From assembly GCA_965112735.1 (NCBI GenBank), contig OZ218952.1, positions 4,712,001 to 4,776,000 of the forward strand: DNA of 64,000 bases, given 5' to 3'. This DNA comes from Phaeosaccion multiseriatum. Taxonomy: Eukaryota; Protista; Ochrophyta, other classes. This document shows positions 1 to 64,000 of this stretch, piece by piece (position 1 is the stretch's first letter; each line of letters opens with the position of its first letter). A model generated the notes under the pieces. It saw only the letters and a program-made list of their open reading frames with translations. It did not search any database and was not told where the DNA came from. The position numbers were made by a program, and so were the translations under genes.

Positions 1-617
1 GGCAGCACCACTCTCATGACCCATCCCATTCGCTTTCTGCTTTCTGTCGGCTCACGGAGCAGGTTCATTGCCTCTGCCCCCCCCCCCCTTCCATCCACTG
101 CCTTCCCCTCCCCAACTCCCCCACCACGTGCCCCCTCTCGCCCACCCGCAGCCACTGATGCCTGACCCTCCGCTTCCCTCCCTCAAGGATGCTTCCAAGC
201 CCCCTGCCTTGCAGTGCTTCGCCTTCAAGTGCCCCGAGAAGGTGGTGATGAGCTGCAAGGCCATGGCAGGGCTCCTGCACCAGGTGAGTTTCAGTTTCAG
301 TTTATTATTTCATGTCTGCAGCTTGTGTGGTTTGGTAGTGGGCAGTGGCTTGTCGTTTGATGTAACTCATGGGTAGGTATTCGTATGTGTATTGATGCCC
401 CGAATTGTGTTGATTGATTGCCTCTCTGTACTCCACTGAAATTGGACGCTGAACACTAAACCCTGACAATCAAACTGGTGCAGGTGAGCGCGTGCGGCAG
501 CATTCGCGCGCTCAGCAGCAGCAGCGGCAGCAGCATTCACATGCTCGGTGCCATCCGGTACGTTGGTGGGGATGGCAGTGGACGGCGGCGAGTAGGGTGG
601 GAGCGGGGGGGGGGCGC

Positions 618-756
<139 letters not shown>

Positions 757-1383
757 AGTGAGGGAGAGCGCTACACCACCTGCCCCTCCCTCCCTCCCTC
801 CCTCCCTCCCTCCAAAACCAACTCACAAACAGGTCGCACGTCCCGACACGCATCCTGAGCTTTCGGGCCACCTCGGAGGTGCTGCTCAGCCTAGGCCCCG
901 ACTTGGGCTCCCGCGGACGCTTCACCACAATGAGCCAGCAGCTCTCCGAGACGATGATGCTGCCCAGTCACCGCTCTCAAGGTGGGGGTGAGGGTGGGGT
1001 AGGTGGGGTTGGGGTTGGCTGGTTGGTTGGTTGGTTGATTGGTTGGTTGGTTGGTAGGCTGGCTTTGGGGTTGGGAGCTCGGGTTGGAGCTAGGGTTCGA
1101 ATTGCGAAGTTTCGGTTTGAGTGTTGAGTGTCGGGAAGAGGGAGGCGGGCAGGCAGGCAGGGAGGGAGGAGCCTTATTTGTGTGTCCACTGAACGGCTGC
1201 CACACAAAGTATGGCCTCCCCCCCCGCACCCTACCTTGCCACCCCAACCCACCACCCACCACACCACCCAACCACGCCCCCCAATTAGCTCCCAACTAAC
1301 CCCACTACCCCCCCATCCCCACCTCCAGAGCCCCAGCAAGCCCCCCAGGAGGGTGACTGCGACGTCAGCGTGTCGCCCCGCAG

Positions 1384-4300
1384 GCCAGTGCTTATCATGG
1401 CCGAGGGCTTGCAGCCCGCCAACACGGGCATGAGTCCGTCCATACCGCACGCCGCGCAGAGCCGAGAGGTTAGCGTGCTCAAGAGTGCCCTGGAGGCCTC
1501 CCGGAGAGAGGCGGAGGCCTCCCAGAGAGAGGCGGAGGCCTCCCAGAGAGAGGCGGAGGCCTCCGGGAGGGAGCTGCAGGGCCTGCGGGCACAGCTCGAG
1601 CGCGCGGTACGTGAAGCGAGAGACCGGCAAGGGATGGGGGGGAGACGGAAGATGGAAGATAGGGGGTGAGGCAATGGGCCTGAAGGAAGCAGTATGTCAG
1701 CAGGATGAAGCAGTACGTCAGCAAGTAGACTCTTGTGGCCTGCTTGACATGTGCTGACCGCTGACCTGTGACCTCGATCGCATCGTTTGTACGGCCCTTC
1801 ACATATGGCACAGATGAATGATGCGGCGAAGCTGATGGAGAGGGTGGTGACGCTCGAGTGTAATCCCCAGGCCGCACAGGAGGAGAAAGAGCGCCTCGAC
1901 GACGCCCCCCACGAGCCGATGCAGCAGTCCTGCAAGGACGAGGTAAGAGTAAGGGGCAGTAGGGTACTGCTTGATACCTTTATCGCTCTCCATTCTCTCT
2001 GCGTCTGTGCAAGAGTGTGAGGAGCCAAGGTGCAGGGGAGAGAGAGAGGAAGAGAGGCAGAGGTGTCAGGGGTCCGGGCGAAGCCGCGCTGCTCTGGAGG
2101 GGAGGCCACAACCGTCTGGTGGAGGAGAGGCTTGAGACACAGGCCATCGCTCGAAGCTCATTGGCAACTCCTCCCCCCCCCCCCCCTCCCCTCCTCCTTC
2201 CTCCCTCCCTCCCTCCCTCCAACGCAGGAGAGCGGTGCTCGGGAAGAGGGCACGAGGGCGCCCCTGGATATCCGCGTCGCAGCCGGAGGCACGAGCAGCG
2301 CTGTTGTGAGGCAGGTACGGCTCGTGGGTGCGCATGTGGGTGCGCATGTGGGTGCGCCTCGGGGGTTCTCCTCCTCCTCCTCCTCCTCCTCCTCCTCCTC
2401 CTCCTCCTCCTCCTCCTCCCCCTTAACCCCCTCCTTTTTGTGATATCGCGATGGAGCTCCAATAGAGCTGTCGCCCTTTCGTCTCTCTCATCGCACCGCT
2501 TGCTTGTCCCCTCGTGCCTCTCTCTCTCCTTCACTTCACTTCATCGCTGCTCTCAAAGCCCCGGCCGACGTCGAGACACACGTCCCGAGGAAGGCTCCTC
2601 CCCGTCCAGGGCCGTCGCCAGCCACTGTCCCAGCCCGAGCGCGAGCGTTGGGGCACCAGTTCCATGGGACGCTCCCTCTCTCCAAACCCCCGCTCACCAC
2701 CACGTGTCTTGGCTCCCCGCCCAATGAATCAAGCGCCGCGTCCTCTTCCTGAGCCGGCAGACAAGGCAGAGAAGGGAACAGAAGTCTCAGACGCGCTGCG
2801 GGAGGAGAAGCTCAAGTGCACGGAGGCGAAGAACAAGATGTTGGAGCAGGAGGTGCAGCAGCTCAAGATGTTCGAGCAGGAGGTGCAGCAGCTCAGAGTG
2901 AGTTGATATCCCTCCTCACTCATCGTTGATGATATGCATCGCACCCCCCTTTATGTATTCTCTTGACCCCCCCTCTCGCTCACTCACTCACTCACTCACT
3001 CACTCCAATCCCTCCGCCGCACCGTTCGAGGGGTTCGTTCTGCCTTTTCCCTCCAAGCAAGCCCATCCCAAGCGTGGCTGCCTCATTTACCCTTTACCCT
3101 AAGTGTCGGCCCATCCTCACTCCCATGCACCACCTTCTTCCCTTCCTCACTCCCTCCCTTGCGGGGCTGACATGCGCCCCCTCTCTGCTGCTGCACCTGC
3201 AGGAAGCCGATGAGCGCTCTCGACTGGACCTTCAATTGGAGCTTGAGCGCAGCCGAGAGGAAGCAGAGGCGGCAAAGCGGAGGGTGGTCGAGCTGGAGCA
3301 TTGGAGGGAGATGGAGGAGCTGGAGAGCACCTTAGAGGAGGTGGTGAGCAGCGCTGGAGGCAGTGACGGAGACGACGACGACGACGACGACGACGGCGAC
3401 CACGACGACGAGGAGGAGGAGCAGGAGGAGGAGCACCAGCAGCAGCAGCAGCAGGAGGAGGAAGGGGAAGAGTCGTGTCTGTCCCGGTTGTCCTCGTCCC
3501 GCGCGTACTTGGCTCCGTCGGCGTCTTCGGAGGAGCTATTCGGCGAGGATGTGGGTGCGCAATACGTGGATACGGCAGTGGACGTGGACGTTGGGATGGC
3601 TATGGAGGAAAAGGTGGACAGCGACTTGGGCATCAGCTCTGGGGTCCCTCCGTCGCACTCCCCACGAGGCCCCCGAGAACGGAAGGAGAAGAAGGAGGAG
3701 GAGGAGGAGCCGACGCGAAGAAGAGGGAACAGAAGCAGCAGCGCCCTCACTGGTGACGGGAACGGCAGCACCCCCTGCTCCTCCGCAGTCACCGCTACGG
3801 CCTGCAGCTCCTGCACAGCCGAGGGGGGCAACTCTTCTGCAGCCCCGGGCGCCGACGCCGTTACAGCAGCAGTTGGTGATACAGGGCAAGAGGCCGCCAG
3901 CGGGGAAAGCCGGAGAGGCAGTGCCCGGGGCCGGGTGGCAGGCTCGAAGCAGGGCAGGAGCACCAGCAGGAGCGCCAGCAGGAGCAGGGCGAGCAGCAGC
4001 AGCGTCTCCGGCCCTGCTTCCAGTGCCATTCCCGGTGCACTTGGGAGGCACTCCGATGGCGGCCGCCACAGTGCTAGGAGCGCCAACAGGGCAGGGGATG
4101 GGGACGGCGGCGGAGGAGAAGGGGGCTGTGGATCGGGGGCGGGGGAATACTACGCCATCTTGGTGTATACACCTGTGAAGGCGGAGACTGAGTCCGAGAA
4201 GGCGGAGGACGATTTTCCCAAAGGAGGGGGCAGGAGGGTGACGGGTTCCTGTGGACCGCTGAAGTTCCTGGCTAGCACGGTGACGATTGGCCAGAAGAAT

Positions 4301-4546
4301 AAGGTGTACGGTCCGAGGATCTACGACTTATGGAACTGGAACAAGCAGAGCTGGAGAGCACAGTTCGTGTTCCACCGAGACGTTCTGGGGCGGAAGCTGA
4401 CGCAGCGCCCTTCGAAGGGAGGAACGAACGAAGGAGGCACATATGAGCCTTGGCCAGCGGGCCTATCGTTCATGACCATGCTGGGCGGCGTCCTGCCACA
4501 GCCTGCCGAGGTTCTGCGAGTGGTGAAGGCCCTCCTCGCCGACTGA
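1384..4546 (+). pseudogene. Degenerate multi-exon gene of unknown function (coiled-coil exons, acidic/Ser-rich region, small C-terminal globular-looking region)
   Basis: Coiled-coil-like blocks bounded by AG/GT splice-like sites (approx. 1384-1607, 1814-1942, 2761-2897, 3203-4546). A 21-bp tandem repeat encodes EAEASQR near 1492-1570. Exon structure and frames are unverified. Confidence 0.35.
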
Positions 4547-4759
4547 GTCAAGGCGTTGGCTGCGCTTGCCGAAGCATCGGGGGAAGGCGCACCACGGCCA
4601 TGTACACATGTGTTCGTATTGAATATAGGTTGGGAGCTTGTATAGGTGTGAGAGAGAGGGTGATTGGGTATGTTGCTACACGAGAAACAGACAGACAGAG
4701 AGAGAGACAAATAAGGGGAATAGAGAGAGACGACTTACTTAGTCTAGCGCTGCTCATAG

Positions 4760-7700
4760 TTTGGCCCTACCCTGGTGATGCCGCGCCCTACCGGTTCCTC
4801 CATCGGACCTCACAAGCGTCGTCTCCGCGAACGAGAGACTGGACGTTACGGGCATTCACATCGCCAAGCCCGCCCACATGGTCGGGGACAGCGAAACAAG
4901 CAGCCACGGGGAGTGATGTAGTACTTACGGGATGACAAGCGAGCCGAAGGAGAGACGGAGACAGCCAGTCCGGCCTGCCCGCAGGCAGACGAGTGAGGAA
5001 GAAGACTTGATATAGATTGATTTAAGTTGTGGAGAGAAGTGCGTGGGCAGCTCTATCCCCCCTTATATCCAGGTGTAGTCAGGGATTTCCGTAACTGTGA
5101 GTGATCCGAAGGCAGAACACATTCACTATGTCATACTCCCTTACGATGAAGACTATAAGAATGATTCGTACTAAGAAAGAAGAGTGGAAAGTGTATGCAG
5201 AGAGAATGAACTAAGATAACGTGAAGAAACTAGAATGAAGAAATACGGAAGGTTCATGCTTGACATGCTTACATGTCACTACCAGAGATGATGATGTTGA
5301 AGAAGTTGAATGAAGCTGTTGCTGCTGGTGAAGCCGTTGGTGCTGATGAAGCTGATGCTGCTGATGAAGCCGTTGGTGCTGATGAAGCTGATGCTGGTGA
5401 AGCTGTTGCTGCTGACGAAGCCGTTGATGCTGGTGAAGCTGTTGCTGCTGACGAAGCAGTTGGTGATTCAAGGAGAGTGGTATATACTCCCTCGCTCTGG
5501 AAAGTACAGAGACAGAGTGTTGAAGAGAACGATGAGGCTTGAAGAAAGCTGAGGTCCGAATAGTAGATGGAAGGTAGTCCGCAGGCTAGGAGAATTAAGA
5601 AGCAGGCGCTTGGCCGGCCAAAGGGATGCTCGACTGGCCGTGAAAAAAGCCAGGAGGTCGCTCGACTGGCCGTGACAGGTCAGGAGGATGCTCGACTAGC
5701 CGTGACAGGCCAGGAGGATGCTCGACTAGCCGTGATAGGCCAGGAGGATGGAGACTGGCGACGTGAGGTAGATGGTTGGCCGCGTGAAGAGAATCGAAGT
5801 CAACAGGGCCGAAGCGTTGTGATCCAAGCCAGTGGCGTAGACGGTGCCGCGATGAGCAGCGTGGTGCAGAGTGTCGCGCGGGCGGTACAGGGCGCGAAGA
5901 GCTGAGAGAAGAAGGTGGAGGAGGGGGGAAAGGAAAAGGGGTGGAAGAAGGGGAAGGAGGCGCGGAAGAAGGTCTACTCTGTTGCTGAGGAGGGGAAGGA
6001 GAAGGGTGGGGTGGAGGAGGTGAGAGCAACGATCGGTGGGGCAAGAAGGCTCCTGGCAGGAAGTCCGAGCTGTCCGATGCTGAAAGAGGGCGCTCCGAGA
6101 CGCGAGCTCGGGGTAGTTGCTGTGGCACTAGTCCTCGTGGCAGAGGTACGGTGGCGCCCAGCGCTGGGGGTGCTGCCTGCAGGAGGCACAGCAGCAGGAG
6201 GCACAGCAGAAGTTGCCGCAGTGGCTCCGAGACGACTGGCAGCGCTAGCATTGGCTCCGCTGGTCAAGGCTCCGCTGGTTGAGGCTCCGCTGGACGAGGC
6301 TCCGTCGGCTGAGGAGGAGCCGAGCTGCAGAGGGGCATCCCCGTCCATGACGTTGGAGGGGAGGCGCGCAATCTCCCCAGGCATGTGAGCAAACCTCATG
6401 CTGTGGCCGTGGTCGTAGTAGCGGTGGAAGATGGTGAGGTGCCAGCAGTCCGTGAGGATGGAGTTGGTGGACGGAATCCAAACGCGATAGGCGCCGGTGG
6501 CATTGGCGTAGCCGACGACCACGCCAGGGCGAGAGGTTGGAGCGAACTTGCCGGCCCGCTTGGTCTTGGGGACGTGCACGTAGGCCACAAGACCAAAGGG
6601 CACGAGGTGGGAGATGGGAGGAAGAGCGCCGGTGAGGACGCGCAGAGGAGAGAAATTGTTGAAGATGGTGAAGATGGTGATGGAGGGCTGGATGCGGAGG
6701 CGGAGAGCGGGTCCGGTAGGCGAAGATCCACGGCGAGAGCGATGACAGGGAGAGGACGAGAAGAAGACACCGCCGTAGAAGAAGAAGATGCCATGGTAGA
6801 GGAAGTTGCAGGGGATGAAGGAGGCGAAGAAGAAGATCCGTCCGGAGAAGTAATGAGCGCAGAAGATTCAGATAGGCGCTCCAATGCAGGTAGCCAATGA
6901 AGAAGCGAAAAGTAAAGACATACTCCGTGCTGGAGCTGCGGAAGAAGCTGATGAGGAAGAGGAGCCTGCTGGGAGAGGTGCCGAAGAAAAAGCCAGAGCT
7001 GCTAGAGGCTGAAGAATCCAATCCCGGTTCCGACTGCAAGATCCCGAGTAAATAACGTTTTTATCCCCGGCCGGGGAACTGCTACAAACAGTACCTTTTT
7101 TTATACGTGTTGTAGTACTTACGGGATGACAAGCGAGCCGAAGGAGAGACGGAGACAGCCAGTCCGGCCTGCCCGCAGGCAGACGAGTGAGGAAGAAGAC
7201 TTGATATAGATTGATTTAAGTTGTGGAGAGAAGTGCGTGGGCAGCTCTATCCCCCCTTATATCCAGGTGCACATAAGTCAGGGATTTCCGTAACTGTGAG
7301 TGATCCGAAGGCAGAACACATTCACTATGTCAGGGAGATCCGGGTCTCCAACCCCTCTATCGCCACCGAGTACTGGAGCAAGCCCGAGCTTTCGAAGGAG
7401 ATGTTCCAGGCGAAGCCTCTCTCCGGGGTGGCTGGGGCCGGGGGCACAGTTTGCTTGTCTCCTCACCACTACCTGGGGACGGGCGATACAAGGACAGGCT
7501 ACTGACTTACTATTCATCTGGCTGCGGCCGTATCAAGGACCTCATCATCTCCAACGGGGTCAACCAATACCCGCCCCCAGGACGTCGAGGGTAGGCATGA
7601 CTCGGTGATGATGGCCGAGCTAGCGGTGATGCTCGAGGACTGTCTGAGAAGCGAGAAGACGGAGGAGGAGGAGGAGGAGGAGGAGGAGGAGGAGGAGGAG

Positions 7701-7790
7701 GAGGAGGACGAGAGGGAGGGGCCAGGACCTTACCAGCGCATCATGCTCGAAGTGGCGCATGAGGCCCTTCATAGAGCCGGCTACGGGGGT
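4760..7790 (+). pseudogene. Relic of a fatty acyl-AMP ligase/adenylation domain plus a ketosynthase fragment (PKS-like), interrupted by a Copia insertion
   Basis: Removing 4914-7332 and one TSD restores HGEIRVSNPSIATEYWSKPELSKEMF...YLGTGD. Frameshifted GRIKDLIISNGVNQYP/PQDVE follows (AMP-binding C-terminal motifs). PYQRIMLEVAHEALHRAGY at about 7727-7783 resembles the KS motif DPQQRLLLEVAWEALE. Confidence 0.7.
4914..7332 (-). mobile_element. Internally deleted non-autonomous Ty1/Copia LTR element
   Basis: LTRs 4914-5133 and 7108-7332 (TG..CA, small indel). 5-bp TSD GGGAG. PPT-like AAGGGAGTA on the minus strand next to the left LTR. Residual integrase C-terminal motif FGLVAYVHVPKTKRAGKFAPTSRPGVVVGY..YRVW at about 6460-6603. 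No RT. Confidence 0.9.
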
Positions 7791-8916
7791 CGACCCAGCA
7801 GGCTGGAAGGTCACTACGATGAGGTGAGGAGAGCATTACAAAGAGCGCCTCCCCCCCCTCCCCGCCATGAGGCCCGCCGTGACACCAGGCCGTGCATGCC
7901 CTCCCCTCCCTCCCTCCCTCCCTCCCTCCCTCTCCTTTGAGTGCATTGTCGTCGGCCCCACACAGGAGGAGCTTGCGCAGCGCCAGAAGGATGGAGACCT
8001 CGCGCGGTACACAAGCCTCAGGTTGGAGGAGGTGAGCAAGGAAGCGCACAGAGCAAGGCGAAAGGCTCGTCTGACTCCTCTCCCCCTCCCACTCCCCCTC
8101 CCCCTCCTCTCCGAATGCTCAGGAGGACCCACAGCCTTTCCGGCTGCTGAGGGGGCCCAACCGCCAAGTCTAAGCACCTGGCATGAGTGGTGCCTGAGCG
8201 GCGCCTCAGCGGTCCACACAAGGACTGCCGAACGGGCGAGTGTCTCACGCACGCACACACATGCCTACCTACAATGCAACACCTGTACCAACACCCAACA
8301 CACGTATGTACGGACGGAGAGAGGGCGAGGTTATGAGAAAGGAGAGGGAGGGATGAACGGAGGGAAAGAGAGGAGGAGGGGGTGAGAGAGAGAGCGATTT
8401 CTGATGTAGAGAGCGACATCTGGTGTAGAGGGGGAGAGCAGGCCTCTTGCCTAACTCTGTACGCTGTGTTCCTTCTCCTACTTCAGGTGATGCAAATCCA
8501 TGATGTTCGCGGAGGTTGTGAACGCAACGAGGGCACGCGGGGCCATCGTGCGGAAGCTCCTGCCCGACGCAGTATCGAATGTGGAACGCATCCTCGCCGT
8601 CACCAAGGCAGCGACTGTGAGCCTCAACGGCGTCAGCAGCTCCTTGTCCGCCCTTAGGGAGCCGCCCAAGAGCGCTTGGCAAGAAGCACTCTACCGCAGA
8701 CAGGCTGCGAGGGGAGAGAAAAGGACTACGTTGAGGCCCACATCAAGGGAACCGTCATGGGTGACGTCATCGAAATGGGTATGTACAGGTAGAGCGGGGC
8801 AAAACAGCACAGAGCGTAGCCGAAGGAGGCCGACGTTTGTGTGTCGTGAGCTGGGGAGGCACAAATGCTTTCACTTGGGGGTGATCAGAGGGAATTGCAC
8901 CAAACTCATGCATCAC

Positions 8917-9525
8917 TTCCTTCGTTCCTTCCTTCCTTCCTTCCTTCCTTCCTTCCTTCCTTCCTTCTTTCCTTCCTTCCTTCCTTCCTTCCTTCCTTCC
9001 TTCCTTCCTTCCTTCCTTCCCTCCCTCCCTCCTTCCTTCCTTCCCTCCCTCCCTCCTTCCTTCCTTCCCTCCCTCCCTCCCTCCTTCCTTCCTTCCTTCC
9101 TTCCTTCCTTCCTTCCTTCCTTCCTTCCTTCCTTCCTTCCTTCCTTCCTTCCTTCCTTCCTTCCTTCCTTCCTTCCTTCCTTCCTTCCTTCCTTCCTTCC
9201 TTCCTTCCTTCCTTCCTTCCTTCCTTCCTTCCTTCCTTCCTTCCTTCCTTCCTTCCTTCCTTCCTTCCTTCCTTCCTTCCTTCCTTCCTTCCTTCCTTCC
9301 TTCCTTCCTTCCTTCCTTCCTTCCTTCCTTCCTCCCTTCCTTCCTTCCTTCCTTCCTTCCCTTCTTTCTTTCCTTCCTTCATTCCTTCCTTCTTCCTTCC
9401 TCCCTTCCTTCCTTCCTTCCTCCCTTCCTTCCTTCCTTCCTTCCTTCCTTCCTTTGTTCCTTCATTTTTTCCTTTACTTTCCTTCCTTCCCTCCTTCCTT
9501 CTTCCTCCCTTCCTTCCGTCCTTCG
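8917..9525. repeat. (CCTT)n microsatellite
   Basis: Long CCTT/CCCT tetranucleotide array. Confidence 0.96.
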
Positions 9526-9594
9526 CTCCCTCAGGCGCCCTCAAAACTCCTTTCACCCCCATAGGCCGGGGAGCTCCCAACTCGTAGTGGGCAC

Positions 9595-9890
9595 CTTTTG
9601 CCCCTGCTTGCTCGTGGCCCAATACCTACATTCGGTACTATTTAGAGGTGCCACAGTGGCATGCTATGGGCATGTAGGGTCGAATACCTTCACCGCAGGG
9701 ATCCTGAGACGCGCCCCATCCGTGGATGCGGCTCATATGTCAGGACCCTTATCTCCTTCTCACCTGCACCTTAAACATAAAACATAGTCCTATCATATGG
9801 ACTGTGGCAAGGCCTCCAACAATTACAGGGCTTTCACATCTCCAATTAGGTTCTCAGTGCCTTGCTAGCAGTAGTGTATTAAGTCGGTAC
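9595..9890 (+). mobile_element. Diverged solo LTR related to the element D LTR
   Basis: Colinear similarity to 59004-59268 (gcatgctatRggcat, ggactgtggcaaggcctccaac, cttgctagca); boundaries approximate. Confidence 0.6.
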
Positions 9891-11196
9891 CAGTTGTGAT
9901 CTGCCACCGGTGTGTGTGCGAGCTGCATACGTATGGAAGGACTCCGGCTCTCTCTTAGAGCCTGGTTTGTGTGAGGACAGAGCGGCCAGCAGGCTTGCTC
10001 TCGGGTTGTTAATAGCCATTTTGACTACTTCATACAGAAGTACGAGCTACGAGCTACGCGCATGTGTATTATCGCTTGACCCGAGTGTTAGAAGTCGTAC
10101 TTTTGCTAGACTGATACCTACTCTTCTTAGGGAGGAGAGGAGTGGGAGAGGAGGGTTGAGAGGAGGGAGGCGAAGGAGGCGAGGGGGGAGCAGAGGAAGT
10201 GGAAGAGTCGTGTCTGTCTCGGTTGTCCCCGTCCCGCCCGTACTTGGCTCCGTCGGCGTCGTCGGAGGAGCTATTCGGCGAGGATGTGGGTGCGCAATAC
10301 GTGGATATGGCAGTGGACGTGGACGTGGGGATGGCAGTGGAGGAAAAACTGGACATCGACCTGGGCATCATGTAAAACGACATGCACTATCCCTCCTAGA
10401 CACACGGACAAGGTAACAGCAACCCCAAAGCCAGCCTAGCAGCCAGCCTTGCCTCTATTAACTTATCGCATGCTAGTCCAAACGACCACCTACGCACATT
10501 GGATAGTGAGAGCCACGCCACCCGTTCTCACCGTATCTGCATGGGCCTGGGCCATTGACTTACGAATCGACTTTCCACATCCCCAATAGCTATCCGCCAC
10601 TTCCAACATCCCCTTGACAAGACTGTTGCGTGTCCCCACGCAACACAAGCGGATTCGCTTACTAAAGCTCGACTTGTAGCAAAAGCCTCCATGCTGCTTC
10701 CAAAAAAAAAGCGGATGAGAAAAATGCATAACTCACCCAGGTGTGTGCGACCGCTCCTCCCACACACACCCTCCTGTATTGATGAGAAAATCCCATGACT
10801 CAAACTCACCCACACATGCTCACGGATGACAAGATCCCATGACTCAAACTCACCCGCGCAATATCTGTCTCCACTCCTACTCGCCACCAGCGTTGCCAAA
10901 GCCTAGTTGCGCACCACTAATGCTGACTGCCGAAGTGTTTACTGGTGTGCCTACAAGGCAACCAGACAGTCCCTAAAGCAGCCTTGCGAGTATCCTTCTA
11001 TGTCGCCAACCAAGCTCCGTGTCGCAGTAATTTCTCACTGCCAAAAGTGAAAGCCGCGCCGCTGCAGCACACTGCTCTCATATAATGCTCTCTCTCCACT
11101 GCCCACTAAACTCCGTGCAGCAGCAACAGCGTTGCTGCTGCCACACTTGAAAGCCGCACCCCACTGCAAGGCACTGCTCTCGGCATATTTGTCTCA

Positions 11197-11394
11197 GGCA
11201 GCAGCGTTAGTGTAAGAACGCAGCAGCTCTCTGATTTGTTTGAACTTCAAGACAAAAGTGCCAGCCTTCACTTCCGAGCTGAAAGAAAGCCATACACTCA
11301 TAGAGTACTGGCAGTTTCTTTCAGCTCGGAAGTGAAGGCTGGCTTTGTCTTGAAGTTCAAACAAATCAGAGAGCTGCTGCTAACGCTGCTGCCC
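11197..11394. repeat. Long inverted repeat/hairpin (~80-bp arms)
   Basis: cagcagctctctgatttgtttgaacttcaagacaaa...ttccgagctgaaagaaa and its reverse complement are separated by a short spacer. Confidence 0.9.
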
Positions 11395-12283
11395 CCAGTG
11401 CTTTTGCTCCGTTCCTTCTCGCCACTCGTGTCGCCAAAGCTTCATTGCGCGCCGCTCGTGCTGACTACTAAAGTGTTTACTGGTGTACCTGCAAGGCACC
11501 CAGACAGTCCCTAAAGCGACCTTGCGAGTATCTTTCTCTGTTGCCTACCAAGCTCCGTGCCACAGCAACAGCCGCGCTGCTCCCACACTCGAAAGCCGTG
11601 CCCGCTGTAGGGCACCGCTCTCAGCAATTCTCTCTCTCCACTGCCCAACCTCCAGCACCAATTTCCGTGCAACAACAACAGCTGCGCTGCTGCCACACTC
11701 AAAAGCCCTGCCTGCTGTAAGGAACCGCTCCCGGCCATTCTCTCTCTCTCCACTGCCCACCAACCTCCAGCACCATTTCCCGTGCAACAACAACAGCCTC
11801 GCTGCTGCCGCACTCGAAAGTCGTGCCCGCTGTAAGGCACTGCTCCCGGCAATTCTCTGTCTCCACCACCCACCAACCTCCAGCACCAATTTCCGTGCAA
11901 CAACAACAGCCGCGCTGCTGCCACACTCGAAAGCCGTGCCCGCTGGAAGACACCGCTCCCGGCAATTCTCTCTCTCCACTCCCTCCTCTCCGTGCAACAA
12001 CAACTCTGCTGCTGTCGCACGTCGTACGGCACTGCTTATGTGCCGCATGGTGCTCCCCTAACACGCCTCTTGCTGCCCTGCCTAAGCCTTTTGGCTAACT
12101 GCTGCTTTCGGATCTTTGGGGTTGTAAGACGACATGCGCTGTCGCCTACAGATAGGATGGAACTAGACACACGGACAAGGTAACAGCAACCCCAAAGCCA
12201 GCCTAGCAGCCAGCCTTGCCTCTATTTTTAACTTATCGCATGCTAGTCCTAAACGACCAGCTACGCACATAGGATTGTGATAT

Positions 12284-14743
12284 GGCCACTTCCACAATCG
12301 CATCGATTTTCGGATCTACACCGGTTTCGATGCGATTTACGTTACAAGCTCGCGGCTACCCCTATGTTTAGGGGTATGCCGGTCACGGTCATGATCTGCA
12401 AATTCAAATCCATGGCGGGGAAGTGGGAAATCCGGATGAGAAAACAGGGAGGACAGCGTCGATAGCGCACTGCAAGCACATCACTGGATGCAGCGTGCTT
12501 AGGGCTTTAAGAATGCTCTCTGTGACCTTTCTCCTACTGATCATCTTCAGCTGTAAAAACGCCCTCCAAGCGAAAATTGAAATGGCCACTCCGGAGCGTC
12601 CTCACCACTTCCGGTACCTGGATCGATGTACTTTCAAGCATGCAGAAACGCCCTGCGGCAAGAAGACAAGCGTGACACTGACTGTCGCACCCAGTGGAGC
12701 CAGGAAGGAGCAGAAGCACTATCGCAGCATGTGCTCTAAGGAGCACGTCCAGGAGACGGAGGATAAACTTCTTGCGGGACGAATGGAACAGGCCAACATC
12801 AAGACGCCGCCGGCAAAGAGGAGCGAGATACAGCATCGGTGGGCTTCGCTGGTGAAGGGGTCCAAGTATTTCATTCCCAAGGGTGTATCAGAGCCCCCAG
12901 CGAAGAAGAGGAAGCTCCGAGATGGCGATTGGGGGAAGGAGGAAGATGAGGTTGAGCTTCCAGCAGTGGACGGTCGCGTGGCTCGTGTGAAGGAGGCCGA
13001 TGTGGAGAAGGCGCTTTCGAAGAACGACGGATCTCTGGCAAGACGTATTGGCTTTGCGCCCGCCTCGGTCGAAGCAGCAAGAGGGGCAGTCGTCAAGGCC
13101 CTGCACACTATCCTTCGGCTGACGGGCACTCGGAGGTGGCGTTGCAACGAGCAGGCCCGGCAGGCTCGGCCAGCTTTTCGGAGAAGCATAAGCTCCGCGG
13201 TACGTCAGAGCAAGAGGGGCGCCCACTTCTCTCCCCTCCCGTCCTCCCCCCACCCTTCCTCCCTCCTCTCCCCCCCCCTGCTCCCTCCTTTTCCTTCCTA
13301 ATGTATTCGTGTGTTTCTCTCCTGCTCTCCCTTTCATCAGGCGCGTTCTCTGTGACCTGCGGCACATGTCCGTCCGCGACGCTCATGATTTGCTACGTGC
13401 ACTGCAACCCCAGGATGTGGGGGGGGGAGAAGCCCGTCCATGACGTGCACGCTCAGATTTTCATCTCCGACGACTCCCTTCAAGACCAAGCCTTCCATGA
13501 GCACTGCTGCAGCCTCATGCACCAGGAGTACAAGGGATACTTCGAAAAGCACGGCCTCAAGCTGAAGGAGTGGATCAACGTCACTGACGGGTGCGCCAAG
13601 CAGTACAAGGGCGCAAAGAACTTCGCCTTCGTTGCCTCCTGTCTCAAGTTGTGGGGGGTGAAGATGACGCACATGTTCCACACCACCTCGCATGGTAAGG
13701 GGCCCCACGATGGGCTTGGGGGTACCATCAAGGCCATGGCATCGAGGAGGACGGACATGGGGGAGAGGGTGATGAACTCGGCGAAGGACTTTGCCGCCTT
13801 CGTGACTGAGATGTTTGACACCACCGCCCAGCCAATGTCGGACGAAGACTACTTTGGAAAGGGCTGGACACCTTTCACAGCCCGGATGACCCGTGTGAGG
13901 TTTATTGCCGCCGGCAGCATTCAGCGGGAGGACGTGAACATCAAGGGCATCCAGGGCACCCAGAGTATATACCACTACGAGGGCGATGTGGAGAAGGGTG
14001 GCTTCGTTTCGGAGGCCACGATTGGAGCGTTCCATCAAGGCCAGGACTATGATGTTGCGTACCCACTTCATGTTCGCACGATGAGCTGTAGCTGCACCCC
14101 CTGCAGCAAGGGCGAGTACAAGCACTGCTTCGCCGCGAAGAATGGGCAAGGCGACCTGTTTGGGGGGGAGCCAAAGCTTGTGCACCTGTACCAGTCTATA
14201 GTGGGAGACAAGGGCCCGCTTCTCACTCGGGCCAGTGTAGTCGCGATGAACCGGCCTACGTTGGAGTCTTGCTGCGCACGGGAAGGGATTACGTACTCGA
14301 AAGGGACCCTCAAGCAGGGGCTGGTGCAGCTCCTGTTGGCGCGCCTTGCGTCCCGCGAAGCACCCGCGGAGCAGCCTGTGACGCCCATTGTAGAGCCTTC
14401 GGCACCCCCAACACCTCCCACCACCCCTGCTGTCCTCTCTAGCCCGCCCCCGGCCGCTCCAGACACTGCTGTCATGATATAATTGACATAAATCTTACAG
14501 AAATTTTACTTTTAGTGCTTTTAATTGACATAAATATTACTTTTAGTGTTTTCAATATTTCTCCCAACCCCCCTTTTCTCCCTCGCCCTTCGTTTCTCGG
14601 CAGTGCTGCGAACCGGACGACAGCTCTTCTTGTAGAGGGCATCCTTGCGCAGATTCTGACCTATCACACACCTTCGTACACCTTTCTGGCCAAAAGTTAC
14701 GAGCTTTGGAAGCTGGGGCAGAGCAGCGATTGTGGAAGTGCCC
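12284..14743 (+). mobile_element. Sola2-like DDD DNA transposon, probably internally deleted
   Basis: 18-bp TIRs GG(C/G)CACTTCCACAATCGC and 4-bp TSD ATAT (12280-83, 14744-47). Transposase motifs TDGCAKQYK and TSHGKGPHDGLGGTIK. Superfamily assigned from recalled motifs. Confidence 0.78.
13175..14482 (+). pseudogene. Transposase catalytic region with a likely intron at 13200-13340 and a C-terminal SAP-like motif
   Basis: Frame-preserving GT..polypyrimidine..AG intron. The Asp expected before FSEK appears lost at a deletion junction. The N-terminal part is in another frame (about 12582-13130). Confidence 0.7.
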
Positions 14744-15317
14744 ATATGTCTTTATCGCATTCTGCCTGGGCCTGGGCCATTGACTTACGAACCAACTTTC
14801 CACGATCGTCGCACTCCCCACGAGGACACGAGGACCCCGAGAAGGGAAGGAGGAGGAAGAGGGGGAGGAGGAGGAAGAGGAGGAGAAGAAGAAGAAAGAA
14901 GAGCTGATTCGAAGAATAGGCAACAGAAGCAGCAGCGTTCTCACTGCTGACGGAAACGGCAGCAGGCGGCCTTCCAATTTCCATTGCCTCCTCCCACGCC
15001 TCCTCCTCCTCCTCCTCCTCCTCCTCCTCCTCCTCCTCCTCCTCCTCCTCCTCCTCCTCCTCCTCCTCCTCCTCCTCCTCCTCCTCCTCCTCCTCCTCCT
15101 CCTCCTCCTCCTCCTCCTCCTCCTCCTCCTCCTCCTCCTCCTCCTCCTCCTCCTCCTCCTCCTCCTCCTCGTCCTCGTCCTGCTCCTCCGCAGTCACCGC
15201 TACGGCCTGCAGCTTCCGCTCACCCGAGGGGGGCAACTCTTTTGCCGCCCACGGCGTCGACGCCGTTGCAGCAGCCGTTTTTGAAACAGGGCAAGAGGTC
15301 GCCAGCGGGGAAAGATG

Positions 15318-17073
15318 TTAGGGTTAGGGTTAGGGTTAGGGTTAGGGTTAGGGTTAGGTTAGGGTTAGGGTTAGGGTTAGGGTTAGGGTTAGGGTTAGGG
15401 TTAGGGTTAGGGTTAGGGTTAGGGTTAGGGTTAGGGTTAGGGTTAGGGTTAGGGTTAGGGTTAGGGTTAGGGTTAGGGTTAGGGTTAGGGTTAGGGTTAG
15501 GGTTAGGGTTAGGGTTAGGGTTAGGGTTAGGGTTAGGGTTAGGGTTAGGGTTAGGGTTAGGGTTAGGGTTAGGGTTAGGGTTAGGGTTAGGGTTAGGGTT
15601 AGGGTTAGGGTTAGGGTTAGGGTTAGGGTTAGGGTTAGGGTTAGGGTTAGGGTTAGGGTTAGGGTTAGGGTTAGGGTTAGGGTTAGGGTTAGGGTTAGGG
15701 TTAGGGTTAGGTTAGGGTTAGGGTTAGGGTTAGGGTTAGGGTTAGGGTTAGGGTTAGGGTTAGGGTTAGGGTTAGGGTTAGGGTTAGGGTTAGGGTTAGG
15801 GTTAGGGTTAGGGTTAGGGTTAGGGTTAGGGTTAGGGTTAGGGTTAGGGTTAGGGTTAGGGTTAGGGTTAGGGTTAGGGTTAGGGTTAGGGTTAGGGTTA
15901 GGGTTAGGGTTAGGGTTAGGGTTAGGGTTAGGGTTAGGGTTAGGGTTAGGGTTAGGGTTAGGGTTAGGGTTAGGGTTAGGGTTAGGGTTAGGGTTAGGGT
16001 TAGGGTTAGGGTTAGGGTTAGGGTTAGGGTTAGGGTTAGGGTTAGGGTTAGGGTTAGGGTTAGGGTTAGGGTTAGGGTTAGGGTTAGGGTTAGGGTTAGG
16101 GTTAGGGTTAGGGTTAGGGTTAGGGTTAGGGTTAGGGTTAGGGTTAGGGTTAGGGTTAGGGTTAGGGTTAGGGTTAGGGTTAGGGTTAGGGTTAGGGTTA
16201 GGGTTAGGGTTAGGGTTAGGGTTAGGGTTAGGGTTAGGGTTAGGGTTAGGGTTAGGGTTAGGGTTAGGGTTAGGGTTAGGGTTAGGGTTAGGGTTAGGGT
16301 TAGGGTTAGGGTTAGGGTTAGGGTTAGGGTTAGGGTTAGGGTTAGGGTTAGGGTTAGGGTTAGGGTTAGGGTTAGGGTTAGGGTTAGGGTTAGGGTTAGG
16401 GTTAGGGTTAGGGTTAGGGTTAGGGTTAGGGTTAGGGTTAGGGTTAGGGTTAGGGTTAGGGTTAGGGTTAGGGTTAGGGTTAGGGTTAGGGTTAGGGTTA
16501 GGGTTAGGGTTAGGGTTAGGGTTAGGGTTAGGGTTAGGGTTAGGGTTAGGGTTAGGGTTAGGGTTAGGGTTAGGGTTAGGGTTAGGGTTAGGGTTAGGGT
16601 TAGGGTTAGGGTTAGGGTTAGGGTTAGGGTTAGGGTTAGGGTTAGGGTTAGGGTTAGGGTTAGGGTTAGGGTTAGGGTTAGGGTTAGGGTTAGGGTTAGG
16701 GTTAGGGTTAGGGTTAGGGTTAGGGTTAGGGTTAGGGTTAGGGTTAGGGTTAGGGTTAGGGTTAGGGTTAGGGTTAGGGTTAGGGTTAGGGTTAGGGTTA
16801 GGGTTAGGGTTAGGGTTAGGGTTAGGGTTAGGGTTAGGGTTAGGGTTAGGGTTAGGGTTAGGGTTAGGGTTAGGGTTAGGGTTAGGGTTAGGGTTAGGGT
16901 TAGGGTTAGGGTTAGGGTTAGGGTTAGGGTTAGGGTTAGGGTTAGGGTTAGGGTTAGGGTTAGGGTTAGGGTTAGGGTTAGGGTTAGGGTTAGGGTTAGG
17001 GTTAGGGTTAGGGTTAGGGTTAGGGTTAGGGTTAGGGTTAGGGTTAGGGTTAGGGTTAGGGTTAGGGTTAGGG

Positions 17074-17114
<41 letters not shown>

Positions 17115-20100
17115 GGTTAGGGTTAGGGTTAGGGTTAGGGTTAGGGTTAGGGTTAGGGTTAGGGTTAGGGTTAGGGTTAGGGTTAGGGTTAGGGTTAGGG
17201 TTAGGGTTAGGGTTAGGGTTAGGGTTAGGGTTAGGGTTAGGGTTAGGGTTAGGGTTAGGGTTAGGGTTAGGGTTAGGGTTAGGGTTAGGGTTAGGGTTAG
17301 GGTTAGGGTTAGGGTTAGGGTTAGGGTTAGGGTTAGGGTTAGGGTTAGGGTTAGGGTTAGGGTTAGGGTTAGGGTTAGGGTTAGGGTTAGGGTTAGGGTT
17401 AGGGTTAGGGTTAGGGTTAGGGTTAGGGTTAGGGTTAGGGTTAGGGTTAGGGTTAGGGTTAGGGTTAGGGTTAGGGTTAGGGTTAGGGTTAGGGTTAGGG
17501 TTAGGGTTAGGGTTAGGGTTAGGGTTAGGGTTAGGGTTAGGGTTAGGGTTAGGGTTAGGGTTAGGGTTAGGGTTAGGGTTAGGGTTAGGGTTAGGGTTAG
17601 GGTTAGGGTTAGGGTTAGGGTTAGGGTTAGGGTTAGGGTTAGGGTTAGGGTTAGGGTTAGGGTTAGGGTTAGGGTTAGGGTTAGGGTTAGGGTTAGGGTT
17701 AGGGTTAGGGTTAGGGTTAGGGTTAGGGTTAGGGTTAGGGTTAGGGTTAGGGTTAGGGTTAGGGTTAGGGTTAGGGTTAGGGTTAGGGTTAGGGTTAGGG
17801 TTAGGGTTAGGGTTAGGGTTAGGGTTAGGGTTAGGGTTAGGGTTAGGGTTAGGGTTAGGGTTAGGGTTAGGGTTAGGGTTAGGGTTAGGGTTAGGGTTAG
17901 GGTTAGGGTTAGGGTTAGGGTTAGGGTTAGGGTTAGGGTTAGGGTTAGGGTTAGGGTTAGGGTTAGGGTTAGGGTTAGGGTTAGGGTTAGGGTTAGGGTT
18001 AGGGTTAGGGTTAGGGTTAGGGTTAGGGTTAGGGTTAGGGTTAGGGTTAGGGTTAGGGTTAGGGTTAGGGTTAGGGTTAGGGTTAGGGTTAGGGTTAGGG
18101 TTAGGGTTAGGGTTAGGGTTAGGGTTAGGGTTAGGGTTAGGGTTAGGGTTAGGGTTAGGGTTAGGGTTAGGGTTAGGGTTAGGGTTAGGGTTAGGGTTAG
18201 GGTTAGGGTTAGGGTTAGGGTTAGGGTTAGGGTTAGGGTTAGGGTTAGGGTTAGGGTTAGGGTTAGGGTTAGGGTTAGGGTTAGGGTTAGGGTTAGGGTT
18301 AGGGTTAGGGTTAGGGTTAGGGTTAGGGTTAGGGTTAGGGTTAGGGTTAGGGTTAGGGTTAGGGTTAGGGTTAGGGTTAGGGTTAGGGTTAGGGTTAGGG
18401 TTAGGGTTAGGGTTAGGGTTAGGGTTAGGGTTAGGGTTAGGGTTAGGGTTAGGGTTAGGGTTAGGGTTAGGGTTAGGGTTAGGGTTAGGGTTAGGGTTAG
18501 GGTTAGGGTTAGGGTTAGGGTTAGGGTTAGGGTTAGGGTTAGGGTTAGGGTTAGGGTTAGGGTTAGGGTTAGGGTTAGGGTTAGGGTTAGGGTTAGGGTT
18601 AGGGTTAGGGTTAGGGTTAGGGTTAGGGTTAGGGTTAGGGTTAGGGTTAGGGTTAGGGTTAGGGTTAGGGTTAGGGTTAGGGTTAGGGTTAGGGTTAGGG
18701 TTAGGGTTAGGGTTAGGGTTAGGGTTAGGGTTAGGGTTAGGGTTAGGGTTAGGGTTAGGGTTAGGGTTAGGGTTAGGGTTAGGGTTAGGGTTAGGGTTAG
18801 GGTTAGGGTTAGGGTTAGGGTTAGGGTTAGGGTTAGGGTTAGGGTTAGGGTTAGGGTTAGGGTTAGGGTTAGGGTTAGGGTTAGGGTTAGGGTTAGGGTT
18901 AGGGTTAGGGTTAGGGTTAGGGTTAGGGTTAGGGTTAGGGTTAGGGTTAGGGTTAGGGTTAGGGTTAGGGTTAGGGTTAGGGTTAGGGTTAGGGTTAGGG
19001 TTAGGGTTAGGGTTAGGGTTAGGGTTAGGGTTAGGGTTAGGGTTAGGGTTAGGGTTAGGGTTAGGGTTAGGGTTAGGGTTAGGGTTAGGGTTAGGGTTAG
19101 GGTTAGGGTTAGGGTTAGGGTTAGGGTTAGGGTTAGGGTTAGGGTTAGGGTTAGGGTTAGGGTTAGGGTTAGGGTTAGGGTTAGGGTTAGGGTTAGGGTT
19201 AGGGTTAGGGTTAGGGTTAGGGTTAGGGTTAGGGTTAGGGTTAGGGTTAGGGTTAGGGTTAGGGTTAGGGTTAGGGTTAGGGTTAGGGTTAGGGTTAGGG
19301 TTAGGGTTAGGGTTAGGGTTAGGGTTAGGGTTAGGGTTAGGGTTAGGGTTAGGGTTAGGGTTAGGGTTAGGGTTAGGGTTAGGGTTAGGGTTAGGGTTAG
19401 GGTTAGGGTTAGGGTTAGGGTTAGGGTTAGGGTTAGGGTTAGGGTTAGGGTTAGGGTTAGGGTTAGGGTTAGGGTTAGGGTTAGGGTTAGGGTTAGGGTT
19501 AGGGTTAGGGTTAGGGTTAGGGTTAGGGTTAGGGTTAGGGTTAGGGTTAGGGTTAGGGTTAGGGTTAGGGTTAGGGTTAGGGTTAGGGTTAGGGTTAGGG
19601 TTAGGGTTAGGGTTAGGGTTAGGGTTAGGGTTAGGGTTAGGGTTAGGGTTAGGGTTAGGGTTAGGGTTAGGGTTAGGGTTAGGGTTAGGGTTAGGGTTAG
19701 GGTTAGGGTTAGGGTTAGGGTTAGGGTTAGGGTTAGGGTTAGGGTTAGGGTTAGGGTTAGGGTTAGGGTTAGGGTTAGGGTTAGGGTTAGGGTTAGGGTT
19801 AGGGTTAGGGTTAGGGTTAGGGTTAGGGTTAGGGTTAGGGTTAGGGTTAGGGTTAGGGTTAGGGTTAGGGTTAGGGTTAGGGTTAGGGTTAGGGTTAGGG
19901 TTAGGGTTAGGGTTAGGGTTAGGGTTAGGGTTAGGGTTAGGGTTAGGGTTAGGGTTAGGGTTAGGGTTAGGGTTAGGGTTAGGGTTAGGGTTAGGGTTAG
20001 GGTTAGGGTTAGGGTTAGGGTTAGGGTTAGGGTTAGGGTTAGGGTTAGGGTTAGGGTTAGGGTTAGGGTTAGGGTTAGGGTTAGGGTTAGGGTTAGGGTT

Positions 20101-20900
20101 AGGGTTAGGGTTAGGGTTAGGGTTAGGGTTAGGGTTAGGGTTAGGGTTAGGGTTAGGGTTAGGGTTAGGGTTAGGGTTAGGGTTAGGGTTAGGGTTAGGG
20201 TTAGGGTTAGGGTTAGGGTTAGGGTTAGGGTTAGGGTTAGGGTTAGGGTTAGGGTTAGGGTTAGGGTTAGGGTTAGGGTTAGGGTTAGGGTTAGGGTTAG
20301 GGTTAGGGTTAGGGTTAGGGTTAGGGTTAGGGTTAGGGTTAGGGTTAGGGTTAGGGTTAGGGTTAGGGTTAGGGTTAGGGTTAGGGTTAGGGTTAGGGTT
20401 AGGGTTAGGGTTAGGGTTAGGGTTAGGGTTAGGGTTAGGGTTAGGGTTAGGGTTAGGGTTAGGGTTAGGGTTAGGGTTAGGGTTAGGGTTAGGGTTAGGG
20501 TTAGGGTTAGGGTTAGGGTTAGGGTTAGGGTTAGGGTTAGGGTTAGGGTTAGGGTTAGGGTTAGGGTTAGGGTTAGGGTTAGGGTTAGGGTTAGGGTTAG
20601 GGTTAGGGTTAGGGTTAGGGTTAGGGTTAGGGTTAGGGTTAGGGTTAGGGTTAGGGTTAGGGTTAGGGTTAGGGTTAGGGTTAGGGTTAGGGTTAGGGTT
20701 AGGGTTAGGGTTAGGGTTAGGGTTAGGGTTAGGGTTAGGGTTAGGGTTAGGGTTAGGGTTAGGGTTAGGGTTAGGGTTAGGGTTAGGGTTAGGGTTAGGG
20801 TTAGGGTTAGGGTTAGGGTTAGGGTTAGGGTTAGGGTTAGGGTTAGGGTTAGGGTTAGGGTTAGGGTTAGGGTTAGGGTTAGGGTTAGGGTTAGGGTTAA
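15318..20900 (+). repeat. (TTAGGG)n telomere tract, ~930 units
   Basis: Near-perfect array with the G-strand running 5'->3' toward the gap, as at a chromosome end. Confidence 0.99.
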
Positions 20901-21000
20901 NNNNNNNNNNNNNNNNNNNNNNNNNNNNNNNNNNNNNNNNNNNNNNNNNNNNNNNNNNNNNNNNNNNNNNNNNNNNNNNNNNNNNNNNNNNNNNNNNNNN
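20901..21000. other. 100-N scaffold gap
   Basis: Exactly 100 N. Confidence 0.99.
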
Positions 21001-24000
21001 CTGGCCTGGCCTGGCCTGGCCCTGGCCTGGCCTGGCCCTGGCCTGGCCTGGCCCTGGCCTGGCCCTGCCTGGCCCTGGCCTGGCCCTGGCCTGGCCCTGG
21101 CCTGGCCTGGCCTGGCCCTGGCCTGGCCTGGCCTGGCCTGGCCTGGCCCTGGCCTGGCCCTGGCCTGGCCCTGGCCTGGCCTGGCCTGGCCCTGGCCTGG
21201 CCTGGCCTGGCCTGGCCTGGCCTGGCTGGCTGGCCTGGCCTGGCCTGGCCTGGCCTGGCCTGGCCTGGCCTGGCCCTGGCCTGGCCTGGCCTGGCCTGGC
21301 CCTGGCCTGGCCTGGCCTGGCCTGGCCTGGCCTGGCCCTGGCCTGGCCTGGCTGGCCTGGCCTGGCCTGGCCTGGCCTGGCCTGCCCTGGCCTGGCCTGG
21401 CCTGGCCTGGCCTGGCCTGGCCTGGCCTGGCCTGGCCTGGCCTGGCCTGGCCTGGCCTGGCCCTGGCCCTGGCCTGGCCTGGCCCTGGCCTGGCCTGGCC
21501 TGGCCTGGCCTGGCCTGGCCTGGCCTGGCCTGGCCTGGCCCTGGCCTGGCCTGGCCTGGCCTGGCCTGGCCTGGCCTGGCCTGGCCTGGCCTGGCCTGGC
21601 CCTGGCCTGGCCTGGCCTGGCCCTGGCCTGGCCTGGCCTGGCCTGGCCTGGCCCTGGCCTGGCCTGGCCTGGCCTGGCCTGGCCTGGCCTGGCCTGGCCT
21701 GGCCTGGCCTGGCCCTGGCCTGGCCTGGCCTGGCCTGGCCTGGCCTGGCCTGGCCTGGCCTGGCCTGGCCTGGCCTGGCCTGGCCTGGCCTGGCCTGGCC
21801 TGGCCTGGCCTGGCCTGGCCTGGCCTGGCCTGGCCTGGCCTGGCCTGGCCTGGCCTGGCCTGGCCTGGCCTGGCCTGGCCTGGCCTGGCCTGGCCTGGCC
21901 TGGCCTGGCCTGGCCTGGCCTGGCCTGGCCTGGCCTGGCCTGGCCTGGCCTGGCCTGGCCTGGCCTGGCCTGGCCTGGCCTGGCCTGGCCTGGCCTGGCC
22001 TGGCCTGGCCTGGCCTGGCCTGGCCTGGCCTGGCCTGGCCTGGCCTGGCCTGGCCTGGCCTGGCCTGGCCTGGCCTGGCCTGGCCTGGCCTGGCCTGGCC
22101 TGGCCTGGCCTGGCCTGGCCTGGCCTGGCCTGGCCTGGCCTGGCCTGGCCTGGCCTGGCCTGGCCTGGCCTGGCCTGGCCTGGCCTGGCCTGGCCTGGCC
22201 TGGCCTGGCCTGGCCTGGCCTGGCCTGGCCTGGCCTGGCCTGGCCTGGCCTGGCCTGGCCTGGCCTGGCCTGGCCTGGCCTGGCCTGGCCTGGCCTGGCC
22301 TGGCCTGGCCTGGCCTGGCCTGGCCTGGCCTGGCCTGGCCTGGCCTGGCCTGGCCTGGCCTGGCCTGGCCTGGCCTGGCCTGGCCTGGCCTGGCCTGGCC
22401 TGGCCTGGCCTGGCCTGGCCTGGCCTGGCCTGGCCTGGCCTGGCCTGGCCTGGCCTGGCCTGGCCTGGCCTGGCCTGGCCTGGCCTGGCCTGGCCTGGCC
22501 TGGCCTGGCCTGGCCTGGCCTGGCCTGGCCTGGCCTGGCCTGGCCTGGCCTGGCCTGGCCTGGCCTGGCCTGGCCTGGCCTGGCCTGGCCTGGCCTGGCC
22601 TGGCCTGGCCTGGCCTGGCCTGGCCTGGCCTGGCCTGGCCTGGCCTGGCCTGGCCTGGCCTGGCCTGGCCTGGCCTGGCCTGGCCTGGCCTGGCCTGGCC
22701 TGGCCTGGCCTGGCCTGGCCTGGCCTGGCCTGGCCTGGCCTGGCCTGGCCTGGCCTGGCCTGGCCTGGCCTGGCCTGGCCTGGCCTGGCCTGGCCTGGCC
22801 TGGCCTGGCCTGGCCTGGCCTGGCCTGGCCTGGCCTGGCCTGGCCTGGCCTGGCCTGGCCTGGCCTGGCCTGGCCTGGCCTGGCCTGGCCTGGCCTGGCC
22901 TGGCCTGGCCTGGCCTGGCCTGGCCTGGCCTGGCCTGGCCTGGCCTGGCCTGGCCTGGCCTGGCCTGGCCTGGCCTGGCCTGGCCTGGCCTGGCCTGGCC
23001 TGGCCTGGCCTGGCCTGGCCTGGCCTGGCCTGGCCTGGCCTGGCCTGGCCTGGCCTGGCCTGGCCTGGCCTGGCCTGGCCTGGCCTGGCCTGGCCTGGCC
23101 TGGCCTGGCCTGGCCTGGCCTGGCCTGGCCTGGCCTGGCCTGGCCTGGCCTGGCCTGGCCTGGCCTGGCCTGGCCTGGCCTGGCCTGGCCTGGCCTGGCC
23201 TGGCCTGGCCTGGCCTGGCCTGGCCTGGCCTGGCCTGGCCTGGCCTGGCCTGGCCTGGCCTGGCCTGGCCTGGCCTGGCCTGGCCTGGCCTGGCCTGGCC
23301 TGGCCTGGCCTGGCCTGGCCTGGCCTGGCCTGGCCTGGCCTGGCCTGGCCTGGCCTGGCCTGGCCTGGCCTGGCCTGGCCTGGCCTGGCCTGGCCTGGCC
23401 TGGCCTGGCCTGGCCTGGCCTGGCCTGGCCTGGCCTGGCCTGGCCTGGCCTGGCCTGGCCTGGCCTGGCCTGGCCTGGCCTGGCCTGGCCTGGCCTGGCC
23501 TGGCCTGGCCTGGCCTGGCCTGGCCTGGCCTGGCCTGGCCTGGCCTGGCCTGGCCTGGCCTGGCCTGGCCTGGCCTGGCCTGGCCTGGCCTGGCCTGGCC
23601 TGGCCTGGCCTGGCCTGGCCTGGCCTGGCCTGGCCTGGCCTGGCCTGGCCTGGCCTGGCCTGGCCTGGCCTGGCCTGGCCTGGCCTGGCCTGGCCTGGCC
23701 TGGCCTGGCCTGGCCTGGCCTGGCCTGGCCTGGCCTGGCCTGGCCTGGCCTGGCCTGGCCTGGCCTGGCCTGGCCTGGCCTGGCCTGGCCTGGCCTGGCC
23801 TGGCCTGGCCTGGCCTGGCCTGGCCTGGCCTGGCCTGGCCTGGCCTGGCCTGGCCTGGCCTGGCCTGGCCTGGCCTGGCCTGGCCTGGCCTGGCCTGGCC
23901 TGGCCTGGCCTGGCCTGGCCTGGCCTGGCCTGGCCTGGCCTGGCCTGGCCTGGCCTGGCCTGGCCTGGCCTGGCCTGGCCTGGCCTGGCCTGGCCTGGCC

Positions 24001-26269
24001 TGGCCTGGCCTGGCCTGGCCTGGCCTGGCCTGGCCTGGCCTGGCCTGGCCTGGCCTGGCCTGGCCTGGCCTGGCCTGGCCTGGCCTGGCCTGGCCTGGCC
24101 TGGCCTGGCCTGGCCTGGCCTGGCCTGGCCTGGCCTGGCCTGGCCTGGCCTGGCCTGGCCTGGCCTGGCCTGGCCTGGCCTGGCCTGGCCTGGCCTGGCC
24201 TGGCCTGGCCTGGCCTGGCCTGGCCTGGCCTGGCCTGGCCTGGCCTGGCCTGGCCTGGCCTGGCCTGGCCTGGCCTGGCCTGGCCTGGCCTGGCCTGGCC
24301 TGGCCTGGCCTGGCCTGGCCTGGCCTGGCCTGGCCTGGCCTGGCCTGGCCTGGCCTGGCCTGGCCTGGCCTGGCCTGGCCTGGCCTGGCCTGGCCTGGCC
24401 TGGCCTGGCCTGGCCTGGCCTGGCCTGGCCTGGCCTGGCCTGGCCTGGCCTGGCCTGGCCTGGCCTGGCCTGGCCTGGCCTGGCCTGGCCTGGCCTGGCC
24501 TGGCCTGGCCTGGCCTGGCCTGGCCTGGCCTGGCCTGGCCTGGCCTGGCCTGGCCTGGCCTGGCCTGGCCTGGCCTGGCCTGGCCTGGCCTGGCCTGGCC
24601 TGGCCTGGCCTGGCCTGGCCTGGCCTGGCCTGGCCTGGCCTGGCCTGGCCTGGCCTGGCCTGGCCTGGCCTGGCCTGGCCTGGCCTGGCCTGGCCTGGCC
24701 TGGCCTGGCCTGGCCTGGCCTGGCCTGGCCTGGCCTGGCCTGGCCTGGCCTGGCCTGGCCTGGCCTGGCCTGGCCTGGCCTGGCCTGGCCTGGCCTGGCC
24801 TGGCCTGGCCTGGCCTGGCCTGGCCTGGCCTGGCCTGGCCTGGCCTGGCCTGGCCTGGCCTGGCCTGGCCTGGCCTGGCCTGGCCTGGCCTGGCCTGGCC
24901 TGGCCTGGCCTGGCCTGGCCTGGCCTGGCCTGGCCTGGCCTGGCCTGGCCTGGCCTGGCCTGGCCTGGCCTGGCCTGGCCTGGCCTGGCCTGGCCTGGCC
25001 TGGCCTGGCCTGGCCTGGCCTGGCCTGGCCTGGCCTGGCCTGGCCTGGCCTGGCCTGGCCTGGCCTGGCCTGGCCTGGCCTGGCCTGGCCTGGCCTGGCC
25101 TGGCCTGGCCTGGCCTGGCCTGGCCTGGCCTGGCCTGGCCTGGCCTGGCCTGGCCTGGCCTGGCCTGGCCTGGCCTGGCCTGGCCTGGCCTGGCCTGGCC
25201 TGGCCTGGCCTGGCCTGGCCTGGCCTGGCCTGGCCTGGCCTGGCCTGGCCTGGCCTGGCCTGGCCTGGCCTGGCCTGGCCTGGCCTGGCCTGGCCTGGCC
25301 TGGCCTGGCCTGGCCTGGCCTGGCCTGGCCTGGCCTGGCCTGGCCTGGCCTGGCCTGGCCTGGCCTGGCCTGGCCTGGCCTGGCCTGGCCTGGCCTGGCC
25401 TGGCCTGGCCTGGCCTGGCCTGGCCTGGCCTGGCCTGGCCTGGCCTGGCCTGGCCTGGCCTGGCCTGGCCTGGCCTGGCCTGGCCTGGCCTGGCCTGGCC
25501 TGGCCTGGCCTGGCCTGGCCTGGCCTGGCCTGGCCTGGCCTGGCCTGGCCTGGCCTGGCCTGGCCTGGCCTGGCCTGGCCTGGCCTGGCCTGGCCTGGCC
25601 TGGCCTGGCCTGGCCTGGCCTGGCCTGGCCTGGCCTGGCCTGGCCTGGCCTGGCCTGGCCTGGCCTGGCCTGGCCTGGCCTGGCCTGGCCTGGCCTGGCC
25701 TGGCCTGGCCTGGCCTGGCCTGGCCTGGCCTGGCCTGGCCTGGCCTGGCCTGGCCTGGCCTGGCCTGGCCTGGCCTGGCCTGGCCTGGCCTGGCCTGGCC
25801 TGGCCTGGCCTGGCCTGGCCTGGCCTGGCCTGGCCTGGCCTGGCCTGGCCTGGCCTGGCCTGGCCTGGCCTGGCCTGGCCTGGCCTGGCCTGGCCTGGCC
25901 TGGCCTGGCCTGGCCTGGCCTGGCCTGGCCTGGCCTGGCCTGGCCTGGCCTGGCCTGGCCTGGCCTGGCCTGGCCTGGCCTGGCCTGGCCTGGCCTGGCC
26001 TGGCCTGGCCTGGCCTGGCCTGGCCTGGCCTGGCCTGGCCTGGCCTGGCCTGGCCTGGCCTGGCCTGGCCTGGCCTGGCCTGGCCTGGCCTGGCCTGGCC
26101 TGGCCTGGCCTGGCCTGGCCTGGCCTGGCCTGGCCCTGGCCTGGCCCTGGCCTGGCCTGGCCTGGCCTGGCCTGGCCTGGCCTGGTTCTGGCCTGGCCTG
26201 GCCTGGCCTGGCCTGGCCTGGCCTGGCCTGGCCTGGCCTGGCCTGGCCCTGGCCTGGCCAACCCTAACC
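21001..26269. repeat. (CCTGG)n/(CCCTGG)n array, probably a miscalled (CCCTAA)n telomere
   Basis: ~5.3-kb array with interspersed CCCTGG hexamers, ending in a true AACCCTAACC at 26260-26269. Confidence 0.85.
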
Positions 26270-27822
26270 ACATTACACCCAAAACGGAAGTGCCCTGTCT
26301 GACCACACCCATAGCAGCGATCCGCCGGCGCGTGCAGAGCCGGCACCACGGCCCCCACAGTCTGCGGGGTGGCACCCGATGCCGCCATGGAGGTGGTAGC
26401 GGCAGCAGAAGCCGGCAGATCCACGGCGTTGATGTCCATGCTCTCCCTCCTTGGCCTGCCACCCCCACCGCCCCCACCACCACCGCCACGACCGCCACCC
26501 CCGCACGACAACTGGCTGTGGTCCATGAGCACCTGCTCGAACTCCTGGGGGCACTTCCGCTCCAACATAGTCCCCAAGGCCGCCCAGGAGTGCTTGTGTG
26601 CCATCGCCATGTTCACCTCCTGCAGGATGGCGTTGGTGAGCGACTGCTGACTGATGCCCCTGCGCCGATGCATGGCTTGAGCCTCCAGAACCGCCATCCC
26701 CTCCTGATCCACGAGGGCGGCCAGCGCATCGCCGCCGACCTGCGCCAACAAGGCCCTGAGGCCGTTAACCTGATACACCCCCGTCACCAGCTTGAGATTG
26801 GACTCCATGCAGCCCGTCAACTCGGACGTCACCAGGCTCCGTACCACCGCGGCGCTCTGCAGCTCGACCGTGTGAAAGAACCGGAATAGCGCCCTCACGG
26901 CCGCGTGGTAGAAAGGCGGAGTGTCAGGTGCAGACCTCTCCACACTCACCGCTGTATCGAGCTTACTCCGCTCCATCACCGAGAAACCCTCAGTCATGAG
27001 ACGCTGCACCTCCACCCACTGCTCTTCCTTCACCTCCCCGTGCCGCATGTAGCCCCAGGACTCCAGCTGCTGCATCCACTTGGAGACGACCTCCAACGTG
27101 GCCCGGTGCGTCATGCCCCAGGTGAGCGTGGGCATGAGAGAGAGGTTAGCGGGCAAGCTACGAATCGTTTGCACCCCCCCCCCCAGCACAGGGCCACCGG
27201 TCGGCAAGGCTTGGAGATGCAAACTGGCCATCTGCTGCTGCAGCCCCAACATCTGAGCCGCTAGCAACCGCTGCTGCACCCCCAACCCGTCACCGACAGC
27301 GATGCCGCCCGCTGCCTCCGCTACCGTCGGGGCTGCAGCAGTCGCAGCCCTGCCGTCTGCCACAGCGCCCACAGTACCCCCTGCCATCCCCGCTGCCGCC
27401 GAAGCCGTCCCTTCCTCCTCCTCCGCCTCCTCCTCCTCCTCCTCCTCCTCCTCCTCCTCCTCCTCCTCCTCCTCCTCCACCGCTCCAGCCGCGGCATCAG
27501 CTTCGAGGGCAGCAGCATGCAGATCGCCCGCCTGGATAACCCGGTCCACATCCCGCTCAGCCTGAGCGTCCACCTCCGCCTCGTCAGCCGCCGATAGGGC
27601 CGCCGACTGCCGAGAGAGGAACCCAGTGAGACCACCAGAGAGACGCTGGAGAAATCCTGACGTACGAGGCGTAGATGGGGGCGTGACCGTCGCTGTTGCC
27701 TCGCCTGCAGCCCGTGTTTCCTCAGCGGCAGCGCGCTGGGCGCGAGTCAGAACACCACTCGGGACCACACTGGTGGGAGAATCCGCCATGGGTGCCGCTG
27801 TGGCCGACCGAGCGCCCCTCAC
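26267..27822 (-). pseudogene. gag: Gag of element C, truncated just after the zinc knuckle
   Basis: CYGCGQTGHFRFGC then a direct junction to telomeric repeat. Confidence 0.9.
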
Positions 27823-28340
27823 GTCACCTCCACACTGCTGTGCCGCTTCTGCTGTTCGCTCCCTGCCTGCTGCCTATCCTCTGCCCACCGCTGTGGCCGC
27901 CACTGTCCCCTGTAGGCCGTGTGCTGGTACTGCCTACCGCCTCCGAGTCTGGTCTTAGCTGGCCTGTGTGCCTCCTGCCTTCCCGGTCCTGTCCTGTCCT
28001 GCCTCTCCTTCCTTTGTTTTTCGGATATCCTCACCAGCAATTGTGTCAAAACGGGTTGTAAAAGCGACCTAAGCCGCTTAGACAAGTGGTAACCCTTGAT
28101 ATATTATGTCGAAACTACCGACAGCTAGCCTCAAAGCCAAGCTAGAGCAGAGCAGAAGCTGAAGCAAGCACCCGGAAGCCAGCCCACACGCAGGCTGCGC
28201 TTCCTTTCTTTATTACTGATTTACCGTCTAGTTGGCCCGTTTTCCGGCCGTTACACTATTGATTGGGTCCCCATAGGGACCCCAACTAGGCCACTTCTAA
28301 CATCCCCCTCACTACACCCCCGCTTCTTCCGCTAGCTCCC

Positions 28341-30811
28341 TCAGAAGCCGAGATGCGAGCGATAGAATTGCGTCTCGTGCGCCAGCCCGCTGCCCCACTT
28401 CTCATGTTGCCGCAGACGGATCGTGCTTTCCCGTTTAGACCTATGCCCTCTTTTGACATTCACTCCTGGATCAAGGGCAGTGTGCGGGAGGGCGTTCTCG
28501 AACGCCTCTATGGCCTTGGCGTGTCCCCGCTCCAGTAACCACTCAGCCCATTCCCAGGTCTGGAAAGTGCCGCCGTCCGACACCGCCCACCGCACGTTAT
28601 ACTCTCGCCGCAGTGGCAGCCCCGTGGCTTTGCGCCAGCGGAACTTCACAATCCTCGCCAGCGTGGGCACTTTCCCTTCACTCACCTCGTCCAGCTCTAA
28701 GCTACGCTGCTCCTGCATTGCGCTGGTAGCCCACTGAGGAGAGCACCAACGGATATGATACCTGGCGAACCCTTCCGGGGGACCGAAGGGCCGCTCGCTC
28801 ACCCCATCGATGAACGGCTTCGTCAAGTCTCTGTGGTACGCCCGTTGCAGCTGCTCCACACCATTGCCGCGCACCCGTTTCATAGACAGATACACTGCGC
28901 TGCGCTGCATGACCTGATAGTGCTGCGCTGCATGACCTGATAGTGCTCTTCACTCACCCGCCCATGCTGAGCACAGTAGGCCCCCAGAGATGGCCAAGGC
29001 AAGACTGTATAAGGACCATCCCACGAGTGCTGCAGAGCCTTGAGTTGCGCTGACGGGGGCCCTTCGAGTTCTTCCCCTTCTTGCTGGGCAGCGGCACCAG
29101 GACGATACAACATCACCTTGGTTCCGGGTCGCAGGGGCGTCGGCCAACGGCGTGAGGCGTTCTTCAGCTGCAATCTCCCGTGGTAGTCGCAGCGCCTCCC
29201 ATTGACCACCGCCGCAGCCGCAGCCAGACGTGCCCGCAGTTCGTGGACCCATGCCGAGGCAGACGAAAACGACCCGTCCTCCACTAGCGCCGGAAGCATC
29301 GCCTGTAGAGGCACCGGGGGGTGCCGACCGAACAAGGCGTAGAATGGCGCCATCCCCGTGCTCTCCTGCGAGCGGCAGTTGTACGCATAGGTGAGCCCGG
29401 CGACGTAATCTGGCCACTGCTGCATCTGTGACTCCACGGTCGTCGCCAACATGTCCTTGATCGTGGCCATGAAGCGCTCCACCTGCCCATTGGCCTGTTG
29501 GTGCATCGGCGTCGTGAACACTTGCGACGCCGATAGAACCCGCATCACATCGCCCATGAGCGCACTGGTGAACTGCGAGCCTTGATCACTCACCAGCACT
29601 CGGGGCACACCCAGGGTGGTGACGACATGCCGCACGAAGGCCCGAGCAATACCTTCCGCCGTATAGTCCTGTGCCCTCAAAGGCACCACCACTGTCCACT
29701 TCGTGAACCAATCCTGAAACACCAAGAGGTACTCCTCACCGCCCATGCCCATAGGAAAGGGGCCAGCCACATCAGCGCCCATGACCGCCCAAGGTCCATC
29801 CACCTTGGAAATGGACGACAGCGGCACAGGCTTTGGCTGCCGGCGAGGAGTCTTGCGTGTCTGGCACGCCAGACAGGAGCGGGCCCAATACAGCGCATGT
29901 GCATTCATCTTCTCCCACCATACGCGCTCTTGCAGCGCGTCTAGCATACGTCCCGGGCCTTGGTGCCCACCTGCGATGGCATCGGTGTGGGCGGCATGCA
30001 GCAAGGCTGGCCGCATCTCCTTGGGCACACATACTTGTAGCCGAGTGTGCCGCACCCGCCACCGAAAGCCCCCAGGAGCCCACTTACGCATCAAGAGCCC
30101 GTCCTCATCCACAAAGAACTCACCCCCACCTGCATCCACCACGCCGCCGGTGGGCCCAACCTGAACACGGCGACGGAGTGCTTCCAGCTCCGCATCAGCC
30201 CGCTGCGCACGCACCCACCACGCGGCCTCGACATGCAGACTGCCACCCAAAGCTCCAGCCGCTCGTCTGTGCGCCGCGGCAGCAGGCACCGTGCCTGGTA
30301 GAGACCACCCAAACTGTCGCTCTGCCTCTCGTCGGTGCCCATCAAGCTCGCGCTGCAAGGTGGACTCCTGCTCCACCGGCTCCTTGGAAACTGAATCCAC
30401 TGCATCCTCAGCTTCATTATCCACTGCACCCGCAGCTTCATTACCTGCATCCCCCGCTTCTTCCGTGACCAGTAGATCTGCCGTACCAGGCTCCGACGGC
30501 GACTCCGCAGCAGGCGGCTCCCCAGGGGGGGTGATGCGGCCCTCCTCCGTAACAAGCTCCTCACCCTCGGTGGCACCAGCAACGGCAGCTGGACACACCT
30601 CCGAGGGCAGACGAGACGCATCCTCCTCAAGCTCGGCCTCCCATGAAGCCCACGCATGAGCGGCCGCGGCACCCGTTTGCTGAGCCTCCGCTGGTGTGCA
30701 CATCGAGAAGTAGTCACGCGACACCTGACGGACTTGCTTCCATGGCAACTCGATCATGGTATCTACTGGCATCCCGTGGAGCGGTAGCGGCCAAGCAATG
30801 CCGAGCGTCAC
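28341..30811 (-). pseudogene. Integrase + GPY/F + chromodomain of A, frameshifted by a 23-bp tandem duplication
   Basis: HHCC (H..GGH..CLAC), DDE core (GADVAG, VSDQG, GQVER), WDGPY, chromo (EYNVRW..QTWE). Duplication at about 28899-28944. Confidence 0.92.
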
Positions 30812-32552
30812 TGACCTTCACTGGCGAGCGCACCGTAACCTCGATCGTGTGACCCCGCCCTGCTGGGACTGCCGTACGACCCGTGGCAGCCACCGCTTCG
30901 GCAATCTCAGCTCTCCGCACTGCTGTCTGCAAGGCGGCCACCCCCCCTGGAGCGTCCTCCATCCGCACACGGTAGAGAGCCAAGGCAGCGCGTTGCACAC
31001 ACCCCTCACACATAGCACACTCACTGTCAACAGCCGACGCACAGGCACAAGCTCCCGGACTGGGGGGCTCCTTGAGCAGAGCGACTCCCGCGCCAGGCTC
31101 CAAGGCTACTGCATGACAAGCACGCACAAACGGATCAAGGGCAAGCGTGTGCAGCCCCGCCTCCTCCGTCAACACAGCCGTGAAAGCAGCCTCCTGCTGA
31201 TGCTGCTGTGCTGCTGCTGTCGCACGAGCACGCTGCCTCCGCTGCTTCCTCCGTACCCGCCGTCGAAGAGCTACTGCGCGCCTCGCTGCATCCTGCTGCT
31301 CCTGTGCCGCCTGCTCGTCTCCCTTGCGCAGCGCTGCCTTCGCCTGCTGGGCACGCCGTCTCAACCACTTTGCTGCCACCCTCTGCTCAGTCCTGCTCCG
31401 CCCCTCCGCCGGAGGCACCGCTGGAGACGTCAGCGGCAGGGTCCGAAGGCTCTGCTCCTGCTGCTGAAGCTGAACCTCCTCCTGCTGCTGAAGCTGAACC
31501 TGCCACGCCCACTGTTCATGTTCCCCCGAGGGAGTGAATGGCGGAAGAGATGCTGCCCCGAGCGGCAAGGCCCGCACGAGGCCCATGGCCTTGGCCTGGC
31601 GAGGCGTCACCAGGGAGCACAGCTGCTGAGGCTGAAGCTCATCGCTTGACGGTGGGCTGGCTTTTGCAACCTGGACGGCAGCCTCGACAGCATGACCCTG
31701 CTGCTGCTCCAATTGCTCCTGCTGCCCCCCCGCCACCTGCGGCTGCTGCTCGGCAACCTGGACGACTGCCTCGACAGCAGGACCCTGCTGCGGCTCCAGT
31801 TGCACCTGCGGTCCCGCCGGCTGCTGCTGCTGTTGCCGCTCCTTCGCCGCACGCAGTGCGCGCTGTTCCGGGAAGGCACACGCACGCACCCGCTCCAAAC
31901 CCCTTGCATCCATCCAGACAGACTCGTGTTGCGCAACGGTTGCCGCCTCGCACTCAACCGCCCCCACTGCCGACGGTGGCACCTGCTGCTCCGGACACTC
32001 ACCCGCAACGACTGCATCCTCCTGGCGCAGAGGCAGCGGCAGCGCGACGTCAGGTCCGCTCGACGGCTCGACGGCAGAGCCGGGCTGCGGTGCTTCGACT
32101 AAGCACACGGAGCGTACCACTGGACACGGCTGCTGCTGCTGCTGCTGCTGCTGCTCCGGCGGCGGCAGCTGCTCGACTGCGGAAGCCGCTGGCGCAGCCT
32201 CCTGGTGCACGCCCTCCACGACTACCTCTAGCTCCTCCCCGACTACCTCTACTGCACGGCGCTGCTGCTGCGCCTGCTGCTGCGCCTGCTGCTGCGCCTG
32301 CTGCTGCACCGCCGTCACCTCCGTGGACGCCCTACCCACTACTGCATGCTCGGGACACCGATGCTGCGGCAGCTCTGCATGCTGCTGCTGCTGCTGCTGC
32401 TGCTGTTGCTGCTTGCGTCGCAGCTCAGCAAGTCTGTCGCCACACCACATGTCACTCCGATAAACTCTGATGGCAGGTGACTCCTGCTCTACACGACTAG
32501 CCTGACCGCTCCTACGCTGAGCGTCGGCATGGGGCAAAGGTGGGTCTGACAA
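30714..32552 (-). pseudogene. Pol N-terminal region of A (Gln-rich linker, Cys cluster), ending before the protease
   Basis: C-terminal part aligns with the C pre-protease region (CEGCVQRA, GRGHTIEVTVRS). Confidence 0.75.
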
Positions 32553-32693
32553 ACAAGATAGGTGCGAAGTACATTCATTATCTTCTACACTGCTCTAGCC
32601 CGCCCTCCCCCCCGGTTCCCCCACGCCGACGCTATCCTCACGCGCTGCGGTCGTGGTCCCCAGGGCTGCTGGCCAAGCAGCCCCGGGGCACCG

Positions 32694-32995
32694 TCAGCCT
32701 TCGAACTTGAACCCGTCCTGCGCCGCCAGAGTGCCCGCCACCATTGCTGCTACGGCTTCAGACATGTCGGACTCCTGGTGCAGCGCTCTGACCGCCTGCC
32801 GCCGCTGCACGCGACTCACAATGCCGAGCAGCTCCTCACGCGTAGCGGGAATGGCGTTGCATTCTATCCATCCATGGCCGGCGCGGCGACAAGTCATGCA
32901 GTTAAATGGGGCATTGCCGTTGCCACGCTGCTTGACCGAGCCGTGGAACAGCAAGGGCCGCTGCTGGGTGGGCGTGAGCCGCGGCTGCTGCGCCG

Positions 32996-33026
<31 letters not shown>

Positions 33027-34916
33027 CACTGCATTCACCCCCACCTCCTGTGACGGCTGATGGTCCAGATGCTGCTCCACCGAATTCACGGCCACTTCCA
33101 GATGCTGCTCCACCGCATTCACGGCCACTCCCCCGCGCGGAGTGCGCAGACCACCACCACCACCACCACGGGCCCGCGGAGCCCCACCAGTAGAAGAGAG
33201 CGTAAGTGGGCTACCAGCCTGGAGCACCCGAGTCGCGGAAGGAAATGCCTTCTGGAAGGCGGCGTAAAAGTCACTCCACGAGGGAGTCGCCGACTCCCAG
33301 CGCAGCCAGAAGTTGGTCATGCCGTCAGTTAATGGCAACGAGCCGTGACGAAGCCGAATCTCGACCTCTGGCCGCAGCACCGCCAGCAGGCCCGTAACCA
33401 AGGCTTGCTCATCCGTGGCCTGCCCCGTCACCTGCGCCAGACACAGAGAGAGTTCCGCCAGCTTGGTGAGCAGCCTGGCGAGCGCCTGGTTCACCTCGGC
33501 AGGAACGGTGGACGCTTCCAGAGGCTTGGCCTCCCGCACCAACGTCTGGACAAGCTGCTGGAGGCCGTCTCGTGCAACAGGAACGCCGAAGAGACGCAAC
33601 AGACACCTCGCGAGCAATTGGAACTGTGCACTCTCCGTCTCCCACTCCAATGTGACGTGCTGGTCGCCCTCCATCCACGACGCACCCTTCTGAGCCTCCG
33701 CCAGGACAGTGGCCCGATCCACTGCACCCAAGTCGGCCAGCACTCGCTGCTCCATCACCCGCCCTTGGCCCGGAAGCACGGACCCAGTAGAGGTCAAGAT
33801 CTCCTGTCCTTGCAGAATGCTCACCCAGGTGTACATGCGTGCGAGCACCACAGCACGAGGATGAGGCTGTCCAGCCGCATCGAATAGAGAGGGGAGTTTC
33901 TGCTCCTGGAGCACACGGATAGCACCCACGGGCAGCGTGATCGTCTGCACCGTATGACGGGCGGGCGCCTGCAGCACATCCAGGGCCTGCTGCCGTGCCC
34001 GCTCCCGCTCCCGTTCCATGTCCCGCTGTAGCATATCCTTAACCTGCTGCTGCAGCACCTCTACCCCCCCCGGTGCGGCATCCTTAACCTGCTGGAGCTG
34101 CGCCGCTAACAGCTCCCGCTGCAACGTCTCCACCTCCAACTGGGCAGCACCCTCAGGCGGCCGCTTCGGCTGCGGCTGCGCCGCCATCTGTCGCTGCAGC
34201 TCCACCGCAAACTCCCGCTGCTGCTCCGCCCCCCGCGAGAGCCGCAGCACCTCCAGTTCCCGCTGGAGGGCCGCCGTCTCCGCCTTGCTCTCCCGCAGTT
34301 GGGCCGCCATGAGCTGCGCAGCTTGGTGCTGCGTCAGCATCTCAAGCCCCTCCTGGAGAACCCGCGTGTCCTCCTGCTCCGGTGTCTTCTCTCCCGCCGC
34401 TGGCTGATCCACCACCCGAGCCCCGCCAGACGCACCAACAAGAGGGACCAAGGGCGTTCCAACCACATCCCACACCGTGCTCTCCTCCTGGCCCACCGAC
34501 TCTGCATCCCCCGAGTCCTCCTGGCCCACCGACTCTGCATCCCCCGAGTGGAAGGAAACCTCCGACTCCGCCACCGGCAGCGGCCTCACCCCAGCAGCAG
34601 GAGGGGAAGCGGCAGCAGCCGTAATCGCAGACCCCTCAAAAAAAGAGGGCGACTCCAGGGACTCCTCCCCCCTACGCAACGCCGCCCGCACACGGTCCAC
34701 AGCCCCAGGGCTGGCAGTGACCTCCACAGGAGGAGCAGCAGCTTCCGATACCACAGACCCCACGTCCGCAGCACCACCATCAGCTCCACCGCCCTCAGCG
34801 TCACTCGTAGCGCCCTCCGCCGATGAAAGACTCAGGAAGTCCATCCCCTCCTCAGCCCTGGCCACCCTAGCAGCGTGGAAACGCATGAAGTCCATCCCCG
34901 CCTCAGCCAGTGCCAC
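32694..34916 (-). CDS. gag: Gag of element A
   Basis: 740-aa ORF after the 5' LTR with CCHC knuckle CMTCRRAGHGWIEC. Confidence 0.88.
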
Positions 34917-36100
34917 CCTAGCAAGCCCAAAGCTGTCTACGGCCTAAAGCTGGGCAGCTGGAAGCAAAGCTCAAGCCAACACAATAAATCAGCCTCAAAG
35001 CTGGATCTCAGACCTGTGTCTTTCGGGTCTTCCGGGTTGTCGAAACTACCGACAGCTAGCCTCAAAGCCAAGCTAGAGCAGAGCAGAAGCTGAAGCAAGC
35101 ACCCGGAAGCCAGCCCACACGCAGGCTGCGCTTCCTTTCTTTATTACTGATTTACCGTCTAGTTGGCCCGTTTTCCGGCCGTTACACTATTGATTGGGTC
35201 CCCATAGGGACCCCAACTAGGCCACTTCTAACAATTATACGGGATGGAACCCGTTTGCAAGCCCTGCTGCTAGGCTCTCCTTATACCAAGATCACCGTTC
35301 TGACGTCCTCCTCCACTCAGAATCTACGTAATATAGGACACACCGACCATTGACTTATGGTCCTTCTCACTCTGAGGCCTTCCAACAGAAGCTGAGAGGC
35401 AGGCTGCGCGGGCAGGCTCTGATGTGCCTCAAGAACTGCGTCACTCGACTGCCACTACTGCTGAAGCAGCGACAGTGAAAGTCAGTTCTCTCCTGCAGTC
35501 TTGTACTACTGAAGAAGCTCTGCCAGCCCAGCTTGATTCGACAAGCGTCAATTTCGATATAGACAACTGGGACTCTTTCATGGATGAGGTATATCAACCA
35601 CTGTACACTAGCACTGAGGTCTTTCACATAGCCTCGGCCACATTCGACTCTCAAAGTCGGGTTGGAACTCAAACTAATGAACCCTTTTCCAGCTACGATG
35701 ATCCTCTACCCGAGGTGTCCGACTCTCCATGTCTTGAAGAAAATCTCATCAAGCAAAGTCTCATTCCCATCGTAGCGAAAGCTGCACTAAACGGCTTCAC
35801 TGACTCAGACGCGCTCTATGAGGTTCTCACCTCCCATCCTCAAGTGTGGCGAAGCAAAGTGCTCATGCACGATCCACCGGCCAAGGTAGATCCCATGGTC
35901 ATTCGACTCAAGGAGGGAGCGGAACCCATCTGTCAACTTCCCATCTATCAATCGGGAGCTCGGAGAGACTTCCTCAAAGACTTCACCGATCAACTGACAC
36001 AGTTCGGGTACCACTACGCGAACCCTCAAGCTGTGTGGGCCAGCCGTGCCTTCTGCATAGCCAAGCCGGGCAAACCAGGCCAATTTCGGCAAGTGGCCGA

Positions 36101-39100
36101 TGTGGTAGATTGTCCTGCCTAAGGGTTTCCGGTCATACATTCTGGGGTATAATAAGAATGTCGGTTTCCTAGGCACGCCCCGAGGGGGATCAACGGCTCT
36201 GGCGTTTCACCCTCCTCTTTGTGGGCACAAGCTTTGCATCAGCGAGTAGTAGAGATACATTATCAATACGGACACTGACGCTCCACCATAAGCGCAGCAT
36301 ATACTTGGTCCAAACCCCTGAACGTCTTTACTATCTCAGCTTAGCACAGAACTAGTTCTCGCTTTATTAAAGCTTTGGAAAGGAAAGAAAAACGACGGCA
36401 CATTTCTTCGAGGGGATCAGCGTTAGCTCACTACTTCGGAGACCAGCCAACAGCATCATGTCGGATAATGGATACACGCTCAAGGGAGAGTGGCCTACAC
36501 TATCGGGAGCGCGTCAGGTGGTATCCGTGGAGGAATTCCTTCACGTCTACAAGGCGAGGCAGGCCCAGAAAATGGCCGCCAGTAAAGCCGATGAGGTACT
36601 GCCGTTATCATCCCTCCTAAGTCCCGTGCTGCGCAACCAGTGTGCTCTGGACTGTGGGAAGGGAATGGACGAGATTGGGCAAAATGACGTTCTCAATTGG
36701 CTCAATGAGTTCGTTGCAAGGCAGCGCACACTGGAGGGAGCCAGCGGCGACACGCTGGAGACTTTGGCGGCCACCATCTCCATCAAGTACCACCCGGAGG
36801 TGCAAGGGCAGATGGAGGAGATTCGTCATGCATGGTCGGCATTGGGTTTGTTGGTCATGAAGAACGCCATTGGAGCGACCGTCTTGCACCTCCCCGGAGG
36901 AGCTGGCCACCTTAGGGTTGGCTTCCCGATATCCCCTGCAGCAGCAGAGAAGATGCAGATGGTGCGTCGCAGCATCATCAAGCGATTCGACAGCAAGCTT
37001 CTAGCAATCATTCGGGACAGGGAAGGGCGAAAGACGGATGGCAAGTGGGAAGACAACTGGACGGAATGGGAACAGATGGTGGAGACAGAGCTTCAGTTAT
37101 GGTTGACGGTTCGAGCCACAGCTCAGCGCGTGGGAGGCACAGCTGAGAGTTTCCTTCCGGGCCTTCCGCAACGAGCGGGAGGAGGAGCCAGTGCCAGTGA
37201 CGGCCATGGAAATGGCAATGGGAAGAATGGACGCCACAGCAAGCGGAAGCAGCAGCAGCAGAGGGAGCAGCAGTTGAAGAGGCTCAAGCAAGGGGCGGAG
37301 GATGCTTCGAGCGAGAGAGCTACCAACAAGGACGCAGCAGCCTCAGCTTCCCGAGACCAGGAAGGCAGACCCATCAAGCCACGTGGACGCACCCCCAAGT
37401 GCTGGTCCTGTGGAGAGCCGCATCGTCTCAACGAATGCACGACTACTTCTGAGGAGGATAAGAAGCGCATTGCGGCGGAGAAGGAGGCAGAGTGGAAGAA
37501 GAAGAAGAAGGAGACGGGACGCCCTGGGGTGAAGGCCGTATCCTCTTCTTTCGACCCACCGGCAGCGGGCGCCTCTGAGGCAGGCCCGGTCGCCATTGAC
37601 ATGAGGGGAGATCGCATGACTGCGACGCTCGTGGACGACAACGCCCCGGATGTGCGAATGTCGGTCCAAGCCTTATGGGACAGTGGGAGTGACGTGAGCA
37701 TGGTCATTGGAGGCCATTTGGCTCGCGCATTTGTGGCCAGCGGTGGTGGCGTAATCGAGGCTTGTGAGCCTACGGTATGCAAAACCGCCAATGGATCGGT
37801 GACTGCCAACGAGGTATTGAGGGGCAGTCACCTGGAGATCGAGTTGGGTCATGGCAGTGTGAGTACTGCGCAGATGAACAAGAAGTTCAAGACCATGCTC
37901 GTCCTCGACGGCTTGGGCAGCAGATTGATTCTGGGCAGGCCCTTGCACAAGGAACTGGGTATGGAATCGTTGGGCGAGCAGTTCAATAGGATTCATGCCA
38001 CCCGGGCGATGGAGGCCTTACAGAGGGAGCGGGACGCCGCTCCTCCTGTAGATGGGGCCGCTTCGGCCGGACAGAAGAGCGATGAGCACATGCACATCCT
38101 GAACTTTGAAGAATACGAAGAAACCCTAGTGAGCCCGGTGCCGACACTGGGGGTAGGAGCGCAGGAGGTCGCGGCTGAGTGCCCCCCTCCTGACGTTGGT
38201 GCAGAGGCACCAGGTGTTGACGCCATTGGTGGTCAGCCCCTAACTAATAAAGACCGAGAAGAGTGTGAAGGTGTACCAGATACTATTCAAGGGCCATCAG
38301 AGGGACACCCTCCCTCTGAGGCACGCCGCAGAGAGGTGCTAGGTCCCATTGTGGACAAAGCAATCACTGATCATGATTTCCCTGCGGAGCTGAGAGAGCC
38401 AATGATGGAAGCTCTCTTAGAGTTTGATGTGTGGCGGGATGAGTTGCTATATAGCGATGGCCCCGCAAATGTAGAGCCAATGGAGGTGACATTTACCGAC
38501 ACGGTACCGAGCTCCCGTCTCCCCATAAGGCAACAAGGCGCAAAGGGTGCTTTTGTGAACGACTTTTGCAACAAGTTGATAGACAAAGGCCTGGGTTACA
38601 GCAACCCGCAGAGCGCCCATGGTAGCCCGGCTTTTGCAGTAGGCAAGCCCGGCAAGCCAGGCAAGTACCGTATCGTCTGTGACTTTAGAGCAGTCAACGA
38701 AAAGGTACAGAAGGTCGATTTTGGAATGATGAACATTGATGATGCGGTCGCTGCCATGTTGGACTGCCTATGGTTCATCGAGATAGATGGGGTTGACATG
38801 TATTGGCAATTCCCACTAGGCAAGCTGAGCCAAGTTGCTCACACCTATATATTCCCAAATGGCAAAGTGACGCCAACTCGAGTGCCCCAAGGGGCTAAGA
38901 ACTCGGGCGCTTACGTCCAAGGCCAGATGACCCACCTCTTTCGCAAAGAATTGTGCAAGACCCACGCCGTCTACATCGACAACGTAGCGTACTGGGCAAA
39001 GGTGGGAGAGGAGATGGTGCGCCTCACTCGACTGACGATGAAGCGCCTCCACAGCGCCAACATCAAGATAGGGTTGAGCTCTTTCCGCTTCGGCAAAGAG

Positions 39101-42017
39101 CTTAAGTTCTTAGGCCGCGTGCACGACCGACGCGGCACGCGACATGACCCCGCCAGAGTGCAGGGTCTGACCAGTCTCGCGGCCCCCGAGACGGCTGGAG
39201 ATTTGATGACTTTCCTCTGCAGCCTGCAGTGGTTTCATCGATACATCCAGGACTTCGCTAAGCTAGTGGGTCCTTTGAACGCGCTGTTGAACAAAGCCCT
39301 CGGGCAGGCTAACGCTAAGCCTCATCAGCACAAGCGCTCCAAGGCAGTGGCCAAGACGATTCCATTGGCTTCTGTGGGGTGGAACACAGAGCACGACGAC
39401 GCTTTCTTCCAGATTAAGCGCGTCCTTGCACAGAACACGGTGCTGTCGCACCCAGACCCAACCAAACTGGCACTGGTATTCCCAGATGCTAGCGACCTCT
39501 ACTGGGGATGTATGATTACATACATCGACCCCAAAGAGCTGTGCCTTCCGGTACATGAGATGAACCACATCCCGGTGGCCTTCGGCTCAGGCGCTTTTGA
39601 AGGCGCAGAGCTGAGGCGTGCCACCATAGACAAGGAAGGAGACGCGACACTCCGAGGCTTGATCCAGAACGAGTACGCCTTGGTCGGGGCACAGAAAGTG
39701 CACATCTTTTGCGACCATCGCAACCTGGCGTTCATGATGAGCAACGACAGCAGGTACCCGGGCATGACTAAGCCTATGAGGGACAGGCTGCAGCGTCAGG
39801 CCGTGCGCCTTCAGAGCTTTGACTACGTCATTGTCCACTTCCCTGGTCATCTCCATGATTGGGCCGACCCCATTAGCAGGCGGTACACGCAACCGGTGAG
39901 CCTCACCCCTAGTGTGCTCGCTTTGGGCAAGTTTGGGCCCATGCAAGTGTTTGACACTATGTGTGACGACTTCACTTGGCCCTCCAAGACTGAGATTGCC
40001 AGTCTGCAGGCAGACGCTCTTCAGGAGCTCCAGCAGGCTAGCAAGGAGGTGGGAGAGAACGGGCGCCGCCTGCTCCTTTCATCAGTTGGCGACGACGGGT
40101 TGATTCGAGCGTGCCATCCGACGAGCAACCCCGCTGACAGCACCCGCATTTGGATTCCCTCGGTGGGAGCCAAGGCGGAGGACATGCACCTGAGACTGTG
40201 TGTGACTGGCCATCAGGGTATGATGGGCCATCAGGGAGAGACAAATACCTTGAGTGCTATTAAGGAGAAGTTCATTTGGCACTCGCTAGACAAGGACGTG
40301 CGAAGCCTCGTTCAGAACTGTCTCCACTGCCTCACCAACGGCAAGGGCGAGAGAGTGCCTCGCCCCCTGCTAGCTCAATGGCACGCTACTGGACCCCAGC
40401 AGCTCATCTGGTTTGACTTCGTCAAGATTGGCGATGGAGTTATATGGGCAGAGTCCCCAGAAGGGTTCATGAAGCTTCATGTGAAGCAAGTGCTGTGCAT
40501 CTTTGATGACTTCTCGTCATTGTCAATGTATGAGCCATGCTTGGAAGCTACTGCACGAGTGTGTGCACGCGGTCTATTGCGCTGGTTCGCACAGCATGGC
40601 GTAGTGCCCAGATGGCAGAGTGACCGAGGCAGTCATTTCTTAAATGAAGTGATACGTGAGCTAAGTCAGCTCTTGCGGTGCAACCACCACTTTGTGGTAG
40701 CACACAACCCATATAGTCGAGGATTGGGCGAGCGTGGTGTACAGACATTGCAGAAGATCATGAGATCAATGATGTCTGAGCTACGACAGCCGCCCGAGAC
40801 ATGGCCGCAACTACTGCCAGTGATGGAGGCTGTTGAGAACAGCTCCAACAAGAGCAGTCGGTCTAGCATGTCTCCCATCCAGCTGCACAGCGGTCACATA
40901 CCACAGCGGCCTCTCGACACGATTCTGATCCACGATGCGGATCGACTGCAAAAGGTTCGGCTACTGCAGCTGACCCCGGCGCAGAGAGACACCCTTGCAA
41001 CACAACTCCATCAGAGGAAGGAGGGGCAGCGCGCCGAAGCGGAGCGTCATTTGACCACCCTCCGCGATCACAAGCGAGATGGCATCAACCAGAGGCTGAT
41101 GAGCGGCAGACGTGGTGCAGAGCATCGTCAGGACTTGGCCAGAGCTAAGCAGCTCAACAGCGAGACGCTGTTTCAGGTCGGAGTCTATGTGCTCGTGGCA
41201 ACAGTAGGGCCCACAAGCAAGATACTAGGCAAGTGGCATGGACCCTGCCGAGTACTTGAAGCCCTTGAGCAGCACGTATACAAGGTGGAAGAGCTGGTAG
41301 GCAAGAAGCGTACTTCTGAGGTACATGTCAGCCGCCTCCGATACTATTGCGGTGCTCACGTGAACGTCACCACCGACGTACTACAGCAGATTTCATACAA
41401 CACCCAAGACTTTGTGGTGGAGGCTTTTGAAGGCCTCGTTAAGCACGCAGATGGTTCATGGCATGTCATTGTTAAGTGGCGTGGCTTTGAAGCCCTCGAG
41501 AATAGCGAGGAGCCCATCGAGACACTGCATGAGGACACTCCACGTTTACTGGAGACCTACCTGCAGAAACATCCGGACAAGCAATTAGTCAGCGCAGTCC
41601 GAGCCTATCTCCGCACCCTTGCGACACGACAGGCAGCCCAGAAGCAGCGCGCCGATCGCCGCACTTCTTCGGCCCGCGCTCCGGCGCGACCTGCGCGCAC
41701 GCGCAAGAGGACAAACACCGGATAGACACATTTGCTTCCGAGTCGACTCGAACTGTCGCTTGGGGGTAGTGTGGTAGATTGTCCTGCCTAAGGGTTTCCG
41801 GTCATACATTCTGGGGTATAATAAGAATGTCGGTTTCCTAGGCACGCCCCGAGGGGGATCAACGGCTCTGGCGTTTCACCCTCCTCTTTGTGGGCACAAG
41901 CTTTGCATCAGCGAGTAGTAGAGATACATTATCAATACGGACACTGACGCTCCACCATAAGCGCAGCATATACTTGGTCCAAACCCCTGAACGTCTTTAC
42001 TATCTCAGCTTAGCACA
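36101..42017 (+). mobile_element. Element E: intact Gypsy chromovirus
   Basis: Apparently identical 248-bp LTRs at 36101-36348 and 41770-42017. 4-bp TSD CCGA. Short purine tract before the 3' LTR. Confidence 0.97.
36458..41725 (+). CDS. Single-ORF Gag-Pol of E (CCHC, protease, RT, RNase H, integrase, chromodomain), 1755 aa
   Basis: CWSCGEPHRLNEC, LWDSGS, YIDN, FPDASD, CDHRNL, HHCC, QSDRGSHF, chromo VIVKWRGF..EEP. Confidence 0.96.
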   Translation: MSDNGYTLKGEWPTLSGARQVVSVEEFLHVYKARQAQKMAASKADEVLPLSSLLSPVLRNQCALDCGKGMDEIGQNDVLNWLNEFVARQRTLEGASGDTLETLAATISIKYHPEVQGQMEEIRHAWSALGLLVMKNAIGATVLHLPGGAGHLRVGFPISPAAAEKMQMVRRSIIKRFDSKLLAIIRDREGRKTDGKWEDNWTEWEQMVETELQLWLTVRATAQRVGGTAESFLPGLPQRAGGGASASDGHGNGNGKNGRHSKRKQQQQREQQLKRLKQGAEDASSERATNKDAAASASRDQEGRPIKPRGRTPKCWSCGEPHRLNECTTTSEEDKKRIAAEKEAEWKKKKKETGRPGVKAVSSSFDPPAAGASEAGPVAIDMRGDRMTATLVDDNAPDVRMSVQALWDSGSDVSMVIGGHLARAFVASGGGVIEACEPTVCKTANGSVTANEVLRGSHLEIELGHGSVSTAQMNKKFKTMLVLDGLGSRLILGRPLHKELGMESLGEQFNRIHATRAMEALQRERDAAPPVDGAASAGQKSDEHMHILNFEEYEETLVSPVPTLGVGAQEVAAECPPPDVGAEAPGVDAIGGQPLTNKDREECEGVPDTIQGPSEGHPPSEARRREVLGPIVDKAITDHDFPAELREPMMEALLEFDVWRDELLYSDGPANVEPMEVTFTDTVPSSRLPIRQQGAKGAFVNDFCNKLIDKGLGYSNPQSAHGSPAFAVGKPGKPGKYRIVCDFRAVNEKVQKVDFGMMNIDDAVAAMLDCLWFIEIDGVDMYWQFPLGKLSQVAHTYIFPNGKVTPTRVPQGAKNSGAYVQGQMTHLFRKELCKTHAVYIDNVAYWAKVGEEMVRLTRLTMKRLHSANIKIGLSSFRFGKELKFLGRVHDRRGTRHDPARVQGLTSLAAPETAGDLMTFLCSLQWFHRYIQDFAKLVGPLNALLNKALGQANAKPHQHKRSKAVAKTIPLASVGWNTEHDDAFFQIKRVLAQNTVLSHPDPTKLALVFPDASDLYWGCMITYIDPKELCLPVHEMNHIPVAFGSGAFEGAELRRATIDKEGDATLRGLIQNEYALVGAQKVHIFCDHRNLAFMMSNDSRYPGMTKPMRDRLQRQAVRLQSFDYVIVHFPGHLHDWADPISRRYTQPVSLTPSVLALGKFGPMQVFDTMCDDFTWPSKTEIASLQADALQELQQASKEVGENGRRLLLSSVGDDGLIRACHPTSNPADSTRIWIPSVGAKAEDMHLRLCVTGHQGMMGHQGETNTLSAIKEKFIWHSLDKDVRSLVQNCLHCLTNGKGERVPRPLLAQWHATGPQQLIWFDFVKIGDGVIWAESPEGFMKLHVKQVLCIFDDFSSLSMYEPCLEATARVCARGLLRWFAQHGVVPRWQSDRGSHFLNEVIRELSQLLRCNHHFVVAHNPYSRGLGERGVQTLQKIMRSMMSELRQPPETWPQLLPVMEAVENSSNKSSRSSMSPIQLHSGHIPQRPLDTILIHDADRLQKVRLLQLTPAQRDTLATQLHQRKEGQRAEAERHLTTLRDHKRDGINQRLMSGRRGAEHRQDLARAKQLNSETLFQVGVYVLVATVGPTSKILGKWHGPCRVLEALEQHVYKVEELVGKKRTSEVHVSRLRYYCGAHVNVTTDVLQQISYNTQDFVVEAFEGLVKHADGSWHVIVKWRGFEALENSEEPIETLHEDTPRLLETYLQKHPDKQLVSAVRAYLRTLATRQAAQKQRADRRTSSARAPARPARTRKRTNTG

Positions 42018-42021
42018 CCGA

Positions 42022-44861
42022 CTATCAAGAGGTCAATCTGCGCACCCTTCGCTCGCGCTTTCCCATGCCAAACCTTAGCGAAATTTGCGCTAGGATGAGG
42101 GGGGCTCGCTTCTTTTGTGAGCTAGACCTCGCCAACATGTTTTGGCAACTCCCTTTGGCTCTCCAAAGCCAGGAGATTCTGACCTACTGCACTCCGGATG
42201 GGAAATTCACTCCCACCAGAGTCACTCAAGGCATTCTCAATGCCAGCGAGTTTGCTCAGAGCACTCTGTCCAAGTGCCTCAGCGAGCACTTCGGCACCAA
42301 CCTCGTCACTTGGATCGACAACATCACCATTTGGGCACACACGGAGGAGGAGTTCCGCTCCATTCTCCAGTCTGTGCTTGATGCTCTCGCCAAGGCTGGC
42401 TTCAAGCTTGGCCTCTCTGGCATCTCTCTAGGGAACTCTCAGAAGTTCTGTGGCAAGATCTATGACGGGGAAGGGGTTAAGCATGACCCTGCCAAGATCC
42501 AGGGCTTACTCGACCTCGAGCCACCTCAAAATGGGGCTGAGCTCATTCAATTCACTGCTGCATGTGGTTGGATGAGAGACAGCATTCCCGAATTTGCACG
42601 CATCGTCGCTCCTCTTTTGGAGCTGCAACACAGCGTCTTCAACAAGGCAGCGGCCAATCGCCAGCAGCGTCGCCATCCTGAAACTGCCTCTACTGCAACT
42701 CCTCGCACTAAGCGTGTTGCCCGCTCCATCTCCCTCTCTTCTGTGGGGTGGGGCCCTACACATACGGCCGCCTTTCAAGAGATGAAAGACGCGTTGGCTA
42801 CTCAGACCAAGCTTGCTTATCCTGATCCCGACAAGGCCCGCTGTAGCTTTCCAGATGCCAGCAACCCTCACTGGGGCAATGTGGTCACTCAGATTCCTAC
42901 AGAGGACTTAGGCAAGCCAGTGGCCGAACAACGTCATGAACCTCTTGCCTGGCTCAGCGGTAGTTATACCGGCGCCCAGTGCAACTATGGCACCATCGAC
43001 AAGGAGGCTTTTGCTATTTTGCAAGTCTTTGAGCGCCTACCGTGGCTAGTATCTGGGGTGCACCTCTTCATCTACACTGATCATCGCAACCTACAGTATT
43101 GCTTTAGGCCGAGCAGCATCATCAGTGATGTGCACAAGCCTTCACGCGAGCGCTTACAGCGTTGGTCAGTCTTTCTTTCGGGCTTCGACTACGAAATTGC
43201 CCACTTGAGCGGAGAACTGAATGTGTGGGGTGATATCATGTCGCGCTTCCGCTCACTCCCCAACTCTCCACCTGTATCTGTCGATCCTTCTTGTGATGAC
43301 ACAGTGCACGTGGCAGCCCTGGCGCGCAGCTTCGCTCCGGGTGCTATTCATGACTCTATGGACAGTGACTTCCTATGGCCCTCCATGGATGAGCTACGCT
43401 CTTCACAAGCAGCTGCTCAAGGAGACCTCACTCTTGAGGACCTCGCCAAGGCCCAAAGTCTCAAGTCCATTGTTCTGGATCAAATCCAAAACGTTCTTGT
43501 CATTCCCCTTTCGGAAACCTCCAACCCAATTTGGGTACCCAATGACGACATTGACCTACAGGTCCGACTTGCAGTCATCGCCCATCAAGGGTCTGCAGGC
43601 CATCGTGCCATTGACGTCACTCTGACAGTCCTTTCTGAGCGCTTCTACTGGAGCACAATGGCAAACAATGTTCAGAGCTTTGTCAATCATTGTCTTCATT
43701 GCCTGACCAACTCTAGTGGCCACCGTATTCCACGACCACTCCGTGGATCAGTGCACCCCACCAAGCCTAACCAGATGATTCATTTTGATTTCGTCCACAT
43801 GCATGACTTGGGCTGCACCACCTTGCCATATCTTCTCGTCATTGAAGACGCCTTTAGTGGTTACACCATGCTGAATGAGTGTGCCACCCCTACAGCGGAC
43901 GCCGCAGTCAGCGGACTGATGCGATGGTTCAGCACCTTTGGTGTGGTAACCAAATGGCAAAGCGACCGTGGTAGTCACTTTCTCAATCATGTGATGACGC
44001 TTAGCCACTGAGCTTCGCGCCCTTCATCGCTTCTCTGCCCCTTACTCTCCTTGGAGCAATGGCTTGGCAGAGCGAGCGGTTCGCACTACAGTTTCTGTGT
44101 ATCGCTCTCTTCTCTCGGAGTTTCGAATCTCCCCTGACGACTACAATTTACTCACACCTCTTGTGCAAGCTGCTATCAATACCACGATCAGCTCCACACG
44201 CAAAGAAACACCTCTCTACTTGCACACTGGTCTACGCTCGAAGACACCTCTTGATATCGTCTTGCAACGAGGCGACTCCTTTGACGTCAACTTTCAGTCC
44301 ACTTCGATCACTCCAAAGCAACTCCAAACTTATGGAGCACAGCTACAAGCCGTTTTGGACGACAGACATGCTGCAGTGGCTGCTCGCCTAGAGCACTCTC
44401 GAGCGACGGCTCGCACTCGCCACAACAGACGTCTGGAACTGACCTCTCTCGGACACCAGCATCGTAGGGAAATGGCCATCTCGGCTGACCTCAACTATGA
44501 GGGCCTCTACATGCCGGGCATTTATGTTCTTGTTGCTTCTAACAGCCGCTACTCCAAGCTTTCCGGAGTCTGGCAAGGCCCCTATCGTCTACTCGAGGAG
44601 ATTGACACCCTCGTTTACAAAGTGGAACATCTTGTTTCTAAGCAAACTTCTGAGGTACATGCTTGTCGCTTACGCTACTATGCCGATCAGCATCTCAACG
44701 TCACCACTCAACTCTTGCACCAGATCTCACATGACTCTGCTTCTTGGGTTGTCTCTTCCTTCACGGATCTTCAACGACCGTCGCAAGGCGATTCCTGGAA
44801 GGTCTACACCTTCTGGAAGGGCTTCAATGCCGCTGACGCTACATGGGAACCTCTGTCATGC
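42022..44861 (+). pseudogene. pol: Pol of D (RT, RNase H, integrase, chromodomain start), frameshift near 44005
   Basis: ELDLANMFWQ, WIDN, FPDAS, YTDHRNL, CLHC, QSDRGSHF, GPY. Confidence 0.92.
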
Positions 44862-45294
44862 TGTTGGAAGGCCTCAGAGTGAGAAGGACCATAAGTCAAT
44901 GGTCGGTGTGTCCTATATTACGTAGATTCTGAGTGGAGGAGGACGTCAGAACGGTGATCTTGGTATAAGGAGAGCCTAGCAGCAGGGCTTGCAAACGGGT
45001 TCCATCCCGTATAATATATCAAGTGTTACCACTTGTCTAAGCGGCTTAGGTCGCTTTTACAACCCGTTTTGACACAATTGCTGGTGAGGATATCCGAAAA
45101 ACAAAGGAAGGAGAGGAAGGAAGGACAGGACCGGGAAGGCAGGAGGCACACAGGCCATCTAGGACCAGACTCGGAGGCGGTAGGCAGTACCAGCACACGG
45201 CCTACAGGGGACAGTGGCTGCCACAGCGGTGGGCAGAGGATAGGCAGCAGGCAGGGAGCGAACAGCAGAAGCGGCACAGCTGTGTGGAGGTGAC

Positions 45295-46989
45295 GTGAGG
45301 GGCGCTCGGTCGGCCACAGCGGCACCCATGGCGGATTCTCCCACCAGTGTGGTCCCGAGTGGTGTTCGGACTCGCGCCCAGCGCGCTGCCGCTGAGGAAA
45401 CACGTGCTGCAGGCGAGGCAACAGCGACGGTCACGCCCCCATCTACTCCTCGTACGTCAGGATTTCTCCAGCGTCTCTCTGGTGGTCTCACTGGGTTCCT
45501 CTCTCGGCAGTCGGTGGCCCTCTCGGCGGCTGACGAGGCGGAGGTGGACGCTCAGGCTGAGCGGGATGTGGACCGGGTTATACAGGCGGGCGATCTGCAT
45601 GCTGCGGCCCTCGAGGCTGATGCCGCGGCTGGAGCGGTGGAGGAGGAGGAGGAGGAGAATTCGGAGGAGGAGGAGGAGGAGGAGGAGGAGGCGGAGGCGG
45701 AGGAGGAGGAAGGGACGGCTTCGGCGGCAGCGGGGATGGCAGGGGGTACTGTGGGCGCTGTGGCAGACGGCAGGGCTGCGACTGCTGCAGCCCCGACGGT
45801 AGCGGAGGCAGCGGGCGGCATCGCTGTCGGTGACGGGTTGGGGGTGCAGCAGCGGTTGCTAGCGGCTCAGATGTTGGGGCTGCAGCAGCAGATGGCCAGT
45901 TTGCATCTCCAAGCCTTGCCGACCGGTGGCCCTGTGCTGGGGGGGGGGGTGCAGACGATTCGGAGCTTGCCCGCTAAACTCTCTCTCATGCCCACGCTCA
46001 CCTGGGGCATGACGCACCGGGCCACGTTGGAGGTCGTCTCCGAGTGGATGCAGCAGCTGGAGTCCTGGGGCTACATGCGGCACGGGGAGGTGAAGGAAGA
46101 GCAGTGGGTGGAGGTGCAGCGTCTCATGACTGAGGGTTTCTCGGTGATGGAGCGGAGTAAGCTCGATACAGCGGTGAGTGTGGAGATGTCTGCACCTGAC
46201 ACTCCGCCTTTCTACCACGCGGCCGTGAGGGCGCTATTCCGGTTCTTTCACACGGTCGAGCTGCCGAGCGCCGCGGTGGTACGGAGCCTGGTGACGTCCG
46301 AGTTGACGGGCTGCATGGAGTCCAATCTCAAGCTGGTGACGGGGGTGTATCAGGTTAACGGCCTCAGGGCCTTGTTGGCGCAGGTCGGCGGCGATGCTCT
46401 GGCCGCCATCGTGGATCAGGAGGGGATGGCGGTTCTGGAGGCTCAAGCCATGCATCGGCGCAGGGGCATCAGTCAGCAGTCGCTCACCAACGCCATCCTG
46501 CAGGAGGTGAACATGGCGATGGCACACAAGCACTCCTGGGCGGCCTTGGGGACTATGTTGGAGCGGAAGTGCCCCCAGGAGTTCGAGCAGGTGCGCATGG
46601 ATCACAGCCAGTTGTCGTGCGGGGGTGGCGGTCGTGGCGGTGGTGGTGGGGGCGGTGGGGGTGGCAGGCCTAGGAGGGAGAGCATGGACATCAACGCCGT
46701 GGATCTGCCGGCTTCTGCTGCCGCTACCACCTCCATGGCGGCATCGGGTGCCACCCCGCAGACTGTGGGGGCCGTGGTGCCGGCTCTGCACGCGCCGGCG
46801 GATCGCTGCTATGGGTGTGGTCAGACAGGGCACTTCCGTTTTGGGTGTAATGTGGTGCCCCCAACCCCGGGCCTGAAGCGCGCGTTGATGAAGCAATTGA
46901 AGCGGAAGCTGGCGGAGGACCCGGATTTCGACGCCATCTCCGAGATGGTTAGGGGCGTGCAGGCAGAGGCAGCGGGTGGTCTGTTGTGA
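45295..46989 (+). CDS. gag: Gag of C (likely ATG at 45328)
   Basis: 564-aa ORF with a CCHC knuckle. Confidence 0.9.
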   Translation: MRGARSATAAPMADSPTSVVPSGVRTRAQRAAAEETRAAGEATATVTPPSTPRTSGFLQRLSGGLTGFLSRQSVALSAADEAEVDAQAERDVDRVIQAGDLHAAALEADAAAGAVEEEEEENSEEEEEEEEEAEAEEEEGTASAAAGMAGGTVGAVADGRAATAAAPTVAEAAGGIAVGDGLGVQQRLLAAQMLGLQQQMASLHLQALPTGGPVLGGGVQTIRSLPAKLSLMPTLTWGMTHRATLEVVSEWMQQLESWGYMRHGEVKEEQWVEVQRLMTEGFSVMERSKLDTAVSVEMSAPDTPPFYHAAVRALFRFFHTVELPSAAVVRSLVTSELTGCMESNLKLVTGVYQVNGLRALLAQVGGDALAAIVDQEGMAVLEAQAMHRRRGISQQSLTNAILQEVNMAMAHKHSWAALGTMLERKCPQEFEQVRMDHSQLSCGGGGRGGGGGGGGGGRPRRESMDINAVDLPASAAATTSMAASGATPQTVGAVVPALHAPADRCYGCGQTGHFRFGCNVVPPTPGLKRALMKQLKRKLAEDPDFDAISEMVRGVQAEAAGGLL

Positions 46990-47025
46990 CGATGCCCCGC
47001 CGCTACAGAGTCGGTAGCAGCGGGG
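46987..47025 (+). promoter_or_regulatory. Putative UGA readthrough signal (TGA-CGA + 31-nt hairpin)
   Basis: Gag and pol are in the same frame with only this stop between them. Hairpin 46995-47025. Equivalent structure in A at 32658-32696. Confidence 0.72.
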
Positions 47026-49957
47026 ACCGGAGCCCTGGGGCGGGGGGGGGTGGTAACGGCAAGTAGTAGGGCAGTAGATACGGGAGTTAGAGAGGGTAAC
47101 AAATCACATAATGTAACACCTCATCGAGCTTGTGTATCGTCTTCCTTCAGCTTGCTAGCCACACTTCCTCCCTCCCCGAGGGGCGAGATTCACACAGTTG
47201 ACAGCGGTAGGCCCGTTGACAGCGGTAGGGGGTGGGTTGACGGTGATGGGGTGGAGCAGAAGGCGGAGAAGGCGAAGGAGGAGGAGGAGGAGGAGGCGGC
47301 GGTGTGGGGTGCGGTAGGGGGCATGCCGTTGTGGCGGCAGCGAGCTTGCCGTGAGCCACGCCTTCCGAACCATATGCTGCGCATAGGGCGGCAGAAGCAG
47401 CAAGCGCTCACTCTGCGCGCAACAGCTGACGCTGCACGGGCTCGGGCGGCCGCGTTCCTACGTTGTGCAGTGGGGCTCCCAGCCGCTGGGGGTGCAGTCG
47501 AGGGTGCGGCCGTTGGAGGGTTGGGGGCTGCCCCGCTCACGTTGGTGGCGGTGGAGGCGGAGGCAGCGGCGGAGGCGGTGGAGGTGGAGGAGGCGGAGGA
47601 GGAGGAGGAGGAGGAGGAGGAGGAGGAGGAGGAGGCGGAGGAGGCGGAGGAGGCAGCTGACGCAGTAACGGCAGCGGCACAGGAGGGGCCGGCGGAGGAG
47701 GAGGAGGAGGAGGAGGAGGAGGGGGAGGAGGAGGAGGAGGAGGCGGAGGAGGAGGATGAGGAGGAGGAGGAGGCGGAGGAGGCAGCTGACGCCGTAACGG
47801 CGGAGGCACAGGAGGGGCCGGCGGAGGAGGAGGAGGAGGAGGCGGAGGAGGAGGAAGAGGAGGCGGCGGCGGAGGCAGCTGCCGCAGTAACGGCGGCGGC
47901 ACAGGAGGGGCCGGCGGAGGCGCAGGCGGAGGAGCAACCGATGTCGGCGGCGCTGGAGGAGGCGGAGGAGGAGGGGGAGGAGGAGGAGAAGGAGGAGGAG
48001 GAGGAGGCGGAGGAGGCGGAGGCGGAGGCGGAGGCGGAGGAGGCAGCTGCCGCAGTGACGGCGGAGGCACCGGAGGGGCAGGAGGAGGCGCAGGCGGAGG
48101 AGAAACCAATGTCGGAGGGGCTGGAGGCGGAGGAAGAGGCGAAGGAGGCTAAGGAGGAGCCGACGGAGACGGTGGCGGACAACGGGAATGAGGCTCGACA
48201 GACTGGTGCAGCAGCCGATGCAGCAATAGCAGCAGCGCTCTTTGGGGCTGAGCTGCAGGCAGAGGTTGAGGCCGCTGCACAGGGGCCGGCATGCGGGCTG
48301 GTGGGGGCGACGGCGGAGGCACAGCGGCGGGTCTGGAGGGCCCGACAGGTGGTGGTCATTCGGCGGTGGCGTGAAGGGCATGTGTTCCGCTGCCCTGCGT
48401 CTGCGGCTGCTGGCGTGCCCCGGGGGGTCATGGCTCTGCCGCTCGGGGTCCCTCCATGGGAACAGTCTCTCCGTGACCCCAGCCTGCTTCGGGAGTGGGT
48501 GTGGGCGGCGCAGGAGTGGGTGATCAGCGACGCACAGACAGCTACGCAAGCTGCACAGCGCTGGGCGGCAGAGTGCGCGGCCGCTCACGTGCGGGTGCTG
48601 ACGTGGGCGGCCGAAACGTTTGTGATTCCGCCGGCTGGCCGTCGCGTACCTTCGGGGGTGGGGGTTGGGCCTTCAGCCGCGCCGGCAGGGAGTTCTGCTC
48701 TGCGGGTCGACGACTGCGATGATTTCGACGCGCTGCTCGCGGAGCACGTCACCCTGCTGCCGGAGTGTAGTGGTGCTCTTCCTGCATTGTCTCCGACGGC
48801 GAAGGCGTGTCGAGCAGCTGCGCTCCTGGCACCAGCTGCCGAATCGGTGGAGAGGGAGTGCGTCAGTGGGTGCTCTCTGAGTGCGGAGCGGGAGCCCTGT
48901 GAGGTGTGCGTGCAGCGAGCGAGGGTGGAGATGGCGGCGCTCTCAGTCACTGACGATACAGGGGCAGCGTATCTGCGGCGGGAGGCGAGGCGGAAGCAGA
49001 TTGAGATGACTCTGGCGATTAAGCAGACAGGGCGTACCGGGGTGTCGGTCAATCCGCGTGGGCATACGGTATCGGTGGTGCTTCAGTCTGCCCTTCAATT
49101 GCGCGAGCAGCTGCCACGGGCTCCGGTGTCGCTCACGGTGCAGGCCTTGGTGGACACCGGCGCCACTCACACGTGTGCCTCACGTGCGACCTTTGATCGT
49201 GGCGTCGCCGCAGGGGTCTTTCAGGTGCGCGATTTGGCGGAGGAGCGAGTGGCAGTTCGGTACGCCACGACTCAGGCCGCTACGTCAGCCTCGCTCGGTC
49301 GGGTGTGGGTGCAAATCGCCCTCACGCCTACGTGTCAGCCGGTGGTGGCCATGTGGGTAGTGGAGCACCTCGCCCGTCCCTTGATATTAGGCCAAGACGT
49401 GCTCACGATGGTGGGGGCGGTTACTGACCACAAGGTTCATCAGCTGTACGTGCATCCCACGGAGGCGAGTTCTCCGTCGTCGGAGCCGCGGTCGGAGGTT
49501 GACGATACCATCGCCGTGGCCGCTGTCAGCTTGGGGGAGTGTCAGGTGCTGGCGACTGAGGCACTTCGCCTCGCCCCGGGCGGCAAGGCCGTGCTCGTGC
49601 TGGAGGCGGACGGAGGTGTCGCAGGCGGGCGTCTCAGTGTGGAGTTGGGTGCCCACGGGCAGTTGCAGGCGCAGCAGGAGGCGTTGTGGTGGCTGAACCA
49701 CGAGCAAGTCCTGGTGAGTCGTGCGGCGTGCGTGGTCGGTGCCACGCAGCAGTGGAGCATCGGTATACACAATCAGCACAATGAGACGATCGTCGTGGTC
49801 CCTGGGCAGGCTGTGGGCGTGGGCACGTATCTGCTGGCGGAGGAGGATCGGCGAGCAGCGGTGGAGGTGGCGTTGTGTGAGCCGGCTCCTCTTGTTGCGC
49901 CTTGCACGCCGGCCGGGGGCCTTCGTCCGCTCCCGCGTCGCTGGGCACGCTGGGGTG
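46990..49957 (+). CDS. pol: Pol of C, 5' part (Glu-rich linker, Cys cluster, aspartic protease, beta-rich domain)
   Basis: ALVDTGATH and LILGQD protease motifs. Rejoins 51591 in frame after removing B1 and one TSD. Confidence 0.9.
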
Positions 49958-51586
49958 TGTTGGAAGGCCTCAGATGAGATGGGCCATAAGTCAATGGCCC
50001 AGGCCCAGGCAGATACAGTGAGAACGGGTGGCGTGGCTCTCACTATCCTATGTGCGAAGGTGGTCGTTTAGGACTAGCATGCAATAAGTTAATAGAGGCA
50101 AGGCTGGCTGCTAGGCTGGCTTTGGGGTTGCTGTTACCTTGTCCGTGTGTCTAGTTCTATCCTATCTGTAGGCGACAGCGCATGTCGGTCGTGCGTACGT
50201 CGTTTTACAACCCCAAAGGCCCGAAAGCAGCACTTAGCCAAGAGGCTTAGGCAGGGAAGGAAGAGGCGTGTTAGGGGAGCACCGTGCGGCACATAAGCAG
50301 TGCCGTACGACGTGCGACAGCAGCGGAGTTGTTGTTGCACGGAGAGGCGGGAGTGGAGAGAGAATTGCCGGGAGTGGTGTCTACAGCGGGCACAGCTTTC
50401 GAGTGTGGCAGCAGCACGGATGTTGTTGTTGCACGGAAATGGATGCTGAAGGTTGGTGGGCAGTGGAGAGAGAGAATTGCCGGGAGTGGTGTCTACAGCG
50501 GGCACAGCTTTCGAGTGTAGCAGCAGCACGGATGTTGTTGTTGCACGGAAATGGATGCTGGAGGTTGGTGGGCAGTGGAGAGAGAGAATTGCCGGGAGCG
50601 GTGTCTTACAGCGGGCACAGCTTTCGAGTGTGGCAGCAGCACGGATGTTGTTGTTGCACGGAAATGGATGCTGGAGGTTGGTGGGCAGTGGAGAGAGAGA
50701 ATTGCCGGGAGTGGTGTCTACAGCGGGCACGGCTTTCGAGTGTGGCAGCAGCGCGGCTGTTGCTGTTGCACGGAGCTTGGCGGGAGACAGAGAAGGATAC
50801 TCGCAAGGCTGCTTTAGGGACTGTCTGGGTGCCTTGTAGGCACACCAGTAAACACTTTAGCAGTCAGCATTAGTGGTGCGCAACGAGGCTTTGGCAACGC
50901 TGGTGGCGAGTAGGAGTGGAGAAAGATATGGCGCGGGTGAGTTTGAGTCGTGGGATGTTCTCATCCGTGAGCCTGTGTGGGTGAGTTTGAGTCGTGGGAC
51001 TTTCTCATCAATACAGGGGGTGTGTGTGGGAGGAGCGGTCGCACACATCTGGGTGAGTGTTGCATAATGCTCATCCGTTTTCTTTTTTTGGAAGCAGCAT
51101 GGTGTTAGAAGTCGTGCTTTTGCTAGACTGGTACCTCCCGGTCTGAATTCAGAGGGTAGGTACCAGTCTAGCAAAAGCACGACTTCTAACAATGGAGGCT
51201 TGTGCGACAGTCGAGCTTCAGTAGGCGAATCCGCTTGTGTTGCGTGGGTACACGCAACAGTCTTGTCAAGGGGATGTTGGAAGTGGCGGATAGCTATTGG
51301 GGATGTTGGAAGGCCCCGGGATAGGCATTGGGGATGTTGGAAGGCCTCAGATGAGATGGGCCATAAGTCAATGGCCCAGGCCCAGGCAGATACAGTGAGA
51401 ACGGGTGGCGTGGCTCTCACTATCCTATGTGCGAAGGTGGTCGTTTAGGACTAGCATGCGATAAGTTAATAGAGGCAAGGCTGGCTGCTAGGCTGGCTTT
51501 GGGGTTGCTGTTACCTTGTCCGTGTGTCTAGTTCTATCCTATCTGTAGGCGACAGCGCATGTCGGTCGTGCGTACGTCGTTTTACA
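49958..51586 (+). mobile_element. B1: 1.6-kb non-coding (TRIM-like) LTR element
   Basis: 252-bp LTRs at 49958-50209 and 51335-51586 (one visible mismatch). TSD GGTG. Internal ~115-bp tandem repeats. Confidence 0.95.
51103..51191. mobile_element. 89-bp palindromic mini-element (TGT..ACA)
   Basis: 34-bp perfect inverted arms, 4-bp TSD ATGG; absent from the B2/B3 homologous sites. Confidence 0.85.
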
Positions 51587-51590
51587 GGTG

Positions 51591-54500
51591 CGTCTCGTGC
51601 TGTGGTCGGTGGCGAGGAGCGTGGTGGTGGTGTCGGTGGCGGAAGTGCAGCAGCAGCCGGAGGAGGAGGAGGAGGAGATGGCGGAGGAGGCGGAGGAGGA
51701 GGCGGAGGAGGCGGAGGAGGAGTAGGAGGAGGCTCAGAAGGCGAAGGAGGAGGAGGAGGAGGAGGAGATGGCGGAGGCGGCGAAGGTGGAGGAGGAGGAG
51801 GCAACGACGGAGCGCCCCGACAGGCGTGGCTCGAGGCTGTGGCTTTGCGTGAGCGCTGGGGACGCGAGACAGTGGCCTCCGATCTGGTCGATGGGCCTGA
51901 GGATGTTTTCCGCCCTGTGCCGCTGGGGCCCGTGGCTCTGGGAGCCGTCCGTGCTCCGGTCGTGCAGGCAGTGCGGCCCGTGACGAGGGAGTCGGGCAAA
52001 CACAGGCCCTGCAGGCCTGCTCGGCTGGGGCTCGGTCGGCGTCTACGGGTGGCGCGGCGGCACGTCTCACTCTCAGTGGAGGGGCCTTTTACTGCTGGTC
52101 CTAGCATCTTGGCTCGCCACGCACGGGCTGTAGCGGCCGCAGCAGCAGCTGGCGGCGGCGGCGGAGGCGCAGCAGTCGCAGGAGGAGGCGAAGGAGGAGG
52201 AGGGGGAGGAGGAGGAGGAGGAGACGGAGGAGGAGGAGGAGGAGGAGGAGGAGGAGGAGGAGGAGGAGGAGGAGGAGGAGGAGGAGGAGGAGGAGGAGGA
52301 GGAGGAGGAGGAGGAGGAGGAGGAGGCGGAGGAGCAGCAGGAGGAGGCGCACCTTCCCTGTGCGTGTCTGAGGCCGGTGTGGCAGCGGTGGACGGGGGGC
52401 CCTCAATTGGCGACGCTGGGCCTGGAGGAGGAGGAGGCGATGGAGGAGGAGCCAGCGGAGACGCAGGAGGAGGCGGGGGAGGAGGAGGAGGAGGAGGAGG
52501 CGGAGGGGGAGGAGGAGGAGGAGGAGGAGGAGGAGGAGGAGGAGGAGGAGGAGGAGGAGGAGACGCAGGAGGAGGGGCACCTTCCCTGTGCGTGTCTGAG
52601 GTCGGTGTGGCAGCGGTGGAAGGGGGGCCCTCAATTGGCGACGCTGTGACTGGGGAGGTGGAGGTGGTGCCGACCACGGAGTCTCCCCAGGCCGCCCTGC
52701 ATGCATTGCAGGATGACGTGACGGCTGGGCAGCAGGTTGAGGCTACTCAGGGCTGTCTGCAGGGCCCGACCTGGACTATCGACGAGCATGGTGCCTTGAC
52801 GTTGGGCGGCACGGGTGAGGGACGGCAGGCGGGCACACGGGAGGCCGCTCACAGCTTGATCGTGCGTGAGTGGGCGCCTCGCCTCGCAGCGAGTGGGCAG
52901 GAGCGGCTCCGTACGTGTTTGGCGGCTGCGGAGGTGGGTGCAGTTACGGCTCTCCTGCTCCTCCGCCCACACGTGCAGCAGACGCAAGGGGGCCTGGAGG
53001 GTGTCGATGATGTGGTGGTGGCTCAGTGGTTGGAGCAACTCTTGTCCATGTGGAGCAGTCACTCGTTGCTGAAGCAGGCCGGTGTGGAGACGGAGCTGAA
53101 CGCAGCACTGCAGTTGTTTCTCACCATTCGGCGGCTACTGTGGCAGTGTCGTGCCCTGCGGGCGGAGGTGGGAGGGTTGGCAGGTGGTGAATGTGTGCAG
53201 CAGCAGAGGCGGCGGGCGCAAGCAGCAGTGGCACGGGCCAAATTCTACCAGGCGCAGCTGCCCCAGCACATGCACGCAATGACTATCGGTGATGAAGGTT
53301 GGACAGAAGCGCAGCGGTGGGGCTTGGTGGTGGTGTTGAAGCAGCGAGTAGCGGCCTTCTGCGTGGATGGGAGCGATTACGGCCGCACAGATTCGGGCCG
53401 GTTTGGGTTTCCGTTGCTGGACCCGAAGCAGCCGCCAATTCGGAGTGCGGCACGGCGCTACCCTCCTCCGGTCCGGCGCGGTATTGAGATTGAGTTGAAC
53501 AAGATGTTAGCAGCAGAGATCATCCGGCCCAGCACAGCAGCCTGGGCCACTCCACTCATGGCCGTGTTGAAGACGGACGAGCACGGCAACACCAAGTGCC
53601 ACGAGGACGGCACTCCGATCGTGCGGATGACGTGTGACCTGTCGCAGCTCAATGACGCGTGCCGCACGGAGGCGCCCGCCATGCCAGTGGTGGATGATTT
53701 GCTGGCGGAAATGCAGGGGTCTACGGTCTTTTCGGTGATGGACATCATGTCTGGCTACTTCAATGTGCCCATGGCCACCACGGAGGATGAGGACATCTCT
53801 ACATTTGTCTGCCACAGTGGCACGTACGCCTGGAGAGTCATGCCACAAGGAGCGAAGAATGCACCCGCCACGTTCGTACGCCTTATGAACACGGTGTTGC
53901 AGGGCCTACAGGCATTCGTGGCGTGCTTCGTGGACGACATTGCAGTTTTCTCCGCCACGGTGGATCAGCACATTGGCCAGTTAGACCAAGTTCTCGGCAG
54001 GATGGTGCAGCACAAGCTCAAGCTGGCGCCGAGCAAGGTGGTGTTGGGGGCATCTCAGGTGCGCTTCTGTGGGCATTTGGTGGATAGTGAGGGGGTGCGG
54101 GCCGATCCAGCCAAGTATGCAGCAGTTCGAGCGCTGGCCAAGCCCACTGCGCAGTCAGGCAATCAGGTGCGACAGGTCAGGCGCTTTGTAGGCATGCTCA
54201 GCTACTTCCGCAAATTCATTCCGGCGTTTGCCATGAAGGTGCGGCCGCTCAATGAGCTCTTGCGCAAAGGGGTGGATGTGCGGTCAGCGTGGGGGCCGAG
54301 GCACGACGCGGCGTGGGAGGGGCTCATCGAGGACCTGCTCCGCTCGCCCGCGTTGGCCTTCCCTCACTATGGCTCGGAATCGGTGTTCACGCTGAGCACC
54401 GACGCTTCAGCAGACGGGTTAGGGGGTGTGCTGTCGCAGCGGGATGCCGAGGGGGTGGAGCGAGTCGTGACGTTCATCAGTCGTGCCACTACCCCCACGG

Positions 54501-57500
54501 AGGCTCGGCTAGGCAGTACGGAGCTCGAGCTCTTGGCGGTGGTTTGGTGTGTGCGCAAGTTGAGCATGTACATTTGCCACCATCCCTGCACGGTGGTGAC
54601 GGACCACCAACCCTTGCTGTGGCTGGCGACGCACAAGGACACCAACTCCAAGCTCTTTCGGTGGTATGAACGGCTCTCTGCTCATCATCTCAAGTTTGTC
54701 CACAAACCGGGGCGGGAGCTTGTGGTGCCTGACTGCTTGTCACGCGACCCCTTGCCAGTGACTGAGTGGTGTGATGCGGTGGGAGTGGAGGTGGCGTTGG
54801 TGGATGTGGTGGGTGACACCCTCGCGTTAGGGTGGGAGGATCCGGTGGAAGGTGCGGTGCTGCGGTTTGCTGCCGCGGCGCAGCAGTTGCAAGGGGAGGC
54901 GGTGGCGGCTCAGTCAGTGCCTATGGAGGGACTCTCGTCGGTCACGGCGAGACAGCAGGCGTCGGCAGGTTTGGAGGCGCTGTGCGTGGACAGTGTGGCG
55001 GTCGCGGCGCCAGGCGGCTTCGGGTCGGCTCGGTTGCAGCACGTGGAGCAGATGCGGCAATGTGGCTGGGCTCCAGTGACCCTGTCCCACATCAACGAGA
55101 AGAAACGGGTGATAGAGGAGTGGTCTCAGCTGCCGCTGTTTCTCAGCCACGTGCCAGCAGCGCGGTGCACGTACATACGCACGGAGGAGCAGGTGTGGGA
55201 CATGCGAGCGGCACTGCGGGAGGCGACAGTGGTGGCCATGGACTCGGAGTGGGCTATACGCACTCCTCCTCGGCCGGCGTCTCTGCTGCAATTGGGTGTT
55301 CAGTATAGCGGCGTCGCCAATTCGGAGCGTGATTGTGGGTTCTGGGTGGATTTGGACAGTTTGAGTGGCAATGGTGGTATGGAGGCGCTGGCGGCGGTGC
55401 TGAGTGAGCTGTGGGGCGACGGGGGGATTATGAAGCTGGCGCATCACTGGAGTCACGACCAGCGTGCCCTAGGGAAGTGGCCGGCGTTGGCGCCGCATGT
55501 GTGGACCATCGCCAACTTGGTCGACACGACGCATCTATTCAAGGAGGTGTGGCCTGAGCACTGCCGTCCCATTGGCTTAGCAGACCTGGTTAGTATGTTC
55601 CTGCAGCGTTTTATGAGCAAGGAGGAGCAGATGACGGATTGGACTCAGCGGGAGCTCACTGCGGCCCAGCTCAGCTATGCCTTCGACGATGTGGCCGCAT
55701 TACTACAGTTGCTGCCGAAGATGCGGGCTTGTGCAGTTCCGGTGCCGTCTGCGATGGAAGTGAGCGCGGTGGATAGCGGAGTGGCGGGTGTGACGCGTGC
55801 TGAGATGCGCGCAGGACAGTTCGTCTCTGCCGGGGTGGGGTATTGGGCCGATCGGGAGCACGCCAGTCCACTCTTCATTTTCTCAGCGACCGCTAAGTCA
55901 GTGGAGATGATCGACCTGATCCTTCTTTCTTACCGACATCCCCAGTGGACCTGGACGGAGCTCATGGACGCAGTGGAGCCGTTCAGGGCGCGCTATCGGC
56001 CGGTCGCGGCGCGGAGGCGTGGCAAGCTGTCACTACCTCGAGCGGTTATGATTGAGAAGACGTGGAGTGCCATCGCCGCAGATACGGGCGGCTACTACAC
56101 CATGGTGACCCCCACAGAGGCCCAGCAGCAGTGGCAAACCCAAGGTGTGGCGTGGGACATCCCTGCCGCCGTCGAGGCCGCGGGCGTGGTGGGTGCATCG
56201 ACGGTGGAGGCGGAGCGCACACCGACCGCGGCCCCAGCAGACGCCACAGCCGGCGGCGGTGACGGTGCGGGTGGTGCAGGCGGCGGAGGAGGGGTTGAAG
56301 GCGGCGGCAGCGGCGGAGGCGGAGGTGGAGGAGGAGGAGGAGGCGGAGGAGGAGGAGGAGGAGGCGGCGGACTCACAGTTGGCCGCTCGGCCACGGGGGT
56401 GGAGGGACGAGAGGCTGGAGCGACTCCAGCGGCTGACACCGATGCCCATGCGGCTGCGGCGAGCGAGGCAGCAGCGCTGGCAGACGTGGAGGCCGCAAGG
56501 CAGGCTGCTACGCGGCAATTTGGGTGGTCCCTCCCTGGTGTTCCCCCGGCAGTGGGTGAGCAGTCGTGCGCAGCCCGCATATTGCATGGGGCTCGGACTT
56601 ACCAGCCCGCGTGGTGGGTGAAGGCGCAGCAGCAGGACGCTGAGTTGGAGGGGTGGCGTCAGAAGGTCTTGGCAGCCTCCCCGGGCGAGGGGGTGTTCGA
56701 TGCGGGCGGGGGGGAGTTCTCTCTCGATGGCGATGGCGTCCTTCGCCGCAAGTGGGCCCCCGGGGGGCGACGGTGGCGGGTAGAGCGAACGAGGTTGCAG
56801 CTCTGCGTCCCCAAGGCGCTCAGGCCGGCCCTACTGCATGCCACGCACGGCGATGCGGTCTCAGGCGGCCATCACGGGCCAGGGCGGATGCTGGATGCGC
56901 TGCAGGAGCGAGTGTGGTGGCCCTCCATGAACGGGCATGCGCTGTACTGGGCCCGTTCATGTCTTGCGTGCCAGACACGCAAGACACCACGGAGGCGACC
57001 TCCACAGGTTCCGCTCTCGTCCATATCATCGGCGGCTGTGAATGGGCCATGGGCGGTTATGGGTGCTGACGTGGCAGGACCTTTCCCCATGGCCATGGGG
57101 GGGGAGGAGTACATTTTGGTGTTTCAAGATTGGTTCACCAAATGGACAGTGGTGGTGCCATTGTGCGCCAAGGACTATACAGCGGAGGGCATTGCTCGGG
57201 CATTCGTGCGGCACGTAGTGACGGTGCTGGGGGCGCCCAAGGTGCTGGTCAGTGACCAAGGGTCGCAGTTCACGAGCACGCTCATGGCCGATGTGCTGCG
57301 CGTACTCCAGACATCACAAGTCTTCACTACGCCGATGCATCAGCAAGCCAATGGGCAAGTGGAGCGCTTCATGGCCACGATGAAGGACATGCTGGCGACG
57401 ACAGTGGAGGCCCAGATGCAGCAGTGGCCTGAGTATGTTCCCGCGCTCACGTACGCGTACAACTGCAGAGCTCACAAGACCACAGGCCTCTCCCCGTACT

Positions 57501-58471
57501 ACACTCTCTTCGGTCGACACCCCCCGATTCCACTTCAATCGATGCTGCCTGCCCTCGAGGAGGACGGCTCGTTCGAAACGCCTTCGGCATGGGTGCACGA
57601 GCTGAGGGCGCGGATGGCAGCGGCGGCGCAGGTGGTGACGGGCAGGCGCGAGGAGTATCGCAGCAGGCTACAGCTCAAGAACCGTGAGCGTCGCTGGCCA
57701 GCGCCGATGCCTCCTGGCACTAAGGTGTGGTTGTACCGTCCAGGGGGGGCGGCGCAGGAGGAGGGTGAGGCCATGGAGGAGCAGAAGGCACTGACGCTCA
57801 AGGCGCTGAGTCATGCTTGGGACGGACCGTTCCAAGTCCTGGCTTGGCCCACACAGCAGGCCTTCCAGGCGCGACATGGTGGCATACTCAACGACGAGCA
57901 CTACGCGGTGATGCGCCGTAGCACGGTGTATCTGGATGTGCCGAGGGTCAGAGGCGGGGGAGTGGAGTTCAAGCAAGGGGCGTACCATAGGGACCTCACC
58001 AAGCCGTTCGTTGATGGGGTGAGTGGCCAGCCGCAAGGACTACCAGATGGGTTCGCTCGATACCACATCCGGTACTGCTCAGCCCACTGGGGTACTAGTG
58101 CACTGCAGGAGAAGCGTAGCGTGACCGATGACGAGGTTGGGATAGGGCGGGCGCCCGAGCTGGCGCGGATAGTGAAGCTGAGGTGGCGTAAGGCCACAGG
58201 GCAGCCCCTACGGCGTGAGTACTGTGTACGTTGGGCTGTACGGGAGGGTGGCAGTTATCAGACGTGGGAGTGGGACGATTGGCTCTTGCGGCGCGGAGAG
58301 AGGGCGGCAATAGAGGCATTCGAGGACTCTTTGGCGCCAGGGGCGTTGGACCCGAGCGTGCAGCGCAAGCGTGGGCAGCGGTCTAAACGAGAGCGCACCG
58401 TGCGCGCCATGTTGCACGAGAAGTGGGGGATGGGCATCGCTGCGGAGACGGCGCAACATTTGGGGTTCTAG
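51591..58471 (+). CDS. pol: Pol of C, 3' part (Gly-rich linker, RT, RNase H, DEDDy 3'-5' exonuclease, integrase, chromodomain)
   Basis: MDIMSGYF, MPQG, FVDD; TDAS, ELELLA, TDHQPL; DSEW..HD..YAFDD; HHCC/DDE; EYCVRW..QTWE. Confidence 0.95.
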
Positions 58472-59268
58472 ACCTTGCGGTGGTGGTGGTCGCAGAGACG
58501 GGATAGGCATTGGGGATGTTGGAAGGTTACGGGATAGGCATTGGGGATGTTGGAAGGCCTCAGAGTGAGAAGGACCATAAGTCAATGGTCGGTGTGTCCT
58601 ATATTACGTAGATTCTGAGTGGAGGAGGACGTCAGAACGGTGATCTTGGTATAAGGAGAGCCTAGCAGCAGGGCTTGCAAACGGGTTCCATCCCGTATAA
58701 TATATCAAGTGTTACCACTTGTCTAAGCGGCTTAGGTCGCTTTTACAATGCACGACGATGTTCCTGCACTTCTTAAGGACTTTCTTTCTTCTTTCCAACG
58801 TCGCACACTGGCGGAGGACGCTAAACGCTTCCTTCGGTCTCGTGGCATCTCGACTCGACGTCGACCACGGACAGGCCGCCGATAAAGCTCCCTCACTGGG
58901 AACCCTTTTTTCGGTTTCTCTTACTCTTCGTACATGTACCCTTTTACTTTACTTCTAGATAATGGACGCTCATATTAGATGAGATTTCTCTTTCGAGGGG
59001 AAGTGTTGCCCTTGCATGCCTGTGCATCGATATAACGATCACAATATAGCATGCTATAGGCATATAGGCTCAAATGCCTCCACCCCTGGGGACCTGATAC
59101 TTGAATGGTATCTGGATCGCCCTCTCACTCTTCTAGATAAGCACCTTAACCTAAAGGAGACACAGGCCTCTGATTTGGACTGTGGCAAGGCCTCCAACTA
59201 TTCCAGCACTTGCATCTCTTATTGGTTAGGTTGTTAGTTGCTTGCTAGCAATAGCGAGACTGGTTACA

Positions 59269-60859
59269 GTGGCCCGTTTCTCACTCACCTCCCAGCAGGT
59301 TGGTCGTTTAGGATGGCTCACGGATAAAGCTAATAGAGACAAGGCTGGCTGCCAGGCTGGCTTTGGGGTTGCTGTTACCTTGTCCATGCGGCTACTCCTA
59401 TCCTAGGTGGAGAGCAACGTGACTCTTTACAGCCCCAAAGAATCCCGAAGGCAGCTGACCTTGGCCAAGAGGCTCAGGCAGCAGCTCGGTAGCTTTAAGT
59501 TTGCCGGGAGCGGTGCCTTACAGCGGGCACGGCTTTCGAGTGTGGCAGCTGCACGGATGTTGCTGTTACACGGAAAATGCTGCTGGAGCTTGGTGGGCAG
59601 TGGAGATGGAGAATTGCCGGGAGCGGTCACTTACAGCGGGCACGGCTTTCGAGTGTGGCAGCAGCACGGATATTGCTGTTACACGGAAATTGCTGCTGGA
59701 GCTTGGTGGGCCGTGGAGATAGAGAATTGCCGGGAGCAGTGCCTCACAGCGGGCATGGCTTTCGAGTGTGGCAGCAGCACGGATGTTGCTGTTGCACGGA
59801 AATTGCTGCTGGAGCTTGGTGGGCGGAGGAGACAGAGAACTGCCGGGAGTGGTGCCTTAGACAGCGGGCATGGCTTTCGAGTGTGGCAGCAGCACGGATG
59901 TTGCTGTTCCACGGAAATTGCTGCTGAAGCTTGGTGGGCCGTGGAGATAGAGAATTGCCGGGAGTGGTGCCTTAGACAGCGGGCATGGCTTTCGAGTGTG
60001 GCAGCTGCACGGATGTTGCTGTTACACGGAAATTGCTGCTGGAGCTTGGTGGGCCGTGGAGACAGAGAACTGCCGGGAGTGGTGCCTTAGACAGCGGGCA
60101 TGGCTTTCGAGTGTGGCAGCAGCACGGATGTTGCTGTTGCACGGAAATTGCTGCTGGAGCTTGGTGGGCCGTGGAGATAGAGAAATTGCCGAGAGCGGTG
60201 CCCTACAGCGGGCACGGCTTTCGAGTGTGGCAGCAGCGCGGCTGTTGCTGTTGCACGGAGCTTGGCGGGAGACAGAGAAGGATACTCGCAAGGCTGCTTT
60301 AGGGACTGTCTGGGTGCCTTGTAGGCACACCAGTAAACACTTGAGCAGTCAGCATTAGTGGTGCGCAACGAGGCTTTGGCAACGCTGGTGGCGAGTAGGA
60401 GTGGAGATAGAGAATTGCGCGGGTGAGTTTGAGTCATGGGATGTTCTCATCCGTGAGCCTGTGTGGGTGAGTTTGAGTCGTGGGGTTTTCTCACCAATAC
60501 AGGAGGGTGTGTGTTGGAGGAGCGGTCGCACACACCTGGGTGAGTTTTGCATATTTCTCATCCGTTTTTATTGGAAGCAACGTGGAGGCTTTTGCTACAA
60601 GTCGAGCTTTAGTAGGCGAACCCGCTTTGAGTTGCGTGGGGACACGCAATAGTTTAGTTCAGGGGGATGTTAGAGGTGCAGGGATGGCTGACGGGGATGT
60701 TGAAAGTCAGTATTATGTCAATGGCCCAGGCCCAGGCAAATACGGTGAGAAACGGTGCGTGGCCCGTTTCTCACTCACCTCCCAGCAGGTTGGTCGTTTA
60801 GGATGGCTCACGGATAAAGCTAATAGAGACAAGGCTGGCTGCCAGGCTGGCTTTGGGGT
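59269..60859 (+). mobile_element. B2: diverged family B element (5' LTR cut by D, 3' LTR cut at 60859)
   Basis: LTR remnants at 59269-59431 and 60698-60859. About 6 internal ~118-bp repeats at 59500-60250. Confidence 0.85.
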
Positions 60860-61111
60860 TGTAAAACGACGTACGCACGACCGACATGCGCTGTCGCCTA
60901 CAGATCGGATAGAACTAGACACACGGACAAAGTAACAGCAACCCCAAAGCCAGCCTAGCAGCCAGCCTTGCCTCTATTAACTTATCGCATGCTAGTCCTA
61001 AACGACCACCTTCGCACATAGGATAGTGAGAGCCACGCCACCCGTTCTCACTGTATCTGCCTGGGCCTGGGCCATTGACTTATGGCCCATCTCATGTGAG
61101 GCCTTCCAACA
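60860..61111 (-). mobile_element. B1-type LTR in inverted orientation abutting the satellite
   Basis: 252 bp, near-identical reverse complement of 51335-51586. Confidence 0.93.
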
Positions 61112-64000
61112 CCGGGGCTCACAGATGGGCCATTTCAACCCCACAGAACAGAGTGTACAATCCCACCGAGCACACCAGAGACGCCCGGCGGACTCATGAC
61201 GATCATGGTGGGACCATTTCACCCCCACTGGCCCAGAGAAAGCACAGTTCAACCCTCCCGTGTCGAAATCGGGCGCCAGATGACCCACCGGGGCTCACAG
61301 ATGGGCCATTTCAACCCCACAGAACAGAGTGTACAACCACACCGGGCACACCAGAGACGCACGGTGGACTCATGACGACCATGGTGGGACCATTTCAACC
61401 CCACCGGCCCAGAGAAAGCACTATTCAACCCTCCCGTGTCGCGATCGGGCGCCGAATGGCCCACCGGGGCTCACAGATGGGCCATTTCAACCCCATAGAA
61501 CAGAGTGTACAATCACACCGAGCTCACCCGAGACCCACGGCAGACTCATGACGACCATGGTGGGACCATTTCACCCCCAATGGCCCAGAGAAAGCCCAGT
61601 TCAACCCTCCCGTGTCGAAATCGGGCGCCAGATGACCCACCGGGGCTCACAGATGGGCCATTTCAACCCCACAGAACAGAGTGTACAACCACACCGGGCA
61701 CACCAGAGACGCACGGTGGACTCATGACGACCATGGTGGGACCATTTCAACCCCGCTGGCCCAGAGAAAGCACACTTCAACCCTCCCGTGTCGAAATCAG
61801 GCGCCAGATGACCCACCGGGGCTCACAGATGGGCCATTTCAACCCCACAGAACTGAGTGTACAATCCCACCGAGCACACCAGAAACGCCCGGCGGCCTCA
61901 TGACGACCATGGTGGGACCATTTCAACCCCGCTGGCCCAGAGAAAGCACACTTCAACCCTCCCGTGTCGAAATCAGGCGCCAGATGACCCACCGGGGCTC
62001 ACAGATGGGCCATTTCAACCCCACAGAACAGAGTGTACAATCCCACCGAGCACACCAGAGACGCCCGGTGGACTCATGACGACCATGGTGGGACCATTTC
62101 AACCCCGCTGGCCCAGAGAAAGCACACTTCAACCCTCCCGTGTCGCGATCGGGCGCCAGATGACCCACCGGGGCTCACAGATGGGCCATTTCAACCCCAC
62201 AGAACAGAGTGTACAACCACACCGAGCACACCAGAGACGCCCGGCAGACTCATGACGACCATGGTGGGACCATTTCAACCCCACTGGCCCAGAGAAAGCA
62301 CTCTTCAACCCTCCCGTGTCGAAATCAGGCGCCAGATGACCCACCGGGGCTCACAGATGGGCCATTTCAACCCCACAGGACAGAGTGTACAATCACACCA
62401 AGCACACCAGAGACGCAAGGCAGACTCATGACGACCATGGTGGGACCATTTCAACCCCGCTGGCCCAGAGAAAGCACACGTCAACCCTCCCGTGTCGAAA
62501 TCTGGCGCCAGATGACCCACCGGGGCTCACAGATGGGCCATTTCAACCCCACAGAACAGAGTGTACAACCCCACCGAGCACACCAGAGACGCCCGGCGGA
62601 CTCATGACGACCATGGTGGGACCACTTCACCACCAATGGCCCAGAGAAAGCACTCTTCAACCCTCCCGTGTCGAAATCTGGTGCCAGATGACCCACCGGG
62701 GCTCACAGATGGGCCATTTCAACCCCACAGAACAGAGTGTACAACCACACCGAGCACACCAGAAACGCACGGCAGACTCATGACGATCATGGTGGGACAA
62801 TTTCACCACCACTGGCCCAGAGAAAGCACAGTTCAACCCTCCCGTGTCGCGATCGGGCGCCAGATGACCCACCGGGGCTCACAGATGGGCCATTTCAACC
62901 CCACAGAACAGAGTGTACAACCATACAGGGCACACCAGAGACGCACGGCAGACTCATGACGACCATGGTGGGACCATTTCACCACCACTGGCCCAGAGAA
63001 AGCACACTTCAACCCTCCCGTGTCGAAATCAGGCGCCAGATGACCCACCGGGGCTCACAGATGGGCCATTTCAACCCCATACAACAGAGTGTACAACCAC
63101 ACCGAGCACACCAGAGACGCACGGCAGACTCATGACGACCATGGTGGGACCATTTCAACCCCGCTGGCCCAAAGAAAGCACACTTCAACCCTCCCGTGTC
63201 GAAATCGGGCGCCAGATGACCCACCGGGGCTCACAGATGGGCCATTTCAACCCCACCGAACAGAGTGTACAACCACACCGAGCACACCAGAGACGCCCGG
63301 CGGTCTCATGACGACCATGGTGGGACCACTTCACCACCAATGGCCCAGAGAAAGCACTCTTCAACCCTCCCGTGTCGAAATCGGGCGCCAGATGACCCAC
63401 CGGGGCTCACAGACGGGCCATTTCAACCCCATAGAACAGAGTGTACAATCACACCGAGCACACCAGAGACGCCCGGCGGACTCATGACGACCATGGGGGG
63501 ACCATTTCAACCCCGCAGGCCCAGAGAAAGCACAGTTCAACCCTCCCGTGTCGAAATCAGGCGCCAGATGACCCACCGGGGCTCACAGATAGGCCATTTC
63601 AACCCCACAGAACAGAGTGTACAATCACACCGAGCACACCAGAGACGCCCGGCGGACTCATGACGACCATGGTGGGACCATTTCAACCCCGCTGGCCCAG
63701 AGAAAGCACACTTCAACCCTCCCGTGTCAAAATCAGGCGCCAAATGACCCACCGGGGCTCACAGATGGGCCATTTCAACCCCACAGAACTGAGTGTACAA
63801 TCACACCGAGCACACCAGAGAGGCCTGATAGACTTATGACGACCATGGTGGGACCATTTCAACCCCGCTGGCCCAAAGAAAGCCCTCTTCAACCCTCCCG
63901 TGTCGAAATCAGGCGCCAGATGACCCACCGGGCTCACAGATGTACCATTTCAACCCCATACAACAGAGTGTACAACCACACCGAGCACACCCGAGACGCC
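61112..64000. repeat. 176-bp tandem satellite (>16 copies, runs off the window)
   Basis: Exact 176-nt periodicity; internal sub-repeats ccatttcaacccc / ttcaaccctccc. Confidence 0.98.

What the first reader, a model, noticed from the sequence alone, without database searches (positions are those of the whole stretch)
46987..47025. Conserved UGA-CGR plus covarying 31-nt hairpin at the gag-pol junction (stop-codon readthrough)
Seen: in C, gag and pol share one frame with a single TGA: TGA CGA TG CCCCGC-C-GCTAC[AGAGTCG]GTAGC-A-GCGGGG ACC. In the diverged element A (minus strand, 32696-32655): TGA CGG TG CCCCGGGGCTGCT[TGGCC]AGCAGCCCTGGGG ACC. Spacer (5 nt), hairpin length (31 nt) and flanks are conserved while the stem sequence changes compensatorily. 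Known: UGA-C contexts (CGG/CUA) with a 3' stem-loop stimulate readthrough in alphaviruses and others, whereas Gypsy elements usually use frameshifting or a single ORF. Caveat: A has an extra in-frame TAG 33 codons downstream (32595-32597), probably decay.
Basis: partly seen in the sequence, partly recalled or inferred. Interest (0 to 1): 0.76.

Follow-up and report, generated by a model that had tools for sequence, protein, structure and literature searches.

The report
Stop-codon readthrough signal in algal retrotransposons
Two related jumping genes of this alga separate their coat gene (gag) from their enzyme gene (pol) by one UGA stop followed by a strong RNA hairpin, most likely so that ribosomes sometimes read through the stop, a trick already known from retroviruses, RNA viruses and some yeast retrotransposons.

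Summary
Two Ty3/Gypsy families, C (window 46987-47025, +) and A (32696-32658, -), have gag and pol in one frame. A single TGA separates them, followed by CGR-UG and a 31-nt GC-rich hairpin. All 7 C copies and all 15 A copies in the genome keep the stop, spacer and stem exactly, and both window copies have identical LTRs, so the TGA belongs to active elements and is not decay.

A diverged A subfamily shows no change from -3 to +52, while third codon positions in gag just upstream differ by about 40%. This points to selection on the RNA.

- Only 2 stem pairs covary cleanly, and C has a C.A mismatch.
- The 'ACC' flank is private to the window copy of C.
- C's pol in the window is split by a nested 1.63-kb insertion.
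- A's extra TAG and a 5.4-kb deletion are private to the window copy.

Programmed UGA readthrough is the best reading (about 0.65). I could not test it, and no RNA data or relatives outside this genome were found. In-frame-stop gag-pol and UGA-CGG plus a 3' stem are both already known, so this is a new member of a known kind. Its spacer is unusually short (5 nt or less). First-stage notes of this scan flag the A signal on other pieces of this genome.

The parts
44862..45062 (+). Element C 5' LTR (minimum extent)
   Evidence: 201-nt direct repeat, 100% identical to 58548-58748.
45328..46986 (+). Element C gag, counted from the first ATG. It carries a CX2CX4HX4C zinc knuckle about 50 codons before the stop.
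   Evidence: ORF 45295-46989. Translation shows CYGCGQTGHFRFGC. No Pfam match.
46987..46989 (+). Element C in-frame TGA between gag and pol
   Evidence: Present in 7 of 7 C copies.
46990..46994 (+). Spacer CGAUG. The C at the +4 position gives the UGA-C context.
   Evidence: Identical in all C copies. CGGUG in A.
46995..47025 (+). Element C 31-nt hairpin: arms 46995-47006 and 47014-47025, loop 47007-47013, one C.A mismatch
   Evidence: Fold -19.6 kcal/mol, z = -4.6. It is in the minimum-energy fold when folding starts at the UGA. It is displaced when upstream sequence is included.
47086..47150 (+). Second, AT-rich conserved island 3' of the stop. Role unknown. Ends in a pyrimidine tract followed by CAG.
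   Evidence: Partly conserved between A and C. The A counterpart is invariant between A and A'.
46990..49957 (+). Element C pol, first part, in the gag frame. Contains Glu-rich repeats and the aspartic protease (DTGA, about 49135-49407).
   Evidence: Pfam gag-asp_proteas E = 0.0011.
49958..51586 (+). Nested insertion private to the window copy. It is a small LTR-like element with 253-nt terminal repeats and a 4-bp target duplication, and it splits pol.
   Evidence: In copies L064, L067, L068 and L065, window position 49957 joins directly to 51587. Repeat D14.
51587..58471 (+). Element C pol, second part: RT, RNase H, 3'-5' exonuclease domain, integrase
   Evidence: Pfam RVT_1, RT_RNaseH, DNA_pol_A_exo1, Integrase_H2C2 and rve. 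It is in the same frame as the first part once the 1633-bp insertion is discounted.
58548..58748 (+). Element C 3' LTR
32697..34916 (-). Element A gag, with zinc knuckle CMTCRRAGHGWIEC
32694..32696 (-). Element A in-frame TGA
   Evidence: Present in 15 of 15 A copies.
32689..32693 (-). Element A spacer CGGUG
32658..32688 (-). Element A 31-nt hairpin: 13 bp including one G.U, 5-nt loop
   Evidence: Fold -27.5 kcal/mol, z = -3.7. It is kept in the 146-nt fold.
32536..32596 (-). Element A second conserved island (+100 to +160). It contains the window copy's private TAG at 32595-32597.
   Evidence: No differences between A and A' across this stretch (alignment; counts). 7 of the 10 A copies read have AAG at the TAG position; the other two differ through an insertion or a frameshift.
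28107..35233 (-). Whole element A copy in the window. LTRs at 28107-28302 and 35038-35233 are 100% identical. It has a private internal deletion of about 5.4 kb near 30765.

Best explanation
A and C are two related, recently active Ty3/Gypsy-type LTR retrotransposon families of a GC-rich alga. Gag ends at a UGA, and pol (PR-RT-RH-Exo-IN) follows in the same frame.

Most ribosomes terminate at the UGA and make Gag. A minority decode the UGA with a near-cognate tRNA and continue, making a Gag-Pol fusion. This sets the excess of Gag over Pol that these elements need.

Two features make the UGA leaky. One is the C immediately 3' of it (UGA-CGR). The other is a stable GC-clamped hairpin that begins 5 nt or less after the stop. 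With the UGA in the A site, the hairpin sits in or at the mRNA entry channel and would slow or disturb termination.

Shown here:
- the anatomy of the junction;
- a single frame from gag into pol;
- the TGA and stem in every copy;
- nucleotide-level purifying selection on the site.

Inferred:
- that the bypass is translational readthrough;
- that the hairpin stimulates it.
For: 1. gag and pol share a frame with one TGA between them. In copy L064 gag (874-2544) is followed in frame by a 2032-aa ORF through PR, RT and RNase H. In A, at least 513 codons stay open after the TGA in 5 copies.
2. All 22 copies keep the TGA, spacer and stem. The only changes are one loop base in one A copy and the base just 3' of the stem in C.
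3. Both window copies have identical LTRs, so TGA-bearing elements transposed recently.
4. A versus the diverged subfamily A' (L005). Just upstream in gag, differences number 27 and 16 per 100 nt and are biased to third codon positions ([5,5,17] and [3,3,10]). That bias means both lineages evolved as coding elements. From -3 to +52 there are no differences. About 12 would be expected at those rates, by my arithmetic.
5. A and C have gag proteins only about 30% identical, and only over the last 69 residues. They still share TGACGRTGCCCC, the 31-nt hairpin length and the spacer. RNAalifold recovers the hairpin with 2 compensatory pairs. Only 1-3% of random-substitution simulations keep the stem.
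6. UGA-CGG with a 3' stem, and conservation over 100-200 nt 3' of the stop, is the documented readthrough signature in alphaviruses and virgaviruses (PMC3159437). In-frame-stop gag-pol is documented in Ty3/Gypsy elements.
7. TGA is not a sense codon here. It occurs once in about 3,850 in-frame codons, exactly at the gag/pol boundary.
Against: - No expression or protein data exist for this site.
- There are only two independent lineages, or three counting A'. Just 2 of 4 double changes in the stem restore a pair.
- The spacer is 5 nt, or effectively 1-4 nt if the extra base pairs at the foot of the stem form. [quoted passage not shown]
- With upstream sequence included, C's hairpin is not in the minimum-energy fold.
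- In Candida Tca2, a UGA plus a predicted pseudoknot did not direct readthrough in a reporter, and the junction held a promoter instead (PMC2194720).
- No relatives outside this genome were found to test the structure further.
Confidence: 0.65

Rival explanations
1. Pol is made from an alternatively spliced mRNA in which a short intron containing the TGA is removed. Gag and Pol are then fused by splicing, and the conserved zone holds splice signals.
For: Both families have a pyrimidine tract followed by CAG about 150-165 nt after the TGA (C 47140-47150, A 32556-32546), inside the second conserved island. In C, GT dinucleotides at -1 and -4 would give in-frame introns of 165 or 168 nt (my reading).
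Against: A has no GT in the last 30 nt of gag that gives an in-frame join to its CAG: the candidates give 161 and 167 nt (my reading). No donor is therefore conserved. The candidate donors in C are poor matches to the usual GTRAGT consensus. Splicing does not explain the invariant hairpin. None of the 22 copies lacks the interval, although a reverse-transcribed spliced RNA would occasionally leave such a copy.
Confidence: 0.1
2. Pol is expressed separately from Gag, from an internal promoter, subgenomic RNA or internal initiation in the junction zone, as the junction promoter of Candida Tca2 suggested. The conserved 200 nt are then a promoter or entry site, and the hairpin is not a recoding signal.
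For: The Tca2 precedent (PMC2194720). The conserved zone extends to about +160-200 and includes an AT-rich island of unknown role. In-frame AUGs lie 113 codons (C) and 82 codons (A) downstream of the TGA.
Against: Separate expression gives no reason for pol to be in the gag frame, or for the frame to be open right from the TGA, in both families. By my estimate the chance is about 1/3 for the frame times about 0.1 for 80-110 stop-free codons at this base composition, per family. The strongest conservation sits exactly on the UGA, spacer and hairpin. Even for Tca2, the authors concluded that Pol comes from the gag-UGA-pol RNA.
Confidence: 0.1
3. The hairpin is conserved for another cis function of the genomic RNA or cDNA, such as packaging, dimerisation or a protein binding site, or for the peptide it encodes. 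The stop is then bypassed by some other means.
For: The whole -100 to +200 zone is the most conserved part of the 3 kb compared between A and A'. The spacer is shorter than in verified readthrough stimulators.
Against: The register relative to the stop (5 nt) and the hairpin length (31 nt) are kept between A and C while the stem sequence changes. That fits a ribosome-positioned element. C's loop is not palindromic, so a shared kissing-loop role is unlikely (my reading). The encoded peptides differ (RCPGAAWPAALG against RCPAATESVAAG).
Confidence: 0.1
4. The UGA is decoded as selenocysteine, with the adjacent hairpin acting like the Sec redefinition element next to some eukaryotic Sec codons.
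For: From my own knowledge, a hairpin about 6 nt after the UGA resembles the element described beside the SEPN1 Sec codon. I did not check that paper here.
Against: No SECIS or any other Rfam family matches anywhere in the 64-kb window at gathering score. Only one sub-threshold snoRNA hit lies near the junction. No retrotransposon selenoprotein is known to me.
Confidence: 0.02
5. The TGA is a decay mutation in dead copies and the hairpin is a chance palindrome.
For: Individual copies do carry private stops, insertions and deletions.
Against: 22 of 22 copies in two families share the TGA at the same place. The LTRs are identical. The site is the most conserved stretch between subfamilies.
Confidence: 0.01

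Closest known systems
UGA-CGG / UGA-CUA readthrough sites with a 3' stem in alphaviruses and in plant tobra-, peclu-, furo- and pomoviruses (Firth et al. 2011, PMC3159437)
   Same: UGA followed by CGG (A) or CGA (C). A stem of 12 or more bp lies 3' of the stop. Conservation at synonymous sites is enhanced over 100-200 nt after the stop. The downstream ORF encodes the polymerase.
   Different: Those stems start 7-9 nt after the stop and enclose a long loop of about 100 nt. Here a compact 31-nt hairpin starts 5 nt or less after the stop. The host element is a DNA-integrating LTR retrotransposon of an alga. The A at position -1 that is conserved in the plant viruses is absent.
Gammaretrovirus (MuLV) gag-pol readthrough
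   Same: gag and pol are in one frame separated by a single stop. A 3' RNA structure is present. The purpose is a low Gag-Pol to Gag ratio.
   Different: MuLV uses UAG, an 8-nt purine-rich spacer and an H-type pseudoknot. Here the stop is UGA, the spacer is 5 nt, and there is a plain hairpin with no loop-to-downstream pairing of 5 nt or more.
Ty3/Gypsy elements Tj1, Tosmo1-3 and Tcry1 of fission yeasts (bioRxiv 10.1101/2022.12.06.519325)
   Same: Ty3/Gypsy elements with an in-frame TGA between gag and pol. The TGA is followed by C. The stop context is conserved across diverged families.
   Different: Their conserved motif is GAA-TGA-CT, and no 3' structure is described in the passages I read. 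Here the motif is TGA-CGR-TG plus a hairpin, and the codon before the stop is not conserved (TTG in C, GGC in A).
Candida albicans Tca2 (Ty1/copia) gag-UGA-pol junction (PMC2194720)
   Same: UGA between in-frame gag and pol, with a predicted 3' structure.
   Different: In reporters the Tca2 junction did not direct readthrough and contained a promoter. It stands as a warning that this anatomy alone does not prove readthrough.

Membership tests
Programmed stop-codon readthrough site of the UGA-C plus 3' stem type | A single in-frame stop separates an upstream ORF from a long downstream ORF in the same frame | tested here: met
Programmed stop-codon readthrough site of the UGA-C plus 3' stem type | UGA followed by C (CGG or CUA in known cases) | tested here: met
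   UGA-CGG in A and UGA-CGA in C. Invariant in 22 copies.
Programmed stop-codon readthrough site of the UGA-C plus 3' stem type | A stable 3' stem supported by compensatory changes | tested here: met
   Stems of 12-13 bp, z = -3.7 to -4.6. 2 compensatory pairs and 1 G-C/G-U change; 95.8% of cells paired against 31-54% when the partner is slid. The support comes from only two lineages.
Programmed stop-codon readthrough site of the UGA-C plus 3' stem type | The stem begins 7-9 nt after the stop | tested here: not met
   The spacer is 5 nt, or 1-4 nt if the extra base pairs at the foot form, against 7-9 nt in PMC3159437.
Programmed stop-codon readthrough site of the UGA-C plus 3' stem type | Enhanced conservation at synonymous sites 3' of the stop | tested here: met
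   A versus A': no differences from -3 to +52 and none from +100 to +160, against about 40% at third codon positions upstream.
Programmed stop-codon readthrough site of the UGA-C plus 3' stem type | Measured readthrough product that depends on the signal | not testable with these tools
   Needs a reporter assay or detection of the protein.
MuLV-type readthrough signal | UAG stop, 8-nt spacer and H-type pseudoknot | tested here: not met
   UGA and a 5-nt spacer. No loop-to-downstream complementarity of 5 nt or more within about 130 nt. No Rfam family match.
Ty3/Gypsy LTR retrotransposon | LTRs, gag with a CCHC knuckle, and pol in the order PR-RT-RNase H-IN | tested here: met
   LTR pairs. Knuckles read in the translations. 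Pfam domains in this order.
Fission-yeast Tj1/Tosmo-type in-frame stop | Conserved 8-nt motif GAA-TGA-CT | tested here: not met
   TTG-TGA-CG in C and GGC-TGA-CG in A, compared.
Selenocysteine recoding | A SECIS element in the 3' part of the transcript | tested here: not met
   No Rfam match at gathering score in the whole window. A divergent SECIS could be missed.

The most novel reading that the evidence does not exclude
The signal may be a bipartite recoding module specific to this alga. It would consist of a GC-clamped hairpin set unusually close to the UGA (5 nt or less) plus an invariant AT-rich island about 100-160 nt downstream. Unrelated retroelement orders in the same genome may share it: earlier notes of this scan report a UGA plus hairpin in a DIRS-order element. 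That would imply a host-specific way of stimulating readthrough that differs mechanically from the stimulators with an 8-nt spacer.
Probability: 0.12. Interest if true: 0.6.

Novelty: new member of a known kind. Interest (0 to 1): 0.36.

Why it matters
It gives a clean, testable candidate for programmed UGA readthrough in a little-studied algal lineage. It shows that a UGA-CGR plus 3' stem arrangement like that of RNA viruses also occurs in LTR retrotransposons. It also matters for annotation: gag and pol of these elements should be annotated as one recoded gene, not as a broken one. The very short spacer, if functional, would widen the known geometry of readthrough stimulators. The underlying principle is already established, so the general significance is modest.

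Tried and rejected
- Word-based protein search with C gag found nothing. The query's low-complexity runs probably swamped the candidate list.
- The same search with C pol (PR-RT-RH part) gave only 29-30% identical Gypsy proteins from Closterium, Klebsormidium and unnamed ENA records. No close relatives were available for cross-species covariation.
- The exact motif pattern found nothing in IMG/VR. In metagenome contigs it found 66 matches, roughly what I estimated chance would give. Only one is a full hairpin, and it lies between short ORFs, so it is not a retroelement.
- Exact look-up of the C Gag protein in public assemblies found nothing.
- Weak gag matches in the own genome (L054-L063) were low-complexity noise or one degenerate A fragment.
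- The covariance model R1 of the junction found only the 22 known copies in the genome. Only 150 of about 17,000 candidates were scored, so this search was not exhaustive.
- An H-type pseudoknot was rejected.
- Rfam gave no SECIS and no other family.
- The long-range structure that RNAalifold predicted downstream of the hairpin rests on an unreliable A/C alignment, and I do not rely on it.
Full-length A copies were therefore not read.
- The large HMMER search of representative proteins was not run, because the word search had already shown no relatives above 30% identity.
Full report
**What is there**

The window holds several Ty3/Gypsy-type LTR retrotransposons in a GC-rich genome of 67 Mb in 22 contigs. 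Earlier notes of the scan call the organism an alga.

Element C lies between LTRs at 44862-45062 and 58548-58748, which are 100% identical.
- Its gag ORF (45295-46989, first ATG at 45328) ends about 50 codons after a CX2CX4HX4C zinc knuckle.
- The gag stop is TGA at 46987-46989, and the same frame stays open afterwards.
- Pfam finds an aspartic protease in that continuation.
- In the ORF 51524-58471 Pfam finds RT, RNase H, a 3'-5' exonuclease domain and integrase.

Element A lies on the minus strand between LTRs at 28107-28302 and 35038-35233, also 100% identical.
- It has the same layout: gag 34916-32697 with a knuckle, TGA at 32696-32694, then an open frame.

**The reported signal**

- C: TGA, CGATG, then a 31-nt hairpin at 46995-47025. 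It has 12 stacked positions with one C.A mismatch and a 7-nt loop, and folds at -19.6 kcal/mol with z = -4.6.
- A: TGA, CGGTG, then a 31-nt hairpin at 32688-32658. It has 13 bp with one G.U and a 5-nt loop, and folds at -27.5 kcal/mol with z = -3.7.

Hairpins of this size (at least 12 bp, one mismatch allowed) occur only about 0.7-1.7 times per kb in the regions sampled.

When folding starts at the UGA, as it would with a ribosome covering the upstream RNA, the hairpin is in the minimum-energy fold of C. With upstream sequence included, C's hairpin is displaced, while A's is kept.

**Corrections to the anatomy**

- *C's pol in the window copy.* The window copy of C carries a nested insertion at 49958-51586 plus a 4-bp duplication. 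It is a small LTR-like element with 253-nt terminal repeats. In four other copies, position 49957 joins directly to 51587. The insertion adds 1633 bp, which explains why the protease ORF and the RT ORF are in different frames in the window. In copy L064, gag (874-2544) is followed in the same frame by a 2032-aa ORF through PR, RT and RNase H. The family plan is therefore gag-TGA-pol in one frame.
- *A's extra TAG.* The TAG at 32597-32595 is private to the window copy. Seven of the ten A copies read have AAG there; the other two differ at that point through an insertion or a frameshift. Five copies are open for at least 513 codons after the TGA.
- *A's deletion.* The window copy of A also has a private deletion of about 5.4 kb near 30765. 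Other copies carry 5.3-5.4 kb at that point.
- *The 'ACC' flank.* The 'ACC' after C's hairpin is private to the window copy. Five copies have CCC, which adds a base pair at the foot of the stem, and one has GCC.

**Is the TGA ancestral or decay?**

Pattern, BLAST and covariance-model searches of the whole assembly find 15 A copies and 7 C copies that span the junction.
- All 22 keep the TGA, spacer and both stem arms without change.
- The only variants are one loop base in one A copy and the base just 3' of C's stem.

With identical LTRs in both window copies, this shows that elements carrying the in-frame TGA were the ones that transposed. TGA is not a sense codon here: it occurs once in about 3,850 in-frame codons, at the gag/pol boundary.

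**Selection on the RNA**

Locus L005 is a diverged A subfamily, A', 87% identical over the junction.
- In the 200 nt of gag before the stop, A and A' differ at 27 and 16 sites per 100 nt.
- These differences are biased to third codon positions ([5,5,17] and [3,3,10]), so both lineages evolved under protein-coding selection.
- From -3 to +52 there is no difference at all, and again none from +100 to +160.
- The G-rich linker between these two stretches has several differences, and beyond +400 the sequences are barely alignable.

At the upstream rates, about 12 differences would be expected in the first 56-nt stretch (my arithmetic). Among ten A copies, the 42-nt motif is the least variable 42-nt window. 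This is the same kind of evidence used to find viral readthrough structures, namely conservation at synonymous sites 3' of the stop (PMC3159437).

**A versus C**

Their integrases are 72% identical. Their Gag proteins are alignable only over the last 69 residues, at 30% identity, and the DNA flanking the junction is near random identity. They nevertheless share TGACGRTGCCCC, the spacer length and the hairpin length.

In register, 9 stem positions differ.
- Two pairs are cleanly compensated (G-C to C-G, and G-C to A-U).
- One pair changes between G-U and G-C.
- Two double changes leave C unpaired: the C.A mismatch and the loop-closing pair.

Starting from A's hairpin, 9 random stem substitutions keep at least 11 pairs in only 1-3% of simulations. 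Hitting both partners in at least 4 pairs happens in 0.4-2.6%. The structure is therefore supported, but by two lineages only, and less strongly than 'changes compensatorily' suggests.

**Mechanism**

The best reading is programmed UGA readthrough. The UGA-C context is the leakiest known, and a stable stem lies just 3' of the stop. gag and pol are in one frame, and Pol is needed in lower amount than Gag.

The main mismatch with known cases is geometry.
- Verified stems start 7-9 nt after the stop.
- Here the spacer is 5 nt, or less if the extra foot pairs form.
- The lowest three or more C-G pairs would therefore have to be inside the mRNA channel, or unwound, when the UGA is in the A site. 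That part is inference.

No H-type pseudoknot is apparent, and no Rfam family, including SECIS, matches.

**Rivals**

- *Splicing across the TGA.* Both families have a pyrimidine tract plus CAG about 150-165 nt downstream. C has in-frame GT donors at -1 and -4. A has no in-frame GT donor in the last 30 nt of gag, and no copy lacks the interval. I give this about 0.1.
- *Separate expression of pol.* The precedent is Tca2, where a junction with UGA and a predicted pseudoknot gave no readthrough in reporters and held a promoter. This rival does not explain the shared frame or the frame being open right from the stop. I give it about 0.1.
- *Another cis role for the hairpin.* About 0.1.
- *Selenocysteine or decay.* Negligible.

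**Comparison with what is known, and novelty**

- In-frame-stop gag-pol is established in gammaretroviruses and in several LTR retrotransposons. These include the Ty3/Gypsy elements Tj1, Tosmo1-3 and Tcry1, whose conserved motif (GAA-TGA-CT) differs from the one here.
- UGA-CGG plus a 3' stem is established in alphaviruses and plant viruses.
- The present case combines the two in an algal Gypsy clade and has an unusually short spacer. I class it as a new member of a known kind.
- No relatives outside this genome were found, so cross-species covariation could not be tested.
- First-stage notes of this scan flag the A-family signal on other pieces of the same genome. One followed-up note reports a UGA plus hairpin in a DIRS-order element. 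I did not test those.

Copies were only compared and described.

Noticed in passing
window 47086-47150 (+) and 32596-32536 (-): A second conserved, AT-rich island lies about 100-160 nt after the UGA. It is invariant between A and A' and partly shared with C. It is rich in off-frame stop triplets and ends in a pyrimidine tract plus CAG. It could be part of the recoding signal, a splice acceptor or branch site, or something else.
   Followed up: partly
window 49958-51586; also 59269-60861 and minus strand about 10780-12020: A small LTR-like element of about 1.6 kb with 253-nt terminal direct repeats, internal tandem repeats of 112-115 nt each forming strong hairpins, and a 4-bp target duplication. 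One copy is nested inside C's pol. Another is nested, in the opposite orientation, in copy L066.
   Followed up: partly
window 55169-55727 (+): C's pol carries a DNA_pol_A_exo1 3'-5' exonuclease domain between RNase H and integrase (Pfam E = 4e-15). This was already reported by another finding on this window (s1-331321).
   Followed up: no
window about 30765 (-): The window copy of A has a private internal deletion of about 5.4 kb that removes PR to the pre-integrase region. Other A copies carry 5.3-5.4 kb there.
   Followed up: yes
window 36101-42017 (+): Element B, with 248-nt LTRs, is a chromodomain Gypsy with gag-pol as a single 1755-aa ORF. Its integrase is only 25% identical to A's. The same genome therefore hosts both the single-ORF and the in-frame-stop strategy.
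   Followed up: partly
window 47500-48600 (+): Long Glu/Ala-rich 9-15-nt repeats lie between the hairpin and the protease of C. They vary in length between copies, and their indels account for the frame and length differences among copies.
   Followed up: no
window 61110-63873 (+): A satellite with a 176-nt unit, at least 15 tandem copies at 91-96% identity, running to the window end.
   Followed up: no
window about 16000-26000: About 10 kb of extreme simple sequence. One part has GC skew 1.0 at 50% GC and another has 80% GC with AT skew -1. It produces artefactual ORFs of more than 3,500 aa.
   Followed up: no

Follow-up and report, generated by a model that had tools for sequence, protein, structure and literature searches.

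Does a Ty3/Gypsy retrotransposon carry an exonuclease of its own inside Pol, is that exonuclease maintained, and on which 3' ends might it act? These questions are raised by a locus in the 64,000-nucleotide stretch of DNA analyzed here (the window). To our knowledge, retroviruses and LTR retrotransposons are textbook examples of elements that replicate with no nuclease for proofreading or end editing. An initial annotation of the window had recognized motifs of a DEDDy 3'-5' exonuclease in an open Pol frame between RNase H and integrase, had suggested checking it against the PF01612 profile and by structure prediction, and had named loss or decay of the domain in other copies as evidence against it. 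Here we follow these proposals through profile, fold, copy number, selection and literature comparisons.

Architecture of the element

The locus holds a complete Ty3/Gypsy-type LTR retrotransposon at 44862-58747, in a GC-rich host genome (Table 1). It has direct TG...CA LTRs flanked by a short target duplication (ATGC, 4 bp), and its Pol order is PR-RT-RH-IN with integrase after RT, to which the exonuclease is added as an extra module following RNase H and preceding integrase. The LTRs, described as identical in the initial annotation, agree over all 200 nt (44862-45061 and 58548-58747). Together with the target duplication and the near-identical copies of a second family described below, this identity points to recent mobility of the lineage. 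The complementarity between AACCCGTTT at the primer-binding-site position and AAACGGGTT within the LTR seems to constitute a putative self-priming-like arrangement.

Table 1. Features of the retrotransposon, in window coordinates.
Feature	Position	Strand	Basis or remark
Target-site duplication ATGC, 5' copy	44858..44861	+	read directly
5' LTR, 200 nt, TGTTGG...TTTACA	44862..45061	+	100% identical to 58548-58747
TATA-like GGTATAAGG in 5' LTR	44962-44970	+	read directly
Primer-binding-site position AACCCGTTT	45061..45069	+	complementary to AAACGGGTT, 44993-45001, inside LTR
Putative gag ORF, 564 aa	45295..46989	+	assigned by position only
Pol N-terminal part	47050..49957	+	collinear with uninterrupted copy L013
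Weak aspartyl-protease match in Pol N-terminal ORF	about 49135-49407	+	aa 696-786; Pfam
Nested non-autonomous LTR element, 1.63 kb	49958..51586	+	no counterpart in copy L013 at the matching point
Pol main part: RT, RNase H, exonuclease, integrase, C-terminal region	51587..58471	+	frame shared with 47050-49957
Reverse transcriptase core, RVT_1	53654..54076	+	aa 711-851; Pfam E 5e-25
RNase H, RT_RNaseH + RT_RNaseH_2	54290..54679	+	aa 923-1052; Pfam E 8e-29
Predicted DEDDy 3'-5' exonuclease domain, PF01612	55169..55726	+	Pol aa 1216-1401; Pfam, alignments, AlphaFold2, Foldseek
Exonuclease-integrase linker	55727..56806	+	no family match
Integrase: H2C2 zinc-binding aa 1762-1821 and rve catalytic core aa 1848-1938	56807..57337	+	Pfam
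3' LTR	58548..58747	+	preceded by purine-rich tract GGGATAGGCATTGGGGA
Target-site duplication ATGC, 3' copy	58748..58751	+	read directly

A Pfam scan of the putative gag ORF returned no match, and the gag-asp_proteas match in the N-terminal part of Pol (E 0.0011) is below the Pfam cut-off. The nested element, bounded by 259-nt terminal direct repeats and a GGTG target duplication and containing internal tandem repeats of 113 nt, lies upstream of RT, so the window copy lacks an uninterrupted Pol despite its identical LTRs; at other copies the uninterrupted Pol frame spans 3100-3300 aa. A single open frame of 2315 aa (51524-58471, + strand) holds the remaining domains, and their Pfam order places the exonuclease between RNase H and integrase, as had been proposed. 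Within this frame RT_RNaseH matches aa 954-1052 and the RNase H motifs look intact, while the rve match of 30.7 bits is slightly below its own cut-off of 32.6 bits. The linker that follows the exonuclease contains a moderately conserved block (approximately aa 1430-1545) and then a poly-Gly low-complexity tract; a model of the exonuclease together with the conserved block, built from an 8-row alignment, reached a pLDDT of 46.8, too low for interpretation. No Chromo match at E≤1 was found in the last 216 aa of Pol, where a chromodomain at the integrase C-terminus, the mark of the chromovirus clade of Ty3/Gypsy, was sought. A neighboring element in the window, itself without the exonuclease, gives a weak Chromo match. 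The statement that standard Gypsy elements lack such a nuclease agrees with the other Gypsy elements in the window, in which RNase H and integrase are separated by approximately 130 aa and no exonuclease is present.

The extra module is a DEDDy exonuclease by profile and fold

Pfam assigns aa 1216-1401 of the Pol frame to DNA_pol_A_exo1 (PF01612) with an E-value of 4.1e-15 and 56.5 bits, relative to a curated cut-off of 23.6 bits. The domain scanned by itself scores 61.3 bits (E 1.3e-16), and the corresponding domain of the second family 70 bits. Translation of 55172-55723 (+) yields VVAMDSEW, ASLLQLG, KLAHHWSHD, LVDT, GLADLV, MSKEEQMTDWTQRELTAAQL and YAFDD, exactly the motifs quoted initially, with the aspartate at 55241. 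All four acidic residues and the tyrosine are in place: D1240 (nt 55241) and E1242 (55247) in ExoI, D1312 (55457) in ExoII, and Y1385 (55676) and D1389 (55688) in the Y-x3-D motif of ExoIII. This D, E, D, Y, D set is invariant in alignments with other element families and with about 40 cellular homologues, a set sampled solely through matches of the element's own domain, as well as in 13 copies of the second family.

An AlphaFold2 model of the domain (pLDDT 90.6, pTM 0.85) shows an RNase H-like alpha/beta fold of the DnaQ type, and a Foldseek search with this model retrieved DEDDy exonucleases at a probability of 1.00, with target-normalised TM-scores up to 0.81. The best match was the Nibbler EXO structure 7jw2 (E 3e-12), with Rrp6, RNase D and the WRN exonuclease likewise at the top; Egalitarian was also among the matches. 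The quality of the model and the Foldseek probability argue that the PF01612 assignment is not due to chance. At the sequence level, the PDB matches were diDNase and NanoRNase C, both small RNase D-like enzymes, and one MUT-7 homologue. Profile and fold thus agree with the family membership initially suggested, and by both the Pol segment 55169-55726 is a DEDDy exonuclease of the RNase D/WRN-exo/MUT-7 kind, predicted to have metal-dependent 3'-5' exonuclease activity. A chimeric or misassembled frame and a separate host gene sitting between TE fragments were considered as explanations and rejected.

Two families share the module and maintain it

The genome contains about 40 copies of the exonuclease (41 matches), which fall into two families with 60% amino-acid identity in this domain. 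The order RT-RH-Exo-IN is common to both, the frame of the second family being 3272 aa long, and open frames around the exonuclease matches extend up to 3303 aa. From these sequences, the module is shown to have been present already in the common ancestor of the two families. Every RT match of at least 74% identity falls in exonuclease-bearing copies; the next RT lineage, also Gypsy-like, is 37% identical and has an open frame of 4622 aa, with no PF01612 match listed there. In one metatranscriptome run, only 2 short matching contigs were found, too little to demonstrate transcription.

The search for loss or decay revealed intact motifs in 10 of 10 copies of the first family and 13 of 13 copies of the second, each read over the exonuclease stretch; sequences of the second family are separated by 0-12 differences over 549 nt. 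Between the families, where dS is saturated, dN/dS of the exonuclease is 0.23, between the 0.04-0.07 of RT, RNase H and the integrase core and the 0.31-0.49 of the linkers, the exonuclease evolving 3-4 times faster than the three core enzymes. Between sublineages of the window's family, where dS is unsaturated (0.16-0.38), the value is 0.06-0.11. Variants common to several copies comprise 19 synonymous versus 3 non-synonymous changes, and private variants 8 versus 8. None of the exonuclease dN/dS comparisons (0.06-0.23) gives any sign of positive selection. As dN/dS is well below 1, the domain order is the same in the two families and the motifs are intact in the copies read, the domain is under purifying selection and maintained rather than decaying, bearing out the initial claim. 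We are highly confident that the domain is a real, selected and probably active exonuclease belonging to the element.

Relatives and precedents

The nearest cellular relatives are eukaryotic MUT-7/EXD3-type proteins, named exonuclease mut-7 or combining an exonuclease with Mut7-C, to which the domain is 24-36% identical; identity to the exonuclease domains of RNase D, Rrp6 and WRN is approximately 18-24%. The sole close relative, P0001 (50% identity), is encoded on a 917-nt metagenome contig, too short to reveal the architecture; it keeps the catalytic residues, and its reading frame has a stop immediately after the exonuclease domain. Capture from the present host was considered and rejected, as no closer kinship was detectable for the host PF01612 genes than for those of any other eukaryote.

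Searches for the same arrangement elsewhere were negative. PF01612 was found in 0 of the 120 nearest RT relatives, and two very large protein collections yielded no related polyprotein with this domain. Searches using length windows and a word filter, with the whole Pol (scored over the exonuclease region) or the domain as query, returned no long protein with a related exonuclease, which is weak evidence. When metagenomes were scanned with the aligned exonuclease domains of the element, 159 pattern matches were obtained and 0 confirmed, and look-alikes of RNase H plus exonuclease in the ESM Atlas yielded no usable match.

The initial annotation knew of no LTR clade with this architecture. The part that stands is the position, as the papers and protein collections searched offered no example of an exonuclease within Pol between RNase H and integrase. 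An LTR-borne DEDDy exonuclease as such is already known: the bdelloid rotifer LTR retrotransposons Juno and Vesta, and also Athena/Terminon elements, encode one as ORF3 (PMC5408684; Rodriguez, Kenefick and Arkhipova 2017), the only published precedent that we found. The new part is therefore the location inside Pol. Like the present domain, the enzyme of Juno and Vesta is RNase D-like, is carried by Ty3/Gypsy-like LTR elements with its motif largely kept, and has been given the same candidate roles, 3'-end processing or a silencing-related function (PMC5408684). Compared by description, the rotifer ORF3 is separate and downstream of pol, has a motif changed to DEED and evolves within genomes without clear departure from neutrality (PMC5408684), whereas the exonuclease described here is part of the Pol frame, has the canonical D-E-D-Y-D set, shows measurable purifying selection and occurs in a different eukaryotic host.

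Among cellular enzymes, MUT-7/EXD3/Nibbler proteins provide both the best fold matches (7jw2, 7jw6) and the nearest sequences; they differ in that the element domain resides in a retrotransposon polyprotein without Mut7-C or tRNA_edit, and Mut7-C (PF01927) had no match anywhere in Pol, including the 360 aa after the exonuclease. RNase D, Rrp6 and WRN share the fold and catalytic motif set; the HRDC of RNase D and Rrp6 was not detected, with no Pfam match at E≤1 in aa 1402-1761, a block not interpretable in the model noted above. Two further systems are conceptual analogues. Nidovirus nsp14 ExoN, a DEDDh-type enzyme of RNA viruses, is likewise a 3'-5' exonuclease tied to a low-fidelity polymerase, and the bacterial PrimPol-RT protein PPRT also couples exonuclease activity to an error-prone polymerase, that activity residing in the RT-like domain rather than in a DnaQ-like module (PMC12439943). 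The insertion principle itself is that of the accessory modules of Ty3/Gypsy Pol (chromodomain, dUTPase, extra RNase H, PHD, NUDIX, DNA methylase), several of which occur among the nearest RT relatives of the element.

What the exonuclease may do

The likeliest role, we infer, is that the domain trims or proofreads 3' ends of intermediates arising during the element's own replication. It would be an active, metal-dependent 3'-5' exonuclease that, being made solely within the gag-pol product, is packed into the particle beside integrase and RT/RNase H, where its targets in cis would be the free 3' ends of these intermediates. From nascent cDNA it could remove 3' nucleotides that are mismatched or non-templated, in effect proofreading and keeping strand transfers clean, and it could tidy the cDNA termini ahead of their use by integrase. 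Within Pol, the exonuclease adjoins the enzymes by which DNA 3' ends are made and used. Because Pol lies downstream of gag, it is probably scarcer than Gag, which would suit action within the particle more readily than action as a bulk cytoplasmic effector. Members of this DEDDy clade are RNA enzymes (RNase D, Rrp6, Nibbler) no less often than DNA enzymes (WRN), which leaves the choice of DNA as substrate a guess, and the faster evolution of the domain relative to the core enzymes could fit an accessory or host-facing role. We favor a cis-acting role on the cDNA 3' ends only tentatively, at somewhat below an even chance; the structural account and this mechanism, taken as one statement, fall just short of even.

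The strongest form of this idea, a true proofreading RT element whose exonuclease would remove wrongly incorporated 3' nucleotides while cDNA is being made, as a eukaryotic retroelement counterpart of nidovirus ExoN, is unlikely. The 4622-aa frame in a lineage without a listed PF01612 match weakens the analogy that proofreading permits a long genome.

It is likewise improbable that the domain is an exoribonuclease clearing template fragments left by RNase H or trimming RNA primer ends, which would help reverse transcription to run to completion on an RNA as long as about 12 kb. Its location directly after RNase H, the RNA enzymes Nibbler, Rrp6 and RNase D among its closest folds, and the RNase D-like small nucleases that are its closest solved sequences would suit such a function, but neither HRDC nor any other accessory domain for RNA binding was detected downstream, and canonical LTR elements cope without such help, the RNase H motifs here looking intact. 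Furthermore, the element seems to be self-priming, and Tf1-type self-priming requires an endonucleolytic cut rather than an exonuclease.

Counter-defence, in which a MUT-7/Nibbler-like nuclease would trim or destroy host small RNAs or other silencing RNA signals, is a still less probable reading. The cellular kinship to MUT-7/EXD3 and the fold match to Nibbler, a small-RNA trimmer, point in this direction, as does an evolutionary rate exceeding that of the core enzymes, which is often seen in host-facing proteins. Against this, the domain is made solely as an internal, probably scarce and particle-bound part of Pol, its dN/dS values lack the mark of positive selection, and the partner domain Mut7-C is absent.

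Retention of the fold as a non-catalytic nucleic-acid-binding or spacer module, as in Maelstrom, EXD1 and Egalitarian, is very unlikely: inactive, RNA-binding DEDD derivatives do exist (PMC5408684 discusses them) and Egalitarian is among the fold matches, but the known derivatives have lost catalytic residues, whereas all five are invariant in both families, the metagenomic relative and about 40 active-type homologues. Finally, a neutral passenger, i.e. a captured host gene piece carried without function, is hardly credible and was rejected as contradicted by the selection data, since, common as host-fragment capture is in LTR elements, in-frame retention goes back beyond the divergence of two families whose dS is saturated, dN/dS lies far under 1, shared variants are mostly synonymous, and the host PF01612 genes are not close relatives.

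Implications

This lineage suggests that a reverse-transcribing element may trim or edit its own nucleic-acid ends. The exonuclease extends the list of modules accommodated by Ty3/Gypsy Pol. If proofreading were true, the error rate of these elements would be below that of any known retroelement or retrovirus, and if the exonuclease works in concert with RT, it could be of interest for building higher-fidelity reverse transcriptases. A recently mobile lineage that has kept its exonuclease provides a natural test of whether reverse-transcribing elements gain by editing their own 3' ends, be it in fidelity, in strand transfer, in integration-ready termini or through attack on host small RNAs.

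An exonuclease domain integral to Pol

The segment at 55172-55723 (+), which the initial annotation had read as a DEDDy nuclease placed between RNase H and integrase, was translated without stops, and every ExoI, ExoII and ExoIII motif quoted for it was recovered. It is enclosed in a 2315-aa open frame at 51524-58471 (+), in which a Pfam profile scan placed five domains, the PF01612 match lying at the expected place and well above threshold. Aligning the domain with other copies, one metagenomic relative and cellular homologues revealed no change at any of the five catalytic positions. The best sequence matches among solved structures were small RNase D-like nucleases, NanoRNase C, a MUT-7 homologue, RNase D and Rrp6. 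AlphaFold2 modelling from a 45-row alignment gave a confident structure (pLDDT 90.6, pTM 0.85), and Foldseek identified the DEDDy fold, with the Nibbler EXO domain as best match (7jw2, E 3e-12), followed by Rrp6, RNase D and the WRN exonuclease, at a probability of 1.00 each. Profile, residues and fold thus agree, supporting the assignment to the DEDDy family and the structural interpretation of an RT-RH-Exo-IN Pol.

Features of the exonuclease-bearing element (nt, window positions; aa, numbering along the Pol open frame)
Feature	Position	Basis
Identical 200-nt LTRs, TGTTGG...TTTACA	44862-45061 and 58548-58747	Direct comparison
Nested 1.63-kb non-autonomous LTR element interrupting Pol	49958-51586	Missing at the corresponding site of another copy
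RVT_1	aa 711-851	Pfam scan of Pol frame
RT_RNaseH	aa 954-1052	Pfam scan of Pol frame
DNA_pol_A_exo1 (PF01612)	aa 1216-1401	Pfam E 4.1e-15, 56.5 bits; cut-off 23.6
Catalytic residues D1240, E1242, D1312, Y1385, D1389	codons 55241, 55247, 55457, 55676, 55688	
Integrase_H2C2	aa 1762-1821	Pfam scan of Pol frame
rve	aa 1848-1938	Pfam scan of Pol frame

Purifying selection

The genome holds two exonuclease-bearing families, that of the window and a second one; every selection comparison is made against the window copy, and none is independent of the others. Between the families, the exonuclease has 60% amino acid identity and a dN/dS of 0.23 (dS ~1.6, saturated), the RT, RNase H and integrase core 83-87% identity with dN/dS of 0.04-0.07, and the flanking linkers 38-47% with 0.31-0.49. 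Comparison of sublineages within the window's family (dS 0.16-0.38) gave an exonuclease dN/dS of 0.06-0.11, as low as in RT, RNase H and integrase and below that of the linkers, indicating that the domain is maintained rather than decaying. Among ten copies of this family, variants common to at least two copies comprised 19 synonymous and 3 non-synonymous changes, and private variants 8 of each, as would be expected from selection on active lineages followed by drift of the inserted copies. The motifs are kept in 13 of 13 second-family copies, whose divergence of only 0-12 nt in 549 is too recent to strengthen the selection tests. Together, these results show that the Pol segment is a real DEDDy exonuclease domain, integral to Pol, motif-complete and selected.

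Distribution in the genome

Searching 67 Mb in 22 contigs yielded 41 matches to the exonuclease domain, ~11 of them 94-100% identical to the window copy and ~20 at 58-60%, many within open frames of 2000-3300 aa. The representative of the second family has a 3272-aa frame with the identical order of RT, RNase H, exonuclease and integrase. Another locus with a 1778-aa frame was rejected as a third family, its exonuclease being nearly identical to that of the second and its frame stopping within the domain. All RT matches of at least 74% identity lie in copies that hold the exonuclease matches, and beyond them the closest RT lineage of this genome has only 37% identity; the exonuclease is therefore a fixed feature of an isolated RT lineage, and it predates the split of the two families. 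The gap from RNase H to integrase spans 710 aa in the exonuclease-bearing element, compared with ~130 aa in the two other Gypsy elements of the window, where no exonuclease domain was found between RNase H and the integrase zinc finger.

A large share of the exonuclease- and RT-bearing copies, many fragmentary, cluster within ~0.4 Mb of contig C14 of this assembly (~2.32-2.75 Mb), possibly a heterochromatic or centromeric zone rich in TEs. A distinct Gypsy-like lineage, whose RT has 37% identity (G000:C10:8256-9335 (-), in the same assembly), lies inside an open frame of 4622 aa, at which no PF01612 match is listed. Giant Pol frames are thus not confined to the exonuclease-bearing lineage, so that the parallel to nidovirus ExoN and long genomes is a weak one here.

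Relatives and precedents

HMMER of the domain against 1.84 billion representative proteins (E 0.001 or better) gave 179 matches. Only one was close (P0001), a 186-aa fragment, 50% identical, from a metagenome contig of 917 nt; all others had at most 36% identity. The 28 longest matches are cellular proteins combining the exonuclease with Mut7-C, tRNA_edit, ankyrin or tRNA_bind domains, and contain no RT or integrase. Among those with names are an 'exonuclease mut-7' from a fungus and proteins from Tribonema, Chlorokybus and Gefionella. Conversely, the 120 long polyproteins closest in RT (30-40% identity) include some with chromo, PHD, NUDIX, dUTPase or methylase domains but none with PF01612, and none of the genome's own PF01612 host genes compared was close. 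In a second study of this organism, contigs cover the exonuclease at ~99% identity, and in a 'plant metagenome' run at ~87%, in both cases without gaps within the domain.

In the literature searched, the sole description of a DEDDy exonuclease in LTR retrotransposons is that of Rodriguez, Kenefick and Arkhipova 2017 (PMC5408684). The bdelloid rotifer elements Juno and Vesta encode it as an ORF3 of its own, which Athena/Terminon elements share; its motif has changed to DEED, and its evolution does not clearly depart from neutrality (PMC5408684), whereas here the nuclease lies within Pol, retains the canonical motif set and is under measurable purifying selection. A 2019 opinion paper names a 'DnaQ-like 3'-5' exonuclease' as one of the accessory domains found in LTR polyproteins (PMC6338049), citing three papers: Novikova 2008, Ustyantsev 2017 and the rotifer paper, the last of which does describe such a nuclease (PMC5408684). 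No report of an RT-RH-Exo-IN Pol was found in the literature searched, with subscription journals and Repbase outside reach, an absence that is not proof. The novelty originally proposed thus narrows: a DEDDy exonuclease in an LTR retrotransposon was already known, but not one placed inside Pol, with the canonical motif set intact and with measurable purifying selection.

Element structure and surroundings

The LTR pair is flanked by a 4-bp target duplication, ATGC, and a purine-rich tract lies 5' of the 3' LTR. Nine nucleotides just past the 5' LTR, AACCCGTTT (45061-45069), are complementary to AAACGGGTT (44993-45001) within the LTR, ~25 nt downstream of a TATA-like box, which matches a putative Tf1-like self-priming arrangement replacing a tRNA primer-binding site. 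A 564-aa ORF without a Pfam family match occupies the gag position, and Pol runs on from 47050. Within the Pol frame, long Gly-rich low-complexity tracts (GGN repeats; 51524-52700 and 47500-48170) vary in length between copies and inflate the polyprotein. The identical LTRs indicate a recent insertion, as had been proposed, but the Pol of this copy is nevertheless interrupted.

LTRs of 259 nt bound the interrupting element, which contains 113-nt tandem repeats and is flanked by a GGTG target duplication of its own. Both its LTR termini (TGTTGGAAGG...TTTTACA) and its polypurine tract (GGGATAGGCATTGGGGA) are similar to the host element's, so the machinery of the exonuclease-bearing family may mobilise it. 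A second, rearranged piece of it lies downstream of the 3' LTR at 59501-61112, with 113-115-nt tandem repeats in the same orientation (59501-60568) and then an inverted 259-nt terminal-repeat copy (60851-61112). From just past the downstream flank to the window end, a 176-nt satellite is present in at least 15 copies (61110-63873; 91-96% identity).

Elsewhere in the window, ~930 copies of GTTAGG (telomere-type TTAGGG) form a very long, almost perfect, contig-internal simple array (15317-20899), adjoined by a similarly near-perfect array of ~1047 copies of the pentamer CTGGC (21001-26259); these arrays create spurious ORFs of ~3700 aa. At 28880-34916 (-), a 642-aa integrase-bearing ORF is preceded by 611-aa and 739-aa ORFs without any Pfam match, possibly a diverged or unusual retroelement.

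Possible role of the exonuclease

The exonuclease is probably catalytically active. Made only within Pol, it would enter the particle beside RT/RNase H and integrase, so that 3' ends arising in reverse transcription would be its most likely substrates; our tentative preference is for a nuclease that trims or proofreads the 3' ends of cDNA. Action on RNA, to clear away fragments of template or primer, appears less probable. Interference with host small RNAs would suit the MUT-7/Nibbler affinity of the domain, but the domain is expressed only inside Pol and shows no sign of positive selection, which makes this improbable. A non-catalytic binding module is very unlikely given the invariant catalytic residues, and a neutral passenger is scarcely credible beside the selection measured. 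The favoured role at cDNA ends would extend to mismatched nucleotides, to non-templated additions obstructing strand transfer and to the termini passed to integrase.
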